Positions 1-64,000 of a stretch of 64,000 bases of DNA are shown here, piece by piece. Position 1 is the stretch's first letter; every line of letters starts with the position of its first letter. The stretch is taken from positions 228,778 through 292,777 of the forward strand of contig JAXMHB010000003.1 in assembly GCA_046346965.1 (NCBI GenBank), written 5' to 3'. This DNA is from Lysobacterales bacterium. GTDB lineage: Bacteria; Pseudomonadota; Gammaproteobacteria; Xanthomonadales; SZUA-5. The translations under genes and the position numbers were made by a program. Below the pieces are notes generated by a model. It did not search any database. It was not told the DNA's origin and was given only the letters and a program-made list of their open reading frames with translations.

Positions 1-168
1 CCGCCAGACCCAACAAAGCGACTGCATGAAGCAGCTGTAGAAGGCACCGTCGCATATCGCTACTCCGCTCTGCATGCTGCGCAGCATCGCGCGCCCAGGC
101 TGATCGCTTCCTGAGCGCGCAATTCCGGCCGATAGAGACGCTCTTGCCAATCATTGTGCTTGGGCAAA

Positions 169-285
169 AGCGGGGCGGGGGTTAGGGGGCGGGGGACCGG
201 CATTGCGGCGCCCGCGTTGCGCTGTCGCCAACTTGCAGAACAAGTAAGCACGCCGAAGGCGAGACAGGGACTCTGAAAAGTCTCG
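169..285 (+). repeat. Dispersed intergenic repeat element, copy 1 of 3 (about 115 bp). Its 5' end is G4C-G5-TTA-G5C-G5 (180-203), a canonical G-quadruplex motif
   Basis: Near-identical to 8306-8431 and partially to 20678-20720. All three are on the + strand. It produces the same spurious peptide (MPVPRPLTPAPLL) in three antisense ORFs of the track. Confidence 0.75.
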
Positions 286-418
286 ACTCTGCTGCGCGTA
301 CTCGGGCGGCAAACAGGTCCCCGCGACCGCGCGACGGCAGCGGGGCAGTGCTGGTCCCCTGCCCCTCACCCTCGCACCGCTTTCGCGCCCACGCGCTCAT
401 CTTGGGCAGGAGGCACCC

Positions 419-571
419 TAGCGCTTCTTGCTGCCGCGCTTGCGCTTGGCCTCGGGTTTCGGGGCGTCAGCGGCCTTGGGCGGCTGGTCGCCGATGATCG
501 ACTTGGCCGGGCACACGCTGAAGATCGGGCATTTGCGGCAGCCTACGGCCAGGGCGACAGGGCATAGGGTC
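419..571 (-). CDS. Small cysteine-rich basic protein, 51 aa: MTLCPVALAVGCRKCPIFSVCPAKSIIGDQPPKAADAPKPEAKRKRGSKKR. The Cys pattern is C-x7-C-x2-C-x5-C, followed by a Lys/Pro/Ala-rich tail
   Basis: Not in the ORF track (under 60 aa). ATG at 571 with GGAG about 9 nt upstream. About 90% G/C at codon position 3 in this frame. Lies immediately downstream of, and co-oriented with, the ligase/epimerase pair. Confidence 0.5.
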
Positions 572-606
572 ATGGGGATGCTCCGACGGGTGGTGGACGC
601 TGAAGC

Positions 607-1599
607 TTAGTCCGATTTACCCGAGTGTGCCGCCAGACGACGAAAGCCCTCGTCCATGCTGACCCTGGGCGCGTAGCCGAAATCGCGCCGCGCGGCGCTG
701 ATGTCGTACCAGTGCGCGGTAGCCAGATGATCGGCGACAAAGCGCGTCATCAGCGGCTCGCCGGGTAGCGGCAGCACGGTCCATGCCGCCTCCATCAGCG
801 CACCGACGGCGTAGGCCAGCGCAAACGGAGTGCGCGCTTGCACCGGCGGCAACCCGGCACACGCCAGCATGCGATTGATCATGTCCTCGGTGGTCAGCGG
901 CTCGCCGTTGGAGATGAAGTAGGCGCGACCCGCCTGCGGCGCGCCGGGCGCCAGCGTCGCCGCCGCCAGCAGATGGGCGTCGACGGCGTTGTCGATGTAG
1001 GTGGTGTCGATGCGCTTGCCAGGTTTGCCGATAAAGCGCAGGCGACCGGCGCGGGCGCGCTCGACGATGCGCGGGTACAAATGGTTGTCGCCCGGCCCCC
1101 AGATCAGGTGCGGGCGCAGCGCCACGGTGGCCAGCGTCGGGCCGTTGGCCGCCAGCACCAGCTGCTCGGCGATCGCCTTGGTGGCCGGATAGTGCGCGAG
1201 AAAGCGCGTGGCATAGGGCACGCGCTCATCGACGCCTTCGAGATCGCCGCCGCTGTGCACCACGCTGGGCGTAGAGGTGTAGACCAGCCGTCCGATGCCA
1301 TGCTGCCGGCAGGCAGCCAGCACGTGCGCAGTGCCGTCCACATTGGCGCGCCGGTACTCGGCCAGCGTGCCCCAGTGCCCGGCTTTGGCCGCGACGTGGA
1401 AGACCACATCACAGCCGGCGGCGGCGGCCGATACCGCATTCGCATCACCGAGATCCCCCCGACAAACCACCGCCCCGAGTGCGCGCAGCGCCGGCGCGTC
1501 GCCGCGCTGCAGCGCCACCACGGCATGCCCCTGCGCCAGCAGCGCACGGGCGATCGCGCCGCCCAGAAAGCCCCCTGCACCGGTCACCAGCGCGCGCAT
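607..1599 (-). CDS. NAD-dependent epimerase/dehydratase of the 3-beta-hydroxysteroid dehydrogenase family (OleD-like reductase)
   Basis: Rossmann motif VTGAGGFLG and YxxxK (YPATK). The likely start is MRALVTG, whose ATG overlaps the upstream stop (TGATG coupling). The longer MGEHAG start would overlap by 37 nt. Confidence 0.85.
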   Translation of the reverse strand: MRALVTGAGGFLGGAIARALLAQGHAVVALQRGDAPALRALGAVVCRGDLGDANAVSAAAAGCDVVFHVAAKAGHWGTLAEYRRANVDGTAHVLAACRQHGIGRLVYTSTPSVVHSGGDLEGVDERVPYATRFLAHYPATKAIAEQLVLAANGPTLATVALRPHLIWGPGDNHLYPRIVERARAGRLRFIGKPGKRIDTTYIDNAVDAHLLAAATLAPGAPQAGRAYFISNGEPLTTEDMINRMLACAGLPPVQARTPFALAYAVGALMEAAWTVLPLPGEPLMTRFVADHLATAHWYDISAARRDFGYAPRVSMDEGFRRLAAHSGKSD

Positions 1600-3281
1600 C
1601 AGTGGACGGCTCCCGGTACCCGCGTGCTCGCCCATTGCTTCAAATACTCGCGCCCGATCTTGGCGTTGTGGCGGATGTCGACCGGGAAGCGCGGGTAATA
1701 CAGCACATGCCGCAGGGCGCGGGTGTGTTCGTGGCGCTTGGCCATCACCAGCAGTTCCTCGCGGATACGTGCCTGCTGATCGCGGCCCACATCGGGCTCC
1801 AGCTCGACGATCAGCACCGGCTCTTCCTGCCCCTGCGGCCCGACGCCGACCAAGGCGGTGCGGAACACCTGCGGATGGGTGTTAAAGATCGGCTCGACCT
1901 GTTCGGTGCAGAGCGTGCCCTGGGCACTCTCGACCCGCTGCGAGCGCCGACCGCACATCCACAGCCGGCCGGCGTCGTCGAAGTAGCCGAGATCGCCCAT
2001 CCGGTGCACGATGCGCTCGCCCTCGCGGATCTTGCCCAGCGCATCGGCATCCGGGCGATTGAAGTAGCGCTCGGTCGCGGTGGGTCCGACTACCGTGATC
2101 TCGCCGACGCTGCCAGTCGGCAGCTCCAGCTCCGCGCGCCAGTCGGGGATCGGCGCGTCGCTGATGCCGATGATGCGCACCCGATTGGGCGACACCACGC
2201 GGCCGACCAGCGTGCCGGCGCCGTGCTCGGTGCGCGTGCGCGCGTACTCGGTCAGCTCGCGGCCCTCGACCACCGCCACCGGCAGGCACTCGGTGGCGCC
2301 GTAGGGCGTCCACAGCTGAGCGTCCTCCGGCAGCAGCTTGCGCATGCGCTCGACCACGGCCACCGGCACCGGCGCACCGGCGGAAATGACGCGGCGCAAG
2401 GTCGGCAGCTTGACGCCACGCGGCGCGCCCCAGCGCGACAGCGCATTGACCAGCGCCGGCGAGGCAAACAGGTTGGTGACGCCAAAGTCGTGGATGGTCT
2501 GGATCAACTTGCCGGGATCGGCCATCGCCGGACGGGTCGGATCCATCTCCGGGATCACCGTGGTCATCCCGAGCGCCGGATCGAACAGCGCAAACGGCGG
2601 GAAAGTCGGCAGATCGATCTCGCCGGGGCGAATGTCGAAGGCCTGGCGCAGCAAGTCCACCTGCGCCAGAAAATGCCGGTGCTGGTAGACCACGCCCTTG
2701 GGCACGCCGGTGGAGCCGGAGGTAAACAGGATCGCGGCCGCATCGTCCTCGCGGGTGTCGGCCAGCACTGCCTTGCAGCGACGACGCGCGTCACTGCCCT
2801 CGCGGCCGATCTTCAAGAGCTCGGCGTAACTGTGGCCGCCCCAGGCAAAGCGCGGACCGACGGTCACCAGGGTGCGCAGCGTGCGCCGTCCCCAGCCGAG
2901 CGCGATGCGCGCCGCGTGCGCCAGCGGAATGCCGATGAAGGCTTGCGGCTCGGCCTCGGCCAGACACTGCTTGAGCGCCGACTTGGCGATGCCGGGGTCG
3001 ATCAGCACCGGCACCGCGCCGGCCTTGAACAGCGCAAACATGAGTACGAACAGTTCGACACTGGGACGCACCATCAGCACCGTGCGCACGCCGCGGCCGA
3101 TGCCGATGCGGTCGAGTCCGCAGGCGATCGCGTCGGACTCCTCGTCCAGTTGCGCGTAAGTCAGATGCGTGTGTGCCGGGCGCCCGGCCAGATCGCTGCC
3201 GCAGGGTACGAAGATCGCGATCTGATGCGGTCGCTCGCGTGCCATCCGCGTCAGCGCAGAGGCGATATTGACGCTGTCCAT
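1599..3281 (-). CDS. AMP-dependent synthetase/ligase (acyl-CoA synthetase or fatty-acyl-AMP ligase, OleC-like)
   Basis: Adenylate-forming superfamily motifs (FTSGSTGVPKGV, TPYGATE, GDLGYFD). Start chosen at MDSVNIASALTR. The track ORF extends further upstream. Confidence 0.85.
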   Translation of the reverse strand: MDSVNIASALTRMARERPHQIAIFVPCGSDLAGRPAHTHLTYAQLDEESDAIACGLDRIGIGRGVRTVLMVRPSVELFVLMFALFKAGAVPVLIDPGIAKSALKQCLAEAEPQAFIGIPLAHAARIALGWGRRTLRTLVTVGPRFAWGGHSYAELLKIGREGSDARRRCKAVLADTREDDAAAILFTSGSTGVPKGVVYQHRHFLAQVDLLRQAFDIRPGEIDLPTFPPFALFDPALGMTTVIPEMDPTRPAMADPGKLIQTIHDFGVTNLFASPALVNALSRWGAPRGVKLPTLRRVISAGAPVPVAVVERMRKLLPEDAQLWTPYGATECLPVAVVEGRELTEYARTRTEHGAGTLVGRVVSPNRVRIIGISDAPIPDWRAELELPTGSVGEITVVGPTATERYFNRPDADALGKIREGERIVHRMGDLGYFDDAGRLWMCGRRSQRVESAQGTLCTEQVEPIFNTHPQVFRTALVGVGPQGQEEPVLIVELEPDVGRDQQARIREELLVMAKRHEHTRALRHVLYYPRFPVDIRHNAKIGREYLKQWASTRVPGAVH

Positions 3282-3410
3282 GGGCGGGCGGCAGACAAAG
3301 GGGGCGCAAGCCTGCCGCGTCCGCCGTGTGGGGTCAATCGGCGGCGCGCTGCTCACCTTTGGCGCCAGCGCCCGCGCTAGACTGCCGCGCGTCCGTCCGC
3401 AGGAGCAGCG

Positions 3411-4885
3411 TGGTGAATCGACTTGCAGCAGCATTGGCCCTGATTTTGAGCGCGGCGCAAGCCGATGCCGGCGCGCTCGTGACGCCAGCGGTGAACGCCG
3501 AGATCCACGCCAAAGGCAAAGCCAGCGTGCTGCTGGTGCTGCGCGATGCGCTTCAGGTCGATATGGCCGTGGCGCGCCGTCAGGGCGACGACAAGCTGAG
3601 CACTGCGGTGACGCTGCTGCAGCAGCATGCCGAGCGCACGCAGGCGCCGCTGCGCGCCTGGCTGGACGCCCGCGGTATCCACTACCGCGCCTTCTGGGTG
3701 GCCAACTTCATCTCCATTGACGCCGATGCCGACACCTTGAGCGCGCTGGCGGCACGCGATGACCTCGCCGCGATCGAACTCGACGCCAAACTCGGCCTGC
3801 CCCCGGTGGCCGAGGAATATCCCGGGCCAGTGCGCGCGATCACCGCCATCGAGCCCGGCGTCAGCCAGGTCAACGCACCAGCGGTGTGGGCGATGGGCTT
3901 TCGCGGACAGAACGTGCTGGTCGCCGGCCAGGACACCGGCTACCAATGGGATCACCCGGCGCTGAAGGCCAAATACGCCGGCTGGGATGGCAGCAGCGCC
4001 AATCACAACTACCGCTGGCACGATGCCATCGGCCCCGGTGGCAGCGGCGGCAGCTGCGGCGTGTCCGCGCAAGCTCCCTGCGACGACAACTCGCACGGCA
4101 CCCACACCATGGGCACCATCGTCGGCGACGACGGCGGCAGCAATCAGATCGGCGTGGCGCCCGGCGCGCGCTGGATCGGCTGTCGCAACATGGACCAGGG
4201 CAACGGCACACCGACCACCTACAGCGACTGCTTCCAGTGGCTGATGGCGCCGACCGATCTCACCGGCCAGAACCCGAATCCGGCAATGGCGCCGCACATC
4301 ATCAACAACTCCTGGGGCTGCCCGAGCAGCGAGGGCTGCACCACGCCGAACATTCTGCAGACGGTGGTCGAGAACGTGCGCGCCAGCGGCATTCTGGTGG
4401 TGGTCTCGGCCGGCAACTCGGGCTCCGGCTGTTCCACCATCGCCGAGCCGCCGGCGATCTACGCCGCCAGCTTCACCGTCGGCGCCGTCAGCGGCACCAG
4501 CATGGCCAGCTTCAGCAGCCGTGGGCCGGTGACGGTGGATGGCAGCAACCGCATGAAGCCCGATATCGTCGCCCCCGGGGTCAATGTCCGCTCCTCCACG
4601 CCGGGAAACAGCTATCTCGCGTTGAACGGCACCAGCATGGCCGGCCCGCATGTGGCCGGCGTGGCCGCGCTGCTGATGTCGGCCGATCCCACGCTGCGCC
4701 GCGACCCGGCGCGCATCGAGGCGCTGATGCGCAATACCGCCGTACTCGACACCGTCAGCAGTCAGCTGTGCGGCGGCGTGCCGACCACCACCATCCCGAA
4801 CCCGGTATTCGGCTACGGCCGCGTCGATGCGCTGTCGGCCGTCCGCAACGGCTTGGGCATGTTCGGCATCAACGGCTTCGAATGA
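3411..4885 (+). CDS. Secreted subtilisin-like serine protease (peptidase S8)
   Basis: Signal peptide NRLAAALALILSAAQA after AGGAG+GTG. Catalytic triad motifs DTGY (Asp), HGTHTMGT (His) and GTSMAGPHVAG (Ser). Confidence 0.9.
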
Positions 4886-5040
4886 CGCGATTCATGTGAC
4901 TGAATTTTGGCCCAACGCGCGACGCGCCCCCAACCAATGGCCCACGTGACGTTCATCCGCAACCCGGATGCTAGGCCTCACCGATTGGCGGGCTGCGCGC
5001 CCGCAACGGTACTCCCCAAGCACAAAAGTGAGTACGACTC

Positions 5041-5601
5041 ATGCGAATGAACAAATTGTGGTCCCTGACGCTGGCGACCGCGATGCTGCTGCCGATGGAT
5101 GCGATGGCCGACACCGGCCTGTACATCGACGGCGCCGCAGGTCAAACCTCGGTGGATGATGAGGGCATCAACGACAACGACACCGCCTTCCGCGCGGGCG
5201 TCGGTTATCGCTTCCTGGAGAACTTCGGCGCCGAGCTCGGTTATCTGGACCTCGGCAAGGTCGAGGAATCGCTGGGCGGCGGCAACTCGATCTCGGTGTC
5301 CTCGGACGGTTTCTATGCCGGCGTCGCTGGCAAGATTCCGCTGTATGACGCCAGCACCGGTTTCTACGTCGGCGCCCGCGCCGGCCTGTATTTCTGGGAC
5401 GCCACCGGCCGTCTGCGTCAGGGCACGACCACCGTGCGCCTGGACGACAGCGACAATGACTTCTACGTCGGCGTCAGCGGCGGCTATGACTTCAACGAGC
5501 AGTTCGGTCTGGGCCTGGCCTATGACCGCTACAAGCTCGGTGATGGCGATGCCGACCTGAGCTACAGCACGATCTCGCTGACCGGCGAAGTGCGCTTCTG
5601 A
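5041..5601 (+). CDS. Outer-membrane beta-barrel protein (OmpA-like barrel or OmpW/porin family)
   Basis: Signal peptide followed by alternating aromatic/Gly-rich beta strands. C-terminal residue is aromatic (F). Confidence 0.8.
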   Translation: MRMNKLWSLTLATAMLLPMDAMADTGLYIDGAAGQTSVDDEGINDNDTAFRAGVGYRFLENFGAELGYLDLGKVEESLGGGNSISVSSDGFYAGVAGKIPLYDASTGFYVGARAGLYFWDATGRLRQGTTTVRLDDSDNDFYVGVSGGYDFNEQFGLGLAYDRYKLGDGDADLSYSTISLTGEVRF

Positions 5602-5608
5602 GGTACCC

Positions 5609-5635
5609 GCGGGGCCGGCCACGCGCCGGCCCCGC
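5609..5635. terminator. Perfect 11-bp-stem hairpin GCGGGGCCGGC-cacgc-GCCGGCCCCGC between convergent genes
   Basis: Inverted repeat read directly in the sequence, located between the two convergent stop codons. Confidence 0.6.
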
Positions 5636-5640
5636 TCTAT

Positions 5641-6090
5641 TCAGTCTTCGTAACGCAAGGCCGCGACCACCCACTGGCGCGTGCCGTCGCTGCCCGCCTC
5701 CGCCCACAGCGGCACCATCTCCACCGACAGCGTGTGCATCTCGCGCGGGCCGGAGAACCAAACCACCGACATCTCGGCCCGATCACCGTTGTCATAGCCC
5801 TGAAAGCGCCCGGCGCCGGCCCAGCTCTGCAGCAAGGCGGGCCAGTCACTGATCGTCGCCGGATCCAGCCGATACTGGCTGAACTCAAGCCCGGCCGGAT
5901 CGACACCCGATCGCAGCGCGCGCAACAGCGCGTCGAGCACCGGCAGGAACTCGCCGCCGTCCTCGGCGATGCGCACATGCATGTCTTCGACCAGCATCGG
6001 GCCGCGCGCCACGTTGCTGGCCCGCTCGCCGGCTGCTGCCGGCAGCGCCGCGAGCAGCAGCCACAGTTGCATGGCGGTTTTCAGCGTCAT
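5641..6090 (-). CDS. Hypothetical secreted protein
   Basis: Signal-peptide-like N-terminus MTLKTAMQLWLLLAALPAAAG. No recognisable domain. Confidence 0.5.
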   Translation of the reverse strand: MTLKTAMQLWLLLAALPAAAGERASNVARGPMLVEDMHVRIAEDGGEFLPVLDALLRALRSGVDPAGLEFSQYRLDPATISDWPALLQSWAGAGRFQGYDNGDRAEMSVVWFSGPREMHTLSVEMVPLWAEAGSDGTRQWVVAALRYED

Positions 6091-6162
6091 CGTCGCTTGC
6101 CTGCGGAACCCGAGGACCGAGGCCAGCATGCGCCGGCCTCGGGCCTGGGAACAACTCCGCCG

Positions 6163-8226
6163 TCAGGGCGCGCTGGGATGCGCGCTGGGATAGGGCGACA
6201 ACAACTGCGCTTCCTGCCGCGCCAACTCCTCGCGCAACTCACGGGCAATCGCGGGTATATCCACACCGCGCAGCGCCTGTGGCACCGGATGGATAACGGT
6301 CGGGAAGGTCTCGTTGTACACCAGCAGATTGGTGTACTCCGTGGGATCGACGCGCAGATTGTAGAGCTCCCACTGATCCGGCACCGGCCGTTCGCTCCAG
6401 GGATCGCAGTAGCGCACCAGCTTCCAGTCGCCGGATCGCAAGGCGCGAACGTGGGCCGGCTGCGGCACCGGGCCGGGCGCCAGTTCAGGCACATAGGGAT
6501 GCGGCGATTCCGGCGTCGGTGGCGTGCGCAGCAGATCCACCGTGGCGCGGAACACCTCGTACTGCTGCCAGGACTGCGTGTTGTGCGGATCGTCGTCGCG
6601 CGGCAGCGGCTCGGTGATCAGGTCGTCGGTGGCAAACAGCACGCCCTTGCGCGGCAGACCGTCGGGCCCGTACACCGGCCCGGCGCCGGCGCGGATGACC
6701 GGCACCAGATTGGCGCCCGGCAGCGGCGCCGCCGGATGCGTCATCGACAGGCGGCGGCGAGCACGCTCGATCCGGTCCGGGCGCGCGTGCGCCAGTCCGA
6801 GCAGCGTCGGCAGGATGTCGATATGGCTGCTCTGCGCGCTGTTCACGCGTGGCCGGTCTTTGTCCGGGTTGTAGGCGGGCGAACTGATCAACAGCGGCAC
6901 GTGCACCACTTCCTGATAGGCGCCATGCCATTTTTCGATCTGCATGCCGTGCGCGGCGCCATACTCGCCATGATCCGAGGCAAACACGACCACGGTACTC
7001 TCGCGCAGGCCGGATTCCTCCAGCGCCTGCAGCACCCGCAGGATGTGCCGATCCACCATCGAAATCATGTAGGCGTAATACTGCAAAAAGCCCACGGCAC
7101 CGGCATCCGCCTCGCGCTGCAGTTGAAAGGGAATGGCCGACGCCAGCGTCGCCCGAATGGCGTTTTGCAGCACCGATTCAGGATCGCTGCCGGTGGCCTG
7201 ACCGACACTCAGGCCGGTTTTGGCCGACAGCCCCAGCGCCACTTTGTAGGAGGTGTCGAACTGGGCGCGCGGCTTGTTGTTGTCGAGCAGGCGCTCTTTC
7301 TGGGTGGGCGAGGCGCTTGCGCACTCCTGCGGCAAGCCATTCGGGTTCAGCGGCACCCGGAAGCTGCCCTCGGTCGGCAGCGCGCTGACGCTGCCCTGCG
7401 GCGGTATCGGCACCGATCCACCGGGACCCACGGGCGGAATGGCGACGTCGCTGTCAGGGAAGGTCGGCTTCAGCCCGCGCGGCAGCGCCGGGTAGGTGGC
7501 GATATCGTGCGGATTGGTGAACGAGCACACCGCGAAAAACGGCGGCGTGTGCGGCTTCTGGCTGACGCCGGGCGCCACGATGTTGCGCTGCGCCAGCGCC
7601 CGGTTGTACGGCACGCCCAGCCCGCGACAACGCAAGAAGGTGACGGCCAGATCGGCGAATTGATAGTCGCGGAAGGTGCCCAGATTGTTCAGGGACGACC
7701 CATGCGGCTCGGGCCAGGACAGCTCCCAGTCGCCAAAGCCGAAACCTTCCAGCGTGTGCTCGGGCGGATCGCTGACGTGCCACTTGCCAAAGTAGTGCGT
7801 GCTGTAGCCCAACTCGCGGAAGTAATCGCCGGCGGTCGGCGCGCCATCGGCCCGCAGCCACGGGAAGTTCTGCGCATCCCCGCTCTTGAACAAGCCATCG
7901 GTCTGGGTGACCCCGGTGCGCGGACCGTATTGACCGGTCATGATGCTGGCGCGCGAGGGAATGCAGGCCGACTCGGCGATCGTATGGTCGGTGAACACCA
8001 CCGCGTACTCGCGCAGCTTGACCAGACCCGGGAAATACTGTGCGTATGAATTGCCTTCCAGATTGCCGACGAAGGACAGGATCTGCTTCAGCTCATTGAC
8101 AAAGCCAGCGTCCCCATAGCCAGCATTCGGGTAGTACAACTGATCCACCAGGATCATCAAGATATTGGGGCGAATCAGATGGTCATCATCATCATCGCTT
8201 GCGTTGCTGCCGCCATTTTGCTGCAT
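6163..8226 (-). CDS. Sulfatase family protein, Cys-type (formylglycine-dependent)
   Basis: PNILMILVDQ N-terminus, signature C-x-P-x-R (ACIPSRASIMTGQYG), GKWH and DHGEYG motifs. Start chosen at MQQNGGSNASDDDDD. No obvious signal peptide. The longer track ORF runs into the repeat element. Confidence 0.8.
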   Translation of the reverse strand: MQQNGGSNASDDDDDHLIRPNILMILVDQLYYPNAGYGDAGFVNELKQILSFVGNLEGNSYAQYFPGLVKLREYAVVFTDHTIAESACIPSRASIMTGQYGPRTGVTQTDGLFKSGDAQNFPWLRADGAPTAGDYFRELGYSTHYFGKWHVSDPPEHTLEGFGFGDWELSWPEPHGSSLNNLGTFRDYQFADLAVTFLRCRGLGVPYNRALAQRNIVAPGVSQKPHTPPFFAVCSFTNPHDIATYPALPRGLKPTFPDSDVAIPPVGPGGSVPIPPQGSVSALPTEGSFRVPLNPNGLPQECASASPTQKERLLDNNKPRAQFDTSYKVALGLSAKTGLSVGQATGSDPESVLQNAIRATLASAIPFQLQREADAGAVGFLQYYAYMISMVDRHILRVLQALEESGLRESTVVVFASDHGEYGAAHGMQIEKWHGAYQEVVHVPLLISSPAYNPDKDRPRVNSAQSSHIDILPTLLGLAHARPDRIERARRRLSMTHPAAPLPGANLVPVIRAGAGPVYGPDGLPRKGVLFATDDLITEPLPRDDDPHNTQSWQQYEVFRATVDLLRTPPTPESPHPYVPELAPGPVPQPAHVRALRSGDWKLVRYCDPWSERPVPDQWELYNLRVDPTEYTNLLVYNETFPTVIHPVPQALRGVDIPAIARELREELARQEAQLLSPYPSAHPSAP

Positions 8227-8305
8227 ACAACCTCCGCTTGCATGAACAACGGTAAATCGCCACCGCCGCAGGCTAGCACGCTTTGAACGGCGCCCTGGAT
8301 GCAGA

Positions 8306-8431
8306 GGGGCAAAAGCGGGGCGGGGGTGAGGGGGCGGGGGACCGGCACTGCAGTGCATGCGTTGCACGGTCGCCGGCTTGCAGAACGAACGAGCGCGCCG
8401 AAGGCGAGGCAGGGACTCTGAACAAGGCTCG
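8306..8431 (+). repeat. Dispersed intergenic repeat element, copy 2 of 3. The G4 motif is at 8317-8340
   Basis: Aligns with 169-285 over about 115 bp. Sits in the divergent sulfatase/pgk promoter region. Confidence 0.75.
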
Positions 8432-8514
8432 TAAGCGGCCTTGCGAGTCGGAATCGTCTGCCGCCCAGCCCTGCTCTATCCTCCGCGCAGCCTTGTCTAT
8501 CTGCAGGAGTTGCC

Positions 8515-9687
8515 ATGAGCTTCAAGCGCATGTCCGATCTCGCGCTCGCCGGCCAGCGCGTGCTGATCCGTGAAGACCTGAACGTCCCGATCAAGGACGG
8601 CCACATCAGCAGCGTGCAGCGCCTGAGCGCCAGCCTGCCCACCCTGAAAGCCGCACGAGACGCCGGCGCGCGGGTGATGGTGATGTCGCATCTGGGGCGC
8701 CCCAAGGAAGGCGTGTATGACGCCGCCGCCTCGCTGGCGCCGGTGGCGGCGTGGCTGAGTAGCGCGCTCGGCCAGACGGTGCCGCTGGTGCGCGACTGGC
8801 TGGACGGCGTCGAGGTGCAGCCGGGCCAGGTGGTGCTGTGCGAGAACGTGCGCTTCAACGTCGGCGAGGAGAAGAACGACGAGGCGCTGTCGCGGCGCAT
8901 GGCCGCTTTGTGCGACGTTTTCGTGATGGACGCCTTCGGCACCGCGCACCGGGCGCAAGCCTCCACCCACGGCGTCGCCCGCTATGCGCCGATCGCCTGC
9001 GCCGGGCCGCTGCTGGCCGCGGAACTGGATGCGCTGGCCAAGGCGCTGGAACATCCCAAGCGTCCGCTGCTGGCGATCGTCGCCGGCTCCAAGGTGTCGA
9101 CCAAGCTCGAATTGCTGGGCAATCTGGTCGAGAAGGTCGATCAACTGATCGTCGGTGGCGGCATCGCCAACACCTTCATCGCCGCCGCCGGTCACGGCGT
9201 CGGCAAGTCGCTGCACGAGGCGGATCTGCTCGACGCCGCGCGCGCCATCGTGGCCAAGGCGCAGGCGCGCGGCGCCAGCATTCCGCTGCCGCTCGATGTG
9301 GTCACCGCGCCGGCCTTCGCCGCCGATGCAGCCGCCACCATCGAGGGCATCGGCTCGGTGTCCGCCGAGGAAATGATCCTGGACATCGGCCCGCAGACGG
9401 CCGCGCACTACGCCGAACTGATCGCCAAGGCCGGTACGGTGGTCTGGAACGGCCCGGTCGGCGTGTTCGAGTTCGATGCCTTTGGTCAGGGCACGCGAGC
9501 CATCGCCGAGGCCATCGCGAACTCCAGCGCCTTCTCGATTGCCGGCGGCGGCGACACGCTGGCAGCGATCGAAAAATACGGCGTGGAAGATCGGATCGGC
9601 TACATCTCCACCGGCGGCGGCGCGTTCCTGGAGTTCCTCGAAGGCAAGGAACTACCCGCCGTGGCCATCCTGAAGGCGCGCGCCTGA
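8515..9687 (+). CDS. pgk: Phosphoglycerate kinase
   Basis: Full-length PGK homology ([15 protein letters not shown], hinge motifs). Confidence 0.95.
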
Positions 9688-10284
9688 GGGCGCACTGAGC
9701 GACGGCAGGTCCGTGCGCAGCGCCTGGAGGTGCGCCTCAAAGCCCTCCAGGCAGGCCTGCCAGGCGCCCGGCAGGCAGTGCGATTCGGAGTCCCGCCGCA
9801 GCGCGTACACGTGCTCGCGCGGGATGCCGGCGGCGGCGTAGGCGGCAAAATCCGTGGTGGAATCGCCGTAGGCATAGGCCAGCGTCCAGCCAGCGGCGCG
9901 ATAGGCCTGGAGCACGCGCGTCTTGTACTGATCGGGCGCCTTGCGATCGGCACCGTCGGCCGGCAAATGCAGCGGGCCGGCCGGGAAGCCCTGCGCGATC
10001 AGCCACTGATCGAGGCCAGACTGGAACCACGGGTGGCGCGCGCTCAGGTACACCACGTGATAGCCCTTGGCGAGGTAGTGCTGCAGCGTCGCCGCCGCCT
10101 GCGGGCGCACGCTGCGGATGGCGCGCACATCCGGCGTCAGCGTGCCATCGATATCGACGACCACCAGCGCATGCAGATCCGCCGGCGCCGCCGGGATCGG
10201 CTGCGGCGCCGGGGCGGCGCAGGCGGAGAGTGACAGCGCCAGGGCGCAGGCCAGTCCAGCCTTTGCTATCGCAGACATGGGCAC
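9652..10284 (-). CDS. HAD-superfamily phosphatase lipoprotein (LNS2/App1-like)
   Basis: Lipobox LSLSAC, HAD motif [16 protein letters not shown] and GDSTTD. Its 3' end overlaps the pgk 3' end by about 36 nt. Confidence 0.7.
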
Positions 10285-10389
10285 CTCGATGCGCTGGAAG
10301 TCCGGCGAATGTTAGCCCGCGCTGGCCGTGCGCTGTCCGGATCCTGCACGTTTCCCCGTATCGGCTGACATTCCCGTCGGAGATCTGCG

Positions 10390-11412
10390 ATGCGAGCGTG
10401 GTGTGCTGTCCTACTCTGTGTGCTCTCCCCGTGCGCCGTTCAGGCCCTGAGCCTGAGCAATACGCTGGGGGAGGACCAACGCGCCGAAACCTTGAGCGTC
10501 GAGATCGACGGGCGCGTGGTCGGGCGACTCAAGCTCGACGCCGAGCACCTGCAGGCCACGCTGCGCTTGCCTGCGGGCGCGCGCCGCTACCGGCTACAGG
10601 GAACGGCAGAGATGAGCGATGGCACACGGCTGACGGTGGCGGGCGCCGGGCTGATCGTCTCGGTCGCCGAGATGGACCGCATCGGCGAGGCAGGCCGCGC
10701 CGCGGACGCGCTCGCCGCCTATGAGGATCTGGTCCGCGCGCTGCAGGCGGCGGCGCCGGAGGTCGATCTGTCGGCGCTGCCGTTGACGCGCGGAAGGCCG
10801 GTCAGCGAGGCCGAGTTGGCCGCCGCCGAGCGCCGCCTGGGCACGCGTTTGCCCGCGGGCTATCGCGAGCAGCTGCGGACCCTCGGCGCACTGACGGTGG
10901 GACTGCCCGATGCGCCCAGCGGGCGGCTCTACGGTCCGGATGCGCTGGACACGCTGCAGGCCTGGGTGCTCGCCCGGGCCGCCGAGAACGATTCCAGTCG
11001 CCAGGAGCTGCGCGCAATCGAGGCCTTCATCGGCAAGCGCTTCCGCCCGGCACGCCAGGATCTGGTCCTCGGCGTCTGGGAACGCGACGAACCCACGCTG
11101 GTACGCGCTGGCGAGCGCTGCCCGAGCGGCGAAACACCCTACGCCTTCCCGGAAACCCAATGGGAAGTGCTGATGGGAGCTGGCCTAGACGACAACGCCT
11201 TCATGGGCCTGATCAGCTATGAGGATGACATCGTCGGCGAGACGCAGTGCCTGAGTTTTGATCGGGAACTGGCCTACTCGCTGCACGACCACCTGATCGA
11301 ACTCGGCCGCGACGCGCTCTACGTGATCGGCCCCGACGAAACCCGGATCGCGATCCAGCGGCGCGATATCGATCGGGAGCGTATTTGGTTGGGGCTGACT
11401 GAGGGGGAGTAG
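10390..11412 (+). CDS. Secreted hypothetical protein with a SMI1/KNR4 (SUKH)-like segment
   Basis: Signal peptide MRAWCAVLLCVLSPCAVQA. The central segment ELAAAERRLGTRLPAGYREQLRTLGAL resembles the SUKH/SMI1-KNR4 core motif. Confidence 0.55.
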   Translation: MRAWCAVLLCVLSPCAVQALSLSNTLGEDQRAETLSVEIDGRVVGRLKLDAEHLQATLRLPAGARRYRLQGTAEMSDGTRLTVAGAGLIVSVAEMDRIGEAGRAADALAAYEDLVRALQAAAPEVDLSALPLTRGRPVSEAELAAAERRLGTRLPAGYREQLRTLGALTVGLPDAPSGRLYGPDALDTLQAWVLARAAENDSSRQELRAIEAFIGKRFRPARQDLVLGVWERDEPTLVRAGERCPSGETPYAFPETQWEVLMGAGLDDNAFMGLISYEDDIVGETQCLSFDRELAYSLHDHLIELGRDALYVIGPDETRIAIQRRDIDRERIWLGLTEGE

Positions 11413-12640
11413 GGAATGGAACGGGAAAAGGGAAAAAGGGAAAGGGAAAAAGGAAGAGCGGCGGCCGTTGCAGAGCCCCGTAGGCAGGGTCCTTCGCGTC
11501 CGCGCTGTGCAAGACCGTCCCGTAGGCCGGGTCCTTCGCGTCCGCAGTGTGCAGCTTCGCCGCAGGTTCCCACACGCGAGGCGCCCGGCGCTGTGCTGCG
11601 GCAGGTCTGTCGACCTGGCCGCGCAGGGATCGCGATGGACCTCCGGGGTGTTGCGACCTGCCCGAAAGTGTCTCCCGAGGACCTGCGCAGGGATCTCGAT
11701 GGTGCTGCGAGGGTGTCCCGATACCCTCCCGAGGCTGTCGCGACCTGCCCAAAGGTATCTCGCGAGGACTTGCGCGGGTCTGTCGATGACCTCGCGAGCC
11801 TGTCCCGAGGCCCTGCGCGCATGTCGCGATGTGCTTGCGAGGGTGTCCCGACGTGCTGCGAGCAGATCGCGATGGGCTCGCAGGGGTGGACCTGTGGGCT
11901 TGCGAGGATATCGCGATGAGCTCGCAGCCCCACCGAAGAACCTCGACAGCGTGTCGCGACAGGGTCGTGGCTATGTCGGGACAGCCTCACCGGGTCGTTG
12001 CGATAGGGTCCGCAGCGTATCGCGATAGGCTCGAAAGGTGGTCGGGTGGGGCTCGAAAGGGTGTCGCGACAGGGTCCGCAGGGTATCGCGATATCCACGC
12101 AGGACATCGGGACCTGCGCGCGGGCCCGTCGTGATGGGCTGGCATGCAGGTCCGCAGAGGCGCCGAGGCTGTCGGGAGGGGGCGGCCGGTATAGCCGGGC
12201 AGCGCGATGAGCGTGGTCTGGCGCTCGGCTACCCCGATCCGGAGCGAGTTGTCTTCCGGATGGAAGAGGGAAAAGGAAAAAGGGACAAAGCGCGACCAGC
12301 AAAAGCCGCGGCCGCCGGCGCGATGAATGGCGGTCGCATTAAAGACGCTGCGGCGCGCACGGAGCCGCGCTACATTGCGCCTGGGACGCCGTGAGCCGCC
12401 ACTCCCTTTTTCCCACGGGGCGGGTGGGCAGCGGGGCGATTGGTAGAGAGTGAAAAGTGAAAAGTGAAAAGTGAAAGGAAAAGCCGCGGCCGCCGGCGGA
12501 TCGGACAAGGGTCGCGAGATGAACCCGACTGCGCGCACCGAGCCGCGCTGCGCGACGCTTGCAAGGAACTGTGAAAGGGCAGCGAGCGCTTCACCTTTAA
12601 CTTTTAACTTTTAACTTTTCACTCCATATCCCACCCATCC
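11413..12640. repeat. 1.2 kb non-coding repeat-rich region with several repeat classes. Purine-rich SSRs: (GGAAAAG)n at 11416-11460 and 12262-12290, (GTGAAAA)4 at 12448-12476, (TTTTAAC)3 at 12596-12622. Degenerate tandem units of about 87 and 44 bp. Duplicated blocks of about 150 bp. About 11 phased TCGCGA palindromes
   Basis: Three overlapping spurious ORFs on both strands show no codon-position GC periodicity, unlike flanking genes. All repeats were read directly in the sequence. Confidence 0.7.
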
Positions 12641-13957
12641 TCACCCCACCGGCAACCGCACCACCACCACGCAGCCGCGCGCGTCGGGGCGGTTGGACAG
12701 CGTCAGCGTGCCGCCGTGGTTCTCGGTGATCTGCCGCGCCAGCACCAGACCGACGCCGCTACCGCCGGGTTTGGTCGTGTAGAAGGGCACGAACAAGTTG
12801 TCGGTCTTGGCGAGGCCGGGGCCGTCGTCTTCGATCTCGATCTGTACCCAGTCGTTCTCGGCGTTCAGTCGGATGCGAACGCCGCCATCGGTTTCGAGCG
12901 CGGCTTCGGCGGCGTTCTTGGTCAGGTTGATCAGCGCCTGTTCCAGTTGATCGGGATCGGCATGCAGGCGGATCTCCGGCCAGTCGCCGATGGCAATGCT
13001 GCGGCGCTGTTCCAGCCGGGCGACGCGGCGCAGCAGTCCGGACAGCTCGACCTCCCGCTTGTGCGGCGGCGGCAGGCGCGCCAGTCGGGTGTAGGTGGAC
13101 ATGAAGCGCGTCAGCGACTCGGCGCGATCGCCGATGATGCCGAGCGCGCCCTGGACGTCCTCGCGCCAGTCCTCCGGCAAGGGCTCGCGCGCCACGATGC
13201 CGACTAGCGTGGCCGCCATCGAACGGATCGGCGCCAGCGAGTTATTGAGCTCATGGCCGAGCACGCGGATCAGGCGCTGCCAGGCCTGGCGCTCCTCCTC
13301 ACGCAGCGCGCGCGACAGATCGGTGATCGCCAGCAGTTCGTGCGGGCGACCGCCCTCGCGAAAGGCCGCGCGGCGCAAATCGAAGCTGCCGGCGCCGCCC
13401 GGGAAGGCGGTCTTCAGCGTCGCCGGTGTCTCGGCTTCACAGCAGGCGTCGAGGCCCAGTTCGCGCGCCGTGCGTCCCAGCGCCTGGCTGGCCGGCAGTG
13501 CCAGCAAGCGCTCGCCGGCCGGGTTGATCAGTTTGAGCTGACGCTGATCATCGAGCGCAAAAATGGCGATATCGACGTTCGCCAGCACCTTGGTCAGCAG
13601 CGCGCCCGACTCCTCGACCTTGAGGCGCTGCTCGCGCAGCGTGCTGGCCAGCGCGTTGACCTCCCACAGCACTTCCCCGAGCGCATCGCCGCGCCGCGCC
13701 GAGATGCTGCGCAGACTGTAGTCACCGGCGCGCAGCGCATCGAGCAGATTCACCAGCGTCAGCAAAGGGTGCACGACCTCGCGCCGCAAGCGCCGCCACA
13801 GCCAGGCGGTCAGCGCCACCAGTGCAGCCATCGCCCCGAAACGCAGACCCGGCGTCCCGTCCAGCCGCCACAGGTACACGCAGGCCAGCACCAGCGCCGG
13901 CAGCACCAGCAGCACCGACCAGAGCCCGACCCGCAGCTCGTAGCGCAGGCGGCTCAT
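12641..13957 (-). CDS. Sensor histidine kinase with 2 TM helices, HAMP/PAS, HisKA and HATPase_c domains
   Basis: H-box LGHELNNSLAPI and G-boxes DDGPGL and GGSGVGL. Start chosen at MSRLRYEL. The track ORF extends into the repeat arrays. Confidence 0.85.
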   Translation of the reverse strand: MSRLRYELRVGLWSVLLVLPALVLACVYLWRLDGTPGLRFGAMAALVALTAWLWRRLRREVVHPLLTLVNLLDALRAGDYSLRSISARRGDALGEVLWEVNALASTLREQRLKVEESGALLTKVLANVDIAIFALDDQRQLKLINPAGERLLALPASQALGRTARELGLDACCEAETPATLKTAFPGGAGSFDLRRAAFREGGRPHELLAITDLSRALREEERQAWQRLIRVLGHELNNSLAPIRSMAATLVGIVAREPLPEDWREDVQGALGIIGDRAESLTRFMSTYTRLARLPPPHKREVELSGLLRRVARLEQRRSIAIGDWPEIRLHADPDQLEQALINLTKNAAEAALETDGGVRIRLNAENDWVQIEIEDDGPGLAKTDNLFVPFYTTKPGGSGVGLVLARQITENHGGTLTLSNRPDARGCVVVVRLPVG

Positions 13958-13969
13958 TGGAGCGCCCAG

Positions 13970-14328
13970 AAGCCGAGGGCCCGAAAGCCGAGGGCACGAG
14001 GGCACGAGGGCACGCAAAAGCCGAGGGCACGAGGGCACGAGGGCACGAGGGCACGCGAAAGCGCAGGCACAAGCGGAAGCAACAGCAGTCCTGCCGCATG
14101 CGGATGCAGACCTGCCGTCGGCACCGCCGCCCACAACGCCATGCTGCGATCACCGCGGGGAGCCGCAAGGTCCCCCGGCACCCGCTTCTGCGTGCCCTCG
14201 TGCCCTCGTGCCCTCGTGCCCCGGCTTCTGCGTGCCCTCATGCCCTCATGCCCTTCTGCCTCCGCCTCTGCGTGCCCTCGTGCCCTCATGCCCTTCTGCC
14301 TCCGCCTCTGCGTGCCCTCGTGCCCTCG
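13970..14328. repeat. Inverted arrays of tandem 8-mers filling the intergenic region. (GAGGGCAC)n units are on the left arm (13970-14063) and (GTGCCCTC)n units on the right arm (14184-14328), around a unique core of about 120 bp
   Basis: The left units AAAGCCGAGGGCACGAGGGCACGAGGGCACGC are exact reverse complements of the right units. Fills the gap between the regulator stop and the kinase start. Confidence 0.75.
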
Positions 14329-14338
14329 CAAATCCGCT

Positions 14339-15721
<1,383 letters not shown>

Positions 15722-15932
15722 GCGGGTGTCCGTTGGTGCAGGAATGGAGCGCGCTACGCAGTTTACGTGCCAGGCCGCAGACAGCACGCGCTGGCACGGG
15801 CAGCGCACAACAGTGTCCGATTCCGGACAGCAAAAGCGATCAGCCGTCCGCCTTCATACAACGGTCGTCAGGCCGTCACGCCGCTGTTGCCTGGGCTGCG
15901 CACAGTCCGCGCCATCGCCAGAGGAGCATCTC

Positions 15933-17645
15933 ATGCACAGTCTGCAGACCGAGATCATCCAGCGCTGGCCGCATTGGTTCGCCGGTGCCCGCGCGCGTCT
16001 GACCCGCCCTCTGCTCGATCGCCTGCTGCGCTACACGCGGCTGGATCGGGCCGAGGCCTTTCTGGCGGCGCATCCGCATCTGCGCGGTCTGGAGTTTGTC
16101 GAGGGCGTGCTGCGCGATCTGGATGTGCGTTACCAGGTGGACGATCTGGAGCGCCAACGGATTCCGCTCAGCGGCGCATGCGTGATCGTCGCCAACCATC
16201 CGCTCGGTGGACTGGATGCGCTGGCGCTGCTGAAGCTGGTGGGCGATCTGCGCCGCGATGTGCACATCGTCGCGAATGACTGGCTGTGCCGCCTGCAGCC
16301 GCTCAGGGAGCTGTTGCTGCCAGTGCGCGTATTCGGCGGGCGCAGCGGCGGCGCGCAACTCGATGCCATCGACGCGGCGCTGGCGCAGGGCGCCGCAGTG
16401 ATCGTATTCCCCGCCGCCGAGGTCTCGCGCCTGTCCTGGCGCGGCATCCGCGACCGTGCCTGGCGCCAGGGTTTCGTCCGCTTTGCCGCACGCCATCAAG
16501 CGCCGGTGCTGCCGGTGCGCGTGCAGGCACGCAACTCCATCGGTTTTTACGCCGGCGCAGCGCTCGCCAGTCCGCTCGGGACGGCGCTGCTGCCGCGCGA
16601 GCTGTACGCGCCGGGTGGCCGGCGTATCGAGATGCGCATCGCCCGCCCGTGGTCGCTGCCGGCCGACGCCGATCAAGGCGGCCAGGCCCGCGGCATCGCG
16701 GCGCGCGTGCAGCAGGCGGTCGAACGCCTGCGGCGCGGACGCGATATGCTGCCGGCGCGCGCCGAAGCCATCGCCCATCCGCTGCACCGCGATGCGCTGG
16801 TCAGCGCCATCGCCACCCTTGATGTGCTCGGTGAGACCGCCGACGGCAAGCGCATCTTGCTGGCGCAGCCGGGCGCGCCGTCGATCGTGCTGCGCGAAAT
16901 CGCGCGCCTCCGTGAACTGACCTTTCGCGCGGTCGGCGAGGGCACCGGGACGGCACTGGACTGGGATCGCTTCGATGCCTGGTACGACCAGATCGTGCTG
17001 TGGGACAGCACTGCCCAGCGCATCGTCGGCGCCTACCGGGTGGGACGCAGTGCCGCGATCCTGGCCCAGCACGGCAAGGCCGGGCTGTACACACACACCT
17101 TGTTCGACTTCGATCCGCGCCTGGACGAAGTACTCGGCAGCGGCCTGGAACTCGGTCGCAGCTTCGTCGTGCCCGACTACTGGGGCAGCCGCAGCCTCGA
17201 CTACCTGTGGTACGGCATTGGTGCCTACCTGCGCCGCTACCCCGATCTGCGCTGGCTGTTTGGCACCGTGTCGATCAGCGCCGCATTGCCGCGACCTGCA
17301 CGCGATCACTTGGTGGGTTACTACCAGCAGCACCACGGCGGCGATTCCGGGCTGGTGCGTGCGCACCATCCCTACCCCACACCACCGCCGCACTACGCCG
17401 AACTCGACAGTACCCAGGCCTTCCGCGTGCTGCGCGACAACCTGCAGCAATTCGGCGCGCGCGTGCCCACTCTGTACAAGCAATACACCGAGCTGTGCGA
17501 GCCGGGCGGCGCGCGCTTCCTGGCGTTTGGTGTCGACCCCGATTTCAACGACGCCGTGGACGGGTTGATCCTCGTCGATCTGCAGCAAGTGACGCCGCGC
17601 AAGCGCGAGCGCTATCTGGTTGCGCGCACGGAGCTGACGGCATGA
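15933..17645 (+). CDS. Two-domain acyltransferase: N-terminal PlsC/OlsA-like O-acyltransferase and C-terminal OlsB-like N-acyltransferase (OlsF-like, ornithine-lipid synthase type)
   Basis: HPLGGLDALAL acyltransferase motif in the N-terminal half. The OlsB/hemolysin-like region (GAYRVGRS...GLYTHTLFDFD) is in the C-terminal half. GAGGAG RBS 6 nt before the ATG at 15933. Confidence 0.6.
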   Translation: MHSLQTEIIQRWPHWFAGARARLTRPLLDRLLRYTRLDRAEAFLAAHPHLRGLEFVEGVLRDLDVRYQVDDLERQRIPLSGACVIVANHPLGGLDALALLKLVGDLRRDVHIVANDWLCRLQPLRELLLPVRVFGGRSGGAQLDAIDAALAQGAAVIVFPAAEVSRLSWRGIRDRAWRQGFVRFAARHQAPVLPVRVQARNSIGFYAGAALASPLGTALLPRELYAPGGRRIEMRIARPWSLPADADQGGQARGIAARVQQAVERLRRGRDMLPARAEAIAHPLHRDALVSAIATLDVLGETADGKRILLAQPGAPSIVLREIARLRELTFRAVGEGTGTALDWDRFDAWYDQIVLWDSTAQRIVGAYRVGRSAAILAQHGKAGLYTHTLFDFDPRLDEVLGSGLELGRSFVVPDYWGSRSLDYLWYGIGAYLRRYPDLRWLFGTVSISAALPRPARDHLVGYYQQHHGGDSGLVRAHHPYPTPPPHYAELDSTQAFRVLRDNLQQFGARVPTLYKQYTELCEPGGARFLAFGVDPDFNDAVDGLILVDLQQVTPRKRERYLVARTELTA

Positions 17646-18436
17646 GCCCGGCCGAGACCAGCGCGGCCACCTTCATCTCGGACCTGCATCTGGGATCGAC
17701 GAACTGCCATGCCGAAGCGCTCTGTGATTTCCTGGCACACGTGCGCACCGAGAAGCTGTATCTGGTGGGCGATGTGGTCGACCTGTGGTGGATCAGCGCA
17801 CGCCGGGCGCGCTTTGATCGTCACCAGCATCAGGTGCTGCAGCAACTGCACCGGCTGGCGCGGGTGGGCACCGAACTGATCTACATCCCCGGCAACCACG
17901 ACCGCCCGCTGCGCGATCTCTGTGGTCTGGTGCTGCCGCGGATGACGGTGCGCCGGCAGGCGATTCACCGGGCCGCCGACGGTCGCCGCTATCTGGTCAC
18001 CCACGGCGATGATTTCGATGCCCATGTGCAGCGCGGCGACTGGCAGGAGTGGCTGGGCGATCGGCTGTACGACTACATCCTGGCGGGCAATCGGCTGACC
18101 CATCAGATGCGCCAGCGCCTGGGACTGCGCTACTGGTCACTGGCCGATTTCATCAAGCGCCAGAGCAGCCAGGCCGAGCGCTACATCGCCCGTTTCCGTG
18201 AGGCCGCGCTGCGGGCAGCCGCCGCCCGCGGGCTGGCCGGCGTGATCTGCGGCCATATCCATCGCCCGGCGCTGGAACAGATCGACGGGCTGATCTACGC
18301 CAACGACGGCGATTGGGTCGAAAGCATGACCGCGCTGCGCGAAGGCCCGAACGGACAACTGGCGCTGCTGCGCTGGACCGGCCGGCACGAACTGCTGGCC
18401 GAGATGCAGGCAGCGCCGCTGCTGCTGGCGGCTTGA
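17642..18436 (+). CDS. Calcineurin-like metallophosphoesterase (LpxH-like UDP-2,3-diacylglucosamine hydrolase paralog)
   Basis: FISDLHLG, GDVVDLW and PGNHD motifs. The ATG overlaps the upstream stop (ATGA), implying an operon with the acyltransferase. Confidence 0.75.
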   Translation: MSPAETSAATFISDLHLGSTNCHAEALCDFLAHVRTEKLYLVGDVVDLWWISARRARFDRHQHQVLQQLHRLARVGTELIYIPGNHDRPLRDLCGLVLPRMTVRRQAIHRAADGRRYLVTHGDDFDAHVQRGDWQEWLGDRLYDYILAGNRLTHQMRQRLGLRYWSLADFIKRQSSQAERYIARFREAALRAAAARGLAGVICGHIHRPALEQIDGLIYANDGDWVESMTALREGPNGQLALLRWTGRHELLAEMQAAPLLLAA

Positions 18437-18540
18437 AGCGGCCTCAGACGACGACGACTCCACGCGGCCCTGCGCGCTGCGCCTGTTAGCATCGGCTCGC
18501 CCACTGGCGCCAGACGCCAGCCCGCTGACACGGAGACGCT

Positions 18541-19803
18541 ATGGCTTCCGGCAACCGCCTGACGATGTACATCCTGATCGCGCTGGCACTGGGCGTGGTC
18601 TGTGGACTCAGCATCCACCACTACGCTGCCGATCCGGCGTCGACGGTGCAGTACTTCTCGCTGATCACGACGATCTTCCTGCGCCTGATCAAGATGATCA
18701 TCGCGCCGCTGGTGTTTTCCACGCTGGTGGTCGGCATCGCCAAGATGGGCGATGTCGGCACCGTCGGCCGGGTCGGCGTCAAGGCAATGGTGTGGTTCCT
18801 CGGCGCCTCGCTGGTGTCGCTGACGCTGGGGCTGCTGCTGGTCAACTTCTTCCAGCCGGGGGCGACGCTGAATCTGCCGCTGCCGGATGCCAACGCCAAG
18901 TCGGAGATCGTTGCCACCGGCATGAGCCTGGCCGAGTTCGTCAACCATCTGGTGCCGACCAGCATGTTCGACGCCATGGCGCGCAACGAGATTTTGCAGA
19001 TCGTGGTGTTCTCGGTGTTTTTCGGCGTCGGCTGCTCGGCGGTGGGCGCCAAGGCCAAAGTGCTGGTCGACGCGCTGGAAGGCCTGTCCTACGTGATGCT
19101 GCGCGTCACCATGCTGGTGATGTGGTTCGCGCCGGTGGCGGTATTTGCCGCGGTGTCAGCGGCGCTGGCAAAGAGTGGCGCCGGTCTGCTGGTTACCTAC
19201 GGCAAGTTCATGGGCCAGTTCTACTTCGGCATTGTGCTGCTGTGGGTGCTGCTGTTTCTGGGCGCGTGGGCAATGGTCGGCAAACGCGCGATCGCGCTGT
19301 TCAAAGCCGTGCGTGAGCCCACGCTGCTCGCCTTTGCCACTGCATCCAGCGAGGCGGCCTATCCGAAGACGCTGGCGCAGCTGGAGAAATTCGGCTGCAG
19401 CAATCGGGTGGCATCGTTCGTGCTGCCGCTCGGCTACTCCTTCAATCTGGACGGCTCGATGATGTACTGCACCTTCGCGGTGCTGTTCATCGCCCAGGCC
19501 TATGGCATCGAGCTCAGCGCCGGCCAGCAGCTGACCATGCTGCTGATTCTGATGGTCACCAGCAAAGGCATGGCCGGCGTGCCGCGCGCCTCGCTGGTGG
19601 TGATCGCCGCGACGCTGGCGCAGTTCAACATCCCCGAGGCCGGTTTGCTGCTGCTGCTCGGCATCGACCATTTCCTCGACATGGCGCGCTCGGCCACCAA
19701 TGTAATCGGCAACAGCGTCGCCACCGCGGCTGTCTCCGCCTGGGATGGTCAGTTGCGCAGCGAGGCCGAGGTGCAGGCGGAGCTGAAGCAGGCCACGGAC
19801 TGA
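18541..19803 (+). CDS. dctA: Dicarboxylate/amino-acid:cation symporter (DctA/GltP family)
   Basis: Full-length DAACS homology with about 8-10 TM segments. Confidence 0.9.
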   Translation: MASGNRLTMYILIALALGVVCGLSIHHYAADPASTVQYFSLITTIFLRLIKMIIAPLVFSTLVVGIAKMGDVGTVGRVGVKAMVWFLGASLVSLTLGLLLVNFFQPGATLNLPLPDANAKSEIVATGMSLAEFVNHLVPTSMFDAMARNEILQIVVFSVFFGVGCSAVGAKAKVLVDALEGLSYVMLRVTMLVMWFAPVAVFAAVSAALAKSGAGLLVTYGKFMGQFYFGIVLLWVLLFLGAWAMVGKRAIALFKAVREPTLLAFATASSEAAYPKTLAQLEKFGCSNRVASFVLPLGYSFNLDGSMMYCTFAVLFIAQAYGIELSAGQQLTMLLILMVTSKGMAGVPRASLVVIAATLAQFNIPEAGLLLLLGIDHFLDMARSATNVIGNSVATAAVSAWDGQLRSEAEVQAELKQATD

Positions 19804-19807
19804 TGCC

Positions 19808-20647
19808 GTGAGCATGCCCGCCGCCAGCGACTGGTTCCGGGCCGCCTGCCAGCGCGAACTGGAGCGGGCGCACGCGCTACTGGCCGACCCGGCGGCGGAC
19901 CGCAATGCGGCCGTGCACGAGGGCCGCAAATCGCTGCGCCGCGTGCGCGCCTGGCTGCGCCTGCTGGAACGGCCGCGCCGCGAGGCTTTGCACGCGGTGG
20001 ACCAGTCGATCCGCTCGCTGCGACGCACCATCGGACCACTGCGCGATGCTGCCTCGCGCATCGAAGCGCTGGATCGCCTGCGCCAGCGCAAAGCCCTGCG
20101 CCCTGCCCGCACGCTGCTGGCACGCGCGCGCCGGCAGTTGGCCAAGGATCTGGCGCAGCGTTGGGCGGCCAAGCCGATCGACGGCGGCGCCTGGACGCGC
20201 TTGCTCGGCGCGCTGGCGCAACTGGCAGCCGACGTCACCGGCTGGCCGCTGGACGGACTCAGCGAGGCCGAACTGCGCCTCGGCCTGCGGCGCGCGTTTT
20301 TGCGCGCCTGCCGCGAACGCAAGCTGTGCGCTGGCCGTCAGGCTGCCGTCGTGCGTCACGCCTGGCGGGGCAAGGTGCGCATCGTCTTGCTGCAGGGCCA
20401 GTTGCTCGCCAGTTGCGGCAGCGTACCGGGCCTCGACGCCTTGAAGCGACTGGCGCAGAGCCTGGGCAATGAGAACGACCTCGCCCAGGTGTCGCGCGTG
20501 CTTGGCCGGATCGGCTTGAGCGATGCGACGCGGCTGTCGATGCGTCGACTGGTGCAGCAGCAACGCCGGCTGCTCGCCCAGCGCAATGACCAGCGCGCCG
20601 AATCCCTGTTGCGACCGCGATTGCTGCCGAGCTGGCAGCTCGGCTGA
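19808..20647 (+). CDS. CHAD-domain protein
   Basis: Alpha-helical, with conserved HExRKxLRRVRAWLRL-type CHAD motifs. Confidence 0.6.
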   Translation: MSMPAASDWFRAACQRELERAHALLADPAADRNAAVHEGRKSLRRVRAWLRLLERPRREALHAVDQSIRSLRRTIGPLRDAASRIEALDRLRQRKALRPARTLLARARRQLAKDLAQRWAAKPIDGGAWTRLLGALAQLAADVTGWPLDGLSEAELRLGLRRAFLRACRERKLCAGRQAAVVRHAWRGKVRIVLLQGQLLASCGSVPGLDALKRLAQSLGNENDLAQVSRVLGRIGLSDATRLSMRRLVQQQRRLLAQRNDQRAESLLRPRLLPSWQLG

Positions 20648-20677
20648 GTGCCTGGAAGGAAGAGCGGGACGAACAAC

Positions 20678-20720
20678 AGCGGGGCGGGGGTCAGGGGGCG
20701 GGGGACCGGCATTGTCGCCT
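20678..20720 (+). repeat. Dispersed repeat element, copy 3 (truncated, 5' G4 part only). G-runs at 20682-20705
   Basis: CAGCGGGGCGGGGGTCAGGGGGCGGGGGACCGGCATTG matches copies 1 and 2. Confidence 0.7.
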
Positions 20721-20731
20721 TTGCGTGGCTG

Positions 20732-20873
20732 GTCCCGAGTCCCGAGTCCCGAGTCCCGAGTCCCGAGTCCCGAGTCCCGAGTCCCGAGTCCCGAGTCCCG
20801 AGTCCCGAGTCCCAGTCCCAAGTCCCAGTCCCGGGTCCCGAGTCCCGGGTCCCGGGTCCCGAGCCCAGGGTCC
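20732..20873. repeat. Heptanucleotide microsatellite (GAGTCCC)n. Ten perfect units at 20739-20808, flanked by degenerate units
   Basis: Read directly in the sequence. Lies about 110 bp upstream of the Grx-fusion gene start. Confidence 0.85.
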
Positions 20874-20983
20874 CGCCCTTTCACCCACCCGGCCAGCGCT
20901 TCCTTAACACCTCGGTCACGCGCAGTCGCGGCGGCGGCGCTATCCTGATGCGATTGCTTGCTGATCTCAAAAGGATGCTGACC

Positions 20984-21901
20984 ATGACCGATGCCACCCG
21001 CGCACGGATCGAGAAACTGCTCTCCGAGCATCGCGTCGTCCTGTTCATGAAGGGCACCCGTCACGCGCCGCGCTGCGGCTTTTCCGCCACCGCTGCGGGC
21101 ATCCTGAACGATCTGCTGGAGGACTACGCCAGCGTGGACGTGCTCGCCGACGAGGCCATCCGTCAGGGCATCAAGGACTACGGCAACTGGCCGACGATCC
21201 CGCAGCTGTACGTCGATCAGGAGCTGATCGGCGGCTCGGACATCATCAGCGGCATGCACAACTCGGGCGAGTTGCACGATCTGCTCGGCGTGCCGCGCCC
21301 GGATCGCTCGGCGCCCAGCATCGAGATCACGCCCGCCGCCGCCGAGGCCATTCGCAACGGCATGGCCGACGAGCCCGGCATGGCGCTGCATCTGTCCATC
21401 GACGGCCGCTGGCAGGCGCAGTTCATGCTCAAACCGGCGCAGGGCCACGAGATCCGCGCCGAGAGCCAGGGCATCGCCGTGCTGATGGATCTGGCAACCG
21501 CCCAGAAGGCGCGCGGCATGCGGGTGGACTGGGTCGACGACGTGCGCGGCAGCGGGCTGACGATTCAGCTGCCCGAAGCGCCGGCCGGCGTGCAGCCGCT
21601 CAGCGTGGAGCAACTGGCCGAGCGCCTGCGCGCGGGCACGATCACCGTGATCGATGTGCGCCCGGAAGCCGATCGCGCCCGCGCTCCCTTCGTCGCGGCG
21701 CGGGTGCTCGACACGGCGCTGATGCAGGAAGCCGCGCAGTGGCCCAAAGACCGTCCGCTGGCTTTTTTGTGCCACTACGGCAATTCCTCGCGCCAGGCCG
21801 CCGAGCGCTTCCGTGGCCTCGGTTTTCGCCAGATCTACAACGTCGATGGCGGGATCGACGCGTGGTCGCAGCGCGTGGACCCCAGCATTGCCCGTTACTG
21901 A
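20984..21901 (+). CDS. Monothiol glutaredoxin (Grx4/GrxD-type, CGFS) fused to an IscA/HesB-like domain lacking the Cys ligands and a C-terminal rhodanese domain
   Basis: KGTRHAPRCGFS and WPTIPQLYVDQELIGG in the Grx domain. The middle segment ITPAAAEAIRNG...LHLSIDG is IscA-like. The rhodanese domain has active-site Cys in CHYGNSS. Start chosen by alignment to GrxD. The track ORF extends upstream into the repeats. Confidence 0.75.
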   Translation: MTDATRARIEKLLSEHRVVLFMKGTRHAPRCGFSATAAGILNDLLEDYASVDVLADEAIRQGIKDYGNWPTIPQLYVDQELIGGSDIISGMHNSGELHDLLGVPRPDRSAPSIEITPAAAEAIRNGMADEPGMALHLSIDGRWQAQFMLKPAQGHEIRAESQGIAVLMDLATAQKARGMRVDWVDDVRGSGLTIQLPEAPAGVQPLSVEQLAERLRAGTITVIDVRPEADRARAPFVAARVLDTALMQEAAQWPKDRPLAFLCHYGNSSRQAAERFRGLGFRQIYNVDGGIDAWSQRVDPSIARY

Positions 21902-22019
21902 GGGAATTCCCGTTATTTCACACGGGGCGTGCTTGCATTGCTTTTTGAACTAGAGCACGCTTTTAGCAAGTTACGCGAGAAAGATCAGCTAAGTCATCGA
22001 CAGAACGGGAGGTTCGACG

Positions 22020-22325
22020 ATGCGTGCGCGCTTTGTGTGGATGCTGGGCATGATGCTCGCCTTAAGCGCCTGTGGTGGCGGCGCGGACCCTGGGACCAGT
22101 CTGTGTGCGGCCGAGGCGAAGACCCGGATGGGCGATCAGGTGTTCCGCCTGGACGAGAGTCTGCTGACCAAGGAAACGCAGCCGGACGGCAATCTCAAGT
22201 ACCGCGGCGAGGTCAAACTCAATCCCGGCACGCCGCGCGAGACCACCCAGACCTTCGATTGCATGGTGGCGCCCGCCAGCGGCAACACACCGGCGCGCGT
22301 GATCAACTTCCAGTTCAACTGGTAA
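22020..22325 (+). CDS. Small lipoprotein (hypothetical)
   Basis: Signal peptide plus lipobox LALSAC. Confidence 0.6.
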   Translation: MRARFVWMLGMMLALSACGGGADPGTSLCAAEAKTRMGDQVFRLDESLLTKETQPDGNLKYRGEVKLNPGTPRETTQTFDCMVAPASGNTPARVINFQFNW

Positions 22326-22411
22326 GGCCTTTCCCGGTCGCTTGACCGGAGTCAACATGCGTCCCCGGGACGCGCGCTATTGCAGGGCTTCCGCCGCAAC
22401 CGGAAGCCCTG

Positions 22412-23539
22412 ATGCCTAACCGCCTCCCCAAAGCCGACCGCCAGCGCGCCAAAGTGCGCCTGGTGCAGCGCGGCGACACCGTGCCCAGCCTGGTACCGCG
22501 TGCGCTGGAACAGCATGTCTCCCAGGAAGTGGGTGCAGCAGCCCAAAGCCAGCTGGGATCCGCGGCACTCAGCTTGCTGGACGCGGCCTCCGGCAGTGCC
22601 GCTGATCGCGCCCGCCAGCTGCGCGCCTTGTTGGAAGGAGCCTCGGAGGACGATCGAGCCGCGCTGCGTGCGGCTCTGCTGGGCGGCGAGCCGACGGAAG
22701 ATCAGGCCGGCAATCCGGACGAAGTGCTGGCCAGCGACTGGCGCGATGGTGGCTACCCCTATCGCTATCTGTTGCGCCGATCGAGCTACGAGAAGCAGAA
22801 GTTCAAGCTGCAGGTCGAGTTGCTGAAGCTGCAAGCTTGGGTCAAAGACACCGGGCAGCGCGTGGTGATCCTGTTCGAGGGGCGCGACGCTGCCGGCAAG
22901 GGCGGCACCATCAAGCGCTTCATGGAGCACCTGAATCCGCGCGGCGCACGCGTCGTCGCGCTCGAAAAGCCGAGCGAGATTGAACGCGGCCAGTGGTACT
23001 TCCAGCGCTTCATTTCGCATCTGCCGACTGCCGGCGAGATCGTGCTGTTCGACCGCTCCTGGTACAACCGCGCCGGGGTCGAGCGCGTCATGGGCTTCTG
23101 CAGCGAGCGCGAATACGCCGACTTCATGCGCCAGGCACCGGAGTTCGAGCGCCACCTCGTCCACAGCGGCGTGCATCTGATCAAGTTCTGGTTCAGCGTC
23201 AGCCGCCCGGAGCAGCGCCGCCGCTTCCGCGAGCGCGAAGCACATCCGCTGAAGCAATGGAAACTGAGCCCGATCGACCTCGCTTCGCTGGACAAATGGG
23301 AGGACTACACGCGCGCCAAGGAGGCGATGTTCTTTGAAACCGACACCGCGGACGCGCCGTGGACGGTGGTCAAGAGCGACTGCAAGAAGCGCGCACGCCT
23401 GAACGCGATGCGCTACGTGCTGCACACCTTGCCGTATCACAACAAGGATGCCGCGCAGATCGGCAAGCTCGACCGCCTGATCGTTGGTCGCGCCCATGTG
23501 GTCTATGAACGCGGCGAGCGGCCGGCGACGGTTTTGTAG
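22412..23539 (+). CDS. ppk2: Polyphosphate kinase 2 (PPK2 family) with an N-terminal extension of about 100 aa
   Basis: PPK2 Walker A FEGRDAAGKGGTIK and lid motifs. Domain length about 270 aa. Confidence 0.9.
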   Translation: MPNRLPKADRQRAKVRLVQRGDTVPSLVPRALEQHVSQEVGAAAQSQLGSAALSLLDAASGSAADRARQLRALLEGASEDDRAALRAALLGGEPTEDQAGNPDEVLASDWRDGGYPYRYLLRRSSYEKQKFKLQVELLKLQAWVKDTGQRVVILFEGRDAAGKGGTIKRFMEHLNPRGARVVALEKPSEIERGQWYFQRFISHLPTAGEIVLFDRSWYNRAGVERVMGFCSEREYADFMRQAPEFERHLVHSGVHLIKFWFSVSRPEQRRRFREREAHPLKQWKLSPIDLASLDKWEDYTRAKEAMFFETDTADAPWTVVKSDCKKRARLNAMRYVLHTLPYHNKDAAQIGKLDRLIVGRAHVVYERGERPATVL

Positions 23540-23557
23540 GGCGCAAAGAGCCAGAGC

Positions 23558-23623
23558 AGGCGCCGGGGCCGGCGCCCTCCGAAGGCGATCTCATGCAAGA
23601 CGAGGCGCCGGGGGCCGGCGCCC
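23558..23623. terminator. Two tandem GC-palindromic hairpins (GGCGCCGG-gg-CCGGCGCC at 23558-23578 and a copy with a ggg loop at 23603-23623) between convergent genes
   Basis: Inverted repeats read directly, between the PPK2 stop and the LysR stop. Confidence 0.55.
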
Positions 23624-23636
23624 TCCGTGGGCTCGG

Positions 23637-24623
23637 CTAGCAGGCGGCGACCGGCGCAGCCGTGCCGCTCTGGTACCACGGCGGCAGCGGGAAGCGTGGC
23701 TCCTCGGTCCCGGCGATAACGCGCCGCAGCGCGCGCAGGTCCAGGCCTTCGGAGATCAGCGCCAGCAGGTCCAGCGTGTAGTCCCGCGGCAAGCGGTTGG
23801 CCGGCAGCAGGGCGTAGGTCGTGCAGGCTGGAATGGCGGCTTCCAGCGCAACCGCGCACAGGCTGGGCGGCAGCGACGGTACGCACATCTCGGCGACGAT
23901 GCCGATCCCAAGCCCACTCTCGACGTAGGTGGCGATGACGCCGGCGTCGCCGGCGGTGAGCGCGTACTCGGGGTGCAAGCCGCGGCTGGCAAAAGCTGCC
24001 GCCAGCGAGGAACCCGGGCGCGTCGTCGAGGCGTAGGCCAGCAAAGGATGCTGCGCCAGATCGTCCAAGCGCAGTTCCTCGCGGCCTGCCAGCGGATGCG
24101 TCGCCGGCAGGATGGCTACCCGCCGCCAGCGGAACAGCGGCACCGCCAATCCGCCCGCCGGCGCTTCGCCGCCGCTGCTGGCGAGGGCGACATCGGCGTG
24201 ACCCTTGGCCAGCGTCTCGGTGATGTGGATCGGGTCGCTGGCCTGGATACCGACGCGCACCTTGGGATAGCGCTGGCGCAGCGCCGACACCGCCTGCGGC
24301 AGCACGAAGCGCGCCAGCGTCTGCGTGCAGATCAGCGTCAGATCGCCGCTGGCTTCGCCGCGTGCATTCGCTGCCAGCGCCCGAATGCTGCGCGCCTCAT
24401 CGACGATCCGACGCGCGCGCTCGGCGACCTCGCTGCCGAGTTCGGTCAATCCGGTCAGACGCTTGCCGTAGCGCGTCAACAGCGCAAAACCGAGTTCGTC
24501 CTCAAGGGCGCGCAATTGCTTGGACAAGCCGGGCTGGGTGGCATGCACCCGCTCGGCGGCGACGGTCAGATTGAGTCCGGCGTCGACCACCGCGATCAGA
24601 TACCGCATTTGCGCCAGCGTCAT
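23637..24623 (-). CDS. LysR-family transcriptional regulator (CysB/Cbl-like)
   Basis: N-terminal HTH MTLAQMRYLIAVVD...TQPGLSKQLRALEDELG aligns with CysB. Confidence 0.85.
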   Translation of the reverse strand: MTLAQMRYLIAVVDAGLNLTVAAERVHATQPGLSKQLRALEDELGFALLTRYGKRLTGLTELGSEVAERARRIVDEARSIRALAANARGEASGDLTLICTQTLARFVLPQAVSALRQRYPKVRVGIQASDPIHITETLAKGHADVALASSGGEAPAGGLAVPLFRWRRVAILPATHPLAGREELRLDDLAQHPLLAYASTTRPGSSLAAAFASRGLHPEYALTAGDAGVIATYVESGLGIGIVAEMCVPSLPPSLCAVALEAAIPACTTYALLPANRLPRDYTLDLLALISEGLDLRALRRVIAGTEEPRFPLPPWYQSGTAAPVAAC

Positions 24624-24690
24624 GAATCCGCGCCCTATTGAGACGTCCGGAAGTCTAGACGTCCATTCTCGTAGCCCGCAAGCCAGGCCC

Positions 24691-25431
24691 TCAGCGGCGC
24701 CAGATCAGCGTCGCCATGCGTCCGCTCGCGGCGCCGTCGCGCCGATGCGAATGAAAGCGCACCGCGTCGCGCAGCGTGCAGTACTGACCACCAGCGATGC
24801 GGTCGATGCCAAGCGCACGCAGGCGCCGACGCGCCAGTGCGTAGAGGTCGGCGTGCCAGCGATCCGCGCGTCCGTGCGCGAAGCAGTCCGCGGCGCCGGC
24901 ATCCGCTGTCAGCAGCGCCGCACGCACTTCCGGGCCGATCTCGTAGGCCTCGGGTCCGATCGCCGGCCCCAGCCACACTTGCAGATCAGCGCTTCCAGCC
25001 AGCGCGTGCACGCTGGCCTCGATGACACCAGCCGCCAGCCCGCGCCAGCCGGCGTGCACGGCGGCATAGGCGGCGCCGTCGCTGCTGGCGATCAACAGCG
25101 GCAGGCAATCCGCCGTCAGCACCACCGCTGGCGCCGGTCCGCGGCGCAGCACGCAGGCGTCGGCGACGATCTCCCCGGCGTGCACGGCATCGCCGTCGGC
25201 AACCTCAACCCCGTGCACCTGACGCAACCAGCAGGGAGGCGCCGGCAGCGCCAGCGCGGTCGCCAGTGCGGCGCGATTGTGTGCCACGTGCTCCGGCCGA
25301 TCTCCACAGTGCGCCCCGAAATTGCCGGGGCCGTGGCCGTCCAGCGACACGCCGGGAAAACTGCGCAGCGCAGTGCCGCCACGCAATCCGGCCGGCAGCC
25401 CTTCGGCCTCCAGCCAGCCCGCCTCAACCAT
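24691..25431 (-). CDS. pgeF: YfiH/PgeF family protein (DUF152; purine nucleoside phosphorylase / peptidoglycan-editing factor)
   Basis: Conserved RxGGxSxxP, NLGxHVGD-like and WLxQVHG motifs. Overlaps the rluD stop, as in the E. coli rluD-yfiH operon. Confidence 0.85.
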
Positions 25432-26362
25432 CACGCAGCACCGCCAGCAGCGCGCGCAGATCCTGCGGAATCGGCGCACTGACGCGCACTTCCTCGCCGT
25501 TGTCTGGATGCGCAAACGCCAGCGTCTCGGCGTGCAGCGCTTGCCGCTTGAACTGTCGCAGCGCGTCTTTCAGGGTGTCGCTGGCGCCGGCCGGCATGCG
25601 CAACGATCCGCCATAGAGTGGATCACCGACGATCGGCCAGCGCAGATGCGCCATGTGCACACGGATCTGGTGCGTGCGCCCGGTTTCCAGCGCCACCCGC
25701 AGCAGCGTGTGCGCGGCATAGCGCTCGACCACCCGATAGTGGCTGACCGCCGGCTTGCCGGACTCGACCACCGCCATGCGCAGGCGATCAGTGGGATGCC
25801 GGCCTATCGGCGCATCGACGGTGCCGCCAGCGATGACCTTGCCGAACACCACCGCCAGATACTCGCGATGGATCTCGCGACGCGCCATCGCTTTGGTCAG
25901 TGTGTGGTGCGCCTCCAGCGTGCGCGCGACCACCAGCGCCCCGCTGGTGTCCTTGTCGAGGCGATGGATGACGCCGGCGCGCGGCAACGCTGCCAGCGCC
26001 GGATCGCGATGCAGCAGGGCATTGACCAGCGTGCCGGTGCGATTGCCCGCCCCCGGATGCACCACCAGTCCGGGCGGCTTGTTGACGACAAAGAAAGCCG
26101 GATCCTCGGCGAGCAGATCGAGCGCGATGTCCTCCGGCGCGTCAGCGAGCACCACCTCGAGTTCGGCCTCCAACTCCACCGTCTCGCCGCCGACCACGGC
26201 ATCGCGCGGACGCGGCTGTTTGCCATCCACACGCGCCTTGCCGTCCTTGATCCAGGCGGTCAGCTTGGAGCGCGAGAATTGCGGAAAGGTCTGCGCCAGC
26301 GCGGCGTCGAAACGCAGGCCAGCCGCGGACAGCGGAATTGCAGCGGTCAAAATCTGGGGCAT
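25424..26362 (-). CDS. rluD: 23S rRNA pseudouridine synthase RluD
   Basis: S4 domain plus RluA-family catalytic motif HRLDKDTSG. Start [10 protein letters not shown]. The track ORF is over-extended. Confidence 0.9.
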
Positions 26363-26464
26363 CGTAGGCTCATCAAGCGCGGCTGAACCGCATGACCGGC
26401 GCAACAGACAGCGCCGCCGGCCCGGTAGGCTATCATCGCCGGCCTTGCTTGCCGGAAATGGGCT

Positions 26465-27280
26465 ATGAGGCTGACTGTGCAGAAGCTGACGCGTGCGCTG
26501 GTGGTGCTGTTGACTGTGCTGATGCTGGCGGCCTGCGGCGGCAAGGGGGTGGAGGAAGAAACTGAAACTCTGCCGGTGGATCAGATGTACTCCGAGGCCA
26601 AGTCCTCGATGGACAGCGGCAACTTCGAGCGTGCCGTGCGCTACTACAAGCGCCTGGTCTCGCGTTTCCCCTTCGGTGACTATGCCGAACAGGCGCAGCT
26701 GGACCTGGCCTACTCGCAGTACAAGCGCAATGAGTACGACGACGCCATCTCCACGGTCAATCGCTTCATCAAGACCTACCCGGCGCACCCCAAGATCGAC
26801 TACGCCTACTACCTGCGCGGCCTGGTGAACTTCGACCGCAACCGCAGCTACATCGATCGCATCCTGCCGAGCCAGGCCGGCAATCGTGACACCGAGGCGG
26901 CGCGCCAGTCCTTCAACGACTTTTCCGAAATGCTGCGGCGCTATCCGCAGAGCCGCTATGCCGCCGATGCGCGGCAGCGCATGGTGTATTTGAAGAACGA
27001 TCTCGCCAACTACGAACTGACCATCGCGCGCTACTACTTCCGTCGCGGCGCTTGCGTGGGCGCGGCCAATCGCGCCAAGTACATCCTCGAGAACTACCAG
27101 CAGTCCGAGCAGATCCCGGATGCGCTGGCGATCCTGGTGCAGAGCTACGACGCCCTCGGGCAGCCCGAACTGGCCGCCGACGCCAAACGCGTGCTGGTCG
27201 CCAACGCCCCGGATCATCCTTACCTCACCGGCGTGCGCGAGAACGAGCGCCACTGGTGGAACTGGGTGTGGCCCTTCTAA
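26465..27280 (+). CDS. bamD: Outer-membrane protein assembly factor BamD
   Basis: Lipobox LAAC, TPR lipoprotein and YfiO homology. Divergent from rluD as in E. coli. Confidence 0.9.
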
Positions 27281-27348
27281 GCGCGGGCTGAGCACGCGCT
27301 CTCGGCAGCGCGGCCTATACTCCGGCGCACCCTCGCCGGAGATTCCGC

Positions 27349-28761
27349 ATGGACGGCAGCATTCCTGATCTGTTGACGCCGATGCTGCAGCGGCAGCGCC
27401 TGGCGCACGCGCGGCGCGTGCCGGACTACGGGCAGCGTGTCGATGACTTGAAGCGCCTGCGAGCGCTGGTGAAGCGTCGCGCCGAGGACATCGTCGCCGC
27501 CATCGCCGCCGATTTCGGTCGCCGCTCGCGCCACGAGACCTTGCTCTCGGATGTCATGACCGTGCTGCATGACATCGACTACACGCTGAGCCATCTGCGT
27601 CGCTGGATGCGCCCGAAGCGGGTGTGGACCAACTGGGAGTTCTGGCCCGCGGGCGCGCAGATCCGCTATCAGCCGGTGGGCGTCGTCGGCGTCATCTCGC
27701 CGTGGAACTACCCGGTGAATCTGGCGCTGATGCCGCTGGTGGCGGCGATCGCCGCCGGCAACCACGTGATGCTGAAGCCGTCTGAACTGACGCCACGCAC
27801 CTCGGACCTCTTGAAGTCCTTGCTGGCCGAGGTGTTTCCCGAGGAGCGCGTCGCTGTCGTGCTGGGGGGGCCGGAGGTAGCTGCGCAGTTCTCCGCCCTG
27901 CCCTTCGATCACCTGTTCTACACCGGCTCGACCCAGGTCGGGCGCCTGGTGATGCAGGCGGCGGCGCGCAATCTGACGCCGGTGACGCTGGAACTCGGCG
28001 GCAAGTCGCCGGCCATCATCGCGCCCGATTATCCGATCGCCACCGCAGCGGCGCGCCTGACCGCCGGCAAGTGGCTGAATGCGGGTCAGACCTGCATCGC
28101 GCCGGACTACGTCTTTGTGCACGAGTCACAGCGCGATGCGCTGGTGGCGGCGATCGATCGCGAGATCCGCGCGCGCTATCCCTCGCTGGCGCAAAGTCCG
28201 GATTACACCAGCGTCGCCAATGACCGCCACTATGCGCGCCTGCAGGGCCTGCTGGCCGAGGCCGAGGCTGGCGGCGCTACAGTACTGCGCATCAATCCGG
28301 CGCAAGACACGCTGGACCCGGCCACACGCGTGCTGGAACCGACGCTGGTACTGAACGCCAGCCTGGACACGCGCTTGATGCGCGAGGAGATCTTCGGGCC
28401 GATCCTGCCGATTCTGAGCTATCGCAACCTGGACGATGCGCTGGCGCATATCAATGCGCACGACCGGTCGTTGGCGCTGTACCACTTCGATCTGGATCGC
28501 CAGCGCACCGAAGACGTGCTGGAACGCACCATCGCTGGCGGCGTGTCGATCAACGATTGCGTACTGCACATTGCGCAATCGGCTCTGCCCTTCGGTGGCA
28601 TCGGCCCCTCGGGCATGGGGCATTACCACGGCCATCACGGCTTCCTGACCTTCTCCAAGCAGAAGCCGGTGTTCTATCAGGCCCGCTGGTCTTCATTCTC
28701 GCTGCTGAAGCCGCCCTACAAGGGCTTCGCCGACCGCCTGATCAAGTTCCTGACGCGCTGA
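27349..28761 (+). CDS. Aldehyde dehydrogenase (coniferyl-aldehyde dehydrogenase-like, ALDH3 family)
   Basis: Full-length ALDH homology with catalytic Cys and Glu regions. Confidence 0.85.
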
Positions 28762-28773
28762 TCCCCACAACGC

Positions 28774-28803
28774 AAACGGGGCGACCTTGCGGCCGCCCCG
28801 TTT
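28774..28803. terminator. Hairpin AAACGGGGCG-loop-CGCCCCGTTT between convergent genes
   Basis: Inverted repeat read directly, between two convergent stop codons. Confidence 0.5.
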
Positions 28804-28825
28804 GCTACCTGCGCTGAAGTGACGA

Positions 28826-29620
28826 TCAGCTGTCGCGACGCGTCAGACTGAATCCGGCCACCGCCGCCAGCAGCAGGCCCATCAGCACCAGACCGTAACG
28901 GTCCATGGTGGGCGCTGCCACCGGGGCTGCGGTGGACGCTTGCGTGCCCCACACCTGGAACAGCAGGTCCGGCGACAAGCCGCCGCCGACGCCGCACGCG
29001 GTCTGCGGGCGGAAGCTGGTGCACGGCACGGTCGTAGCAAAACCGCCGCCCGGATTGCGCCAGACCGATTCCGATCCGGTCTGCACCGAACGATTCGACC
29101 AGAAGTGCTGGCCGTTGGTGGTGAAACTCTGGTTGGTCTGGACACTCACCCAATAGGTGCCGGCCGGCAGATTGCAGGCGGTCGGCAAGCTGATCGTGAA
29201 CGAACCCGCGCTGTCGACCGGCGTCAGCGCGTTGTAGGTGCAGCCCGCGACCGGCGCGCCCGGCAGATCCGGATCACCGCCGCCGGCCGAGTTGCTGTAG
29301 AAAACGACATCGACCGTCGCACCACCGGCGGTGCCGGTCGTGCCAACGGTACGGATCTCATCGACCAGCCAGCCGGCACCCGCCGGCACGACGAAGTCAT
29401 CGGCCGCTTCGGAATCGTAGATATCGAAGGCCGCCTCGAAATCCTGATCCGGTACGCCGTTGCTGGCGGCATTGTCGGTCTGATCGTAGAGCAACACGCT
29501 GCTACCTTCGGCGCCGCGCGGCGGCACCACACCACCCCGACCCGCCGAGGGCGTCAACGCATCGGCCGTACCGACGGCACACAGGGACCACAAAGCAAGG
29601 GACAGCGGTGTCAGGCGCAT
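28826..29620 (-). CDS. Secreted hypothetical protein with a C-terminal IPTL-CTERM-like sorting signal
   Basis: N-terminal signal peptide MRLTPLSLALWSLCAVGTADA. The C-terminus PTMDRYGLVLMGLLLAAVAGFSLTRRDS is a motif followed by a hydrophobic helix and a basic cluster, which is the IPTL-CTERM architecture. Confidence 0.6.
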   Translation of the reverse strand: MRLTPLSLALWSLCAVGTADALTPSAGRGGVVPPRGAEGSSVLLYDQTDNAASNGVPDQDFEAAFDIYDSEAADDFVVPAGAGWLVDEIRTVGTTGTAGGATVDVVFYSNSAGGGDPDLPGAPVAGCTYNALTPVDSAGSFTISLPTACNLPAGTYWVSVQTNQSFTTNGQHFWSNRSVQTGSESVWRNPGGGFATTVPCTSFRPQTACGVGGGLSPDLLFQVWGTQASTAAPVAAPTMDRYGLVLMGLLLAAVAGFSLTRRDS

Positions 29621-29776
29621 AGGAACTCCGATCAGATCAGGACCAAAACCGAACCCGGATGGTATCGAAAACAAGGCCAGAAGGAATCCCCCAAACGCAA
29701 ACTCGGCGCCGATCCCCCAGCGCCGTGACCAAGTCGACACATCGCGCGCGCAGAGCCAGCTCGGACCCGGAACCGC

Positions 29777-31282
29777 TCAGTCCACGCCGGGCCAGTCGGC
29801 GAAGTGCTGCGCATAGCGCCGCCAACGATCGATGCCGCGCTGATCGATCGGCTGCTTCACCTGCGCGGCGCTGGCGGTGCGCACCTCGCGGCGTGCCAGA
29901 TGCGGGCTGAAACAGGCGGGCTCTGGCGGCAAGCCCAGCGCGGCCAGCAGTGCGGCGATCTGCTGCTGCGGCGCCGCCACCAGCTGCTCGTAGCGCAGAC
30001 GCAGCACCTCGCCGGAAAACTTTGCCTCCCAATGCTGCATCACGCGCAGGTAGTCGGCACACCAGGCGCGCAGATCGGCCAAGTCATTGCTCCACGGTGC
30101 GCCGTGGGCGAAATACTGCAGATAGCAGCTGTACGCGGTGTCGCGCAGATCGCGGCGCACATCAATCACGCGGGCGCCGGGCAGCATCAGGCGCAAGGCG
30201 CCCAGATGCAGAAAATTGGACGGCGTCTTGTCGACCATCCACGGCCGCTCGCTGCGCCAACGGCGCGTGCGCGCCAGGTAGCGCTCCCCGAGCTCGGCGT
30301 AGTCCTCGGCCGATAGCGCGGCCAACCCCTCCGGCGCCAGATCCGCACTGGCCTGATGCAGCAGCGCCTGCAGATCCGGCAGCTCGCTGGCGCCGGCCAC
30401 CTGCGAGTGCGCCGCCAGCACCTGCTCGACCAGCGTCGACCCCGAGCGCGGCAAGCCGACCACGAAGACGCAGCCGGCGCCGCGCGTCGGATCGCCGCTG
30501 GCCACGCGCGGCGTCTGCCAGGTCTGCAGCAGCCGATCCACCCAGGCCGTGTGCCGGTTTCGATCCCAGGCGATTTGCGCTCGTCGCAGATCGTTGGCAT
30601 CCACCAGCGCCTGCCAGGCGCGCGCGTCATCGGCGCCCGCGAGATGGGCGTGGGCGCGGGCATAACCGATCAGCACGCGCTCCTCGCGCGGCAGCGTCGT
30701 GCGCGCCCACAGCGCGTCCAGTTGGGCGCGATCCTGCGCGTCAAAGTCGAGCGTCTTCAGATTGGCCAGACCCCACCACGCGGCGCCCGCCGTCGGTCGC
30801 AAGGCCAACGCGCGCCGTAACGCCGACACGGCCTCCGGAATCTCGCCCAGCGCCTTGTCCACCCGCGCCAGTTCGATCCAGGCGTCCACATGGGCCGGAT
30901 CTCGCCGCAGCGCCTCCTGCAGCGGTGCCCGCGCCGCCCCCAGGCGCGCGTCGCTAACGAGCATTTTGCCGAGATTGAAGCACGGCGCGGCCAGCGCGGG
31001 ATCCAGACCCGCCGCGCGCTCGAATGCCGCCGCCGCCTCCTCGATCCGCCCCAGCCGCCGCAACACCGAGCCCCGATTGGTCCATACGGCCGCCGAGTTC
31101 GGCGCCAGCGCCAGCGCGGCGTCGATGGCCGCGAGTGCCTCGCCCGCGCGACCCAGGTTCAGCCGCACCACCGCCAACAGGCGCCAGCGTTCCGATTCAT
31201 CGGCCAGCGCGCCGGGCACCAACAGGCGTTCGGCGTCGGCCCAGCGTCGTTGTGCCAGCGCGTGGGCGAGTGGGGTCTGCAT
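29777..31282 (-). CDS. TPR-repeat protein with a C-terminal sulfotransferase domain
   Basis: TPR repeats in the N-terminal half. Sulfotransferase 5'-PSB motif PRSGST and 3'-PB region in the C-terminal half. Confidence 0.8.
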   Translation of the reverse strand: MQTPLAHALAQRRWADAERLLVPGALADESERWRLLAVVRLNLGRAGEALAAIDAALALAPNSAAVWTNRGSVLRRLGRIEEAAAAFERAAGLDPALAAPCFNLGKMLVSDARLGAARAPLQEALRRDPAHVDAWIELARVDKALGEIPEAVSALRRALALRPTAGAAWWGLANLKTLDFDAQDRAQLDALWARTTLPREERVLIGYARAHAHLAGADDARAWQALVDANDLRRAQIAWDRNRHTAWVDRLLQTWQTPRVASGDPTRGAGCVFVVGLPRSGSTLVEQVLAAHSQVAGASELPDLQALLHQASADLAPEGLAALSAEDYAELGERYLARTRRWRSERPWMVDKTPSNFLHLGALRLMLPGARVIDVRRDLRDTAYSCYLQYFAHGAPWSNDLADLRAWCADYLRVMQHWEAKFSGEVLRLRYEQLVAAPQQQIAALLAALGLPPEPACFSPHLARREVRTASAAQVKQPIDQRGIDRWRRYAQHFADWPGVD

Positions 31283-31430
31283 GCCCGAGGACCTGCTTCG
31301 AATGAATGGTGCGTCACGCGACTCTAGCGAAGCGGCGCGGCGCGCGCAGGCCATGGCTCGCCCTGGCCCGCCCGCGTCACGCGGGCGGGCCCTGACGGCC
31401 GGCCGACTCCCCTGAGCCGGCCGGCAAGCC

Positions 31431-32570
31431 TTAGCCCTTGGCCGGCATCAAGGCCTTGAGCACGCCATCCAAGCCACCGTACACGGTCAACTGACCCACC
31501 TTGTCGGTGACCTTCTCCAGCGCCTCCAACTCCTTCAGGCGCATCAACACCGGGCTTTCTTCCAGGATCTTCGCGGTGTTCAACAGGCTGCGCGTGGCCG
31601 CGGTTTCCTCGCGGCGGCGGATCAGGTTGGCCTGGGCCTGCTTCTCCGCCTCGACCACCTGGTTCAGGATCGCCTTCATCTCGCCCGGCAGGATCAGGTC
31701 TTTGACGCCGACCGTGGTCAACTCGATACCGATCTCCGCCAAACGTGCGCGAGCGTACTCGGCAACGCCGGCATCGATGGTGGTCTTGTCGGCCAACAGC
31801 GCGTCCAGCGGGCGCGTACCGATCACCTGACGCAGGCCCAACTGCAGCTCGCGATAGGTGTAGGTGCGCGCATCGGCAACGCGGGTCTTGGACAGCACCG
31901 GATCGCTGATTCGGTACACCGCCACCAGGTTGACGCGCAGGCTGACTTTGTCGCGCGTCAGGATTTCCTGACCCGCCACTTCCATCTCGACCATGCGCGT
32001 GTCCACGACCTCGACGCGCACATTGCGACCCGTGCGCCACCAGCCATAGACACCCGGCTGCAGAGCCTGCACCCACTTGCCATCGACCCACAGCAAGCCG
32101 ACCTGCTCCGGACCGACTTCCTGGATCAAGGCGGCAGCGCTGATCTCGCGGGCGAGCTCCGCACTCGCCGGCGCGCGCAGCTCAGCCAAACGCGCCGTGC
32201 TGATCGCCAGCTCCTGCGCCAGATCCACGCGCTCCACCCGCACCGGCTCGGCCGCACGCCAGTAGAACTGCCGAGTACCCGGCGCCAGCACGCGCACCAG
32301 CTTGTCGCGCTGATAGAGCAGACCCAGTTCGCGCTTGCTCAGGTCGATCTCAAGGATCTCCGCCTCCAGCTCGGCGCGGTGCGTACGCATCAAGCCCTCG
32401 ATGCCCGGCACGTCCACCTGCGGACGATCGAAGTTGTCGACCTTCAGTTCCTGCCGACCGCTCCAGCCAAAGCTCCAGGTGCGGCCCGGTCCGATGACGC
32501 GCCGGAAGCGACCATCCACCCACTCGATCGCGCGCTGGTTGTCAGCAACGATCACACGCTTGATCCACAT
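31431..32570 (-). CDS. SPFH/band-7 domain protein
   Basis: The C-terminal half matches the SPFH fold, with a coiled-coil tail. Confidence 0.7.
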   Translation of the reverse strand: MWIKRVIVADNQRAIEWVDGRFRRVIGPGRTWSFGWSGRQELKVDNFDRPQVDVPGIEGLMRTHRAELEAEILEIDLSKRELGLLYQRDKLVRVLAPGTRQFYWRAAEPVRVERVDLAQELAISTARLAELRAPASAELAREISAAALIQEVGPEQVGLLWVDGKWVQALQPGVYGWWRTGRNVRVEVVDTRMVEMEVAGQEILTRDKVSLRVNLVAVYRISDPVLSKTRVADARTYTYRELQLGLRQVIGTRPLDALLADKTTIDAGVAEYARARLAEIGIELTTVGVKDLILPGEMKAILNQVVEAEKQAQANLIRRREETAATRSLLNTAKILEESPVLMRLKELEALEKVTDKVGQLTVYGGLDGVLKALMPAKG

Positions 32571-32913
32571 GACACGAATTCCTTTTCTTGATGAGGTAAC
32601 ACTCTCCCAGTGCGCTCCACGCAGGGTCAGCGGGTGCCAGTCGGCGGATCTGAGGCACTTGCCAGCGGCGCAGGAGTCCGGGGGCGTCGATGCACGACGG
32701 GAGAGGACTCAGGCGGCGCTGGCAGGCCGCAAATCGTCTGAGCGGACACGCAGGCCAACCCTGCGTTGTGAGCCTGCTTCCACGGCCTGACACCCCTGCC
32801 CGGCGATGTCACCCGTATCCACAGGGCTCACTGGAGCCCAAGGGCATGGCCGCCTCGCGGCGACCACACTGCCGAGCTTGCCCCCTCGGCGGGGTGTTGC
32901 AGATGGCCTTGCG

Positions 32914-32986
32914 GCCTAACGGCGGGAGTCGAACCCGCTACCCAGTCATTCTCAGTGACTTGCTCTACCGGATGAGCTACGTTGGT
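32914..32986 (-). tRNA. tRNA-like sequence A, possible pseudo-tRNA. Class-I cloverleaf with anticodon loop CTGAGAA (anticodon GAG) and two mismatches in the acceptor stem
   Basis: D-arm GCTC-ATCCGGTA-GAGC and T-arm GCGGG-TTCGACT-CCCGC were read manually. Bacterial tRNA-Leu(GAG) should be class II, so this looks non-canonical. No CCA is encoded. Confidence 0.4.
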
Positions 32987-32995
32987 CTTGCGACC

Positions 32996-33066
32996 GGTGG
33001 ATCGCCATGGAGTCGAACCATGTCCTCCCGCGTCCGGCGGGCGCTCTACCGCTGAGCTAGCGAACC
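32996..33066 (-). tRNA. tRNA-like sequence B, probable pseudo-tRNA. Good D-arm, T-arm and acceptor stem, but the anticodon arm is only 15 nt, with a 5-nt loop or a non-canonical 7-nt loop (C33)
   Basis: GGTTCGC-TA-GCTCAGCGGTAGAGC...CATGGTTCGACTCCATG-GCGATCC-ACC was read manually. One T-T mismatch in the acceptor stem. Confidence 0.35.
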
Positions 33067-33330
33067 CTGCACTACTCGCCCGTGATCGCCGCGGCACCTG
33101 AGCCGATCAGAGATCGGTCAGACCAGTCGGGCATCGTTTCCGATCAACCCGAACCGTTGCAGCGATTCGTAGCCAGCAGTTTCTTCGGCTGTTTGTTGCA
33201 ATCGCGGAGGCGACTGCAGCAAACACCCATATCGATTTTCTGGCGCAATCGTCCCTTCCTGCATCGACAGGCCAGAAAATAATCAAGTCAATATCGCAGC
33301 GCCGCGCTTGCAGCGCAGAGAAGTCCAAAG

Positions 33331-33362
33331 AAAAAGCCCCCGGCGTTTCCACCGAGGGCTTC
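33331..33362 (-). terminator. Rho-independent terminator. The minus strand reads GCCCTCGG-loop-CCGGGGGC followed by TTTTTCTTT
   Basis: Stem-loop plus T-tract read directly. Lies within the low-GC intergenic region downstream of kduD. Confidence 0.55.
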
Positions 33363-33645
33363 GTCAGAAGCGACTCGGAGGCTGCCTGCGCAGCCCCCGA
33401 TACATGCTGGAGGCTAGACGCTGAGGCGCAGGATCGACGCGGAACGCGGGCAATTCGCGCTCAGATCGATGAAGGTCAGATGCAGTTGGTTCATCATGAC
33501 GGCAGCCTCTAGGAAGGTCAGGCAAGCCCGACCGGATGGCTGCGCATTATGGACTGGGAAATAATGCTGTCAAGCCCGGCGACACGATTATCTTGCTACC
33601 GTTCGTCGGGAAGTCCCAAGCCCGATAATCGGTAGATAATCAGGC

Positions 33646-34401
33646 TCAACGCGCCAGCCAGCCACCATCGACCGGCAACACGGCGCCATGCACATAGTCG
33701 GCCGCGCGTGCCGCCAGGAATACCGCGGCGCCGCCCAGGTCGCCGGGCTCGCCCCAGCGCCCGGCCGGTATGCGCGCCAGGATGTCGCGATTGCGCTGCT
33801 CGTCCTTGCGCAGCGCGTCGGTGTTGTTGGTCGCGAAGTAGCCGGGCGCGATGGCGTTGACGTTGATCCCGTGGCGCGCCCATTCGTTCGCCAGCAGGCG
33901 CGTCAGGCCGAGCAGACCCGACTTGCTGGCGGTGTAGGACGCCACGCGGATGCCGCCCTGGAAGGACAGCATCGAGGCGATGTTGATGATCTTGCCGCCG
34001 CGCTGCGCGCCCACCCAGTGGCGCGCCACCTGCTGCGACAGGAAGAAGGCCGACTTCAGATTGACGTCGACCACGTCGTCCCATTCGGCCTCGGTGAACT
34101 CGAGCGCGTCGTTGCGACGGATGGTGCCGGCGTTGTTCACCAGGATGTCCAGACGGCCGAACGCCGCCAGCACCCGCGCAACGATGTCGCCCGCCGGCGG
34201 ACTGGCCCCGAACTCGGCCTCGATCCACTCGGCACGGGCGCCAGTGGCGCGGATCGCGGCCAGCGCCTCGGTCGGCGCGCTGCGCGAGAGTACTGCCACA
34301 TCGGCGCCGGCCCCGGCCAGCGCCAGCGCGATGCCGAGGCCAATGCCGGTGTTCGCGCCGGTCACCAGCGCCACCTGTCCAGAAAGGTCGAAGGCGTTCA
34401 T
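33646..34401 (-). CDS. kduD: 2-dehydro-3-deoxy-D-gluconate 5-dehydrogenase
   Basis: Near full-length alignment to E. coli KduD ([27 protein letters not shown]...AVDGGWLAR). The ATG overlaps the kduI stop (ATGA). Confidence 0.9.
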
Positions 34402-35246
34402 TTGAGTTGGCAGATATCGAGTTGCTGCATGTCGGTGTAGTCCAGGTTCTCGCCGCCCATAGCCCAGATGAAGCCGTAGTGGCGCGTCCCCGAGCCCATG
34501 TGAATCGACCACGGTGGCGACACCACGGCTTCCTCGTTGGCCAGCACCAGATGGCGCGTGTCAGCCGGCTCGCCCATGAAGTGCATCACGCGATCGTTGT
34601 CGCCGAGGCCGAAGTAGAAGTAGACCTCGGAACGACGGTCGTGCAGGTGCGGTGGCATGGTGTTCCACACGCTGCCGGGTCGCAGCAGCGTCATGCCCAG
34701 CAGCAGCTGGCAGGAGGTGCAGGTGGACGGCACGATGTACTGATAGATGGTGCGCTGATTCGAGGTCTCGAGCGCGCCGCGTTCTAGCGGCACTGCATTG
34801 GCGATCGACAGATGCTTGAGCGCATGGCGCGCATGCGCCGGCGTCGACACCAGATAGAAACGCGCCGGCTCGGCGGGATCGAGGCTGGCGAACTGCACCT
34901 CGGCACTGCCCATCGGTACGTACAAGCCGTCGCGCGGCGCCAGCGTCAGCGACTGCCCGTCCACGCTCACCCGACCGGCCCCGGCGCCGACATTGACCAC
35001 GCCAAGCTCGCGGCGCGCCAGGAAGGGCTGGCCTTCCGCCGACTTGGGCTCGTGCTGGACCGGGAGCGCGACGACCTGATGCACCGGCGCCGCCCCGCCG
35101 ATCACCATGCGCTCGTAGTGCGTGTAGTGCAGGCGCACCGTCTCGGGCACGAACAGCTCGCCGATGCGATAGCGCTCGCGCAGTTGATCGTTGCTGGCGC
35201 CGGCCATCATCTCCGGATGGGTGGCGTGGTAGGTCTTGACGTACAT
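34398..35246 (-). CDS. kduI: 5-dehydro-4-deoxy-D-glucuronate isomerase
   Basis: Strong alignment to E. coli KduI (ERRELGVINIGG, NRRTI, LWNTMP, EVYFYF, HMMGQP). Start MYVKTYH. Confidence 0.9.
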
Positions 35247-35350
35247 GGTTGGCTCCTGCGGTTCCGCTGAAGCCCAAGCATAGCCGGGCGACAGGGTTTT
35301 GGTAACCGGTGTCAATCAGGACAGAAGCACCACACACGCCGCGCGCCGGC

Positions 35351-36910
35351 TCAGAGCGCGCGGTCGATCAACTCGGTCGGCAGACTGGCGCCCGGCGCCC
35401 GCTGCACGCGCAGGCGCAGGCGGATGCCGATCAGGTCGAGAAAGTCCTTTTCCTGGCGCAGATCGGCCCAGGTCAGCGGATGCTGGGTCAACCAGCCGCG
35501 CGGGAACACCACGCGCAGCTCGCGACCCTGGACTTCCAGCTCCAGCGCCGGCAAATCCTCGGCGGAGCGCGAGCGGTGCAGCACCACGGCCAGCCGGAAC
35601 AGCGCCAGCGTGCGCTTCAAGCCCTCGACATCGCGCGGCGACACGTCCTCGAAGGTGTGCTCGGGAATGCTGCGCCGGTGCCCGCGCACCAGCGCCGCCA
35701 CCGCCTCCTGCTCCTGACGCGAGAAGCCCGGCAGGTCGCTGTTCTCGATGATGTAGGCGCCGTGCTTGTGATGCTGCGTGTGCGAGATCGCCAGACCGAT
35801 CTCATGCACCAGCGTGGCATAGGTCAGCGTGTCGCGCGCCTCCTCGCCCAGACGCCAGGGCGCCGCCACCGCATCGAAGAGCTTGAGCGCAGTGGCCTGC
35901 ACGCGCAGCGCTTGCGTTTGGTCGACGGTGTAGCGCTTGGCCAGCGTCAGGATGCTGCGCTCGCGCGGATCCTGATGCTGGAATCGCCCCAGCGTGTCGT
36001 ACAGCAGGCCCTCGCGCATGGCGTAGTCGCTGACTCGCAGCGTCTGCAGTTCCAGCAGTTCGAAACAGGTCCACAGCGCTGCCAGTCCGCCCAGGAACAC
36101 CGGACGGCGGTCCTCGCTCAAGCCGGGCAGGCGCGCGCGCTGGATCATGCCGACTTCGATCAGGCGCTCGATCAGATCGAGCAAGCCTTCGCGCGTCACT
36201 TCGCGCTCGCGTCCGCCGAAAGCGGTCAGGATCGAGGCGATCGACTTGATCGTGCCGGAACTGCCGATCACGCGCTTCCAGCCGCGCGCCTTGTAGGCAG
36301 CCAGGATCGGCGCGAACTCGATCGGCAGCCGCAGCAGCGCGTCCTGCCAGCGCTTGCGGGTGATGCGACCGTCGGCGAAAAAGCGCTGCGTGGTGGCGAC
36401 GCAGCCCATCTGCAGGCTCTCGGTTTCCAGCGTCTCGAAGCCCTGGCCAATGATCAGCTCGGTACTGCCGCCGCCGACATCGATGACCAGCTGGCGTTGG
36501 CGCGGATCGTTCAAGCCGTGGGCGACGCCCAGATAGATCAGGCGCGCCTCCTCACGGCCCGAAACCACCTCGATCGGTGCGCCGAGGGCCGTTTCTGCCG
36601 TCATCAGGAAGGCGCGCGGCGCCCGCAGCTGGCGCACGCTGTTGGTGGCGACCGCGCGGATGCGGTTGCGCTGGATGCCGCGCAGGCGCTGCCCGAAGCG
36701 CGCCAGCGTGGCGATCGCGCGATCACGGACCTCGGGCGCCAACTGGCCATCGGCGGTCAGGCCGGCGGCCATGCGCACCGGGTCGCGCAGGCGATCGATC
36801 ACCTGCAAGCCGCCCTCGGTGAAACGCGCGACAATCATGTGGAAGCTGTTGGAGCCGATGTCGACGGCGGCCAGCGGCTCGTGATCGATCCACTCGGATT
36901 TATCACCCAT
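35351..36910 (-). CDS. ppx: Exopolyphosphatase / guanosine pentaphosphate phosphohydrolase (Ppx/GppA)
   Basis: Ppx-GppA N-terminal motifs (AAVDIGSNSFHMIV, DVGGGSTE) plus the HD-like C-terminal domain. Confidence 0.9.
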   Translation of the reverse strand: MGDKSEWIDHEPLAAVDIGSNSFHMIVARFTEGGLQVIDRLRDPVRMAAGLTADGQLAPEVRDRAIATLARFGQRLRGIQRNRIRAVATNSVRQLRAPRAFLMTAETALGAPIEVVSGREEARLIYLGVAHGLNDPRQRQLVIDVGGGSTELIIGQGFETLETESLQMGCVATTQRFFADGRITRKRWQDALLRLPIEFAPILAAYKARGWKRVIGSSGTIKSIASILTAFGGREREVTREGLLDLIERLIEVGMIQRARLPGLSEDRRPVFLGGLAALWTCFELLELQTLRVSDYAMREGLLYDTLGRFQHQDPRERSILTLAKRYTVDQTQALRVQATALKLFDAVAAPWRLGEEARDTLTYATLVHEIGLAISHTQHHKHGAYIIENSDLPGFSRQEQEAVAALVRGHRRSIPEHTFEDVSPRDVEGLKRTLALFRLAVVLHRSRSAEDLPALELEVQGRELRVVFPRGWLTQHPLTWADLRQEKDFLDLIGIRLRLRVQRAPGASLPTELIDRAL

Positions 36911-36911
36911 G

Positions 36912-38987
36912 TCAGCCTCCGCAGATCCGCGCCAGCAGCGAGGCCTGCGCTGAGTGCGGCATGTCCTCGCCGGTCAGCACACGCGTGTAGCGGCCTTCGG
37001 CATCCAGCTGCCAGGCCTGGGTGTTGTCCGCCATGTAGTTCTCCAGCGTTTCGTTGAAGACGCGCTGGCGCAGCTCCGGATCGAGGATCGGGAAGCAGGT
37101 CTCGACGCGATGCAGCAGATTGCGTTCCATCCAGTCGGCGCTCGACGCGTACAGCTCCTCGTCGCCGTTGTTGCGGAAGTAGTACACCCGGCTGTGTTCC
37201 AGCAGACGCCCGACGATCGAATAGACGCGGATGTGCTCGCTGACCTCCGGCACCCCGGGGCGCAGCACGCAGATGCCGCGGATGAACAACACGATCTCGA
37301 CGCCGGCCTGCGAAGCCCGATACAGCGCCTCGATCACCTGCGGCTCGCTGAGGGCATTCATGCGCGCAAGGATTTTGCCGGCACGCCCCTTGCGCGCGTG
37401 GTCGGCTTCGCGGTCGATCTTGTGAATCAGCTCCGGCAGCAGCGTGAAGGGCGAATGCAGCAGCCGCTTGAGCTTCATCGCCTGACTCAGGCCAGACAGC
37501 TGCTGGAACAGCTTGTGCACATCCTCGCCGATGTCGCGATCGCAGGTAATCAGGCCAATATCGGTGTAGATCGCCGAGGTTCCCTGATGGTAGTTGCCCG
37601 TCCCCAGGTGCACATAGCGCTTCGGCTTGCCGTCCTCGCGGCGCACGATCAGCAGCATCTTCGCGTGCGTCTTGTAGCCGACCACGCCATAGACCACCTG
37701 CACGCCGGCTTCCTGCAAACGATTGGCCAGATCGATGTTGGCTTCCTCGTCGAAGCGCGCGCGCAATTCGACCACCACCGTCACGTCCTTGCCGGCGCGG
37801 GCGGCCTCGATCAGGTAATCCACCAGCACCGAGCGGCGGCCGGTGCGGTACAGCGTCTGTTTGATCGCCAGCACATCGGGATCGTGCGCCGCCGTCTTCA
37901 ACAGGTCGACGACGGTGGAGAAGCTGTCGTAGGGATGGTGCAGCAGCACATCGCGCTCGCGCACCAGATCGAACACATTGCCAGCGGTCTTGGACTGCTG
38001 CACGCGCGGCGTGAACGGCCGGTATTTGAGATCCGGCCGATCCACCATGTCGTACACCGCGGCCACCCGGTTCAGATTCACCGGGCCGTTGACGCGGTAC
38101 ATATCGTCCTCGGTGAGTTCGAAGTGCTCCAGCAGGAAGTGACCGAGCGCGCGCGGGCAGGTGTCGGTGATCTCCAGACGCACGGCGCGGGCAAAGCCGC
38201 GGTCGAGCAACTCGTCTTTCAGTGCATGGGCCAGGTTGTCGACGTCGAACTCGTCCACCCACAACTCGCTGTTGCGGGTGACCCGGAAGGGATAGACGCC
38301 CTTGACCTTCATGCCCGGGAACAGGTCGTCGACGAAATCCTGCAGGATCGCCGACAGCAGCACGACATCGTTGTCGCTGGACGCCACTTCCTTGGGCAGG
38401 CGCACCAGACGCGGCAGCGAGCGCGGCGCCCGCACCAGCGCGAGATCGGCCTCGCGACCGAAGGCGTCCTTGCCCTTCAGCACGACCGCCATGTTCAGAC
38501 TTTTGTTCAGGATGCGCGGGAAGGGGTGCGCCGGGTCCAGCCCCAGCGGACTCAGCACCGGCATCAACTCTTCGTGGAAGTAGTGGTGCAGCCAGCGCCG
38601 CTGGCGAGCATTCCATTCATCGCGACTGAGGAAGCGGATACCGGCCGCATTCAGTGCCGGCTTGAGCTCCTGATTCCAGGTCTGATACTGCTCGCGCATC
38701 AGATCCAGCACTTCCTCGCGGATCGCGGCCAGCACATCGGTGGGACTGCGGCCGTCCGGCCACGGCTTGCTGCCCAGGAAGTTCAGCTGATGGCGGATGG
38801 TGGCGACGCGAACCTCGAAGAACTCATCCAGATTGGTGCACGAGATGCACAGGAAGCGCAGCCTTTCCAGCAGCGGCACCCGCGCGTCCTGCGCCTGCGC
38901 AAGCACGCGGCGATGGAAGGCCAGCAAGCTGGTTTCACGGTTCAGAAACAGGCGCGTATCGCGAAGAGTCACGGCAGCAACGGTCAT
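36912..38987 (-). CDS. ppk: Polyphosphate kinase 1
   Basis: Full-length PPK1 homology (LSFNxRVLQEA-like N-terminus, catalytic His regions). A ppk-ppx operon. Confidence 0.95.
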   Translation of the reverse strand: MTVAAVTLRDTRLFLNRETSLLAFHRRVLAQAQDARVPLLERLRFLCISCTNLDEFFEVRVATIRHQLNFLGSKPWPDGRSPTDVLAAIREEVLDLMREQYQTWNQELKPALNAAGIRFLSRDEWNARQRRWLHHYFHEELMPVLSPLGLDPAHPFPRILNKSLNMAVVLKGKDAFGREADLALVRAPRSLPRLVRLPKEVASSDNDVVLLSAILQDFVDDLFPGMKVKGVYPFRVTRNSELWVDEFDVDNLAHALKDELLDRGFARAVRLEITDTCPRALGHFLLEHFELTEDDMYRVNGPVNLNRVAAVYDMVDRPDLKYRPFTPRVQQSKTAGNVFDLVRERDVLLHHPYDSFSTVVDLLKTAAHDPDVLAIKQTLYRTGRRSVLVDYLIEAARAGKDVTVVVELRARFDEEANIDLANRLQEAGVQVVYGVVGYKTHAKMLLIVRREDGKPKRYVHLGTGNYHQGTSAIYTDIGLITCDRDIGEDVHKLFQQLSGLSQAMKLKRLLHSPFTLLPELIHKIDREADHARKGRAGKILARMNALSEPQVIEALYRASQAGVEIVLFIRGICVLRPGVPEVSEHIRVYSIVGRLLEHSRVYYFRNNGDEELYASSADWMERNLLHRVETCFPILDPELRQRVFNETLENYMADNTQAWQLDAEGRYTRVLTGEDMPHSAQASLLARICGG

Positions 38988-39037
38988 CGGGAAAGGCTCA
39001 CAAGCTATCAGAAGCGCCGCAGCTGGCGGCGCCGATC

Positions 39038-40330
<1,293 letters not shown>

Positions 40331-40354
40331 CGCGCGATCATCCCACCGCAGTCA

Positions 40355-41044
40355 TCAGGTTGTCGTCGAGAAGCGGTAGCCGGCGCCACGTACGGTCTGC
40401 ACGTAATCTTCGAGCTTGAACGGCTCCAGGCTCTTGCGCAGGCGGCGGATATGCACGTCCACCGTGCGCTCTTCGACGTACACACCGCTGCCCCAGACGT
40501 TGTCGAGCAACTGGCCGCGCGTGTACACGCGTTCCGGATGGGTCATGAAGAAGGCCAGCAAGCGGTACTCGGTGGGACCGAGCGGCACCGGCTTGTCTTG
40601 CGCGAACACGCGATGGCTGAGTGTATCCAAGGTCAGACCGCCGAGACTGACGGTTTGGCCCTCGCCGTGCGGCTGGGTGCGGCGCAGCACGGCGCGGATG
40701 CGTGCGATCAGCTCGCGCGTGGAGAAGGGTTTGACGATGTAGTCGTCAACGCCGGCATCCAGGCCGATGACCCGATCATCTTCCTCGCCGCGCGCGGTGA
40801 GCATGATGATCGGAATCTCCTTGGTCAGCTCGTCACGCTTGAGCCGGCGCGCGAACTCCAATCCGCTGGCGCCCGGCAACATCCAGTCGAGCAGGATCAG
40901 GTCCGGCAGTCGCTCGGCGATCAGATGGTGCGCGCCGCGGCTGTCTTCGGCCAGCATCGGCACCAGACTGGCGCGCTTGAGCGCAAAAGCAATCATGTCT
41001 CGAATGGCGGTTTCGTCTTCCACCACCAGCACGCGCTGTTCCAC
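40355..41044 (-). CDS. phoB: Phosphate regulon response regulator PhoB
   Basis: OmpR/PhoB-family REC plus winged helix. VLVVEDE N-terminus. Confidence 0.9.
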
Positions 41045-41090
41045 GGGGACTCCTGCGGCTATGGCCGTTCAGCGACCCGGTGATTCAAAG

Positions 41091-41124
41091 ACGAAAATAT
41101 GACCGCCGTGTGACGATGTCACGG
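41091..41124 (-). promoter_or_regulatory. Candidate Pho box upstream of phoB. The minus strand reads GTGACAT-cg-TCACA-cggcg-GTCATAT, a direct-repeat TGTCA-like half-site pattern
   Basis: Resembles direct repeats of CTGTCAT separated by 4 nt, about 45-80 nt upstream of the phoB ATG. Weak match. Confidence 0.3.
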
Positions 41125-41131
41125 ATTTCGC

Positions 41132-42613
41132 TCACTGGCGGCGCGCTTCCTCCAGATCCTGACGCCGTTCGCGCAGCACGATCGGCCGCCACTGCGCCAC
41201 CTGGGCGTCGATGCGAGCGCGCTCGTAGTAATCGAGATCGGTGCGCTGCGCGGTCTGCTCCAGCTGGCGCATGGCGTCCTCGAATTTGCCGCGCAGGAAG
41301 TAGGCCTGGGCGTAGGCCTCGGCCGCCCGTACCTCGAAACCGGCGTTTTGATTGGCGCGGGCGTACAACTCCTGGATCTGCGGATCGTCGGCAAAACGCG
41401 TCATCAGCGGACGCAGCACCTCCACCGCACGGCGTCCGGCCTCGGCGCCATCACGTTCGATCTGCGAACGCGCATAGGCGATCGAGATGACCCGGTGCGC
41501 CGGACGTTCGGCCAGCAGCGCCTGATAGCGCCGATCCGCATCGTCGAACTTGCGCTCGAAGCGATCCACCTCGGCGAGCGCGAGCGCGTAGCTGAGGCGC
41601 GTGGGATCGCGCTCGGCCAGCGTCGCCAGCGCCTTGCGCGCCTCGCCATAGGCCCCAGTGCGCATCTGCGCCAGCGCCAGGCCGTAACTCAGCGCGCGCG
41701 GATCGATATCACGCGAACGCTTGGTGTCATGGTAATAGCGCACCAGCGCCGGCAGGTCACGCGAGGTGAGCACGCGCACGCGCTCGCGCATCAGCGCGAA
41801 CTCGACCGAGGTCTGCTGGGTCCCGCTGCGGAAGCCATCGGCGCGCGCCTTGGCCTCGGCGATGCGCGTCGTGGTGACCGGATGGGTGCGCAGGTACTCG
41901 GGATAGTCATCGCCCTGGGAGCGGTAGATCGCACCGAGTTTGGAGAAGAACGCCGCCATTCCACTCGGATCGAAGCCGGCCTTGGACAGCGTCTGGATGC
42001 CGACTCGGTCCGCCTCCGACTCATTGGATCGGGTGAAATTGATCTGCCGCTGCTGCAACAGCGCCATGCCGCTGACCACTGCCGCCTGCGAGCCATCGCC
42101 CTGCCCGCTGGCGGCCACCGCCAGCGCCAGTGTGCCAAGCAGAATCGGCAAGGCATCCTCGATTGAACTCTCCATCGCCCGAGCAATGTGCCGCTGGGTG
42201 ACGTGCGCGATCTCATGCGCCAGCACCGCCGCCAATTCGCTCTCGTTGTCGGCCGCCAGCATCAGTCCGCTGAAGCTGACCACCACGCCACCCGGCGAGG
42301 CAAAGGCATTCACGATCGGCACGTCGACCATGACGAAGTGAAATTGGGTGTCGGTACGCCCGCTGGCCTGCACCAGCCGGTAGGCCAGCGTCTCCAGATA
42401 CTCGACCAGCTCGGCGTCCTCGATGACGACGTCGTAGTTGCGCAGCGCGCGCATCAGGCCGTCGGAGTACTCGCGCTCTTTCTCTGCAGATAGAATCCGG
42501 CCAGAGGAATCGCCCAGATCCGGCAATTCCGGTGCAGTCTCCGCCGCCAGGGGCGCCAGCGCCAAAGCCCACAAGCACGCAGCGCCTGCTGCCTGCCGGC
42601 ACCAGCCAGCCAT
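41132..42613 (-). CDS. bepA: M48-family metalloprotease with a TPR domain (BepA/YfgC-like)
   Basis: HEIAHV zincin motif and C-terminal TPR repeats. Start chosen at MAGWCRQAAGAACLWALALA (signal peptide). The track ORF start at 42652 would overlap the divergent tusD start. Confidence 0.8.
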   Translation of the reverse strand: MAGWCRQAAGAACLWALALAPLAAETAPELPDLGDSSGRILSAEKEREYSDGLMRALRNYDVVIEDAELVEYLETLAYRLVQASGRTDTQFHFVMVDVPIVNAFASPGGVVVSFSGLMLAADNESELAAVLAHEIAHVTQRHIARAMESSIEDALPILLGTLALAVAASGQGDGSQAAVVSGMALLQQRQINFTRSNESEADRVGIQTLSKAGFDPSGMAAFFSKLGAIYRSQGDDYPEYLRTHPVTTTRIAEAKARADGFRSGTQQTSVEFALMRERVRVLTSRDLPALVRYYHDTKRSRDIDPRALSYGLALAQMRTGAYGEARKALATLAERDPTRLSYALALAEVDRFERKFDDADRRYQALLAERPAHRVISIAYARSQIERDGAEAGRRAVEVLRPLMTRFADDPQIQELYARANQNAGFEVRAAEAYAQAYFLRGKFEDAMRQLEQTAQRTDLDYYERARIDAQVAQWRPIVLRERRQDLEEARRQ

Positions 42614-42635
42614 CCTTCGAGCCGATTCACGATTC

Positions 42636-42983
42636 ATGCGCCTATCCGTCATGCTGCTGAGCGACCCGGCAAGCGGCCTCCACGACCGGCAGGCGCTGAC
42701 TTTCCTGCAGGCGGCACACGCCAGCGGGCATACGCTCGATACCGCCTTCTTTTACCACAACGGGGCTTTGGCGGCTCTGAACTCCGAGCCAGCGACGCGC
42801 GCGGCCTGGACTCGGCTCACCGACTTCGGCTTGCGCTGCATCGTCTGTCGCAGCGCGCTGGCGCGCGCCGGGCACGCGATCGAACGCTTGCCCGAGCCCT
42901 TCCACGCGGGCGGACTGGGCGACTGGATCGAGGCGCAAACCCGCAGCGATCGCGTGCTCAGCTTCGGCGTGTTCAGCCCATGA
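42636..42983 (+). CDS. tusD: Sulfurtransferase TusD (DsrE family)
   Basis: MRLSVMLLS...FFYHNG aligns with the TusD N-terminus. First gene of a tusDCBE-order cluster. Confidence 0.8.
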   Translation: MRLSVMLLSDPASGLHDRQALTFLQAAHASGHTLDTAFFYHNGALAALNSEPATRAAWTRLTDFGLRCIVCRSALARAGHAIERLPEPFHAGGLGDWIEAQTRSDRVLSFGVFSP

Positions 42984-43315
42984 GCCCGCAGCGTGTGCTG
43001 TTGACCGCCGCGCCACCGGCGGTCGAAGGCGACTGGCGCGCGGTCGTCGACTGGCTGCAGGCCGCGGCCGCCTACGACCACCCGCTGGAGATCGCTGCCT
43101 GCGGCGCCGGACTGCGCTGGCTCAGCGGCTGTGACGCCGACTCGGCCGCCGCGCGCGCCGCCTTCAGCAGCCTCGCCCTGCTCGATGTGCAGCGGATCCA
43201 GGTTCCGGCCGGGAGCCAGCTCGACGGCCCGCCGGCTGCCTTCGCGCTGGTGCCGCTTGCGCCCGCAGAATGGCAGACTTGGCTGCGCGATGGCACCCTG
43301 CAGGTGCTGACATGA
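42980..43315 (+). CDS. tusC: Sulfurtransferase TusC (DsrF family)
   Basis: Position and size (111 aa) within the tus cluster. Overlapping start and stop. Confidence 0.7.
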   Translation: MSPQRVLLTAAPPAVEGDWRAVVDWLQAAAAYDHPLEIAACGAGLRWLSGCDADSAAARAAFSSLALLDVQRIQVPAGSQLDGPPAAFALVPLAPAEWQTWLRDGTLQVLT

Positions 43316-43569
43316 AGGCCTGCGTCCATCTGGTGAATGTCTCAGCCGGCCCGCGCTGGGCCGAACTGCTGCAAACCGTGCAGGCCGATGACGTCGTCAT
43401 CTTGCTCGATCTGCGCGGACTGGATCAGCACTCGCCGCTGCCCGTGCGCTGCTGCGCACCGGCCAGCGCCATCGCGGCGGATCAAGCGCCCGTCTGGTGC
43501 ACGCTGATCGATGATCTGACCTGGGCAGATGTGCTGACCGGGGAACGACCGGTGCTGTGCTGGACATGA
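43312..43569 (+). CDS. tusB: Sulfurtransferase TusB (DsrH family)
   Basis: 85 aa, start MKACVHLV. Position within the tus cluster. Confidence 0.7.
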   Translation: MKACVHLVNVSAGPRWAELLQTVQADDVVILLDLRGLDQHSPLPVRCCAPASAIAADQAPVWCTLIDDLTWADVLTGERPVLCWT

Positions 43570-43880
43570 GCGCATGGCGCACCAACGAAGCCGGCTACTT
43601 GCTGGACGCCAGCGATTGGACGCCGGCCTTTGCCGAGCAAGCGGCGCAGCACGAGGGCCTGAGCCTGACCGCCGAGCACTGGCAGGTGATTGATTTCCTG
43701 CGCGATTACTTTCAGCGCTACGGTCTCAGTCCGCCGATGCGCGTGCTGGTCAAGGCGATCGCCCCACTGCTGGGCGAAGCCAAGGCCACCAGCCGCCGTC
43801 TGTACCAGTTGTTTCCCGACGGCCCGGCCAAGCAGGCTTGTAAACTCGCCGGACTGCCCAAACCTGATAGCTGCATTTGA
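43557..43880 (+). CDS. tusE: Sulfurtransferase TusE (DsrC family)
   Basis: The C-terminal LFPDGPAKQACKLAGLPKPDSCI matches the TusE/DsrC conserved C-terminus (GLPKPxxC). Confidence 0.85.
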   Translation: MLDMSAWRTNEAGYLLDASDWTPAFAEQAAQHEGLSLTAEHWQVIDFLRDYFQRYGLSPPMRVLVKAIAPLLGEAKATSRRLYQLFPDGPAKQACKLAGLPKPDSCI

Positions 43881-43895
43881 ACAGCGGAGACCTTC

Positions 43896-44153
43896 ATGGC
43901 CGAGATCATCATGTACACGACGGCGATCTGCCCCTACTGCACCGCCGCCAAGCAGTTTCTGGCGCGCAAGGGCCACACCACGATCACCGAAATCCGCGTG
44001 GACGAGCGACCGGAACTGCGCGAGGAAATGATGCAGCGCACCCAGCGCCGCACGGTGCCGCAGATCTACGTCAACGGCACCCACGTGGGCGGCCATGACG
44101 ATATGGTGGCGCTGGATCGCGCCGGCAAACTGGACGCCCTGCTCGCCGGCTGA
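43896..44153 (+). CDS. grxC: Glutaredoxin 3
   Basis: CPYC active site. 85 aa. Confidence 0.9.
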   Translation: MAEIIMYTTAICPYCTAAKQFLARKGHTTITEIRVDERPELREEMMQRTQRRTVPQIYVNGTHVGGHDDMVALDRAGKLDALLAG

Positions 44154-44162
44154 TGCAGGCAG

Positions 44163-44192
44163 GACGACGACGCCGGCAATGCCGGCGTCGTC
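44163..44192. terminator. Palindromic hairpin GACGACGCCGGCA-a-TGCCGGCGTCGTC between convergent genes
   Basis: Inverted repeat read directly, between the grxC stop and the stop of the minus-strand hypothetical gene. Confidence 0.55.
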
Positions 44193-44199
44193 GCACGCA

Positions 44200-45303
44200 T
44201 CAGTTGCTGATGCGCACCATCACCACGGCCTCGGCATCCGCCTGGCCCGCCAGCTTGTTCAGCGTGTTGTTGCCGAAGCGGGCGACTTCAAGGCCGCCGC
44301 TCAGCAGTGCGCAACTGCGCGGCGGACCATCCGCGCGTGCGCTGTCGATCTGGCACTGCATCTCGTAACCCTTTTGCGGGTCGGCCAGCACCGCCAGCGT
44401 CGGCGTCGACCGATCGGCGCGATAGACCAGCTGAATCAGTACCGTGCTCAGACGTGAGGCGGCATTGGTCGGCGTGTAGGCCCACGTACCGGCCATCGAC
44501 TGACCATCCGGCGCCAGCGCGAAGTTCATCCGTCGCACCGAAATCGGCATCACTTCAACGGCATCCAACAAACCCGGGCCGCTGACTTGCGTGTACCACA
44601 GCACCGCCTGCGAATTGGACAGGAATTCCACATCCAGGGTGCCCACCGGATCGACCGACTGCGGGCCGCGATAGGTGCCCCACAGCGGCTGGCCGCCGAT
44701 CGACTTCAGCAGATCGCCGTGAAATACGCTGCCCGAGATCGAACCCGCACTCAGATACCAGGCGGCCTGCCCGTTCAGCAGATAGGTGTTGGTCGTCAAT
44801 GCCAGCGTGGTGCCCTGGCGCTCGACCATGAAGCCGATGCCACTGCCCGGGCTGGGGAACTCACCCGCACTGTCGGGCGCCCAGAAGCCGGGCTCCGGCT
44901 CGGCAGCGCGCTGATCCGCAGCGGCCACATCGACCACGCGGAAAGCGAGCAGCTTGGGCGTGTTGCTGGCGTCCTTGACCGAGTAGCGGATGCGGTAATC
45001 GACGGCGGCAGGAAAGCCCGCGCCGGCAACCGCGCCGGGGTCCACCGTCACCGAGTAGGGGGTCACCGCTTCGCCGCAGATCTGATCCGAGGGCTTGACC
45101 GAGACGTCGATGTTGGCGCCACTGACCACCACCGGCATCACCTGCAGCGGGCAGGTGTTCGGCCATTCGCCGCTCACGCGGATCTGAAACGCCTGGCCGG
45201 GGCGCGGATTGGCGGGAATGGTTTCGATGCGATGCACGAAAGCCTGGGCGCTGGCGGCCCCCAGCAACAGACTGCCGGCCAGCATCAGTCGATGAGTACG
45301 CAT
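44200..45303 (-). CDS. Hypothetical secreted protein
   Basis: Signal peptide MRTHRLMLAGSLLLGAASAQA. No recognisable domain. Fills the interval cleanly. Confidence 0.55.
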   Translation of the reverse strand: MRTHRLMLAGSLLLGAASAQAFVHRIETIPANPRPGQAFQIRVSGEWPNTCPLQVMPVVVSGANIDVSVKPSDQICGEAVTPYSVTVDPGAVAGAGFPAAVDYRIRYSVKDASNTPKLLAFRVVDVAAADQRAAEPEPGFWAPDSAGEFPSPGSGIGFMVERQGTTLALTTNTYLLNGQAAWYLSAGSISGSVFHGDLLKSIGGQPLWGTYRGPQSVDPVGTLDVEFLSNSQAVLWYTQVSGPGLLDAVEVMPISVRRMNFALAPDGQSMAGTWAYTPTNAASRLSTVLIQLVYRADRSTPTLAVLADPQKGYEMQCQIDSARADGPPRSCALLSGGLEVARFGNNTLNKLAGQADAEAVVMVRISN

Positions 45304-45435
45304 GGATGCAACTCCTGTCCGACTGCCGCCTGACTTACCGACTTTCGGCGAGTTGCTGGCGGCAGACCTCGCCGCTAGTTTACGCGCTCCTTCGGCCCTA
45401 GCGGAAGCCGCGATCTTTACAATTGCGGCACATCA

Positions 45436-46443
45436 ATGAACAAGACGATCACAGTTATACGCGGCGACGGCATTGGTCCCGAGATCACCGACGCCACGCT
45501 GCGCGCGCTCGATGCGCTCAACTGCGGCCTGCAGTACGAATTTGCCAGCGCCGGATTGGTGGCTCATGAACAGGTGGGCAGTCTGCTGCCCGCCGAGACG
45601 CTGGAGTCGATCGGACGCACCCGCGTTGCGCTCAAAGGACCGCTGACGACGCCGGTGGGCGAGGGTTTTTCGTCGATCAACGTGGAATTGCGTCGGCGCT
45701 TCGATCTGTACGCAAACGTGCGTCCCGCCTTGTCTTTTCCGAATACGCGTTCGCGCTATGCCGACATCGATCTGATCACGGTGCGCGAGAACACCGAGGG
45801 CGCCTATCGCAGCGAGGGCCAGACGCTGTCGGCCGATGGCGAGTCGGCGCAATCGCTGATCCAGGTGACGCGCCGGGGCTCCGAACGCATCGCGCGCTAT
45901 GCGCTGGATCTGGCGGTGCGTACCGGCCGCAAGCGCATCACCATCGTGCACAAGGCGAACATCCTGAAAACCACCTCAGGTCTGTTCCTGCGCACCGCCA
46001 AGGCGGTTGCACAGGAATATCCGGACATTGAAATCCGCGAGATGATCGTGGACAACGCCTGCATGCAGCTGGTGATGAATCCGCACCAGTTCGATGTGAT
46101 TGTCACCACCAATCTGTTTGGCGACATCCTGTCGGATTTGTGCGCGGGCCTCGTCGGTGGCCTCGGCCTCGCGCCCGGCGCCAACATCGGCACCGACGCC
46201 GCCATTTTTGAAGCCGTGCATGGATCGGCACCCGACATCGCCGGCAAAGGCATCGCCAATCCAACCGCCTTGATGCTGGCGGCGGCGATGATGCTCGACC
46301 ACCTGGGTGAGCTGGACGCTGCCACGCGTCTGCGCACTGCGATCACTGCCACGCTGGAAGCCAAGGATCGCCTGACCGGCGATCTCGGCGGCAGCGCCAG
46401 CACCCAGGACTTTACGGACGCCGTGGTCTCGCGCTTGAGCTGA
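45436..46443 (+). CDS. Isocitrate/isopropylmalate dehydrogenase family enzyme (NAD-dependent IDH-like, 335 aa)
   Basis: Substrate and metal-binding motifs (VRENTEGAY, NLFGDILSD) of the beta-decarboxylating dehydrogenases. Confidence 0.85.
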   Translation: MNKTITVIRGDGIGPEITDATLRALDALNCGLQYEFASAGLVAHEQVGSLLPAETLESIGRTRVALKGPLTTPVGEGFSSINVELRRRFDLYANVRPALSFPNTRSRYADIDLITVRENTEGAYRSEGQTLSADGESAQSLIQVTRRGSERIARYALDLAVRTGRKRITIVHKANILKTTSGLFLRTAKAVAQEYPDIEIREMIVDNACMQLVMNPHQFDVIVTTNLFGDILSDLCAGLVGGLGLAPGANIGTDAAIFEAVHGSAPDIAGKGIANPTALMLAAAMMLDHLGELDAATRLRTAITATLEAKDRLTGDLGGSASTQDFTDAVVSRLS

Positions 46444-46526
46444 TCGACACCTTTTGAGGCCCAGGCGCGACGCCTGCGGCCTCACACACGCACGGCGCTC
46501 ACCGCTGCCGGCGGCGAGCGTGGCGC

Positions 46527-48599
46527 TCAGCCGAAGTCGTAGGACATCACTTTCTCGGGTTCCTGCAGGAAGTTGCCCTGCACGAAGTTGACGCCGCAGC
46601 TGAACAGGATCGACATGCTCGCCGCGTCTTCGACGAACTCGGCCACGGTCATCCGACCCAGCGCCCGCGCCTGCTCGCACATATCGCGGATCTTGGCCTG
46701 GTTCTCGTTGTTCTTGGCCAACTCCGACATGTAGGTGCGATCCAACTTCAGGTAGTTGGCGCCTACGTGTTTGATCAGCTGGAAGGAATTGAGGCCGCTG
46801 CCGAACTGCTCGAGCGCGAACCCACAGCGCAGCTGCTCCAGACCTTTCTGGAAGAACTTCGCCTGCTTCAAATGGGTCACCACCTTGCTTTCCGGCATCT
46901 CGAAGACCAGCCGGTCACCGGGCACGCGCGCGGCCTTCAGTTGCTGAGCCAACCAAGGCAGCAGCGTGCCATCGTCGATTGCTTGCGGCGTCAATTTGAC
47001 GAAGAAGGTGGTCATCCGGCCCTGCTTGATGCGCTCCTGCAGGATGCGCAGCACGTGTTCGATGACCCAGCGATCGATCTGCGGCAGCAGTCCGAAGCGC
47101 TCGGCGATCGGCAGGAACACGCCGGGCATGATTTCGCCCTTCGCACCGCGCATGCGCAGCAGCACCTCGTAGAACTCGCCCTCGGCGCCCTGCAACGAGA
47201 CGATCGGCTGGTAGAACAGCACGAAACCATCCTTGCCGAGAGCGTTCTTGATCTGGTCCAGCCACTCGCGATCCTTGGCGGCGTCCGCCTTGTCCTGCGC
47301 GGCTGGGTCAAACACCTGTACGCGATTGCCGCCGTCCGCCTGCGCCTGCCGGCAGGCCTCGTTGGCCTTTTCCAGCACCATCTGCGCGCTCGGAATCTTC
47401 TCGGTCAACAAACACAGCCCGACGGTGGCGGTCAGACTGACCGAGCGCTTGCCGACGTCAAAAATGCGCTCTTCAAAGCGCTTGCGGATCTGCTCGGCGA
47501 ACTGGATGCAGGCCTCGTGCGCACGCCCGGCCAGCACCGCCGTGAAAGTGTGGTCGGCGAAACGGGCAATGACATCGTGGGGCCCAGCGATCGATTTGAG
47601 CAGCGCCGCCACATCACCCAGCAACAGATCGGCGCCGCCTACGCCGATCTGGTCGAGCACCTTGCGGTAATTGTCGATCTCGATATACGCCACCGCCTGG
47701 TCGATCTTGCCGCTGGTCGCCGCTGCCACCGCTTTGTCCAACTCGCCCATGAAGTGCTGGCGGTTGTACAGCCCGGTCACCAGATCCTGGCGCTTCAGGG
47801 CATCGAGTTGCTCGGCCAGTTCGGCACTGACGGTCTGCTGGCGGAAGATGATCTGCGTCGCCGGCTCACCCTCGATGCTGGCTTCGGACAGTTCCATCAC
47901 CGCATCAAAGGTACTGCCGTCGGCGCGCTGCGCACGCACGTCCAGCCGTTCGGGCGGCCGCTCGCCCTTGCTGAGCAGTTTGAGCACGGCGCGGAACTTC
48001 TCGGCATGTTCGCTGGCGATCAGATCGAGGATGGCGAGCCCCTCGATCTCGTCGAACTCCTCGTAGCCGAACCTTTCCAGATACGCACGGTTGGCGTACA
48101 CGTGCATGCCTTCGTGCACATAGGCGATCGGGTCGCGCGAGCTGTCGAGCAAGGAATGCGCGCGGCGCTCGCTCTCGCGCCAGGCCGCCTCCATGCGCCG
48201 CAGTCCACGGCGTGCGCTCAGGTTCTCGAACTCGCGCAGCACCACGTGCTGCAGGTGTTCGGGGACCGTGCGCAGTGCGCAGTCGCGGGCGCCATCGCGC
48301 ATCGCCTTCAACACCGCATCCTGCGAGATCGCATCGAGCAACTGGATCAGGACGATGTCCTTGCCGCTGCGATTGACCACCGCGGTCGTTTCCGCCAGCG
48401 AGATCCGCTTGGCCTTCGGGCTGAGCAACACGAGATCGGTACTGCCGGTTTCCAGCGCTGCCTTGAGCTGCTCCGGGTCTTCCACCCGGTTCGGGCGGAT
48501 CGCCAGCCCGGCATTGCGCAACAGGCTGATGACCTGTTCGGCGTCCTCCACCGAATCCTCGACCAGCAGGATGCGCAGAACCTTGTCGGCTTTAGCCAT
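46527..48599 (-). CDS. fimX: REC-PAS-GGDEF-EAL protein with a degenerate GGDEF (ADHTF) and a degenerate EAL (EVL), FimX-like c-di-GMP receptor
   Basis: The domain order and the exact degeneracies (EVL in place of EAL, loss of GG(D/E)EF) match the FimX architecture. Start MAKADKVLRILLVEDS. Confidence 0.7.
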   Translation of the reverse strand: MAKADKVLRILLVEDSVEDAEQVISLLRNAGLAIRPNRVEDPEQLKAALETGSTDLVLLSPKAKRISLAETTAVVNRSGKDIVLIQLLDAISQDAVLKAMRDGARDCALRTVPEHLQHVVLREFENLSARRGLRRMEAAWRESERRAHSLLDSSRDPIAYVHEGMHVYANRAYLERFGYEEFDEIEGLAILDLIASEHAEKFRAVLKLLSKGERPPERLDVRAQRADGSTFDAVMELSEASIEGEPATQIIFRQQTVSAELAEQLDALKRQDLVTGLYNRQHFMGELDKAVAAATSGKIDQAVAYIEIDNYRKVLDQIGVGGADLLLGDVAALLKSIAGPHDVIARFADHTFTAVLAGRAHEACIQFAEQIRKRFEERIFDVGKRSVSLTATVGLCLLTEKIPSAQMVLEKANEACRQAQADGGNRVQVFDPAAQDKADAAKDREWLDQIKNALGKDGFVLFYQPIVSLQGAEGEFYEVLLRMRGAKGEIMPGVFLPIAERFGLLPQIDRWVIEHVLRILQERIKQGRMTTFFVKLTPQAIDDGTLLPWLAQQLKAARVPGDRLVFEMPESKVVTHLKQAKFFQKGLEQLRCGFALEQFGSGLNSFQLIKHVGANYLKLDRTYMSELAKNNENQAKIRDMCEQARALGRMTVAEFVEDAASMSILFSCGVNFVQGNFLQEPEKVMSYDFG

Positions 48600-48731
48600 G
48601 AGTAGCACGAGACCCTACAGACGAGCGCGGGATTTTGACCGAAGTACGGTGCAAATTGCCAGAAACACGGTCGCCTTCTGCCGCACCGGTCGCAAAATCC
48701 CTGCCAGCCGGCGCCGAGGGCGCGTTCAGGC

Positions 48732-49736
48732 TTACAGCAGCACGGTCTTGCTCGGGGCACCCGGGGTCTCGCGCGCCAGCCGCGGCACCAGATAGCCCGG
48801 CAAAGCGGTGCGCAGGGCCCGCAACAATTGGCGCCCGCGCCGCTCGGACACCCGGAAATGCGCGGCGCCCTGCACCCGATCCAGCAGATGCAGGTAGTAG
48901 GGCAACACCTGGTGATCGCCGCAGCGCCGGCTGAGCTCGATCAAGGCGTCGGCGTCGTCATTGACGCCACGCAGCAGCACCGCCTGATTCAGCAGCTGGG
49001 CGCCGGCGCCACGCAATGCCGCCGCTGCCGCGCCCACCTCGGCGTCAATTTCGTTCGGGTGATTTGCGTGCAGCACGATGGTCACCGGCCAGGGCAGTTC
49101 GCGCAGCCAGTCCAGCAGTTCGCCGTCGACGCGCTCGGGCAGCACGATCGGCCAGCGCGTATGCAGGCGCAGGCGCCGCACATGCGGGATCTGCGCCAGT
49201 CCCTGCGTGAGCTGGGCCAGCTTGTGGGTCGCGAGCGACAGCGGATCGCCGCCGCTCAGAATCACCTCGTCGATGCCGGTGTCGCCTGCGATCAGCGCCA
49301 GGGCCTCACGCCAGCCGTCGCGCGCCGCCAGCTCCTCGGCATAGGGGAAATGGCGCCGGAAGCAGTAGCGACAATGCACGGCGCAACTGCCGGTCGCGAT
49401 CAGCAACACGCGGCCGGCGTACTTCTGGATGAGGCCGGCGCTGCGGACCCGCGCCAGATCGCCCACCGGGTCGAGCAAATCGCCCGGCTGCGACTGACCC
49501 TCGGCCGCGAGCGGCAGCACCTGACGCAACAGCGGATCAGCCGGATCACCATGGCGCATTCGCCGGGCGAAAGACTGCGGCACCAGCAAGGGAAAAGGCT
49601 GGGCCTGCGGCGCTACGTCGACCTGCGCCCGGCTCAGTCCGACAAAACCGAGCAGCGCGTCGAGATCGCGGAAAGCATGGCGCAGCGCGTGGGCGTAGCC
49701 GCGCGGCTGCGCGAGCACGGGGGTTGCGGTTATCAT
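48732..49736 (-). CDS. epmB: EF-P beta-lysylation protein EpmB (lysine 2,3-aminomutase-like radical SAM)
   Basis: Radical-SAM CxxxCxxC motif (CAVHCRYC) and KamA-family homology. Divergent from efp. Confidence 0.85.
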   Translation of the reverse strand: MITATPVLAQPRGYAHALRHAFRDLDALLGFVGLSRAQVDVAPQAQPFPLLVPQSFARRMRHGDPADPLLRQVLPLAAEGQSQPGDLLDPVGDLARVRSAGLIQKYAGRVLLIATGSCAVHCRYCFRRHFPYAEELAARDGWREALALIAGDTGIDEVILSGGDPLSLATHKLAQLTQGLAQIPHVRRLRLHTRWPIVLPERVDGELLDWLRELPWPVTIVLHANHPNEIDAEVGAAAAALRGAGAQLLNQAVLLRGVNDDADALIELSRRCGDHQVLPYYLHLLDRVQGAAHFRVSERRGRQLLRALRTALPGYLVPRLARETPGAPSKTVLL

Positions 49737-49927
49737 TGCAGGGTTTCAGCCTTCGGTGCTGCCCCGAAACATCGGGCGGTATACGGTCAGCCTGTGAGTC
49801 ACAGCCGGTGCGCAAGGTGCAGCGCCGCCGCGGCGACGCCATCCTGACCGGAGCCCGGGAGCGCTGGATCACACACCGCCAATCATAGCCGCGCATGAAG
49901 CGCGGACGCGCACAACTGGAGATCGCG

Positions 49928-50497
49928 ATGGCCAGCTATGGAATGAATGATGTCAAGAACGGACTCAAGATCTTGGTCGATGGCGATCCGTACACGATCG
50001 TGGACACCGACTTCATCAAGCCGGGCAAGGGCCAGGCCTTCACCCGCATCAAGATCCGCAACCTAAAGAACGACCGCACGGTCGAGCGCACGCTGAAGGG
50101 CAGCGATTCGGTGGACGGCGCCGACGTGGTCGATACCGATATGCAGTTCCTCTACACCGACGGCGAGTTCTGGCACTTCATGCAGCCGGAGACCTTCGAG
50201 CAGTTCCAGGCCGACAAGGCCGCCGCCGGCGACGCCGCCAAATGGCTGCGCGAGCAGGACATGTGCATCATCACGCTGTGGAACGGCGCACCGCTGTCGG
50301 TGACCCCGCCGAATTTCGTCGAGCTCAAGATCGTCGAGTGCGATCCGGGTGTGCGTGGCGACACCGCGCAGGGCGGCGGCAAGCCGGCCAAGCTGGAAAC
50401 CGGTGCCGTGGTGCGCGTGCCGCTGTTCGTCGAGAACGGCGAGGTGATCCGCGTCGACACCCGTAGCGGCGAGTACGTCGGCCGCGCCGGCAAGTAA
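49928..50497 (+). CDS. efp: Elongation factor P
   Basis: Aligns with E. coli EF-P throughout, including the KPGKGQAF loop with the modifiable Lys. Start MASYGMNDV. Confidence 0.95.
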
Positions 50498-50507
50498 GGA
50501 GCAAGCC

Positions 50508-51845
50508 ATGGTGGTCGTCGATACGCTGATCGAGGCGCGCTGGGTAGTGCCGGTGCAGCCCCGAGGAGCGGTGTACGACGACCACGCGGTCGCCGTGGAC
50601 CGCGGCCGCATCGTCGATGTGCTGCCGATCGCGAGCGCCCGCGAGCGTTACTCGGCGCGCGAGACCGTGCAGCTGCCGCAGCACGCGCTGATGCCGGGAC
50701 TGGTCAACGCCCATTGCCACGCGCCAATGGCGCTGATGCGCGGCATCGCCGACGATCTGCCGCTGATGACCTGGCTGAACGAGCACATCTGGCCGGCGGA
50801 AGCCGCGCTGGTGTCGCCGGCGTTCGTCGCCGACGGCATCGAGCTGGCGGCGGCGGAGATGCTCGCGGGCGGCATCACCGCGGTCAACGACATGTACTTC
50901 TTCCCCGAAGTCGCCGCGCAGGCCTATCGCAAGGTCGGTATGCGCGCGGCTATCGGATTGATTGTGCTGGAGTTTCCCACCGCCTACGCGCGCGACGCCG
51001 ACGAGTATCTGGCCAAGGGCCTGAAACTGGCGGACGAACTCAAGGGCGACACCCTGGTGCACGCCTGTTTCGCGCCACACGCGCCGTACACGGTGTCGGA
51101 CGCCAGTTTCGAGCGCATCCGCGTCTATGCGGATCAGCTCGGACTGCGCATCCATTGCCACATACACGAGACCGCCTTCGAGGTCGAAGACGCACGTCGC
51201 GCGCACGGCGTACGGCCGTTGGCGCGGCTGAAGCGTCTGGGCCTGCTGGGCCCGGATCTGACCGCGGTGCACATGACCCAGCTGACACCGACCGAGATCG
51301 AGGATGTCGCGCGCCACGGCGTGGTCGTCGCGCATTGCCCCGAATCCAATTTGAAGCTCGCCAGCGGCTTTTGCCCGGTCGGCCAATTGCTGGCAGCGGG
51401 CGTGCATCTGGCCATCGGCACCGACGGCAGCGCCAGCAACAACGACCTCGACATGTGGGGCGAGATGCGCACCGCGGCGCTGTTGGCCAAGGGTGTCGCC
51501 GGCGACCCCGCCGTGATGGACGCCGCCACCGCACTGGAAGCCGCCACGCTCGGCGGCGCGCGCGCCATCGGGCTGGACGATCAGATCGGATCGATCAGCA
51601 TCGGCAAGGCCGCCGATCTGGTGGCGGTCGATTTCGACTGCGTGGAACTGGCGCCGGTGTATCACCCGGTTTCGCATCTGGTGTATGCGGTCGGCCGGCG
51701 CGACGTCAGCCACGTCTGGGTGGGCGGATCCTTGCGCGTCCGCGAGCGCACGCTGGTGGGCGTCGATCGGCGCGAACTGATCGACAAGGCGCACCGCTGG
51801 GCCGCCCACGGCGCCAGCGCGACGCGACGGGGACCGTCATCGTGA
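50508..51845 (+). CDS. Amidohydrolase of the TRZ/ATZ family (MTA/SAH or 5'-deoxyadenosine deaminase, MtaD-like)
   Basis: Metal-binding HxH (NAHCHAPM), HxHE and D motifs of the amidohydrolase superfamily. Confidence 0.8.
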   Translation: MVVVDTLIEARWVVPVQPRGAVYDDHAVAVDRGRIVDVLPIASARERYSARETVQLPQHALMPGLVNAHCHAPMALMRGIADDLPLMTWLNEHIWPAEAALVSPAFVADGIELAAAEMLAGGITAVNDMYFFPEVAAQAYRKVGMRAAIGLIVLEFPTAYARDADEYLAKGLKLADELKGDTLVHACFAPHAPYTVSDASFERIRVYADQLGLRIHCHIHETAFEVEDARRAHGVRPLARLKRLGLLGPDLTAVHMTQLTPTEIEDVARHGVVVAHCPESNLKLASGFCPVGQLLAAGVHLAIGTDGSASNNDLDMWGEMRTAALLAKGVAGDPAVMDAATALEAATLGGARAIGLDDQIGSISIGKAADLVAVDFDCVELAPVYHPVSHLVYAVGRRDVSHVWVGGSLRVRERTLVGVDRRELIDKAHRWAAHGASATRRGPSS

Positions 51846-52552
51846 GCACCAACGCCGATCCGCAGGAACTTGCGCGCTTCAGCGAAGTTGCGCCGCGCTG
51901 GTGGGACCCGAATGGCCCGATGCGGCCTTTGCACGAACTCAACCCGGTGCGTCTGGGCTTCGTCGCCGAGCGTTGCACGCTGCAAGGCGCGCGGGTGGCC
52001 GACATCGGCTGCGGTGCCGGCATCCTGAGCGAGGCACTGGCACGCGCCGGCGCCGGGGTCAGCGCCATCGATCTGGCCGAGGACGCGATCGAGATCGCGC
52101 GGCTGCATGCGCTCGAATCCGGGCTGGAGATCGATTACCGCCTGCAGGCGGTCGAGGCGCTGGCCGACGAGCAAGCGGGCCAGTACGACGCCGTGACCTG
52201 CATGGAGATGCTGGAGCACGTGCCGGATCCGCTGTCGGTCCTGCGTGCATGCACGCGCTTGCTGCGGCCGGGCGGCCGTTTGTTCGTGTCCACGCTCAGT
52301 CGCACGCCCAAGGCCTTCGCTCTCGGCATCGTCGGCGCCGAGTACGTGTTGGGACTGCTGCCGCGCGGGACGCACCGCTACGAGCGCTTCATCCGGCCCT
52401 CGGAGCTGCGCCGCGGGTTGGTGGGTTTGGGAATCGGCGCGCTCGAGTTCCGTGGCCTGCACTACGATCCGCTGGCACGCCGGGCACGATTGGTCGACGA
52501 TCTGTCGGTCAACTACCTGGTGGCCGGCCAGCGTCTGGACGCCTGCGCGTGA
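51843..52552 (+). CDS. ubiG: Ubiquinone biosynthesis O-methyltransferase UbiG
   Basis: Aligns with E. coli UbiG (WWDxxG, VLDVGCGGGIL-like, YDVVTCMEMLEHVPDP, GAEYxLxxxPKGTH). GTG start. Confidence 0.9.
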
Positions 52553-53208
52553 CGGCGATTCAGGCGGTGCTGTTCGATCTTGACGGCACCTTGGTCGACA
52601 CCGCGGCAGATCTCTTGGGCACGCTGGAGGATCTGCGCAGCGAACTCGGTCTGCCAGCGCTACCAGCGCCGCTGCCCGCAGCCGTCGCTGCGCGCGGTGG
52701 CCGCGGCATCCTCAGCCTCGGCTTGCCCGAGATCGCGGATGCCGCCGAACGCTGGCTGCCACGTTATCTGGAGATCTACACCGACCGCCTGGCGCGCTGC
52801 AGTCGCCCGTACCCCGGCGTGGAGGCCTTGCTGCAGCGACTGCAGGCCCGTGGCACCCGACTGGCGATCGTCAGCAACAAACCCGAAGCGCTGGCGCGCC
52901 AGTTGATCACGGCGCTCGGCTGGCAGCGCGTGTTCGGCTGCCTGGTCGGGGGCGACACGCTCAGCGTACGCAAACCCGCCCCTGAGCCGATCTGGCATGC
53001 CTGCGCCGCGCTCGGCGTCAGCGCGGGCCGCAGCCTGATGGTCGGCGACGACCGCCGTGATATCGATAGCGCGCGCGCTGCCGGCTGCGCCGGGGCGATC
53101 GCCGCCGCCTACGGCTACATCGAGGCGGACGACACCCCGCTGCATTGGCAGGCGGACCGCATCGCAGCTCAACCCGCCGATCTGCAGCAACTGCTGGACT
53201 GGCACTGA
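52549..53208 (+). CDS. gph: HAD-family phosphoglycolate phosphatase-like hydrolase
   Basis: HAD motif I VLFDLDGTL. The GTG start overlaps the ubiG stop. ubiG-gph is a conserved pair. Confidence 0.75.
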   Translation: MTAIQAVLFDLDGTLVDTAADLLGTLEDLRSELGLPALPAPLPAAVAARGGRGILSLGLPEIADAAERWLPRYLEIYTDRLARCSRPYPGVEALLQRLQARGTRLAIVSNKPEALARQLITALGWQRVFGCLVGGDTLSVRKPAPEPIWHACAALGVSAGRSLMVGDDRRDIDSARAAGCAGAIAAAYGYIEADDTPLHWQADRIAAQPADLQQLLDWH

Positions 53209-53209
53209 G

Positions 53210-53971
53210 ATGGATCGCGAGCGCGAGACGCAGGCCTTCATCCGGCCCTGGATCGAACGCGAGCCCGCGCTGTGGCTGGCGGCGCAGTTTGCCGGAGACG
53301 CGCAGGCGCGAGCGCAGTTTCTGGCTTTGCAAGTGCTGATTCGGGAGTTGCTCGAAGCCAGTGTCGCCGTCGGCGGCGAGCGCGTCACCGCGGCCAAATT
53401 GGGCTGGTGGCAGGACGAAGCGCTGTTGTGGCAGCAGGGCCATGGACGCCACCCACTGCTGCAGGATGTCGATGGCCCGGTTTGGGGCAGCGCCTTGTTG
53501 CAGTTGCTGCCCGCGCTGGCGGCTTGGGTGCAGGCGCCGCCGCCCGCCACGCTCGATCAGGCCTGGGCCTCACTGCGGCCACTGGCAGCCGTGCTGGCGG
53601 GCTGGCCAGGCGCCGGCAATGCGCAGACGGAGCTCTGGCAAGGCTTGGGCTTTGCCATCGCGCTGCGACTGTCCACGCAGGCGCGGGCGCCGCTGGCCAC
53701 CGTCATCCCGATGGACGTGTGGGCCCGCCACGGCGTGCGGCGCTCGGCCGTGGAGGGTCTGACGGACGCGCAGCGTGATGCCCTGCTCGCCGACTGCGCA
53801 AGACGGGTGCCGCCGTGGCCAAACGGCGGTCGCCAGCCGGCGTTGTCGGCGCTGGTGGCACTGGAACAGCGCTGGCTGCGCCAAGCGAGCAGCGGGCGCG
53901 TGCGTGGCCGGCTGGGCCCGACCGCCGCATGGACGGCGTGGCGCGCCGCCCGGCGCGCGCTCAAAGGCTGA
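53210..53971 (+). CDS. Hypothetical protein (Trp-rich, alpha-helical)
   Basis: The ORF fills the interval. No recognisable motif. Confidence 0.45.
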   Translation: MDRERETQAFIRPWIEREPALWLAAQFAGDAQARAQFLALQVLIRELLEASVAVGGERVTAAKLGWWQDEALLWQQGHGRHPLLQDVDGPVWGSALLQLLPALAAWVQAPPPATLDQAWASLRPLAAVLAGWPGAGNAQTELWQGLGFAIALRLSTQARAPLATVIPMDVWARHGVRRSAVEGLTDAQRDALLADCARRVPPWPNGGRQPALSALVALEQRWLRQASSGRVRGRLGPTAAWTAWRAARRALKG

Positions 53972-54917
53972 GCCGGCGCAATTCGGGCGGCTGCTCGGCG
54001 CGCTCCCACACCTCGTCGAAATAACGCTTGAGCTCGTTGCGGCGCGGCGGATAGTAAAGATCGCCTTCGGCCTCGGGGCGATCGCCAAAACTGCGGTAGA
54101 GAAAGCCGCCGGCATCATTGAGCACGAAGGCCGCTGCGTACTGCAAATCCTCCTGCACCGGGCGACGGATCTGGATCACGCTGCTGAGGCGCTGGGCCAG
54201 ATCGAGCAATCGATGGCCGTCGCGCACGGCCCGCGCGGTGTCCTGCACCAAGATGCGCAGGCTGGCACCACGGCCGGAAAGCGCGACGCGGCGACAGGCC
54301 TCCAGGATTTCCGCCCGCTCGTACAAGCCCGGCTCCAGATCGCGAGTGTAGATGCAGATCTCGTGGCGTGCCGCGCCAAGCAGCGCTTGCACCGCGTCCG
54401 CCAACTCGGCGCTGCGACTCGCACTCAAGCGCTGCGGCTGCCCGCTCGGCGGTGGCTGATCGCGCACAGGCGCCGGCTGCGCGGTTGGCAGCGTCAGCAC
54501 CATGGTGCGGTGCGGAATCTCGCACTCCAGATACTCCGGGCCCTCGGCGACGAAGCCGGCCTTCTCGTAGAAGGGAATGGCGTGTGTCTGCGCGTGCAAG
54601 GACAGTCGCGACATCCCGCGCGCCTGCGCGCGTTCGATCAGAAAGCGCAACAAGGCCGCCCCAACGCCGGCACTGCGCCACTCGCGCATGACGGCCATGC
54701 GGCCGATGCGGCCGTCGGGCGTCAGCCGTGCAGTGCCTATCGGTGCGCGATCGGGCGTGCGCGCCAGCGCATGCTCGGAGATCGGATCGTCGCTGTCCCA
54801 CTCCTCACTCTCCGGCACCCGCTGCTCGACGATGAACACGGCGGTACGCACGCGCTTCAGATCCTCGACGTCCACCGTCCACACGGCCGGTTCGACGTAG
54901 TAGCGGTCTTCGATCAT
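53961..54917 (-). CDS. GNAT-family N-acetyltransferase with a C-terminal extension of about 160 aa of unknown function
   Basis: GNAT motif A region (RMAVMREWRSAGVGAALL) in the N-terminal half. The track ORF (730 aa) is over-extended antisense into the acuI gene. Confidence 0.65.
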   Translation of the reverse strand: MIEDRYYVEPAVWTVDVEDLKRVRTAVFIVEQRVPESEEWDSDDPISEHALARTPDRAPIGTARLTPDGRIGRMAVMREWRSAGVGAALLRFLIERAQARGMSRLSLHAQTHAIPFYEKAGFVAEGPEYLECEIPHRTMVLTLPTAQPAPVRDQPPPSGQPQRLSASRSAELADAVQALLGAARHEICIYTRDLEPGLYERAEILEACRRVALSGRGASLRILVQDTARAVRDGHRLLDLAQRLSSVIQIRRPVQEDLQYAAAFVLNDAGGFLYRSFGDRPEAEGDLYYPPRRNELKRYFDEVWERAEQPPELRRLSL

Positions 54918-55025
54918 GACACTGCTCGGCGACGGAACTGACGCAAGCATAGACCGCGGCACCCGGCACTCGAAACGCGGCGGCCGCGGGTAGACTGCGG
55001 CCCAGAGTCCTGCAGGAGTGTTGCG

Positions 55026-56027
55026 ATGAGCGTACCCGAGCGCTTCAAAGCTTTCCGTATCCACCAGAACCCGCATCGTGCGGCGCTGGAAGACATCAGC
55101 CTGAGCGACCTCAACCCGGGCGAGGTGACGATTCGCACGGCCTACTCCAGCGTCAACTACAAGGACGCGCTCGCCGGTACCGGCCGCGGCAAGATCCTGC
55201 GGCAGTTTCCGCTGGTAGGCGGCATCGATGTCGCCGGCCATGTGGTCGAGTCGCGCGATCCCCGCTTTCGCGAAGGCGATGCCGTACTGGTCACCGGTTC
55301 CGGGCTCTCGGAGCATCGTGACGGTGGCTACAGCGAGTACCTGCGTCTGGAGAGCGAGTGGGTGGTGCCGCTGCCGCCCAACCTCAGTCTGCGTGAAGCG
55401 ATGGGCATCGGCACGGCGGGCTTTACCGCTGCCTTGTGCCTGTGGCGCATGCTCAGCGTGGGCCAACGACCGGAGATGGGGCCGATCGTCGTTACTGGCG
55501 CCACCGGCGGCGTCGGCATGCTTGCCATCGACATCTATACCCGGGCGGGATTCGAGGTCCATGCGATCACCGGCAAGCCAGAGCAGTTCGATCAGCTGAT
55601 TGCACTCGGCGCGCGCCAATGCATCGCCCGCGAAGGGCTGTACTTCGGCCAGCGTCCGATGGAGAGCGCCACCTGGGCCGGCGCGGTCGACAACGTCGGC
55701 GGCGACATGCTGTCTGGCCTGACGCGCATGATCAAACCCTGGGGCTCGATTGCCAGCTGCGGCTTGGCCGGCGGCATTGAACTGCACACCACGGTCATGC
55801 CCTTCATCATTCGCGGCATCAGTCTGCTCGGCATCAACTCCTCCGGCACGCCCTACGCGATACGCGCCGACCTTTGGCAGCGGCTGGCGCAGGAGTGGCG
55901 ACCACGCCACCTCGAGCAGATCGTCACCCGCGAAGTCGGCCTCGAGGACTTGCCCGCAGTCTTCGATACGCTGATGGCGGGCGGCGCACTGGGGCGTACC
56001 GTTGTGCGCATCGCGCCGGCGCATTGA
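55026..56027 (+). CDS. MDR-family NADPH:quinone oxidoreductase (YhdH/AcuI-like)
   Basis: Zinc-free MDR (GroES-like plus Rossmann VTGATGGVG), YhdH subfamily. Confidence 0.85.
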   Translation: MSVPERFKAFRIHQNPHRAALEDISLSDLNPGEVTIRTAYSSVNYKDALAGTGRGKILRQFPLVGGIDVAGHVVESRDPRFREGDAVLVTGSGLSEHRDGGYSEYLRLESEWVVPLPPNLSLREAMGIGTAGFTAALCLWRMLSVGQRPEMGPIVVTGATGGVGMLAIDIYTRAGFEVHAITGKPEQFDQLIALGARQCIAREGLYFGQRPMESATWAGAVDNVGGDMLSGLTRMIKPWGSIASCGLAGGIELHTTVMPFIIRGISLLGINSSGTPYAIRADLWQRLAQEWRPRHLEQIVTREVGLEDLPAVFDTLMAGGALGRTVVRIAPAH

Positions 56028-56094
56028 TTTGCTTGTCCCGCGGTCTGTCGGTATGGGTAGAATCGGGGCATAGAGGTCACAGAGTGGGGTGGTT

Positions 56095-56466
56095 ATGGCG
56101 CGTGTCTTGATCGTGGACGATTCCCCGTCCCAGTTGCTGGTGCTGAAGCGCATCGTCGAGGGGCAGGGTCACGAGGTGATCACCGCCGAGGACGGTCAGC
56201 AGGGCGTGGATATGGCCAAGAAGCACGTGCCCGACCTGATCCTGATGGACGTGGTGATGCCTAATCTCAACGGTTTCCAGGCCACCCGCACCATCGCTCG
56301 CGAGAAGACCACGAGCCATATCCCGGTCATCCTGGTCACCACCAAGGATCAGGAAACTGATCGCGTCTGGGGTCTGCGCCAAGGCGCCAAGGGTTACATC
56401 ACCAAGCCGGTGAACGAGGCCCAGTTGGTCCAGGCCATCCGCGAGCATCTGCCCGCGGGTCGCTGA
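56095..56466 (+). CDS. Single-domain CheY/PilH-like response regulator
   Basis: REC domain with the phospho-acceptor Asp in LILMDVVMP. Confidence 0.85.
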   Translation: MARVLIVDDSPSQLLVLKRIVEGQGHEVITAEDGQQGVDMAKKHVPDLILMDVVMPNLNGFQATRTIAREKTTSHIPVILVTTKDQETDRVWGLRQGAKGYITKPVNEAQLVQAIREHLPAGR

Positions 56467-56634
56467 GGCAGATCCAACCAAGCAGTCTGGAAGGGCGCTG
56501 CGGCGCCCTTCGTTTTTGGTGCACCGCCACATCCAGGTCAGCGCCCGGCTGGACCTCCGTCGAATTGACGCTGGGGCACGGCGCTCCTAGCATCCGGCCC
56601 TCCTGCTGCATTGCAGCAATCTGGGGAGATCTGG

Positions 56635-57384
56635 ATGAGCGAGGCGCAACGATTGGCAGTAGTCACCGGGGGCATCGGCGGGCTCGGCACCGAGATCTGC
56701 ATGGCCCTCGCCCGCGCTGGGCGCCGCGTCATCGCCGCCGACCTCGACAGCCGACCCGAGCGCATCGCTGCCTTCCACGAGGCCGTGGCTGGCTTCGATG
56801 GTCGCATCTCCTTTGAGGCAGTCGACGTGTCCAGCTTCGAGCACTGCGCCGCCTTCGCCGAGCGCGTGCGCAGCCAGTACGGCCCGGTCGACATCCTGGT
56901 GAATGCCGCCGGCATTACGCGCGATGCCACCCTGCGCAAAATGGACGCTCAGCAGTGGAACGACGTCATGCGCATCAATCTGGACAGCGTGTTCAACCTG
57001 TCTCGGCAGTTTGTCGACAGCATGTGCGAGCGCGGCTTCGGCCGAATCGTCAACATCAGCTCGGTCAACGGCCAGACTGGCCAGTTCGGACAGACCAACT
57101 ACTCAGCCGCCAAAGCCGGCATGCACGGATTCACCATGGCGCTGGCGCGCGAAGTGGCGCGCAAGGGCGTCACCGTGAACTCGGTCTCGCCGGGCTACTG
57201 CCGCACGCAAATGGTGATGCAGATCCCGGAGACCATCCGGCAAGAGATCGTCGCCAAGATCCCGGTCGGTCGCCTCGGCGAGCCATCCGACATCGCGCGC
57301 GCCGTGCAGTTCTTGTCGGCCGACGATGCGGGTTTCATCACCGGCGCCAACCTGCCGGTGAATGGCGGCTACTTCATGGATTGA
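56635..57384 (+). CDS. phbB: Acetoacetyl-CoA reductase (SDR, PhaB/PhbB-like)
   Basis: SDR motifs TGGIGGLG and YSAAK. High similarity to PhaB family sequences. Confidence 0.8.
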   Translation: MSEAQRLAVVTGGIGGLGTEICMALARAGRRVIAADLDSRPERIAAFHEAVAGFDGRISFEAVDVSSFEHCAAFAERVRSQYGPVDILVNAAGITRDATLRKMDAQQWNDVMRINLDSVFNLSRQFVDSMCERGFGRIVNISSVNGQTGQFGQTNYSAAKAGMHGFTMALAREVARKGVTVNSVSPGYCRTQMVMQIPETIRQEIVAKIPVGRLGEPSDIARAVQFLSADDAGFITGANLPVNGGYFMD

Positions 57385-57423
57385 GCGAGTACGCCCCGCG
57401 CGTCGCGCGGGGCGCTGCTACGC

Positions 57424-58821
57424 TTAGTTCGAGCTCGCCTCGGCGACCCGAGCGCCCTGCTTGCGCACAATCAGCATCGCCAGTTCGATCGCCTGCTCGT
57501 AGTTGAGGCGCGGATCCACCGTCGACTTGTAGGCGCGCTGCAAATCGCCCTCGGTCAAGTCGCGCGCACCACCCAGGCACTCGGTGACGTTCTCGCCGGT
57601 CAGCTCCAGATGTGCACCACCCAATCGGCTACCCAGCGCAGCGTGGATGTCGAAGGCCTGCTCCAACTCCGAGCGTATATTTTCGAAGCGCCGCGTCTTG
57701 TAGCCCGACGCCGTGCTCTCGGTGTTGCCGTGCATCGGGTCGCAGCACCACAGCACGCGCTTGCCGTGCGCCTTGAGCGCCTCGATCATGCGCGGCAGAT
57801 GCTCCTGAATCTTGCCGGCACCCATCCGATGGATGAGCGTCAATCGCCCCGGGATGTTCTCGGGATTCAGCACATCGGTGAGTCTCAGCAGGTGGTCATT
57901 GCTCACCGAGGGCCCGATCTTGACCCCGATCGGATTGCGGATGCCACGACAGTACTCCACATGCGCGCCATCGAGCGCAGCGGTGCGCATGCCAATCCAG
58001 GGATAGTGCGTCGACAGATTGAACCAGCCCCATTGCCGCGGAACCTGGCGCGTCAACGCCTCCTCGTAGTGCAGCAACAAGGCTTCGTGCGAGGTGTAGA
58101 AATCCACCCGGCGCAGGCTGCCAATCGGCGCGCCGCCCACGCTTTCCATGAAGCGCACAGCGTCCCCGATCGAGCGCACCATCTCCCGGTACTCGCGTTC
58201 AAACGGCGAGTGTTGCACCCAATCCAGATCCCAATACTCCGGGTGATGCAGATCGGCAAAACCGCCATCGATCAAGGCGCGCACGAAGTTCATCGTCAAA
58301 GCCGACCGCGCATGCCCCTCGATCATCCGCGCCGAATCCGGAATGCGCGCCTCGGCGGTGAACTCAGGCCCATTGACCAAGTCGCCACGGTAGCTCGGCA
58401 GCGTGACGCCGTCTTTGGTCTCCATGTCCGCCGAGCGTGGCTTGGCGTACTGACCGGCAAAACGGCCGACGCGTACGATCGGCTGTTTCAGGCCATGCAC
58501 CAACACCAGACTCATCTGCAGCAGGACTTTCAGCCGATTGGCAATGTGCGGGCTGGTGCAGTCAGCAAAGTTCTCCGCGCAATCGCCTCCCTGCAGCAGG
58601 AAGCGCTTGCCGTCCGCCGCTTCGGCCAGCTCCTGCTTGAGTTGCAGGATCTCCCAGGACGTGACCAAAGGCGGCAGCCGCTGCAGCTCCGCCAGATCCC
58701 GGTCCAGGCGCTCAGCGTCCGGGTAGGTAGGCTGCTGTAGCGCCGGGTGCTGCTTCCAGGAGTTCCGACTCCAACCCTCCGCCTCGCGTACCGCAGTCAA
58801 AGGACGTTCCTTTCTGATCAT
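57424..58821 (-). CDS. 3-deoxy-7-phosphoheptulonate (DAHP) synthase, class II
   Basis: About 460 aa class II DAHPS homology (LLQGGDCAE, KPRS regions). Start MIRKERPLTAV. Confidence 0.85.
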   Translation of the reverse strand: MIRKERPLTAVREAEGWSRNSWKQHPALQQPTYPDAERLDRDLAELQRLPPLVTSWEILQLKQELAEAADGKRFLLQGGDCAENFADCTSPHIANRLKVLLQMSLVLVHGLKQPIVRVGRFAGQYAKPRSADMETKDGVTLPSYRGDLVNGPEFTAEARIPDSARMIEGHARSALTMNFVRALIDGGFADLHHPEYWDLDWVQHSPFEREYREMVRSIGDAVRFMESVGGAPIGSLRRVDFYTSHEALLLHYEEALTRQVPRQWGWFNLSTHYPWIGMRTAALDGAHVEYCRGIRNPIGVKIGPSVSNDHLLRLTDVLNPENIPGRLTLIHRMGAGKIQEHLPRMIEALKAHGKRVLWCCDPMHGNTESTASGYKTRRFENIRSELEQAFDIHAALGSRLGGAHLELTGENVTECLGGARDLTEGDLQRAYKSTVDPRLNYEQAIELAMLIVRKQGARVAEASSN

Positions 58822-58831
58822 GACCCGCTCC

Positions 58832-59350
58832 TCAGCCCCGCACCGGCGCTTTGCCGGGCGGGAACACGACAAAAACCAGCATCACCACGGCAAGCCCGGC
58901 GAAGCAGACAAAGGTCCACGCCGGCATGCTGAATCCCAGGAATCGCCAGTCGATGTTCGCGCACTCGCCGGAAGTCATCAGGACGGTGCGCAACATGTCG
59001 CCGAAAGGGAAGTTGTTCCACATGAAGTCCAGCGGCGGCGCGCAGGACGGAAGTTGGTCCTTCGGCAACGACTGCAGCCAGATGTGCCGACCCGCAATCA
59101 GCAATCCAAGCACACTGGCGAGGAAGCCAAACACGGCATAGATCCGACTGCCGAGGCGCGCCGGCCCGTGCGCCGCAGCGATCAAACTGACCGTGCCAAT
59201 CAGCACCACGGCGACGCGCTGGAACATGCACAAGGGACAGGGTTCCAGCTTCAGCACGTACTGTGCGTAGAAAGCATAGGCCATCAAGCCCACACAGATC
59301 AGTGCTATCGACCCAAACCAGACCCGCGACGACAAACGATCCACGAACAC
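58832..59350 (-). CDS. dsbB: Disulfide bond formation protein B
   Basis: 4 TM segments, CxxC (CPLC) in the first periplasmic loop and a second Cys pair. The start is uncertain (GTG or TTG near 59350). Confidence 0.75.
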   Translation of the reverse strand: MFVDRLSSRVWFGSIALICVGLMAYAFYAQYVLKLEPCPLCMFQRVAVVLIGTVSLIAAAHGPARLGSRIYAVFGFLASVLGLLIAGRHIWLQSLPKDQLPSCAPPLDFMWNNFPFGDMLRTVLMTSGECANIDWRFLGFSMPAWTFVCFAGLAVVMLVFVVFPPGKAPVRG

Positions 59351-59506
59351 CTTGATACCCCCGCATTTCAGTACAGTAGTCCCCAGCGCGATCGCGCGAG
59401 GCGCCCTACCGCGATCACAGCGCGCCAGCCAAAAATCGTCAGCCGGAAATCGACGAAGTGCGCGCTGTCTGCGCCAGAGTGTAGCCTGATCCGATTGAAT
59501 GCTGCA

Positions 59507-59543
59507 GTGCAAAAACGCAAAAGGCCGCCCGAAGGCGGCCTTT
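59507..59543 (-). terminator. Rho-independent terminator of the alpha operon. The minus strand reads GGCCGCC-ttcg-GGCGGCC followed by TTTTGCGTTTTTGC
   Basis: Stem-loop plus T-tract read directly, just downstream of rplQ. Confidence 0.75.
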
Positions 59544-59564
59544 CTCACGACACTGTATCTGGCC

Positions 59565-59951
59565 TCAGACTTCCGTCGCGGCAGCAGCGGCCTGCGGACG
59601 GTCGACCAATTCCACATACGCCATCGGCGCGTTGTCACCGGCGCGGAAGCCGCACTTCAGGATGCGCAGGTAACCACCCGGACGCGCGCGATAGCGCGGA
59701 CCGAGCTCGACGAACAACTTTCCGACCACCGCCTTGTCACGCAGCCGGCTGAACGCGAGGCGGCGATTGGCGACGCCATCCTGCTTGGCAAGCGTCAGCA
59801 GCGGTTCGGCGAAGCGACGCAGCTCCTTCGCCTTCGGCAGCGTGGTCTTGATCAGCTCCTGCTGGAACAGGGCGTTAGTCATGTTGCGGAACATGGCCTG
59901 GCGGTGCGCACTGGTGCGCGCAAAAGCACGGCCTGCATTACGGTGACGCAT
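59565..59951 (-). CDS. rplQ: 50S ribosomal protein L17
   Basis: Strong homology. Confidence 0.95.
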
Positions 59952-59966
59952 GATGTTTCTCCTTGA

Positions 59967-60962
59967 TCAACCGCCGAACCCGCTGGTCGCGAGACCCGGC
60001 GGCGGCCAGTTTTCCAGCTTCATGCCGAGCGACAAACCACGCGCCGCCAGGACGTCCTTGATTTCAGTGAGCGACTTCTTGCCGAGATTCGGAGTCTTCA
60101 ACAGCTCCACCTCGGTGCGCTGAATCAGATCGCCGATGTAGTAGATGCTCTCGGCCTTCAAGCAGTTGGCCGAACGCACCGTCAGCTCGAGGTCATCGAT
60201 CGGGCGCAGCAGAATGGGATCCACCTCAGCGCGACCGGCCGAAGGACGCTCGGTCTCGCGGCGGCTGACATCGACAAACGCGCCCAGCTGATCCACGAGA
60301 ATCCCGGCAGCCTGCTTCACCGCATCCACGGCGTCCACGGTGCCATCGGTTTCGACATCCAACACCAGCTTGTCCAGATCCGTACGCTGCTCGACGCGCG
60401 CGCTCTCGACCGAATACGCAACACGGCGGATCGGCGAATAGGTTGCATCAATCTGCAAGCGGCCGATCGGACGCGCCTCGTCCTCGGGCAGACGACGGCT
60501 GCTCGCAGCTTCGTAGCCCACGCCGCGCGCGATCTTCAGGCGCATCGACAGCGACACGTCCTTGGTCAACGTGCAAATGACCAGATCCGGGTTGACGATC
60601 TCAACGTTATGATCGGTGGTGATGTCACCCGCAGTCACCGGGCCGCGGCCCTTGCGACTCAGGTGCACCGTCGTCTGCTCGACATTGTGCAGACGCACCG
60701 CCACATCCTTCAAATTCAGCAACATCTCGACGACGTCCTCCTGGACGCCTTCGACCGTGCTGTACTCGTGCAGAACGCCGTCAATCTCGACCTCGGTCAC
60801 AGCCGCGCCGGGAATGGACGACAACAGAACGCGCCGCAGCGCGTTCCCCAAAGTGTGCCCAAAACCGCGCTCAAGCGGCTCCAGCACGACACGCGCCCTA
60901 CGCTCGCCGGCGTTCTCCACGACGAGGTTGTTGGGACGCAGCAAACTGGTTGCAGACGCCAT
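59967..60962 (-). CDS. rpoA: DNA-directed RNA polymerase subunit alpha
   Basis: Strong homology. Confidence 0.95.
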
Positions 60963-60979
60963 GAAAATACCTCGCGCGA

Positions 60980-61606
60980 TTACTTGGAGTAGAGCTCGAC
61001 GATCAGGTTCTCGTTGATGTCGGCCGAGAGATCGCTGCGCTCAGGAAGCTGCTTGAACACGCCGGTGGACTTGGCAGCATCGACTTCGAGCCAGCTCGGC
61101 GCCAGATCCATTTCCTGACTGATCGTCAGCGCTTCCTTGACGCGCAACTGATCCTTCGCGCGTTCGGCGAGCGCCACGGTGTCACCCACCTTCACCTGGT
61201 AAGACGGCAGATTCACCACCTTGCCGTTCACCAGCACACCACGGTGCGCCACCATCTGACGAGCCTGCGCGCGGGTCACCGCAAAACCGAGGCGATAGAC
61301 GATGTTGTCCAGACGACATTCCAGCAGCTGCAGCAGGTTCTCACCCGTTGCGCCACGACGACGACTGGCCTCGGCGTAGTAGCGGCGGAACTGACGCTCC
61401 AGCACGCCATACATGCGCTTGACCTTCTGCTTCTCGCGCAACTGCACGGAGTAGTCCGAGTTCTTCGCCTTCTTGGCAGCGCCGTGCTGCCCAGGCTTCT
61501 GTTCGATCTTGCACTTCTTGTCGATCGGGCGCGCCGGGCTCTTCAAGAAGAGATCGGTGCCCTCACGGCGAGCAAGCTTGCAAGTGGGACCAATATAACG
61601 AGCCAT
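60980..61606 (-). CDS. rpsD: 30S ribosomal protein S4
   Basis: Strong homology. Confidence 0.95.
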
Positions 61607-61624
61607 GTCGGGAATCCTCCTTGA

Positions 61625-62023
61625 TTACACGCGACGGCGTTTCGGGGGACGGCAGCCGTTGTGCGGAATCGGCGTCACGTCGAGGATGTTGGTGACCTTC
61701 AGGCCGAGCGCGTTGAGCGCACGGACCGCAGACTCACGACCCGGGCCCGGACCCTTGATCCGAACTTCCAACGCCTTGACCCCGTACTCCAGAGCGACTC
61801 GCCCGGCTTTCTCGGCCGCAACCTGCGCGGCGAACGGCGTGCTCTTGCGGGAACCGCGAAAGCCCGCGCCGCCCGAGGTGGCCCAACTCAGGGCGTTGCC
61901 CTGGCGATCGGTAATCGTGATCACCGTGTTGTTGAACGAGGCTTGGACATGCGCAATGCCGTCCGAAACCGAGCGTTTGATCTTCTTCTTGGCCTTACCG
62001 GCCGCGGCTGGCGCCTTACTCAT
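61625..62023 (-). CDS. rpsK: 30S ribosomal protein S11
   Basis: Strong homology. Confidence 0.95.
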
Positions 62024-62046
62024 GATCGAATTCCGTCAAAAGGTGC

Positions 62047-62403
62047 TTACTTCTTGATCTGCTTGCGCGGACCCTTGCGCGTGCGGGCGTTGGTGCGGGT
62101 GCGCTGTCCGCGCATCGGCAAGCCCTTGCGGTGACGCAGACCGCGGTAGCAACCGAGATCGATCAGACGCTTGACGCTCATCGCCACTTCACGACGGAGG
62201 TCACCCTCAACCGTGTACTTCGCAACCTCGGCGCGCAGACGCTCGACTTCGGCCTCGGTCAGACTCTTGACCTTGGTTTCCGCCGCCACGCCAGCCGCCA
62301 CGCAAATCTTGCGGGCGCTGCTCCGACCGACGCCGTAGATGCTGGTCAGACCAATCCACGCGTGCTTGTTGACGGGGATGTTGACTCCCGCAATACGTGC
62401 CAT
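62047..62403 (-). CDS. rpsM: 30S ribosomal protein S13
   Basis: Strong homology. GGAG RBS. Confidence 0.95.
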
Positions 62404-62504
62404 AACAAATCTCCACTCAAAGCGCGACCGGATGAACCGCCTATTTTAGCAGGTCCGTTGCCCGTTCGCGCAAGCCTTCCGATGATCGAATGTCGCGTAC
62501 AGCT

Positions 62505-63854
62505 TTACTTCAGCAGACCGCCGCCGCGCCCCACGTTCTTCAAGTTCGCCTTCTTCAACAAGCTGTCGTACTGGTGCGACATCAAGTGCGCCTGGATCTG
62601 CGCCATAAAGTCCATCACGACGACCACCACGATCAGCAACGACGTGCCGCCGAAGTAGAAGGGAACGTTCATCGAGATGCGCATGATCTCGGGCAACAAG
62701 CAGACCGCGATCAGATACAACGCACCCACCGCAGTGAGACGAGTCAACACGCTGTCGATGTAATCGGCGGTCGCCTTGCCAGGGCGAATGCCGGGGATCA
62801 GCGCACCGGACTTCTTCAGATTGTCAGCCGTCTCCTGCGCGTTGAACACCAACGCGGTGTAGAAGAAGGCGAAGAAGAAGATCAGCGCCGCGTACAGCAC
62901 CATGTGCAGCGGTTGCTCCGGACCAAGCAAGGCCGCGAGCCGCTGCAACCAGCGCGTGCTCTCATCGCTACCAAACCAAGTCGCCGCGGTTGCCGGGAAC
63001 AGGATCAAGCTGGACGCGAAGATTGGCGGAATCACGCCGGCCATGTTCAACTTGAGCGGCAAGTGCGAAGCCTGGTTCATGTAGGCTTGGCGACCCGACA
63101 TCCGGCGCGCGTAGTTCACCGTGATGCGACGCTGGGCGCGCTCCATGAAGACCACGAACGCGGTCACCGCGGTGACGATGCCGACGACCAGCACGATCGC
63201 CAGGAAGTTCATCTGCCCGGTACTGGCCAACTGCAGCGTGTGCGCGATGGCACTTGGGAAACCTGCCACGATGCCGGCAAAGATCAGAATCGAGATGCCG
63301 TTACCGATGCCACGCTCCGTGACCTGCTCGCCCAGCCACATCAGGTACATGGTGCCGGCCGTCAGACTGATCACGGCAGTAACCAGGAAGCCGACGCCCG
63401 GGGAAATCACCACATTGCCGCCCTGTTGCTGCAGTGCGAAGGCAATGCCGAAGGCCTGGAAGATCGCGAGACCGAGGGTACCCCAGCGCGTGTACTTGGC
63501 CAGCGTCCGACGACCAGCTTCACCCTCCTTGCGGAGCGCCTGCAGCGAAGGCAGCGCCGTCGCAAGGATCTGCACGACAATGGACGCCGAGATATAGGGC
63601 ATCACGCCCAGCGCAAAAATCGAGAAGCGCGACAACGCGCCGCCCGAGAACATGTTGAAAACATCGATGATCGTGCCGCGCTGGGTGTCCATCAGGCGCA
63701 ACATCGCCTCTGGGTTGACACCCGGCACCGGAATGAAGCTGCCGGCGCGAAACACGATCAGCGCACCGAGCACGAAGAGCAAACGCGACCGGAGCTCGGT
63801 CAAACGACCGAGCCCGCCGAGCGCGGAACCTGCATTGCTGGACGCGTTGGCCAA
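62505..63854 (-). CDS. secY: Preprotein translocase subunit SecY
   Basis: 10 TM SecY homology. TTG start. Confidence 0.95.
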
Positions 63855-63858
63855 GGGA

Positions 63859-64000
63859 TTACTCCACCGAACCGCCAGCAGCTTCGATCGCGGCCTTGGC
63901 GCCGGCCGTGCAGAGCACGCCCTTCACCTTGATCGCACGCGCAATGTCACCCTGCTTGACGATCTTTACGCGCTTGACGTCAGCATCAACCAGACCCGCT
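63859..64000 (-). CDS. rplO: 50S ribosomal protein L15 (3' part; the gene continues beyond the window)
   Basis: The C-terminal ...[14 protein letters not shown] matches L15. Confidence 0.85.

What the first reader, a model, noticed from the sequence alone, without database searches (positions are those of the whole stretch)
169..285. Dispersed ~115 bp intergenic element with a canonical G-quadruplex motif, three copies in 21 kb
Copies at 169-285, 8306-8431 and 20678-20720 (truncated) share AAAGCGGGGCGGGGGT-N-AGGGGGCGGGGGACCGGCA-TTGC. Copies 1 and 2 stay aligned for about 115 bp through ...GCAGAAC(A/G)A...CGCCGAAGGCGAG(A/G)CAGGGACTCTGAA. All copies are on the same strand. The conserved head, G4-C-G5-(TTA/TGA/TCA)-G5-C-G5, is four G-runs of 4 or more with 1-3 nt loops, a textbook intramolecular G4. 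Copy 2 sits in the divergent sulfatase/pgk promoter region. Copy 3 sits next to the heptamer microsatellite. This is a REP/MITE-like family whose structure-forming core could affect transcription or replication.
Basis: seen in the sequence. Interest (0 to 1): 0.6.

Follow-up and report, generated by a model that had tools for sequence, protein, structure and literature searches.

The report
G-run-ended intergenic hairpin repeat family
The three G-rich copies are real, but each G-quadruplex "head" is one arm of a long intergenic hairpin repeat that sits mostly just after stop codons in an uncultured Lysobacterales genome. This is a local variant of the G-tract repeats already described in Xanthomonas, whose function is still unknown.

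Summary
Observation confirmed. A 33-nt head, GCGGGGCGGGGGT-N-AGGGGGCGGGGGACCGGCA, occurs exactly three times on the + strand (none expected by chance). Copies 1 and 2 align over about 125 nt at 86% identity.

- A fourth, degenerate, inverted copy lies at 320-396. With copy 1 it forms one hairpin unit of about 240 bp (RNA z = -8.8).
- Copy 3 is not simply truncated. Its head pairs in register with the adjacent (GTCCCGA)n microsatellite, which is its C-rich partner arm.
- The same design occurs in two related uncultured Xanthomonadales: an A-rich tract plus GC, a 24-nt block of four G-runs, a spacer, then the inverted block. It starts 5-39 nt after a stop codon.

Within the family the G-runs never vary (0/126 pairwise differences). 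Flanks differ at 35% and the central loop varies. Strains whose flanking genes are 85-98% identical have or lack the element.

The closest known thing is the Xanthomonas GGGAATC G4 repeat class (Rehm 2015). It is not a REP. The MITE test is inconclusive: no target duplication was identifiable and no transposase lies in the window.

With a G4 energy term, paired units fold as hairpins; only the solo copy 2 prefers a G4.

Most likely role, inferred: a dispersed transcript-end or mRNA-stability hairpin. Moderate interest; a new variant of a known kind.

The parts
156..396 (.). Complete inverted-repeat unit: copy 1 plus its inverted partner. It folds as one long hairpin.
   Evidence: RNA fold of 155-400: MFE -153.4 kcal/mol, z -8.8, 0/200 shuffles as good. 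DNA parameters give z -6.4. The minus-strand RNA gives -132.9.
162..205 (+). Copy 1 head, the left arm: GGGCAAAAGC, then the 24-nt four-G-run block (172-195), then ACCGGCATTG.
206..295 (+). Central region of the unit. It is shared with copy 2 and includes CGCCGAAGGCGAG.CAGGGACTCTGAA.
   Evidence: It is not found in the units of other genomes.
320..396 (-). Degenerate inverted head, the right arm. Reverse complement: GGGCGCGAAAGC GGTGCGAGGGTGAGGGGCAGGGG ACCAGCACTGC... The G-block remnant occupies 356-378.
   Evidence: blastn E 4e-7 and 3e-9; nhmmer E 4.9e-11; alignment A1. The arm starts about 21-25 nt, and the block 39 nt, after the stop (418-420) of the 51-aa ORF at 418-573(-).
8306..8436 (+). 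Copy 2: a solo left arm plus central region with no inverted partner. G-block at 8317-8340.
   Evidence: With a G4 energy term the MFE contains a 4-layer G4 (-82.6 versus -59.5 kcal/mol without it). It lies 77 nt from the sulfatase start and 79 nt from the pgk start.
20674..20714 (+). Copy 3 head, the left arm. G-block at 20681-20704, starting 33 nt after the stop (20645-20647) of the CHAD-domain gene 19808-20647.
   Evidence: Independent assemblies of the same species carry the head at the same site (L036 and L037).
20715..20728 (+). 14-nt loop of the copy 3 hairpin.
   Evidence: Fold.
20729..20875 (-). Right arm of copy 3: TGGCTGGTCCC followed by about 21 units of GTCCCGA (G-rich, GGGACTC, on the - strand). 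The first four units pair in register with the four G-runs of the head.
   Evidence: TRF: 20732-20875, period 7, 20.9 copies. Fold of 20668-20760: -52.3 kcal/mol, z -3.4. The 9-mer GCTGGTCCC also begins the right arm of unit 1 at 351-359.

Best explanation
The three copies belong to a small family that, within the collections and patterns searched here, was found only in this lineage. It is a family of intergenic inverted-repeat units.

A full unit has these parts, in order:
- a purine/A-rich tract plus GC;
- a 24-nt block of four G-runs;
- a spacer of 14-150 nt;
- the inverted block, ending in GCTTT(T).

Copy 1 with 320-396 is a full unit. Copy 3 with the heptamer microsatellite is a compact unit. 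Copy 2 is a solo half.

The family is the local version of the G-tract repeat class described in Xanthomonas. That class has four-tract arrays, convergent inverted pairs, and a position about 28 nt after the upstream stop codon.

Shown here: the architecture, the extreme conservation of the G-runs, dispersal to unlinked loci, and presence/absence between near-identical strains.

Inferred: the units are co-transcribed with the upstream gene and fold into a very stable stem bracketed by an A-tract and a U-tract. That stem would act at the transcript 3' end as a termination or pausing signal and/or a barrier to 3'-5' exonucleases, as REP/BIME and ERIC elements do. New copies arise by an unidentified duplicative mechanism. 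A G4 is predicted as the ground state only where the partner arm is missing (copy 2), and as an even alternative in copy 3.
For: Architecture. Long hairpins well beyond shuffles:
- window 155-400, z -8.8;
- L004 1980-2190, z -5.3;
- L040 7085-7295, z -7.6;
- copy 3 with its first repeats, z -3.4.

Same design in relatives. L004 carries GAAGC-GGGGGCAAGGGGCAGGGGGCAGGG and its inverse. L040 carries (GGGGCA)4 arms. Both blocks are 24 nt.

Position. G-blocks start 33 nt (copy 3), 39 nt (inverted copy 1), 7 nt (L004), 5 nt (L040) and 36 nt (L020) after a co-oriented stop codon. Rehm et al. report a mean of 28 nt, a preference for four units, 70-75 convergent pairs per genome, and transcripts that start or stop in the repeats more often (PMC4692102).

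Hairpin rather than G4 as the common denominator. Other units in the window have arms that cannot form a G4: (AGTGAAA)4 / (TTTAACT)4, starting 15 nt after a kinase gene's stop, z -4.65. Others use a different G-tract unit, (CGAGGGCA)n, z -12.7. With the ViennaRNA G4 term, paired units keep the hairpin.

Flanks. Every head is preceded by RAA(A)GC. This gives GCUUUU or GCUUUC after the C-rich arm.

Constraint. 0/126 pairwise differences at the 21 non-loop block positions, against 87/252 in the flanks and 8/18 in the loop. Between copies 1 and 2, 1/41 head positions differ against 15/75 elsewhere, p = 0.0096.

Turnover. L020 has the element after coaD. L034 and L035 (98% identical CoaD), L021 (95%) and L023 (91%) do not. 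L036 and L037 (98% CHAD) have it, while L038 (85%) does not.
Against: - There is no expression or 3'-end data for this organism.
- The stems and loops are far outside canonical intrinsic terminators, and the consensus terminator scan found nothing in the units.
- The U-tracts are only 3-4 nt, and L040 has UU only.
- Two units lie between genes that look co-transcribed: korA-like/korB-like in L004, and response regulator/kinase at 13958-14338. A strong terminator would be harmful there.
- Copy 2 sits in a divergent promoter region, not after a stop codon.
- What lies upstream of copy 1 is unknown because the window starts there.
- Only 64 kb of this genome could be read, so copy number is unknown.
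- Proximity to stop codons could come from purifying selection on insertions rather than from function.
Confidence: 0.5

Rival explanations
1. A purely selfish, non-autonomous transposable element (MITE-like). The G-rich ends are terminal inverted repeats recognised by a transposase encoded elsewhere. The hairpin and the G4 potential are by-products. The position near stop codons reflects where insertions are tolerated or targeted.
For: - Terminal inverted repeats, 180-240 bp in size, no coding capacity, intergenic.
- Homologous sequence at unlinked loci, and in another organism's coaD locus.
- Presence/absence between strains with 98% identical flanking genes.
- Short-read contigs end inside the head (L020, L036, L037).
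Against: - No target-site duplication could be identified. The only candidate, TCAT at unit 1, is out of register by 1 nt. None could be seen at L004.
- No transposase, RAYT or integrase domain in about 50 ORFs of the window.
- Arm sequences differ between units while the design is kept. This is unusual for transposase-recognised ends.
- The exact head is absent from 185,579 representative genomes and occurs once more in JGI metagenomes.
Confidence: 0.25
2. The intramolecular G-quadruplex, in DNA or RNA, is the functional core. It modulates promoters (for example sulfatase/pgk at copy 2), replication or translation.
For: - G4Hunter about 3.0.
- Four G-runs preserved in 8 of 11 heads across three organisms although the loops differ (C, CAA, AAA, TNA, GCA).
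- All substitutions within the family fall in the central loop.
- Solo copy 2 is predicted to adopt a 4-layer G4.
- Related GGGAATC repeats form G4s in vitro (PMC4692102).
Against: - In paired units the hairpin beats the G4 in the energy model.
- Units of identical design and position have arms that cannot form a G4, and these too have exactly 4 units.
- The inverted partner of copy 1, L004c and L040c each have only 3 intact G-runs.
- Heads occur on both strands.
- Rehm et al. found no regulatory role.
Confidence: 0.12
3. Multi-copy small RNA genes. One candidate is a C-rich transcript from the minus strand acting on G-rich targets, in the manner of Xanthomonas sX13. That comparison is recalled from memory and was not tested.
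For: Size of about 115-130 nt and intergenic location.
Against: - No Rfam family reaches threshold. The only match is a sub-threshold hit to a plant miRNA hairpin.
- No promoter-like or terminator-like sites flank the copies.
- Single halves do not fold better than shuffles, z about -0.8.
- No covariation in the post-head region.
Confidence: 0.04
4. An array of binding sites for a protein that recognises G-tracts or structure, such as a nucleoid-associated factor or a helicase.
For: Absolute conservation of the G-runs and of the flanking AAGC and ACCGGCA. The block is nearly mirror-symmetric.
Against: No candidate protein is known. Arms of other units differ completely in sequence.
Confidence: 0.05

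Closest known systems
Xanthomonas GGGAATC / Nostoc GGGGA(C/T)T G4-forming repeats (Rehm et al. 2015, PLoS One, PMC4692102)
   Same: - Same bacterial order.
- Intergenic G-tract arrays with a preference for exactly four tracts.
- Frequent convergent inverted pairs, one array on + and one on -.
- Placement a few tens of nt after the upstream stop codon.
- Length and sequence variation between close relatives.
- Function unknown.
- A closely related heptamer (GGGACTC)n forms the partner arm of copy 3.
   Different: - The heads are not GGGAATC tandem repeats. They are G4-5 runs with 1-3 nt loops.
- Copies share conserved non-repeat flanks (AAAAGC, ACCGGCAYTG) and, for copies 1 and 2, an 85-nt core. 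This shows copying of one ancestral sequence rather than independent microsatellite growth.
- Copies are gained or lost between near-identical strains. The Xanthomonas repeats are 83% conserved in place between Xcc and Xac.
REP / BIME / REPIN elements (recalled from established literature)
   Same: - Dispersed and intergenic, often just after stop codons inside operons.
- Inverted doublets form long hairpins.
- They are known to stabilise upstream mRNA.
   Different: - A single head is not a palindrome.
- There is no GTAG motif.
- No RAYT gene was seen.
- The units are 180-240 bp rather than about 35-110 bp.
ERIC/IRU and Correia-type MITEs (recalled from established literature)
   Same: Imperfect palindromes of 100-250 bp in transcribed intergenic DNA, with presence/absence polymorphism. 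They are thought to act through RNA hairpins, including RNase III processing and effects on mRNA stability.
   Different: - No sequence relationship.
- No TA or other target duplication could be identified.
- The arms are G-run arrays.
Bidirectional intrinsic terminators (A-tract, GC-rich hairpin, U-tract; recalled from established literature)
   Same: AAAAGC-stem...stem-GCUUUU symmetry. Located after stop codons, and in L040 between convergent genes.
   Different: - Stems of 24-60 bp and loops of 14 to more than 100 nt, against 5-14 bp and 3-8 nt.
- U-tracts of only 2-4 nt.
- Some units lie inside apparent operons.

Membership tests
Xanthomonas-type G4-forming G-tract repeats (Rehm 2015) | Tandem heptamers containing GGGAATC / (GGGANTN)n, at least 2 units | tested here: not met
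   The head is GGGGCGGGGG-TNA-GGGGGCGGGGG and contains no GGGAATC. Only the partner arm of copy 3 is a heptamer array, and its unit is GGGACTC.
Xanthomonas-type G4-forming G-tract repeats (Rehm 2015) | Preference for four G-tracts | tested here: met
   24-nt blocks with four G-runs occur in W1, W2, W3, L020, L036, L004a, L004b, L040a and L040b. Three runs occur in the inverted copy 1, L004c and L040c.
Xanthomonas-type G4-forming G-tract repeats (Rehm 2015) | Intergenic, and close to the stop codon of the upstream ORF (mean 28 nt) | tested here: met
   Distances are 33, 39, 7, 5 and 36 nt for five heads. Copy 2 is an exception, lying between divergent promoters. Copy 1 cannot be judged because the window starts there.
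Xanthomonas-type G4-forming G-tract repeats (Rehm 2015) | Convergent inverted pairs able to form stem-loops | tested here: met
Xanthomonas-type G4-forming G-tract repeats (Rehm 2015) | G4 formation in vitro (CD, K+ dependence) | not testable with these tools
   Prediction only: G4Hunter about 3.0 and the ViennaRNA G4 model.
REP / REPIN | Each repeat is a short imperfect palindrome | tested here: not met
   The head alone folds at -7.1 kcal/mol without a G4. Half-units give z about -0.8.
REP / REPIN | Conserved GTAG-type 5' motif and an associated RAYT transposase | tested here: not met
   The motif here is AAAGC. No Y1 transposase domain was found in the window ORFs.
MITE | Terminal inverted repeats, small size, non-coding | tested here: met
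   Unit 1 (156-396), L004 1986-2180 and L040 7098-7279.
MITE | Target-site duplication | tested here: inconclusive
   No convincing duplication at unit 1 or L004. The full/empty pairs could not be aligned across the junction: L020 versus L034, and L040 versus L039. L020 is cut by its contig end, and the L039 spacer is too diverged.
MITE | Insertion polymorphism | tested here: met
   The coaD 3' site: L020 has it, while L034, L035, L021 and L023 lack it. The CHAD 3' site: the window, L036 and L037 have it, while L038 lacks it.
MITE | A cognate autonomous element with the same ends; many copies per genome | not testable with these tools
   Only 64 kb of the MAG was available and it is not in the contig index. 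There are 4 heads in 64 kb. The exact head is absent from GTDB representatives.
Intrinsic (bidirectional) terminator | GC-rich stem with a 3-8 nt loop, followed by a U-rich tract | tested here: not met
   The consensus scan finds none in the units. Loops are 14 to more than 100 nt and U-tracts are 2-4 nt.
Any Rfam RNA family | Score at or above the gathering threshold | tested here: not met

The most novel reading that the evidence does not exclude
The units are bistable transcript-end switches. The G-rich 5' arm is transcribed 14-150 nt before its C-rich partner and can fold first into an RNA G-quadruplex. That would withhold it from the A-tract/stem/U-tract hairpin. Termination or mRNA protection at the gene's 3' end would then depend on K+, on G4 helicases or on G4-binding proteins. 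This would give the unexplained 'exactly four tracts' rule of Xanthomonadales repeats a mechanism. Copy 3, where the G4 and hairpin folds are isoenergetic (-64.8 versus -64.0 kcal/mol), would be the clearest example.
Probability: 0.1. Interest if true: 0.75.

Novelty: new variant of a known kind. Interest (0 to 1): 0.4.

Why it matters
The G-tract repeats of Xanthomonas have been known for a decade without a function. This locus adds three observations.

- A sister lineage keeps the same design: four G-runs, inverted pairs, a position just after stop codons, and A/U-tract flanks. It does so with different sequences.
- The G-runs are under very strong constraint.
- Neighbouring units of identical design have arms that cannot form G4s.

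Together these shift the working hypothesis from 'G4 element' to 'transcript-end hairpin whose arms happen to be, or compete as, G4s'. They also suggest clean mutational tests. In practice, such heads break short-read assemblies: three of three independent contigs reaching a head end inside it.

Tried and rejected
- Exact-pattern scan of the head in 185,579 representative genomes. It returned 2 unrelated hits, a coding Gly-rich stretch and a low-complexity G-rich region.
- The same scan in JGI metagenomes returned 13 loci. Only L020 is homologous beyond the G-runs. L011, L014, L015, L018 and L019 are a G-rich stretch conserved in a 71% GC organism that reads as coding sequence; this was not tested.
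- Viral contigs: no match for the head or the tail. Plasmids: no match.
- Rfam at gathering threshold gave only two tRNAs. At the E-value threshold it gave only a sub-threshold plant MIR1437 hairpin on both strands, which reflects 'long hairpin' and nothing more.
- Folding each half-element alone as RNA on either strand is not better than shuffles.
- A conserved small hairpin after the head was considered, on the basis of an apparent C-G to T-A change. RNAalifold gave no covariation support.
- A sigma-54 -24/-12 promoter in GGCAC-N-TGCA of copy 2 was considered and rejected by eye because the spacing is one base short. No sigma-70-like promoter was found.
- GC skew over the window is too weak to assign leading or lagging strand.
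- The MAG itself is not in the contig index. Copy number, strand bias and target duplications genome-wide therefore could not be obtained.
- Alignment of full and empty sites (L040 versus L039) was too diverged to define insertion boundaries.
- My first coordinates for the small ORF (419-582) were wrong. The correct coordinates are 418-573.

Full report
**1. The observation**

The 33-nt head GCGGGGCGGGGGT-N-AGGGGGCGGGGGACCGGCA matches exactly at 170-202, 8315-8347 and 20679-20711, always on the + strand. None of 100 dinucleotide-preserving shuffles gave a match. The tail CGCCGAAGGCGAG-N-CAGGGACTCTGAA is present only in copies 1 and 2. Those two copies stay aligned for about 125 nt at 86% identity. 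These are the only three places in the 64 kb with four runs of G4 or more and loops of 1-3 nt. They are also the only three with G4Hunter >= 2 (about 3.0 each).

**2. Where the window comes from**

The window's phosphoglycerate kinase is 100% identical to a protein of a 'Lysobacterales bacterium' MAG on a 409-kb contig. The small ORF beside copy 1 is annotated there as MFO1493877.1. The window is ordinary chromosome. It carries pgk, polyphosphate genes, phoBR, efp, and rpoA-S11-secY. About 50 ORFs scanned against Pfam showed no transposase, integrase or RAYT domain. The MAG is not in the contig index, so only these 64 kb of the genome could be examined.

**3.

*Unit 1.* A sensitive self-search found a fourth, degenerate copy of the head plus about 40 nt on the minus strand at 320-396. 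It is 77% identical to copies 1 and 2 (E 4e-7 and 3e-9; nhmmer E 5e-11; alignment A1). It lies tail-to-tail with copy 1. Region 155-400 folds as one hairpin:
- RNA, + strand: -153.4 kcal/mol, z -8.8, 0/200 shuffles as good.
- DNA parameters: z -6.4.
- Either half alone: no better than shuffled sequence.

The degenerate arm begins 21-25 nt after the stop codon (418-420) of the 51-aa ORF at 418-573(-), in that gene's sense. Its G-block begins 39 nt after the stop.

*Copy 3.* The head is followed by a 14-nt loop and then TGGCTGGTCCC plus about 21 units of GTCCCGA. The same 9-mer GCTGGTCCC opens the right arm of unit 1. The first four heptamer units pair in register with the four G-runs (-52.3 kcal/mol, z -3.4). 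The 'neighbouring microsatellite' is therefore the C-rich partner arm of copy 3, expanded by slippage. Copy 3 is a compact full unit, not a mere truncation. Its G-block starts 33 nt after the stop of the CHAD-domain gene.

*Copy 2.* This is a solo left arm plus core with no partner. It sits midway between the divergent sulfatase and pgk starts.

**4. The same design in relatives**

*L004-L007.* These are MAGs GCA_021404805 and GCA_019187485, with pgk 88% identical to the window's. A unit lies between a POR-family gene and a TPP_enzyme_C gene (korA-like and korB-like by my reading).
- The left arm is gaGAAGC-GGGGGCAAGGGGCAGGGGGCAGGG, with its G-block starting 7 nt after the stop.
- The inverse arm is tgAAAAGC-GGGGAAAGGGGCAAGGGGCAGGGG, about 130 nt later.
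- The fold gives z -5.3.
- A third head lies just upstream of the same gene.

*L040 and L041.* These come from another relative, with pgk 87% identical. (GGGGCA)4 arms start 5 nt after the stop of a polyprenyl-synthase gene (z -7.6). The orthologous spacer in L039 is 123 nt long and has no arrays.

All these G-blocks are 24 nt long and are preceded by purine/A-rich sequence plus GC. Their cores are unrelated to the window's core. The broad class therefore shares a design, whereas W1, W2, W3, L020 and L036 share ancestry.

**5. Constraint and turnover**

Among W1, W2, W3 and L020 (an unlinked coaD locus from another metagenome), pairwise differences distribute as follows:
- 21 non-loop positions of the block: 0 of 126 comparisons.
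- 3-nt central loop: 8 of 18.
- 42 flanking positions: 87 of 252.

Between copies 1 and 2 the head differs at 1/41 positions and the rest at 15/75 (p = 0.0096).

Copies also come and go.
- L020 carries the element right after coaD. L034 and L035 (98% identical CoaD), L021 and L022 (95%), L023 (91%) and L024 (86%) do not carry it.
- L036 and L037 (98% identical CHAD protein) carry the copy 3 head, with loop GCA instead of TCA. L038 (85%) has an unrelated tandem repeat at that site.
- All three short-read contigs that reach a head end inside it: L020, L036 and L037.
- The exact head is absent from 185,579 species-representative genomes. It was found only once more among JGI and ENA metagenome contigs.

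**6. Comparison with what is known**

The closest description is Rehm et al. 2015 (PMC4692102). It reports the following:
- Xanthomonas campestris and X. citri carry about 185 intergenic GGGAATC arrays each.
- The arrays show a marked preference for four units.
- They lie on average 28 nt after the upstream ORF and 160 nt before the next one.
- There are 70-75 convergent inverted pairs per genome.
- The arrays form G4s in vitro.
- Transcripts start or stop within them more often than in controls.
- No function was found.

The present family meets the positional, four-tract and inverted-pair criteria. It fails the sequence criterion, because it has no GGGAATC. Unlike those arrays, its copies share non-repeat flanks and a core, which shows duplication of one ancestral sequence.

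It is not a REP, since the head is not palindromic, there is no GTAG and no RAYT was seen. It has no Rfam family. It meets the MITE criteria of terminal inverted repeats, size and insertion polymorphism. No target duplication could be identified and no cognate transposase is available, so membership is undecided.

**7. Hairpin or G4?**

Three results argue that pairing, not the quadruplex, is the common denominator.

First, when ViennaRNA's G4 term is allowed, all paired units keep the long hairpin. Only copy 2, or copy 1 deprived of its partner, switches to a 4-layer G4 (-82.6 versus -59.5 kcal/mol). Copy 3 is a tie at -64.8 versus -64.0.

Second, the window holds other units of the same design and position whose arms cannot form a G4. 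One has (AGTGAAA)x4.0 and (TTTAACT)x4.0 arms, starting 15 nt after the histidine-kinase stop, with z -4.65. These arms also have exactly four units.

Third, another unit uses a different G-tract repeat, (CGAGGGCA)n and its inverse. It lies between a sigma-54 response-regulator gene and its kinase gene, with z -12.7.

On the other side, the absolute conservation of the G-runs, with variation only in the loop, is what a G4 or a specific binding protein would predict. A co-transcriptional G4 could form before the partner arm is made. That possibility is kept as the 'novel case'.

**8. Most likely mechanism**

This section is inference. The invariant AAAGC before each G-block becomes GCUUU(U) after the C-rich arm on the other strand. 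A full unit therefore reads A-tract / GC-rich stem / U-tract in both directions. That is the layout of bidirectional intrinsic terminators, but with far longer stems, large loops and short U-tracts.

The position just after stop codons, together with Rehm's transcript-end enrichment, suggests a transcript 3'-end structure. It could cause termination or pausing, act as a barrier to 3'-5' exonucleases, or both, as established for REP/BIME elements. I hold this at about 0.5.

The points against are these:
- No expression data exist for this organism.
- The consensus terminator scan is negative.
- Two units lie inside apparent operons.
- Copy 2 lies in a promoter region.

The main rival is a purely selfish MITE-like element (0.25).

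**9. Verdict**

The feature is real and non-random. It is a new sequence family, but a variant of a published class, and the function of that class is still open. The added value lies in three points: the link between the G4 head, the inverted partner and the microsatellite; the evidence of strong constraint on the G-runs; and the non-G4 sister units, which point to hairpin function. Interest is moderate (0.4).

Noticed in passing
window 12435-12640: An inverted pair of exactly four heptamers: (AGTGAAA)4 at 12449-12476 and (TTTAACT)4 at 12596-12623, with a spacer of about 119 nt between the two arrays. On the gene's strand it starts 15 nt after the stop of the histidine-kinase gene 12641-13957(-). 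It forms a long hairpin (z -4.65) and has no G4 potential.
   Followed up: partly
window 13958-14338: Large inverted arrays of an octamer: (CGAGGGCA)~10 at 13974-14055 and (CGTGCCCT)~17 at 14191-14328. They lie between the sigma-54 response-regulator gene 14339-15808(-) and the kinase gene start at 13957. The RNA fold is -270 kcal/mol, z -12.7. AAAGC motifs flank the arrays here as well.
   Followed up: partly
window 11423-11455: A (GGGAAAA)x4.7 array starting 10 nt after the stop (11412) of a SUKH/SMI1-domain gene. No inverted partner is nearby.
   Followed up: no
window 11413-12640, especially 11649-12135: A stretch of about 1.2 kb with no convincing gene. The ORF 11319-12302(-) has no Pfam hit. 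The stretch is packed with 21-87-nt tandem and inverted repeats containing GTGTCCCGA, TCGCGAT and GTCGCGACAGGGTC.
   Followed up: no
window 418-573 (-): A 51-aa Cys-rich, Lys/Arg-tailed ORF (MTLCPVALAVGCRKCPIFSVCP...). It has no Pfam or NCBIfam family. The identical protein is present on 11 contigs, and the other cluster members' contigs are about 1-1.6 kb long. That may mean assemblies break at the adjacent repeat unit.
   Followed up: partly
L020 1-60; L036 5700-5738; L037 999-1038: Three independent short-read contigs end inside the G-run head. After GGGGGGCAG, L037 continues into unrelated sequence. This may reflect repeat collapse or G-rich coverage drop-out.
   Followed up: no
L038 1167-1294: In the 85%-identical relative, the site of copy 3 is occupied instead by a tandem repeat of about 26 nt, CCGGAGCGCCGGTTTGTNGAA.
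   Followed up: no
L024 1914-1972: The heptamer (GGGACTC)x8-9, the same unit as the partner arm of copy 3, also occurs in the 88% relative. That repeat type is therefore shared across the clade.
   Followed up: no
L011, L014, L015, L018, L019 (e.g. L014 5040-5200): A conserved GCGGGGCGGGGGACCGGGGGCGGGGGAC stretch in five metagenome contigs of a 71% GC organism. It reads as coding sequence (Gly-rich, then a Cys-x-x-Cys motif), though this was not tested. It is unrelated to the element.
   Followed up: no
window 19808-23536 and 35354-41044: A polyphosphate-related neighbourhood. It comprises a CHAD-domain gene, a glutaredoxin/Fe-S/rhodanese fusion (20975-21901), PPK2 (22412-23536), Ppx (35354-36910), PPK1 (36915-38987), and phoR/phoB-like genes (39041-41044).
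   Followed up: no
window 168-384, both strands: The only Rfam signal is a sub-threshold match to the plant MIR1437 precursor (27.9 bits against a gathering score of 168). I take it to reflect only the long-hairpin shape.
   Followed up: yes
window 32914-33066 (-): Two adjacent tRNA genes (Rfam 53.7 and 49.7 bits).
   Followed up: no

What the first reader, a model, noticed from the sequence alone, without database searches (positions are those of the whole stretch)
419..3281. OleC/OleD-like ligase-reductase pair translationally coupled to a 51-aa Cys-rich basic peptide
An adenylate-forming acyl ligase (1599-3281) and a 3-beta-HSD-family NAD(P) reductase (607-1599) overlap by TGATG. This is the OleC-OleD pairing of olefin or beta-lactone-type pathways. 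No OleA thiolase or OleB hydrolase is adjacent. A divergent secreted subtilase sits upstream instead. Directly downstream on the same strand is an unannotated 51-aa ORF with strong coding signal (GC3 about 90%, GGAG RBS). It carries four cysteines (C-x7-C-x2-C-x5-C) and a Lys/Pro/Ala-rich basic tail. It could be a small zinc-ribbon or DNA-binding protein, or a precursor or carrier peptide for the ligase-reductase pair. The same operon also touches the first copy of the dispersed G4 element.
Basis: partly seen in the sequence, partly recalled or inferred. Interest (0 to 1): 0.55.

Follow-up and report, generated by a model that had tools for sequence, protein, structure and literature searches.

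The report
oleCD pair beside unrelated small Cys4 gene
An ordinary olefin/beta-lactone enzyme pair (OleC and OleD) has recently come to lie next to a widespread, uncharacterised 51-residue four-cysteine protein gene, and comparison with relatives shows the two are not a functional unit.

Summary
The sequence features are real. All three genes are on the minus strand. An oleC-type adenylate-forming enzyme (1599-3281) overlaps an oleD-type reductase (607-1599) by TGATG. A 51-aa ORF (418-573) follows after 33 nt, with C-x7-C-x2-C-x5-C and a Lys/Pro/Ala tail.

The enzyme pair looks like orthologues of OleC/OleD. It belongs to a Lysobacterales clade where oleCD stands without oleA/oleB within 8-10 kb. 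Neither gene occurs anywhere in the 64-kb window.

The small ORF is a genuine gene of a large family with no Pfam or NCBIfam model. The family has at least 577 species genomes and 387 clusters at 50% identity. Its four Cys are invariant, and synonymous changes far outnumber nonsynonymous ones.

The small gene is not linked to oleCD:
- 0 of 80 genome loci holding it have oleCD.
- 0 of 85 oleC loci have it.
- In a MAG whose OleC is 86% identical, the two lie on different contigs.
- Only three contigs from the closest relatives found share the arrangement.

The small gene has its own Shine-Dalgarno site. It also has a -10-like box that overlaps the oleD stop codon. The adjacency is best read as a recent rearrangement.

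The small protein's function is unknown. My best guess is a Cys4 metal or [4Fe-4S] mini-protein with a polycationic tail.

The parts
1599..3281 (-). oleC-type adenylate-forming enzyme (olefin beta-lactone synthetase family), 560 aa
   Evidence: Pfam AMP-binding, E = 5e-55. NCBIfam OlefBLtnSynXan scores 846 bits against a cut-off of 900, aligned end to end; PRK09274 scores 729 against 478. It is 84-91% identical to a small clade and 61-65% identical to many Lysobacterales OleC. An oleABCD-linked relative (L133) scores 854 bits.
607..1599 (-). oleD-type NAD(P)H-dependent 2-alkyl-3-oxoalkanoate reductase (3-beta-HSD/SDR family), 330 aa. Its start overlaps the oleC stop (TGATG).
   Evidence: Pfam 3Beta_HSD, E = 1e-48. 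NCBIfam oxyalk_red_OleD scores 479 bits against a cut-off of 580, aligned end to end. An oleABCD-linked relative (L157) scores 474 bits. The C-terminus ...LAAHSGKSD differs from that of sister lineages.
418..573 (-). Gene for a 51-aa Cys4 protein. It has a 29-aa conserved core (C4, C12, C15, C21; P5, A7, P22, G28, D29) and a disordered Lys/Pro/Ala tail. It belongs to a family with no Pfam or NCBIfam model.
   Evidence: 375 homologues. At least 577 species genomes. 387 clusters at 50% identity, all short stand-alone proteins. The four Cys are invariant in 141 of 141 sequences. 8 synonymous versus 1 nonsynonymous difference against L081. No Pfam, NCBIfam or PDB match.
581..584 (-). Shine-Dalgarno GGAG, 7 nt upstream of the small gene's ATG
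   Evidence: Read directly from the sequence. An SD-like tetramer lies within 20 nt of the start in 74 of 80 homologous loci.
604..609 (-). -10-like hexamer TAAGCT, 31-36 nt upstream of the small gene's ATG. Its TAA is the oleD stop codon.
   Evidence: GG[AC]CTAAGCT is shared with L081-83 and with L001, L004, L005, L012 and L030, which have no oleD upstream. A TAnnnT hexamer lies in the -55..-25 window in 41 of 79 loci, against 5-13% in control windows, with a peak at -40..-31. Promoter function is inferred, not shown.
121..417 (.). About 284 nt of extra intergenic DNA downstream of the small gene, carrying the G-rich dispersed repeat (core at 172-198). It is not part of the operon's function.
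   Evidence: The orthologous spacer in L081 is 13 nt. The core repeat occurs 3 times in the window, with 0 expected. Copies 1 and 2 share about 130 nt.
1..55 (-). Start (ATG 55-53) of the next gene, a secreted protein of the 'c10' family. It runs off the window.
   Evidence: The 5' flank and the start align with the 284-aa gene after the small gene in L081. The same family follows the small gene in L001, L005, L012 and L030.
3326..4885 (+). Divergently transcribed secreted S8 subtilase (context only)
   Evidence: Pfam Peptidase_S8, E = 5e-45. It is syntenic in L081.

Best explanation
Two unrelated units lie side by side.

(1) oleC-oleD is a translationally coupled pair. By homology, OleD reduces a 2-alkyl-3-oxo fatty acid to the 3-hydroxy acid with NAD(P)H. 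OleC then closes that acid to a beta-lactone with ATP. These two steps belong to the head-to-head olefin/beta-lactone pathway. That pathway needs an OleA thiolase to make the substrate and OleB to decarboxylate the lactone. In this Lysobacterales clade oleCD is physically separated from oleA/oleB. Whether those genes lie elsewhere in the genome is undetermined.

(2) The second unit is an independent, widely conserved gene for a protein of about 50 aa. Its four invariant cysteines most likely hold a metal centre, either a [4Fe-4S] cluster or Zn. Its variable polycationic tail most likely tethers it to a polyanionic partner such as nucleic acid, ribosome or membrane.

The small gene has its own Shine-Dalgarno site and probably its own promoter. 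Its place behind oleD comes from a recent rearrangement in the window's immediate lineage, whose junction lies in the last codons of oleD.

Shown: the gene identities, the conservation, and the lack of linkage. Inferred: the enzyme chemistry (from family), the promoter, the rearrangement junction, metal binding, and the role of the tail.
For: OleC/OleD identity:
- The best NCBIfam models are the two Ole equivalogs, aligned end to end.
- oleABCD-linked relatives score no higher: L133 OleC 854 bits and L157 OleD 474 bits.
- The canonical oleA-oleB-oleC-oleD order is seen in many 55-62% identical loci.

Orphan clade:
- In the OleC tree the window groups with L084 and L090-L094. None of these has oleA or oleB in the DNA fetched (8-10 kb upstream for all except L092, 0.2 kb).
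- A second such clade is L087, L089 and L095.

No oleA or oleB in the window:
- tblastn with 20 OleA/OleB sequences gave nothing better than E = 0.03.
- The OleA signature EPxx[AS]x(14,18)DxxNACL (PMC7158056) hit 0 times, against 20 of 21 controls.

The small gene is real:
-.

No linkage:
- 0 of 80 small-gene loci have oleC or oleD.
- No neighbour family occurs in more than 10 of 80 loci.
- 0 of 85 oleC loci have the small gene.
- In MAG JADKFD01 the small gene is on contig 4 (L012) and oleCD on contig 5 (L084).
- Only L081-83 keep the trio.

Own expression signals and junction:
-.

Metal-site inference:
- The four Cys are invariant in 141 of 141 sequences.
- The C-x7-C-x2-C-x5-C spacing resembles the [4Fe-4S] motifs of endonuclease III/MutY (C-X6-C-X2-C-X5-C; PMC11138216) and of the RseC N-domain (CX5CX2CX5C, which reconstitutes an O2-sensitive [4Fe-4S]; PMC11729352).
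- AlphaFold confidence is low without a cofactor, as that paper also reports for RseC.
Against: - No terminator-like site lies between oleD and the small gene. Read-through co-transcription is therefore likely in this genome, so co-expression cannot be excluded.
- The arrangement is kept in three independent metagenome contigs. Their small protein is 92% identical and their ligase region about 82% identical, so they are close relatives and this says little.
- Both Ole HMM scores fall below NCBI's curated cut-offs.
- Metal binding rests on motif resemblance only. hhalign against WhiB1 gave 3.6% probability. Only 1 of 115 members gave a weak Pfam Whib hit. No structure match was found.
- The promoter is a consensus-level inference.
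Confidence: 0.72

Rival explanations
1. The small protein is a dedicated partner of the ligase-reductase pair: a carrier, a precursor peptide acylated by the ligase, or a regulator. The three genes would then form one functional operon.
For: Same strand, a 33-nt spacer and no terminator-like site between them. The order is kept in L081-L083.
Against: Absent from all 80 small-gene loci and all 85 oleC loci. The two lie on different contigs in a MAG whose OleC is 86% identical. The family is spread over Burkholderiales, Acidobacteriota and Polyangiaceae with unrelated neighbours. There is no carrier-protein or RiPP hallmark. The conserved part is the N-terminal Cys core, and the tail is variable low-complexity sequence.
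Confidence: 0.04
2. The oleCD pair is not part of an olefin pathway in this lineage. The genome lacks oleA and oleB, and the pair acts on another source of beta-keto or beta-hydroxy acids, or makes a beta-lactone as the end product.
For: The window's clade and a second clade never have oleA or oleB within 8-10 kb. The window's clade sits on a long branch and scores below both equivalog cut-offs.
Against: oleABCD-linked relatives score just as low (L133, L157). The second orphan clade and Chiayiivirga flava pass the OleC cut-off at 957-978 bits. According to the literature, only 251 of 920 OleA-like genes had at least two flanking ole genes, so split clusters are plausible (PMC7064751). The rest of the genome could not be searched.
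Confidence: 0.25
3. The small protein is a membrane-associated or lipid-anchored peptide rather than a soluble metal-binding protein. Either the hydrophobic core acts as a hairpin, or it is a lipoprotein with AVGC as the lipobox.
For: The core is hydrophobic, with 12 of 29 residues aliphatic or aromatic. A positive tail is typical of the cytoplasmic side of small membrane proteins.
Against: R/K13-K14 interrupt the hydrophobic stretch, which is too short for a transmembrane helix. A signal peptide of 11 residues with no positive N-region, and with an invariant C4-P5, is not credible. All four Cys and three CP dipeptides are invariant, which points to a ligand set.
Confidence: 0.12
4. The small ORF is a RiPP precursor or a toxin-type small peptide.
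For: Short, Cys-rich and missing from the family libraries.
Against: No conserved maturase, transporter or antitoxin neighbour in 80 loci. Conservation across phyla under strong purifying selection. No match in plasmids.
Confidence: 0.03

Closest known systems
OleC, olefin beta-lactone synthetase (Xanthomonas campestris / Stenotrophomonas type; NCBIfam NF045786)
   Same: ANL-superfamily fold. End-to-end match to the OleC model at 846 bits. Followed by, and translationally coupled to, an OleD-type reductase. 61-65% identical to Lysobacterales proteins that NCBI and JGI name olefin beta-lactone synthetase.
   Different: The score is just below the curated cut-off of 900. No oleA or oleB is adjacent or anywhere in 64 kb. 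It belongs to a long-branched clade that is always uncoupled from oleAB.
OleD, 2-alkyl-3-oxoalkanoate reductase (NCBIfam NF042422)
   Same: 3-beta-HSD/extended-SDR fold with an N-terminal TGxxGFLG motif. End-to-end match at 479 bits, the same as the oleABCD-linked L157 at 474 bits.
   Different: Below the cut-off of 580. The last 9 or so residues are lineage-specific and run into the small gene's upstream region.
[4Fe-4S] loop of endonuclease III / MutY (Cys-X6-Cys-X2-Cys-X5-Cys) and the RseC N-terminal motif (CX5CX2CX5C)
   Same: Four Cys with the same X2 and X5 spacings, and a CxxCP core, as in MutY's CSLCP (the MutY sequence is recalled from memory). Literature: PMC11138216, PMC11729352.
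   Different: The first spacer is 7, not 5 or 6. There is no glycosylase or RseC membrane domain. There is no detectable sequence homology. Metal content is untested.
WhiB-like (Wbl) proteins of Actinobacteria
   Same: Small size. A C-Xn-C-X2-C-X5-C ligand pattern with C-x-[RK]-C-P-[VI]-x3-C: WhiB1 has CNRCPVTTEC, here CRKCPIFSVC. A basic C-terminal tail.
   Different: hhalign probability is 3.6%. The Pfam Whib model hit 1 of 115 members at E = 0.0097. There is no G[VI]WGG turn. The protein is half the size. It is found in Gram-negative phyla. This is an analogy at most.

Membership tests
OleC (olefin beta-lactone synthetase) | ANL/AMP-binding fold with a full-length match to the OleC equivalog HMM at or above the curated cut-off (900 bits) | tested here: inconclusive
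   846 bits, end to end, which is below the cut-off. The oleABCD-linked L133 scores 854 bits and clade mates score 814-832 bits, so the cut-off is stricter than the family.
OleC (olefin beta-lactone synthetase) | Gene context with oleD | tested here: met
   TGATG overlap with an OleD-type reductase. The pairing is conserved in nearly all relatives.
OleC (olefin beta-lactone synthetase) | Gene context with oleA (thiolase) and oleB (alpha/beta-hydrolase) | tested here: not met
   None in the 64-kb window. None within 8-10 kb in clade mates.
OleC (olefin beta-lactone synthetase) | ATP-dependent beta-lactone formation from 2-alkyl-3-hydroxy acids | not testable with these tools
   Needs an enzyme assay.
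OleD (2-alkyl-3-oxoalkanoate reductase) | Extended SDR/3-beta-HSD fold with a full-length match to the OleD equivalog HMM at or above 580 bits | tested here: inconclusive
   479 bits, end to end. The oleABCD-linked L157 scores 474 bits and L115 scores 564 bits, both also below the cut-off.
Wbl (WhiB-like) Fe-S regulators | Match to Pfam Whib (PF02467) or profile homology to WhiB1 | tested here: not met
   1 of 115 members hit at E = 0.0097. hhalign gave 3.6% probability over 21 columns.
Wbl (WhiB-like) Fe-S regulators | C-Xn-C-X2-C-X5-C ligand pattern plus a G[VI]WGG turn and a basic tail | tested here: inconclusive
   The Cys pattern and the basic tail are present. The GVWGG turn is absent, with I-G-D in its place.
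Zinc ribbon / classical Cys4 zinc finger | Two CxxC (or CPxC) knuckles on beta-hairpins | tested here: not met
   There is only one CxxC (C12-C15). The AF2 model has two short helices and no hairpins, at low confidence. No Pfam zinc-ribbon hit.
RiPP precursor or carrier peptide of the adjacent enzymes | Conserved co-location with the modifying or loading enzymes | tested here: not met
   0 of 80 and 0 of 85 loci. No neighbour family occurs in more than 10 of 80 loci.
Bacterial lipoprotein | Signal peptide with a positive N-region, a hydrophobic region of at least 7 residues, and a lipobox [LVI][ASTVI][GAS]C | tested here: not met
   Read from the sequence: only 11 residues precede C12, there is no Lys or Arg in the N-region, and position -3 is Ala. 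C4-P5 is invariant inside the would-be signal peptide.

The most novel reading that the evidence does not exclude
The 51-aa protein founds an undescribed family of free-standing [4Fe-4S]-binding mini-proteins in Gram-negative soil and freshwater bacteria. These include Lysobacterales, Burkholderiales, Acidobacteriota and Polyangiaceae. The 29-residue cluster module would sense O2, NO or iron status. The polycationic tail would deliver that signal to DNA, RNA or the transcription machinery. This would be a functional analogue of actinobacterial Wbl proteins that arose independently. Separately, the oleCD-only clades could mark a beta-lactone or olefin pathway with an unlinked or different condensing enzyme.
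Probability: 0.15. Interest if true: 0.6.

Novelty: new member of a known kind. Interest (0 to 1): 0.27.

Why it matters
The proposed ligase-reductase-peptide system does not exist as a unit, so it should not be pursued as a new lipopeptide or carrier pathway.

Two smaller points survive:
- Whole clades of Lysobacterales keep oleCD away from oleAB. Genome-mining rules that require clustering (as in PMC7064751 and PMC7158056) will therefore miss or misjudge them.
- A conserved small protein with four invariant cysteines, found in at least 577 species genomes, has no family model and no known function. It is a cheap target for metal analysis and deletion phenotyping.

Tried and rejected
- Pfam and NCBIfam on the small protein gave nothing. 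Scanning all 115 members at E <= 10 gave only scattered weak hits.
- A PDB sequence-profile search gave 0 hits at E <= 10.
- Two AlphaFold runs gave pLDDT 56 and 63, too low to use. Foldseek against the PDB gave 0 hits.
- hhalign against WhiB1 gave 3.6% probability, so homology was rejected.
- The longer 'fusion' members of the family look like frameshift or read-through artefacts, not domain fusions.
- tblastn of the small protein against plasmids gave no match.
- Rfam on 1-3600 gave only a sub-threshold chance hit.
- The consensus promoter scan found no full sigma-70 site in 1-3700. The -10-only signal came from the comparative analysis.
- k-mer enrichment upstream of the small gene found no shared operator, only GC-rich words.
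- The FabH-like genes after the small gene in betaproteobacterial loci are only 25-29% identical to OleA, so they are not oleA.
- A lipoprotein reading and a RiPP reading were considered and rejected; see the rival explanations.
- I ran no further search on OleA. The top-120 listing was unlikely to reveal whether the orphan-clade genomes encode it.
- The literature searches found no paper on oleCD-only loci or on this small protein.
Full report
**Observation.**
The minus strand of window 418-3281 carries three ORFs in a row.
- The first is a 560-aa AMP-binding enzyme at 1599-3281.
- The second is a 330-aa 3-beta-HSD/SDR protein at 607-1599. The stop of the first gene and the start of the second share one base (TGATG).
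- The third is a 51-aa ORF at 418-573. It follows a 33-nt spacer that contains GGAG at 584-581.

The peptide is MTLCPVALAVGCRKCPIFSVCPAKSIIGDQPPKAADAPKPEAKRKRGSKKR. Its cysteine pattern is C-x7-C-x2-C-x5-C and its GC3 is 0.88. A divergent S8 subtilase lies at 3326-4885. The one exception is that the small ORF does not overlap oleD, so it is not translationally coupled in the strict sense.

**The enzyme pair.**
NCBIfam ranks the OleC and OleD equivalog models first, both aligned end to end. OleC (Xanthomonas type) scores 846 bits against a cut-off of 900. OleD scores 479 bits against 580. The sub-threshold scores do not argue against Ole function, because relatives inside complete oleA-oleB-oleC-oleD clusters score the same: L133 OleC 854 bits and L157 OleD 474 bits.

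Close homologues of the ligase (84-91% identity) form a small clade. The next tier, at 61-65% identity, includes proteins that NCBI and JGI name olefin beta-lactone synthetase.

The pathway chemistry comes from the literature. OleA condenses two acyl-CoAs. [quoted passage not shown] OleC forms the beta-lactone. OleB decarboxylates it to the olefin (PMC7158056, PMC7064751).

**Where are oleA and oleB?**
I recovered OleA (about 338 aa, MLFQHVAIAGLAHVDAP...) and OleB (about 300 aa, an alpha/beta-hydrolase) from metagenome loci that show the canonical gene order. Three tests found neither gene in the window:
- tblastn with 20 of these sequences against the whole window gave nothing better than E = 0.03.
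- The published OleA signature hit 20 of 21 controls and 0 of the six reading frames of the window.
- Ten mid-sized window ORFs have unrelated Pfam domains.

In a neighbour-joining tree of OleC, the window groups with L084 and L090-L094 on a long branch. None of these loci has oleA or oleB in the DNA fetched (8-10 kb upstream for all except L092, 0.2 kb). L087, L089 and L095 form a second such clade, and Chiayiivirga flava (L085) shows the same layout. oleCD without adjacent oleAB is therefore a lineage property, not a peculiarity of this window. I could not test whether oleAB lie elsewhere in these genomes.

**The small ORF is a real gene.**
- It has 375 homologues at E <= 0.01, all about 50 aa and all labelled 'hypothetical' or unnamed.
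- A scan of species-representative genomes found at least 577 carriers. These include Lysobacterales, Burkholderiales, Rhodocyclales, Nevskiales, Acidobacteriota and Polyangiaceae.
- An exhaustive HMM search found 387 clusters at 50% identity. All are short and stand-alone. The few longer members look like read-through artefacts.
- Across 141 diverse members, C4, P5, A7, C12, C15, C21 and P22 are invariant, and G28-D29 is nearly so.
- The tail has a median length of 21 residues, is 20% Lys, and has a net positive charge in 75% of members.
- Against its nearest relative, the 29-codon core differs at 8 synonymous sites and 1 nonsynonymous site.

**The small gene is not linked to oleCD.**
- In 80 genome loci centred on the small gene, with up to 10 kb on each side, none encodes an OleC or OleD relative next to it.
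- No neighbour family is present in more than 10 of the 80 loci. The neighbours are histidine kinases, an isoaspartyl peptidase, a GNAT, a GST, KorAB, a FabH-like enzyme, DUF2784 and others.
- Conversely, none of 85 oleC loci has the small gene. This includes the 84-87% identical sister lineages.
- MAG JADKFD01 carries the small gene on contig 4 (L012) and oleCD on contig 5 (L084).
- Only three short metagenome contigs, from relatives whose small protein is 92% identical, keep the order ligase-reductase-small gene.

What is conserved among Lysobacterales relatives is the downstream side. The small gene is followed by a secreted 280-aa protein (family c10) in L001, L005, L012, L030, L081 and in the window, where that gene starts at 55-53.

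**Own expression signals and the junction.**
- An SD-like tetramer precedes the start in 74 of 80 loci.
- A TAnnnT hexamer lies in the -55..-25 window before the ATG in 41 of 79 loci. Control windows show 5-13%. The signal peaks sharply at -40..-31.
- In the window this hexamer is TAAGCT at 609-604, and its TAA is the oleD stop codon.
- The surrounding GG[AC]CTAAGCT, and a CACTC motif upstream of it, are shared with relatives that have no oleD there.
- The last residues of this OleD (...LAAHSGKSD) differ from those of sister lineages.

I infer that a rearrangement placed oleCD onto the small gene's promoter region, and that oleD now terminates inside it. No terminator-like site separates the two genes, so read-through transcription is likely. 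That would be incidental rather than functional.

**What the small protein may do.**
No family, solved structure or fold matches it. AlphaFold is unsure, with pLDDT of 56 and 63 and two short helices.

The ligand spacing resembles known [4Fe-4S] sites. Endonuclease III and MutY use Cys-X6-Cys-X2-Cys-X5-Cys (PMC11138216). The RseC N-domain uses CX5CX2CX5C, reconstitutes an oxygen-sensitive [4Fe-4S] cluster, and is also poorly modelled by AlphaFold (PMC11729352). Wbl proteins use C-Xn-C-X2-C-X5-C. WhiB1 has CNRCPVTTEC where this protein has CRKCPIFSVC; I recalled the WhiB1 sequence from memory and verified it against PDB entry 5OAY.

Homology to Wbl is not supported. hhalign gave 3.6% probability, and only 1 of 115 members gave a weak Pfam hit.

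My working model is a Cys4 metal centre, with [4Fe-4S] somewhat more likely than Zn. It would sit in a hydrophobic 29-residue module, joined to a polycationic tail that binds a polyanionic partner. This model is inferred from motifs only.

**Verdict.**
The finding combines an ordinary, already-known enzyme pair with an unrelated neighbour. The proposed three-gene system is not supported. What remains of interest is modest: clades of Lysobacterales with oleCD unlinked from oleAB, and a widespread Cys4 mini-protein family with no model in Pfam or NCBIfam.

Noticed in passing
window 172-198, 8317-8343, 20681-20707 (+): A G-rich 27-nt core, GGGGCGGGGGTNAGGGGGCGGGGGACC, occurs three times where 0 are expected. 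Copies 1 and 2 share about 130 nt of flanking sequence. Copy 1 sits in a stretch of about 284 nt (121-417) that is absent from the orthologous spacer in L081, so it looks like an inserted dispersed element.
   Followed up: partly
window ~20720-20850 (+): The third copy of the G-rich core is followed by a tandem array of a heptamer-like unit (CCCGAGT)n. This was seen in the alignment of the three copies.
   Followed up: no
L084 8278-9948 and L094 6247-7947: In two sister lineages a polytopic membrane protein of 556-566 aa lies directly upstream of oleC on the same strand. The two copies are 47% identical, and the L084 copy has no Pfam hit on record. In L094 the gene overlaps oleC. It is absent from the window. 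It may be an additional partner of orphan oleCD in those lineages.
   Followed up: partly
L041, L048, L053, L063, L068, L016: In betaproteobacterial and Casimicrobiaceae loci the small Cys4 gene is followed by a FabH-like KAS III gene with a Cys-His-Asn triad, on the same strand in the five loci checked. That gene is only 25-29% identical to OleA. This is probably lineage synteny.
   Followed up: partly
L035, L038 (Chiayiivirga MAGs); L084 20089-21713: In Chiayiivirga the small gene directly follows genes for the beta subunit (and in L035 also the alpha subunit) of a korAB-like 2-oxoacid:ferredoxin oxidoreductase. A korAB-like pair also lies about 8 kb from oleCD in MAG JADKFD01. This is compatible with an Fe-S or electron-carrier role, but it is seen in only a few loci.
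   Followed up: no
L085 12829-13470; L088 3250-5552 and other oleC loci: In many Lysobacterales loci oleD is followed by an SCP2-domain gene (UbiJ/UbiT-like) and ubiB, which are ubiquinone-biosynthesis neighbours. This is not the case in the window.
   Followed up: no
window 428-610 (+): An antisense 60-aa ORF overlaps the small gene and also has high GC3 (0.84). A simple GC3-based gene caller preferred it. Homology and the pattern of substitutions show that the minus-strand ORF is the real gene.
   Followed up: yes

What the first reader, a model, noticed from the sequence alone, without database searches (positions are those of the whole stretch)
11413..12640. 1.2 kb repeat-rich non-coding region between two convergent genes
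Genes here are tightly packed, with typical gaps of 20-100 bp, yet this 1.2 kb has no ORF with coding signature. A sample of 20 codons in the two longest ORFs (11319-12302 on the minus strand, 11468-12028 on the plus strand) gave position-3 GC of 55-60%. Real genes in this window show about 85-90%. The region holds purine-rich SSRs rare in GC-rich genomes: (GGAAAAG)-like runs at 11416-11460 and 12262-12290, (GTGAAAA)4 at 12448-12476, and the related (TTTTAAC)3 at 12596-12622. It also has degenerate tandem units of about 87 bp (11650-11910) and two copies of a block of about 150 bp sharing AAGCCGCGGCCGCCGGCG...GCGCGCACCGAGCCGCGCT (12300-12440 and 12476-12590). Candidate roles are a structured non-coding RNA locus, a decayed repeat-protein gene, or a recombination or phase-variation hotspot.
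Basis: partly seen in the sequence, partly recalled or inferred. Interest (0 to 1): 0.6.

Follow-up and report, generated by a model that had tools for sequence, protein, structure and literature searches.

The report
Hairpin-forming repeat cluster between genes
A 1.2-kb gene-free spacer in a Lysobacterales genome is built from hairpin-forming repeats: stem-loops with short-repeat arms, of a kind already described in xanthomonads, and a strictly phased 26-unit array of TCGCGA palindromes that also occurs in unrelated soil bacteria; it is most likely structural or terminator DNA, and the array's role is still open.

Summary
Window 11413-12640 lies between convergent genes: a SUKH/SMI1-like gene (+) and an NtrC-type histidine kinase (HK, -). 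It has no coding signal, no protein homologues and no Rfam match.

It has three kinds of parts.
1. Purine-rich short-repeat (SSR) tracts in three direct copies.
2. A 177-nt stem-loop (12448-12624) starting 16 nt after the kinase stop codon. Its arms are (AGTGAAA)4 and the inverse (TTTAACT)3TTTCACT. The closest relative (HK 76% aa) has a hairpin at the same position with a different heptamer, changed compensatorily on both arms.
3. An array (11630-12177) of 26 units with period 21.7 bp and higher-order periods 43/87/130. Its TCGCGA-type core is conserved and its flanks vary. Its two halves are mutually inverted.

Inverted heptamer SSR pairs with about 4 units are already published for Xanthomonas. 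The array appears undescribed. Arrays with the same grammar occur in two metagenome contigs, one from Thermoanaerobaculia, in different gene contexts. In one of them the array is an indel bracketed by 81-nt direct repeats.

A decayed repeat-protein gene is excluded, and phase variation is unsupported. Most likely this is extragenic hairpin DNA at two gene 3' ends, acting as terminator or RNA stabiliser. A phased protein-binding array remains possible.

The parts
10390..11412 (+). Left flanking gene: secreted SUKH/SMI1_KNR4-like protein, 340 aa. Its stop codon directly abuts the region.
   Evidence: GC3 0.83. Weak Pfam PF09346 hit. The identical protein is found in 3 Logan contigs. Homologues of 39-99% identity exist.
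11416..11458 (+). SSR1: homopurine tract GGGAAAAGGGAAAAAGGGAAAGGGAAAAAGG, with four G3 runs and mirror symmetry. It is the first of three direct copies of the module 'purine SSR + GCSGCGGCCG'.
   Evidence: TRF. Direct-repeat family D4. BLAST to 12260-12314 (74.5% over 55 nt) and to 12452-12492 (79% over 43 nt). Identical in L081-083 and nearly identical in the sister taxon L207.
11477..11553 (+). Two 42-bp direct repeats, 91% identical. The sister taxon has a single copy.
   Evidence: Family D9. Alignment with L207 shows a 42-nt gap.
11630..12177 (.). Phased palindromic-unit array: 26 units with mean spacing 21.68 bp (each 21 or 22; four of the 26 positions have a degenerate core and were placed by interpolation), an ~10.85-bp sub-period and higher-order periods 43/87/130. 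The core is (g)tgTC[G/C]CGA. The left half (to ~11889) carries TCCCGA and CTGCGAG. The right half carries the complements TCGGGA and CTCGCAG, so the array is one large imperfect palindrome centred at ~11891.
   Evidence: core 1.2-2.0 bits against flanks 0.04-1.35 in the left half; minus-strand self-BLAST E = 2e-8; fold z = -7.1 and -5.5. Related arrays in L131 and L206.
12260..12293 (+). SSR2: second purine tract, a direct copy of SSR1. It forms the left arm of a decayed hairpin element.
12298..12447 (.). Block A: a diverged tandem copy (offset ~178 bp) of the interior of the hairpin element. It includes a terminator-like stem plus T-run on the minus strand (12323-12306) and a pyrimidine remnant CCCTTTTTCCC (12404-12414) complementary to SSR2.
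   Evidence: D8 and D11. 72% over 107 nt, E = 8e-10. Terminator scan. Local fold -21.6 kcal/mol. The whole block does not fold better than shuffles (z = 0.05).
12448..12624 (-). SSR-armed hairpin element, 16 nt downstream of the kinase stop codon. The arms are 12448-12484 (GAGTGAAAAGTGAAAAGTGAAAAGTGAAAGGAAAAGC) and 12588-12624. The 103-nt interior is block A'. Read on the kinase strand the order is A-rich arm, GC-rich interior, U-rich arm.
   Evidence: I4: 37 nt, 86% complementary. MFE -78.3 kcal/mol, z = -5.66. The same element is present with 0 SNPs and one 1-nt indel in L084-086. A positional counterpart with compensatory heptamer change occurs in L001.
12641..13957 (-). Right flanking gene: sensor histidine kinase (PAS, HisKA, HATPase_c). 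It lies downstream of a sigma-54 response regulator (14339-15808).
   Evidence: Pfam. The exact 438-aa product is on record. Relatives conserve the RR-HK pair.

Best explanation
The region is a non-coding spacer at the shared 3' ends of two convergent genes. It has filled up with hairpin-forming extragenic repeats of two classes.

(a) SSR-armed stem-loops. These have two inverted runs of about four heptamers around a GC-rich interior. One intact copy sits right after the kinase stop codon. One decayed tandem copy and one further purine-SSR copy lie upstream of it.

(b) A minisatellite of quasi-palindromic 21.7-bp units with a TCGCGA core, about 12 units in one orientation and about 13 in the other.

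Inferred mechanism of origin: replication slippage builds the tandem runs. Intrastrand template switching copies changes from one arm to the other. Whole blocks are gained or lost as indels flanked by direct repeats.

Inferred function: on the kinase transcript the 177-nt element reads as A-rich arm, GC-rich interior with a terminator-like stem, then U-rich arm. It would act as a terminator and 3'-exonuclease block. The array adds a very stable structure that insulates the two convergent transcription units. This is analogous to REP/BIME clusters.

Shown: the anatomy, absence of coding, folding potential, conservation of the hairpin with compensatory arm changes, and turnover of the array.

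Inferred: transcription, termination or stabilisation, and the slippage/template-switch origin.
For: No coding signal and no homologues.

Hairpin: 37-bp stem, z = -5.66. It starts 16 nt after the kinase stop. In L001 (HK 76% aa) a hairpin sits immediately after the HK stop with arms (GTGAGTA)4/(TACTCAC)4, MFE -109.8, z = -7.6. Relative to AGTGAAA/TTTCACT, two heptamer positions changed on both arms in all units.

Within the species the non-coding stretch 12131-12640 carries 2 SNPs per 896 compared bases, against 25 per 1317 third-codon positions of the kinase gene (Fisher p = 2e-4; strains not independent).

A terminator-like site and pyrimidine tracts lie on the kinase strand.

The same two repeat classes co-occur in other genomes (L131, L206, L228).

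Inverted heptamer-repeat pairs with a preferred length of four units, near stop codons and mostly transcribed, are published for Xanthomonas (PMC4692102).

All three arrays fold far better than shuffles (z = -7.1, -7.65, -7.5).

Array turnover: the start of the array is unalignable with the sister taxon although the flanking gene is 92% identical. The array is absent in relatives with SUKH at 74% identity or HK at 72-76% identity.
Against: No transcript data exist, and the simple scan found no promoter and only one weak terminator-like site.

Neutral slippage does not obviously explain three things. The TCGCGA core is far better conserved than the flanks. All of the roughly 70 spacings in three arrays from different phyla are 21 or 22 bp. 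Arrays in different gene contexts share unit sequence.

Unlike REP/BIME, no isolated unit occurs elsewhere in the 64-kb window or in 144 kb of Lysobacterales loci.

Hairpins at the HK 3' end or in the RR-HK spacer occur in only 7 of 80 and 9 of 68 related operons, so a position-specific function is not general.
Confidence: 0.5

Rival explanations
1. The array is a DNA-level protein-binding platform. About 26 (or ~50 half-period) TCGCGA-type palindromic sites lie on one face of the helix, with period 21.7 = 2 x 10.85 bp. They would nucleate a cooperative nucleoprotein filament, in the manner of a centromere (sopC: 12 x 43 bp), iterons, or a nucleoid-organising or gyrase-type site. The binding protein is encoded elsewhere.
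For: The core is much more conserved than the flanks. Spacing is strictly 21 or 22 bp in three arrays from different lineages. The 43-44-bp higher-order unit contains 14-16-bp perfect palindromes in L131 (GYGTCTCGCGAGACRC). The grammar is shared across a Lysobacterales MAG and a Thermoanaerobaculia contig. Short TGTCGCGAT iteron clusters exist in phage contigs, one next to a primase gene.
Against: No rep, par, integrase or candidate DNA-binding gene was found among the 16 genes checked, which span 0.6-19.8 kb of the window; the stretch from ~19.8 kb to the window end was not annotated, because the second annotation call failed. There is no similarity to plasmids, and phage hits share only the core word. 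Unit order is not conserved with the sister taxon. The array is dispensable in relatives. The higher-order-repeat history can inflate apparent core conservation.
Confidence: 0.2
2. The array, and perhaps the hairpin modules, are non-autonomous mobile or recombinationally inserted cassettes. They land at gene 3' ends and duplicate the target. The region is an accretion of such insertions with no host function.
For: In L206 the array is bracketed by 81-nt direct repeats (93.8% identical) that equal the last 78 nt plus stop of ychF. The related genome L233 (87-89% nt identity) has ychF abutting the next gene with no array. The window array is flanked by direct copies of the purine-SSR module. In L131 and L206 the arrays begin 5-25 nt after a stop codon. 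The site is a synteny breakpoint. Arrays of related sequence occur in different contexts and phyla.
Against: There are no terminal inverted repeats or short target duplications typical of MITEs, and no transposase or integrase nearby. No flanking direct repeat occurs in L131. There is only one copy per 64 kb. The ychF body is missing in L206, so that rearrangement is more complex than a clean insertion.
Confidence: 0.15
3. The region encodes an independently transcribed structured non-coding RNA, such as a long hairpin RNA or an sRNA.
For: Fold z-scores are very negative on both strands. The plus strand of the array folds 60 kcal/mol better than the minus strand.
Against: There is no Rfam match even at E <= 1 and no promoter-like site. 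The structure follows trivially from palindromic tandem units. Array sequence is not conserved with the sister taxon. Block A does not fold better than shuffles.
Confidence: 0.07
4. The region is a decayed repeat-protein gene, or an SSR-driven phase-variation switch.
For: Long stop-free ORFs exist, and perfect heptamer SSRs are present.
Against: The period of 21.7 bp is not a multiple of 3. GC3 is flat. There are no homologues. The SSRs lie between two 3' ends. Their lengths are invariant in every other same-species contig that covers them (three contigs for SSR1, three for the hairpin arms, one for SSR2), and SSR1 is also nearly unchanged in the sister taxon.
Confidence: 0.03

Closest known systems
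Heptameric SSRs and their inverted pairs in Xanthomonas (GGGAATC repeats; Rehm et al. 2015, PMC4692102)
   Same: The host order is the same (Xanthomonadales/Lysobacterales). The unit is 7 nt with about four units preferred. The repeats are intergenic and lie within 50 bp of stop codons. Two runs often occur on opposite strands close together and are able to form stem-loops. SSR1 has four G3 tracts like their G-quadruplex motif. The (GTCCCGA)21 tract at 20732 reads GGGACTC on the other strand, one base from GGGAATC.
   Different: Here each locus uses its own heptamer or octamer (AGTGAAA, GGGAAAA, GAGGGCAC). The hairpin arms have no G-tracts, so a quadruplex cannot explain the four-unit length. 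The arms enclose a ~100-nt interior and the whole module is tandemly duplicated. Similar pairs also occur in Acidobacteriota loci.
REP/BIME clusters and REPINs (E. coli, Pseudomonas; e.g. PMC3116915)
   Same: They are extragenic, often at gene 3' ends or between convergent genes. The units are imperfect palindromes of ~20-40 nt, in arrays with alternating unit types and orientations. They form stable RNA/DNA hairpins and have proposed roles in mRNA stabilisation, termination and gyrase/IHF binding (established knowledge).
   Different: REPs are dispersed in hundreds of copies per genome. Here no unit occurs outside the single array in 64 kb. No RAYT transposase was seen. The spacing is strictly 21 or 22 bp.
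Dispersed bacterial minisatellites (mycobacterial MIRU, pneumococcal BOX with its 45-nt boxB tandem module)
   Same: The units are ~40-50 bp and tandemly repeated in intergenic regions. Copy structure varies between close relatives. The same unit family occurs at different loci (established knowledge).
   Different: The core is a 6-bp palindrome with an 11-bp sub-period. The two halves of the array are inverted. The family is seen across phyla but with only one locus per sampled stretch.
Plasmid centromere and iteron arrays (F sopC: 12 x 43 bp, each with a 16-bp inverted repeat; ~22-bp-phased iterons)
   Same: The 43-44-bp and 21-22-bp phasing, the palindromic core in each unit, and the 8-13 higher-order copies (sopC and iteron facts from established knowledge).
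   Different: The context is chromosomal housekeeping genes, with no par or rep gene among the 16 genes checked between 0.6 and 19.8 kb of the window. There is no plasmid similarity. Units are degenerate and the array is not conserved in close relatives.

Membership tests
Xanthomonad heptameric SSR / inverted SSR pair (PMC4692102) | Tandem 7-nt unit with about four units | tested here: met
   (AGTGAAA)4.0 and (TTTAACT)4.0. L001 arms have 3.9 units.
Xanthomonad heptameric SSR / inverted SSR pair (PMC4692102) | Intergenic, within ~50 bp of a stop codon | tested here: met
   The right arm ends 16 nt from the kinase stop. SSR1 starts directly after the SUKH stop.
Xanthomonad heptameric SSR / inverted SSR pair (PMC4692102) | Two runs on opposite strands in close proximity | tested here: met
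   I4: 37-nt arms, 86% complementary, 103 nt apart.
Xanthomonad heptameric SSR / inverted SSR pair (PMC4692102) | G3 tract in each unit (GGGNATC), able to form a G-quadruplex | tested here: not met
   The hairpin arms AGTGAAA/AGTTAAA have no G3. Only SSR1 (four G3 runs) and the distant (GTCCCGA)21 tract fit.
REP/BIME | Imperfect palindromic extragenic unit of 20-40 nt in clusters | tested here: met
   Units such as CTGCGAGCAGATCGCGATGGGCTCGCAG. 26 units, between convergent genes.
REP/BIME | Many dispersed copies per genome | tested here: not met
   nhmmer with a unit profile and a phase scan find no copy outside the array in the 64-kb window or in 144 kb of Lysobacterales loci. The rest of the genome was not available.
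REP/BIME | Cognate RAYT (IS200/IS605-like) transposase in the genome | not testable with these tools
   Only 64 kb of the 409-kb contig is available. Attempts to extend beyond the window failed.
Plasmid/phage centromere or iteron array | Phased direct repeats with a protein-binding palindrome | tested here: inconclusive
   Phasing and palindromic cores are present. Binding was not testable.
Plasmid/phage centromere or iteron array | Adjacent par or rep gene, on a mobile replicon | tested here: not met
   The checked neighbours are pgk, a phosphatase, SUKH, the two-component system, an acyltransferase and a transporter. The stretch from ~19.8 kb to the window end was not annotated because one search failed. 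There is no plasmid match.
CRISPR array | Near-identical 23-47-nt repeats separated by unique spacers of similar length | tested here: not met
   Units are contiguous (period 21.7), only ~50-55% identical, and have no spacers.
MITE | Terminal inverted repeats plus short target-site duplication and multiple copies | tested here: not met
   The 177-nt element has 37-nt inverted arms. Its flanks (GGTAGA / CATATC) are not duplicated and no other copy is in the window.
Intrinsic terminator | GC-rich stem-loop followed by a U-run on the transcribed strand | tested here: inconclusive
   One consensus match lies on the kinase strand at 12323-12306, no more than expected by chance. A GC-rich interior followed by a U-rich arm is present in the hairpin, but the local stem is weak (-13 kcal/mol).
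Any Rfam RNA family | Covariance-model match | tested here: not met
   0 matches at E <= 1 over 10500-13500. Only two tRNAs in the whole window.
Repeat-protein gene (decayed) | Repeat period a multiple of 3, codon-position bias, homologues | tested here: not met
   Period 21.7. GC by codon position 0.66/0.66/0.66. No homologues.
Phase-variable contingency SSR | SSR in a promoter or 5' coding region, with copy number polymorphic among strains | tested here: not met
   The SSRs lie between two 3' ends. Copy numbers are identical in every other same-species contig that covers them: L081-083 for SSR1, L084-086 for the hairpin arms, L084 for SSR2.

The most novel reading that the evidence does not exclude
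The TCGCGA-core arrays form an undescribed cross-phylum class of small non-coding cassettes. Their defining features are a 21.7-bp phase and 43/87/130-bp higher-order repeats. They occur in a Lysobacterales MAG, a Thermoanaerobaculia contig and a third unassigned contig. Under this reading they insert at gene 3' ends with long target duplications. They would serve as phased binding platforms for an unidentified palindrome-recognising protein, for example a nucleoid-organising, segregation or anti-invader factor. The stereotyped 4-5-unit SSR-armed hairpins would be a second product of the same repeat-generating machinery.
Probability: 0.15. Interest if true: 0.7.

Novelty: new variant of a known kind. 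Interest (0 to 1): 0.45.

Why it matters
If the hairpin modules act as 3'-end terminators or stabilisers, then the published xanthomonad heptamer repeats are not primarily G-quadruplex devices. They would be a general, sequence-independent class: about four units per arm, any heptamer, also found in Acidobacteriota. That would give them a testable RNA-level role.

The phased TCGCGA arrays are the more unusual part. A conserved 6-bp palindrome at two-helical-turn spacing is shared between phyla. It is gained as an indel with 81-nt flanking duplications. That points either to an unknown DNA-binding factor or to an unknown way of spreading minisatellites. Either answer bears on how extragenic repeats arise and move in bacteria.

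A practical point: all six short-read contigs covering the region stop inside or at its edge, so features like this are systematically missing from metagenome assemblies.

Tried and rejected
- Rfam at E <= 1 over the region: nothing.
- Plasmid collection, blastn: nothing.
- Protein search with the 327-aa pseudo-ORF and with a pseudo-ORF of the L131 array: nothing. Arrays are not represented among predicted proteins, and this route to more family members failed.
- Genome-collection scan with the kinase. The best relatives are only 72-76% identical. RR-HK is conserved, but SUKH/pgk is not downstream, and there is no DNA similarity to the region.
- Metagenome scan with the SUKH protein: no relative.
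- The generic three-core pattern in metagenomes mostly returned unrelated 21/22-bp tandem repeats. Only L131 and L206 share the grammar. L094 is a perfect 21-bp repeat lying within long ORFs, so its 83% match was discounted as low-complexity.
- Viral scan: short TGTCGCGA iteron clusters with no sequence relation to the array. Kept as a lead only.
- Restriction-site decoy or avoidance idea: TCGCGA is not avoided outside the array (34 observed against 34.8 expected).
- Heptamer origin of the 21.7-bp unit: there is no 7- or 14-bp autocorrelation.
- DGR-like reading of the 81-nt duplicate in L206: the mismatches are not adenine-specific, and no reverse-transcriptase gene was identified in L206 (the flanking ORFs have no family match).
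- Conserved hairpin position across all related operons: only 9 of 68 and 7 of 80.
- Annotation of the two ORFs beside the L206 array with Pfam, PADLOC, NCBIfam and PHROGs: nothing.
- Extending the window along its 409-kb NCBI contig. SecY returned only short contigs, and the left-edge ORF is not on record.
- Literature searches for the array motif found nothing relevant.
Full report
**Context**

The window comes from an NCBI metagenome-assembled genome labelled 'Lysobacterales bacterium', on a contig of 409,420 bp. Its pgk is MFO1493884.1.

The finding lies between two convergent genes:
- A 340-aa secreted protein with a weak SUKH/SMI1_KNR4 match (10390-11412, +).
- A PAS/HisKA/HATPase histidine kinase (HK, 12641-13957, -). 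It follows a sigma-54 response regulator (RR) on the same strand.

The checked neighbours, between 0.6 and 19.8 kb of the window, are ordinary chromosomal genes: pgk, a phosphatase, a sulfatase, an acyltransferase and a dicarboxylate symporter. No rep, par or integrase gene is among them. A second annotation call covering 19.8-31 kb failed, so the rest of the window was not annotated.

Yes.
- GC at codon position 3 is 0.56-0.69 for every ORF inside the region, against 0.83-0.88 for real genes.
- None of the three longest ORFs tested has a Pfam hit.
- The 327-aa ORF has no homologue in 5.8 billion proteins.
- Rfam finds nothing even at E <= 1.
- Within the 64-kb window the GGGAAAA-type tract and the 20-mer shared by the two ~150-bp blocks occur only here, and the TATCGCGAT unit motif is enriched here (11 matches, 9 of them inside the region, against 1.9 expected).

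Three corrections matter:
- The '87-bp units' are a higher-order repeat of a 21.7-bp unit. Autocorrelation peaks fall at 11, 22, 43, 65, 87, 108 and 130.
- That array is twice as long as reported, running from 11630 to 12177.
- (TTTTAAC)3 is the reverse-complement arm of (GTGAAAA)4.

**Anatomy, left to right**

1. SSR1 (11416-11458) is a homopurine tract with four G3 runs. It is followed by GCGGCGGCCG.
2. Two 42-bp direct repeats lie at 11477-11553.
3. The array has 26 unit positions in strict register from 11630 to 12172. Twenty-two carry a recognisable TC[G/C]CGA-type hexamer. Four (11781, 11889, 11933, 12151) are degenerate and were placed by interpolation.
   - Every spacing is 21 or 22 bp, with mean 21.68.
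   - In the left half, four core positions are invariant (2.0 bits), while flank columns carry 0.04-1.35 bits.
   - The left half carries TCCCGA and CTGCGAG. The right half carries the complements TCGGGA and CTCGCAG.
   - Minus-strand self-BLAST is significant (E = 2e-8).
   - The array folds as one giant hairpin centred near 11891, with z = -7.1 on the plus strand and -5.5 on the minus strand.
4. SSR2 (12260-12293) plus block A (12298-12447) are a diverged tandem copy, at offset ~178 bp, of the next element (72% over 107 nt, E = 8e-10). A pyrimidine remnant complementary to SSR2 lies at 12404-12414.
5. The intact 177-nt element (12448-12624) has 37-nt arms that are 86% complementary, with MFE -78 kcal/mol and z = -5.7. 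It ends 16 nt from the kinase stop codon.

SSR1, SSR2 and the left arm are three direct copies of one module: a purine SSR followed by GCSGCGGCCG.

**The SSR-armed hairpin is a conserved structure and a known kind**

The closest relative found is L001, with the kinase 76% identical.
- It has a hairpin immediately after the kinase stop, with arms (GTGAGTA)4 and (TACTCAC)4 around a ~114-nt interior (MFE -109.8, z = -7.6).
- Compared with AGTGAAA/TTTCACT here, two heptamer positions differ (AA to GT). Their partners differ compensatorily (TT to AC) in every unit of both arms.
- The same pair of genomes also shares an SSR-armed hairpin in the RR-HK spacer. Here it is (CGAGGGCA)10 with (CGTGCCCT)17 at 13974-14328. 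In L001 it is (GGCACGC)4 with (GCGTGCC)5.

Three other strains of the same species (L084-086, 99.3-99.5% identical) carry the element with no SNP and one 1-nt indel. The adjacent kinase gene has 7-10 synonymous differences. Pooled, there are 2 SNPs per 896 non-coding bases against 25 per 1317 third-codon positions (p = 2e-4). The strains are not independent, so this is suggestive only.

Rehm et al. 2015 (PMC4692102) described heptamer repeats in Xanthomonas with these properties:
- location within 50 bp of stop codons;
- mostly transcribed;
- 70-75 cases per genome of two runs on opposite strands that could form stem-loops.

The element here fits that description, except that its arms lack the G-tracts on which their quadruplex interpretation rests.

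A TRF-based screen found about 24 further inverted 6-8-mer SSR pairs in 0.78 Mb of mostly Acidobacteriota loci. Each has its own unit, typically 4-5 units per arm. Their position is not generally conserved. Only 9 of 68 RR-HK spacers and 7 of 80 kinase 3' flanks have an inverted repeat of at least 20 nt.

**The array belongs to a small family that appears undescribed**

A metagenome scan for three phased cores mostly returned unrelated 21/22-bp repeats. Two contigs, however, have the same grammar.
- L131 3574-3970 has periods 43, 87 and 130. Its units alternate gTGTCGCGATCTCC and GYGTCTCGCGAGACRC.
- L206 3145-3672 has a 130-bp higher-order repeat with 3.3 copies.

All spacings in both arrays are again 21 or 22 bp. 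Pairwise BLAST links the window to L206 (69% over 186 nt, E = 1e-7) and L131 to L206 (71% over 169 nt, E = 4e-11). Internal repetition inflates these E-values. An alignment of 30 double units shows the shared consensus. All three arrays fold with z of about -7 to -7.7.

L206 proteins fall in 90%-identity clusters with Thermoanaerobaculia MAG proteins. The family therefore spans at least two phyla.

The gene contexts differ:
- Here the array lies between SUKH and the kinase, which are convergent.
- In L131 it starts 5 nt after the LigD stop and lies upstream of a co-directional LolA-like gene.
- In L206 it sits next to unannotatable ORFs.

A unit profile (nhmmer) and a phase detector find no further copy in the window, in 144 kb of Lysobacterales loci, or in the other ~1.6 Mb held.

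**Turnover**

A sister taxon (L207: SUKH 91% aa, 92.3% nt, third positions 85.6%) has SSR1 and the start of the array.
- Identity is 92.8% over 11413-11513 and 81.5% over 11556-11650. Inside the array the two become unalignable.
- It has one copy of the 42-bp repeat instead of two.

A relative with SUKH at 74% identity has a 47-nt gap to a different convergent gene. Kinase relatives at 72-76% lack the array.

In L206 the array is bracketed by 81-nt direct repeats (93.8% identical) consisting of the last 78 nt plus stop codon of ychF. The related genome L233 (87-89% nt identity) has ychF abutting the next gene with no array. The ychF body is missing in L206, and 3 kb of lower-GC DNA lies beyond, so the event was not a clean insertion.

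All six Logan contigs that reach the region end inside it or at its edge.

**Interpretation**

I commit to the following reading. This is a non-coding accretion of hairpin-forming extragenic repeats at the common 3' end of two convergent genes.
- The 177-nt element is most likely the 3'-end structure of the kinase operon, acting as terminator and exonuclease block.
- The array is a palindromic-unit minisatellite, analogous to BIME or MIRU. At most it adds a structural barrier.

The steps shown are the anatomy, the absence of coding, the fold potential, the compensatory conservation and the turnover. Transcription, termination and the slippage/template-switch origin are inferred.

The main unexplained facts are the strong core conservation, the exact two-turn phasing across about 70 units in three genomes, and the sharing of unit sequence across phyla and contexts. 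These keep two rivals alive: a phased protein-binding platform, and a mobile non-coding cassette.

A decayed repeat-protein gene is excluded. An SSR phase-variation switch is not supported by the strains sampled.

**Verdict**

This is a new variant of known kinds of extragenic repeats. The SSR hairpins are already described in xanthomonads, and the TCGCGA array family appears undescribed. Interest is moderate.

Noticed in passing
window 20732-20875: A (GTCCCGA)x21 microsatellite lies in the spacer about 109 nt upstream of a glutaredoxin-like ORF starting at 20984 (identified by reading the N-terminal sequence only, not by a family search). On the other strand it reads (GGGACTC)n, one base from the published xanthomonad G-quadruplex heptamer GGGAATC. 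GTCCCGA is also the core of three array units.
   Followed up: partly
window 13974-14055 and 14182-14328: The RR-HK intercistronic spacer is almost entirely an inverted pair of 8-mer SSRs, (CGAGGGCA)10 and (CGTGCCCT)17. It starts 11 nt after the regulator stop and ends 17 nt before the kinase start. L001 has (GGCACGC)4/(GCGTGCC)5 at the same place (L001 5857-5997).
   Followed up: partly
L026-L077 (Acidobacteriota and other loci) and L228 107-183, 2083-2159: Inverted pairs of 6-8-mer SSRs are common in these soil-bacterial loci (~24 in 0.78 Mb). Each has its own unit and typically 4-5 units per arm. The stereotyped arm length is independent of G-content.
   Followed up: partly
L206 3065-3145 and 3782-3862: 81-nt direct repeats (the 3' end of ychF) bracket the TCGCGA array. 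The ychF body is absent, and 3 kb of lower-GC DNA with two ORFs that match no Pfam, PADLOC, NCBIfam or PHROG family lies to the left. A third 34-nt ychF-3'-like piece lies at 5489-5522, at another synteny break.
   Followed up: partly
L228 15993-16164: A different 21-bp palindromic-unit array, (GCGATCGGACATCGCACGAGT)x8 with 43/64-bp higher-order periods, lies in an intergenic region of a Thermoanaerobaculia genome. That segment is replaced in L206.
   Followed up: no
L131 1183-1354: A nearly loop-less long hairpin made of (GTTCTTAG)~10 and (CTAAGAAC/AACCAAG)~10 lies between divergent genes, on the same contig as the TCGCGA array.
   Followed up: no
L003 1-289: An 88-bp tandem repeat (3.3 copies, 93% identity) starts with AAAAGCCG. 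This word also opens blocks A and A' of the finding and occurs in the RR-HK spacers.
   Followed up: no
L216 1879-1998; L220 337-486; L223 922-1176: Phage contigs carry clusters of TGTCGCGA(T) iterons at 11- or 21-bp spacing. The L216 cluster lies directly 3' of a primase/helicase gene.
   Followed up: partly
window 32913-33066 and other gaps (17645-18541, 25515-26465, 53971-55026): Other intergenic gaps of about 1 kb exist in the window. One holds tRNA-Leu and tRNA-Ser. The others showed no tandem repeats at TRF score >= 50 and were not examined further.
   Followed up: no
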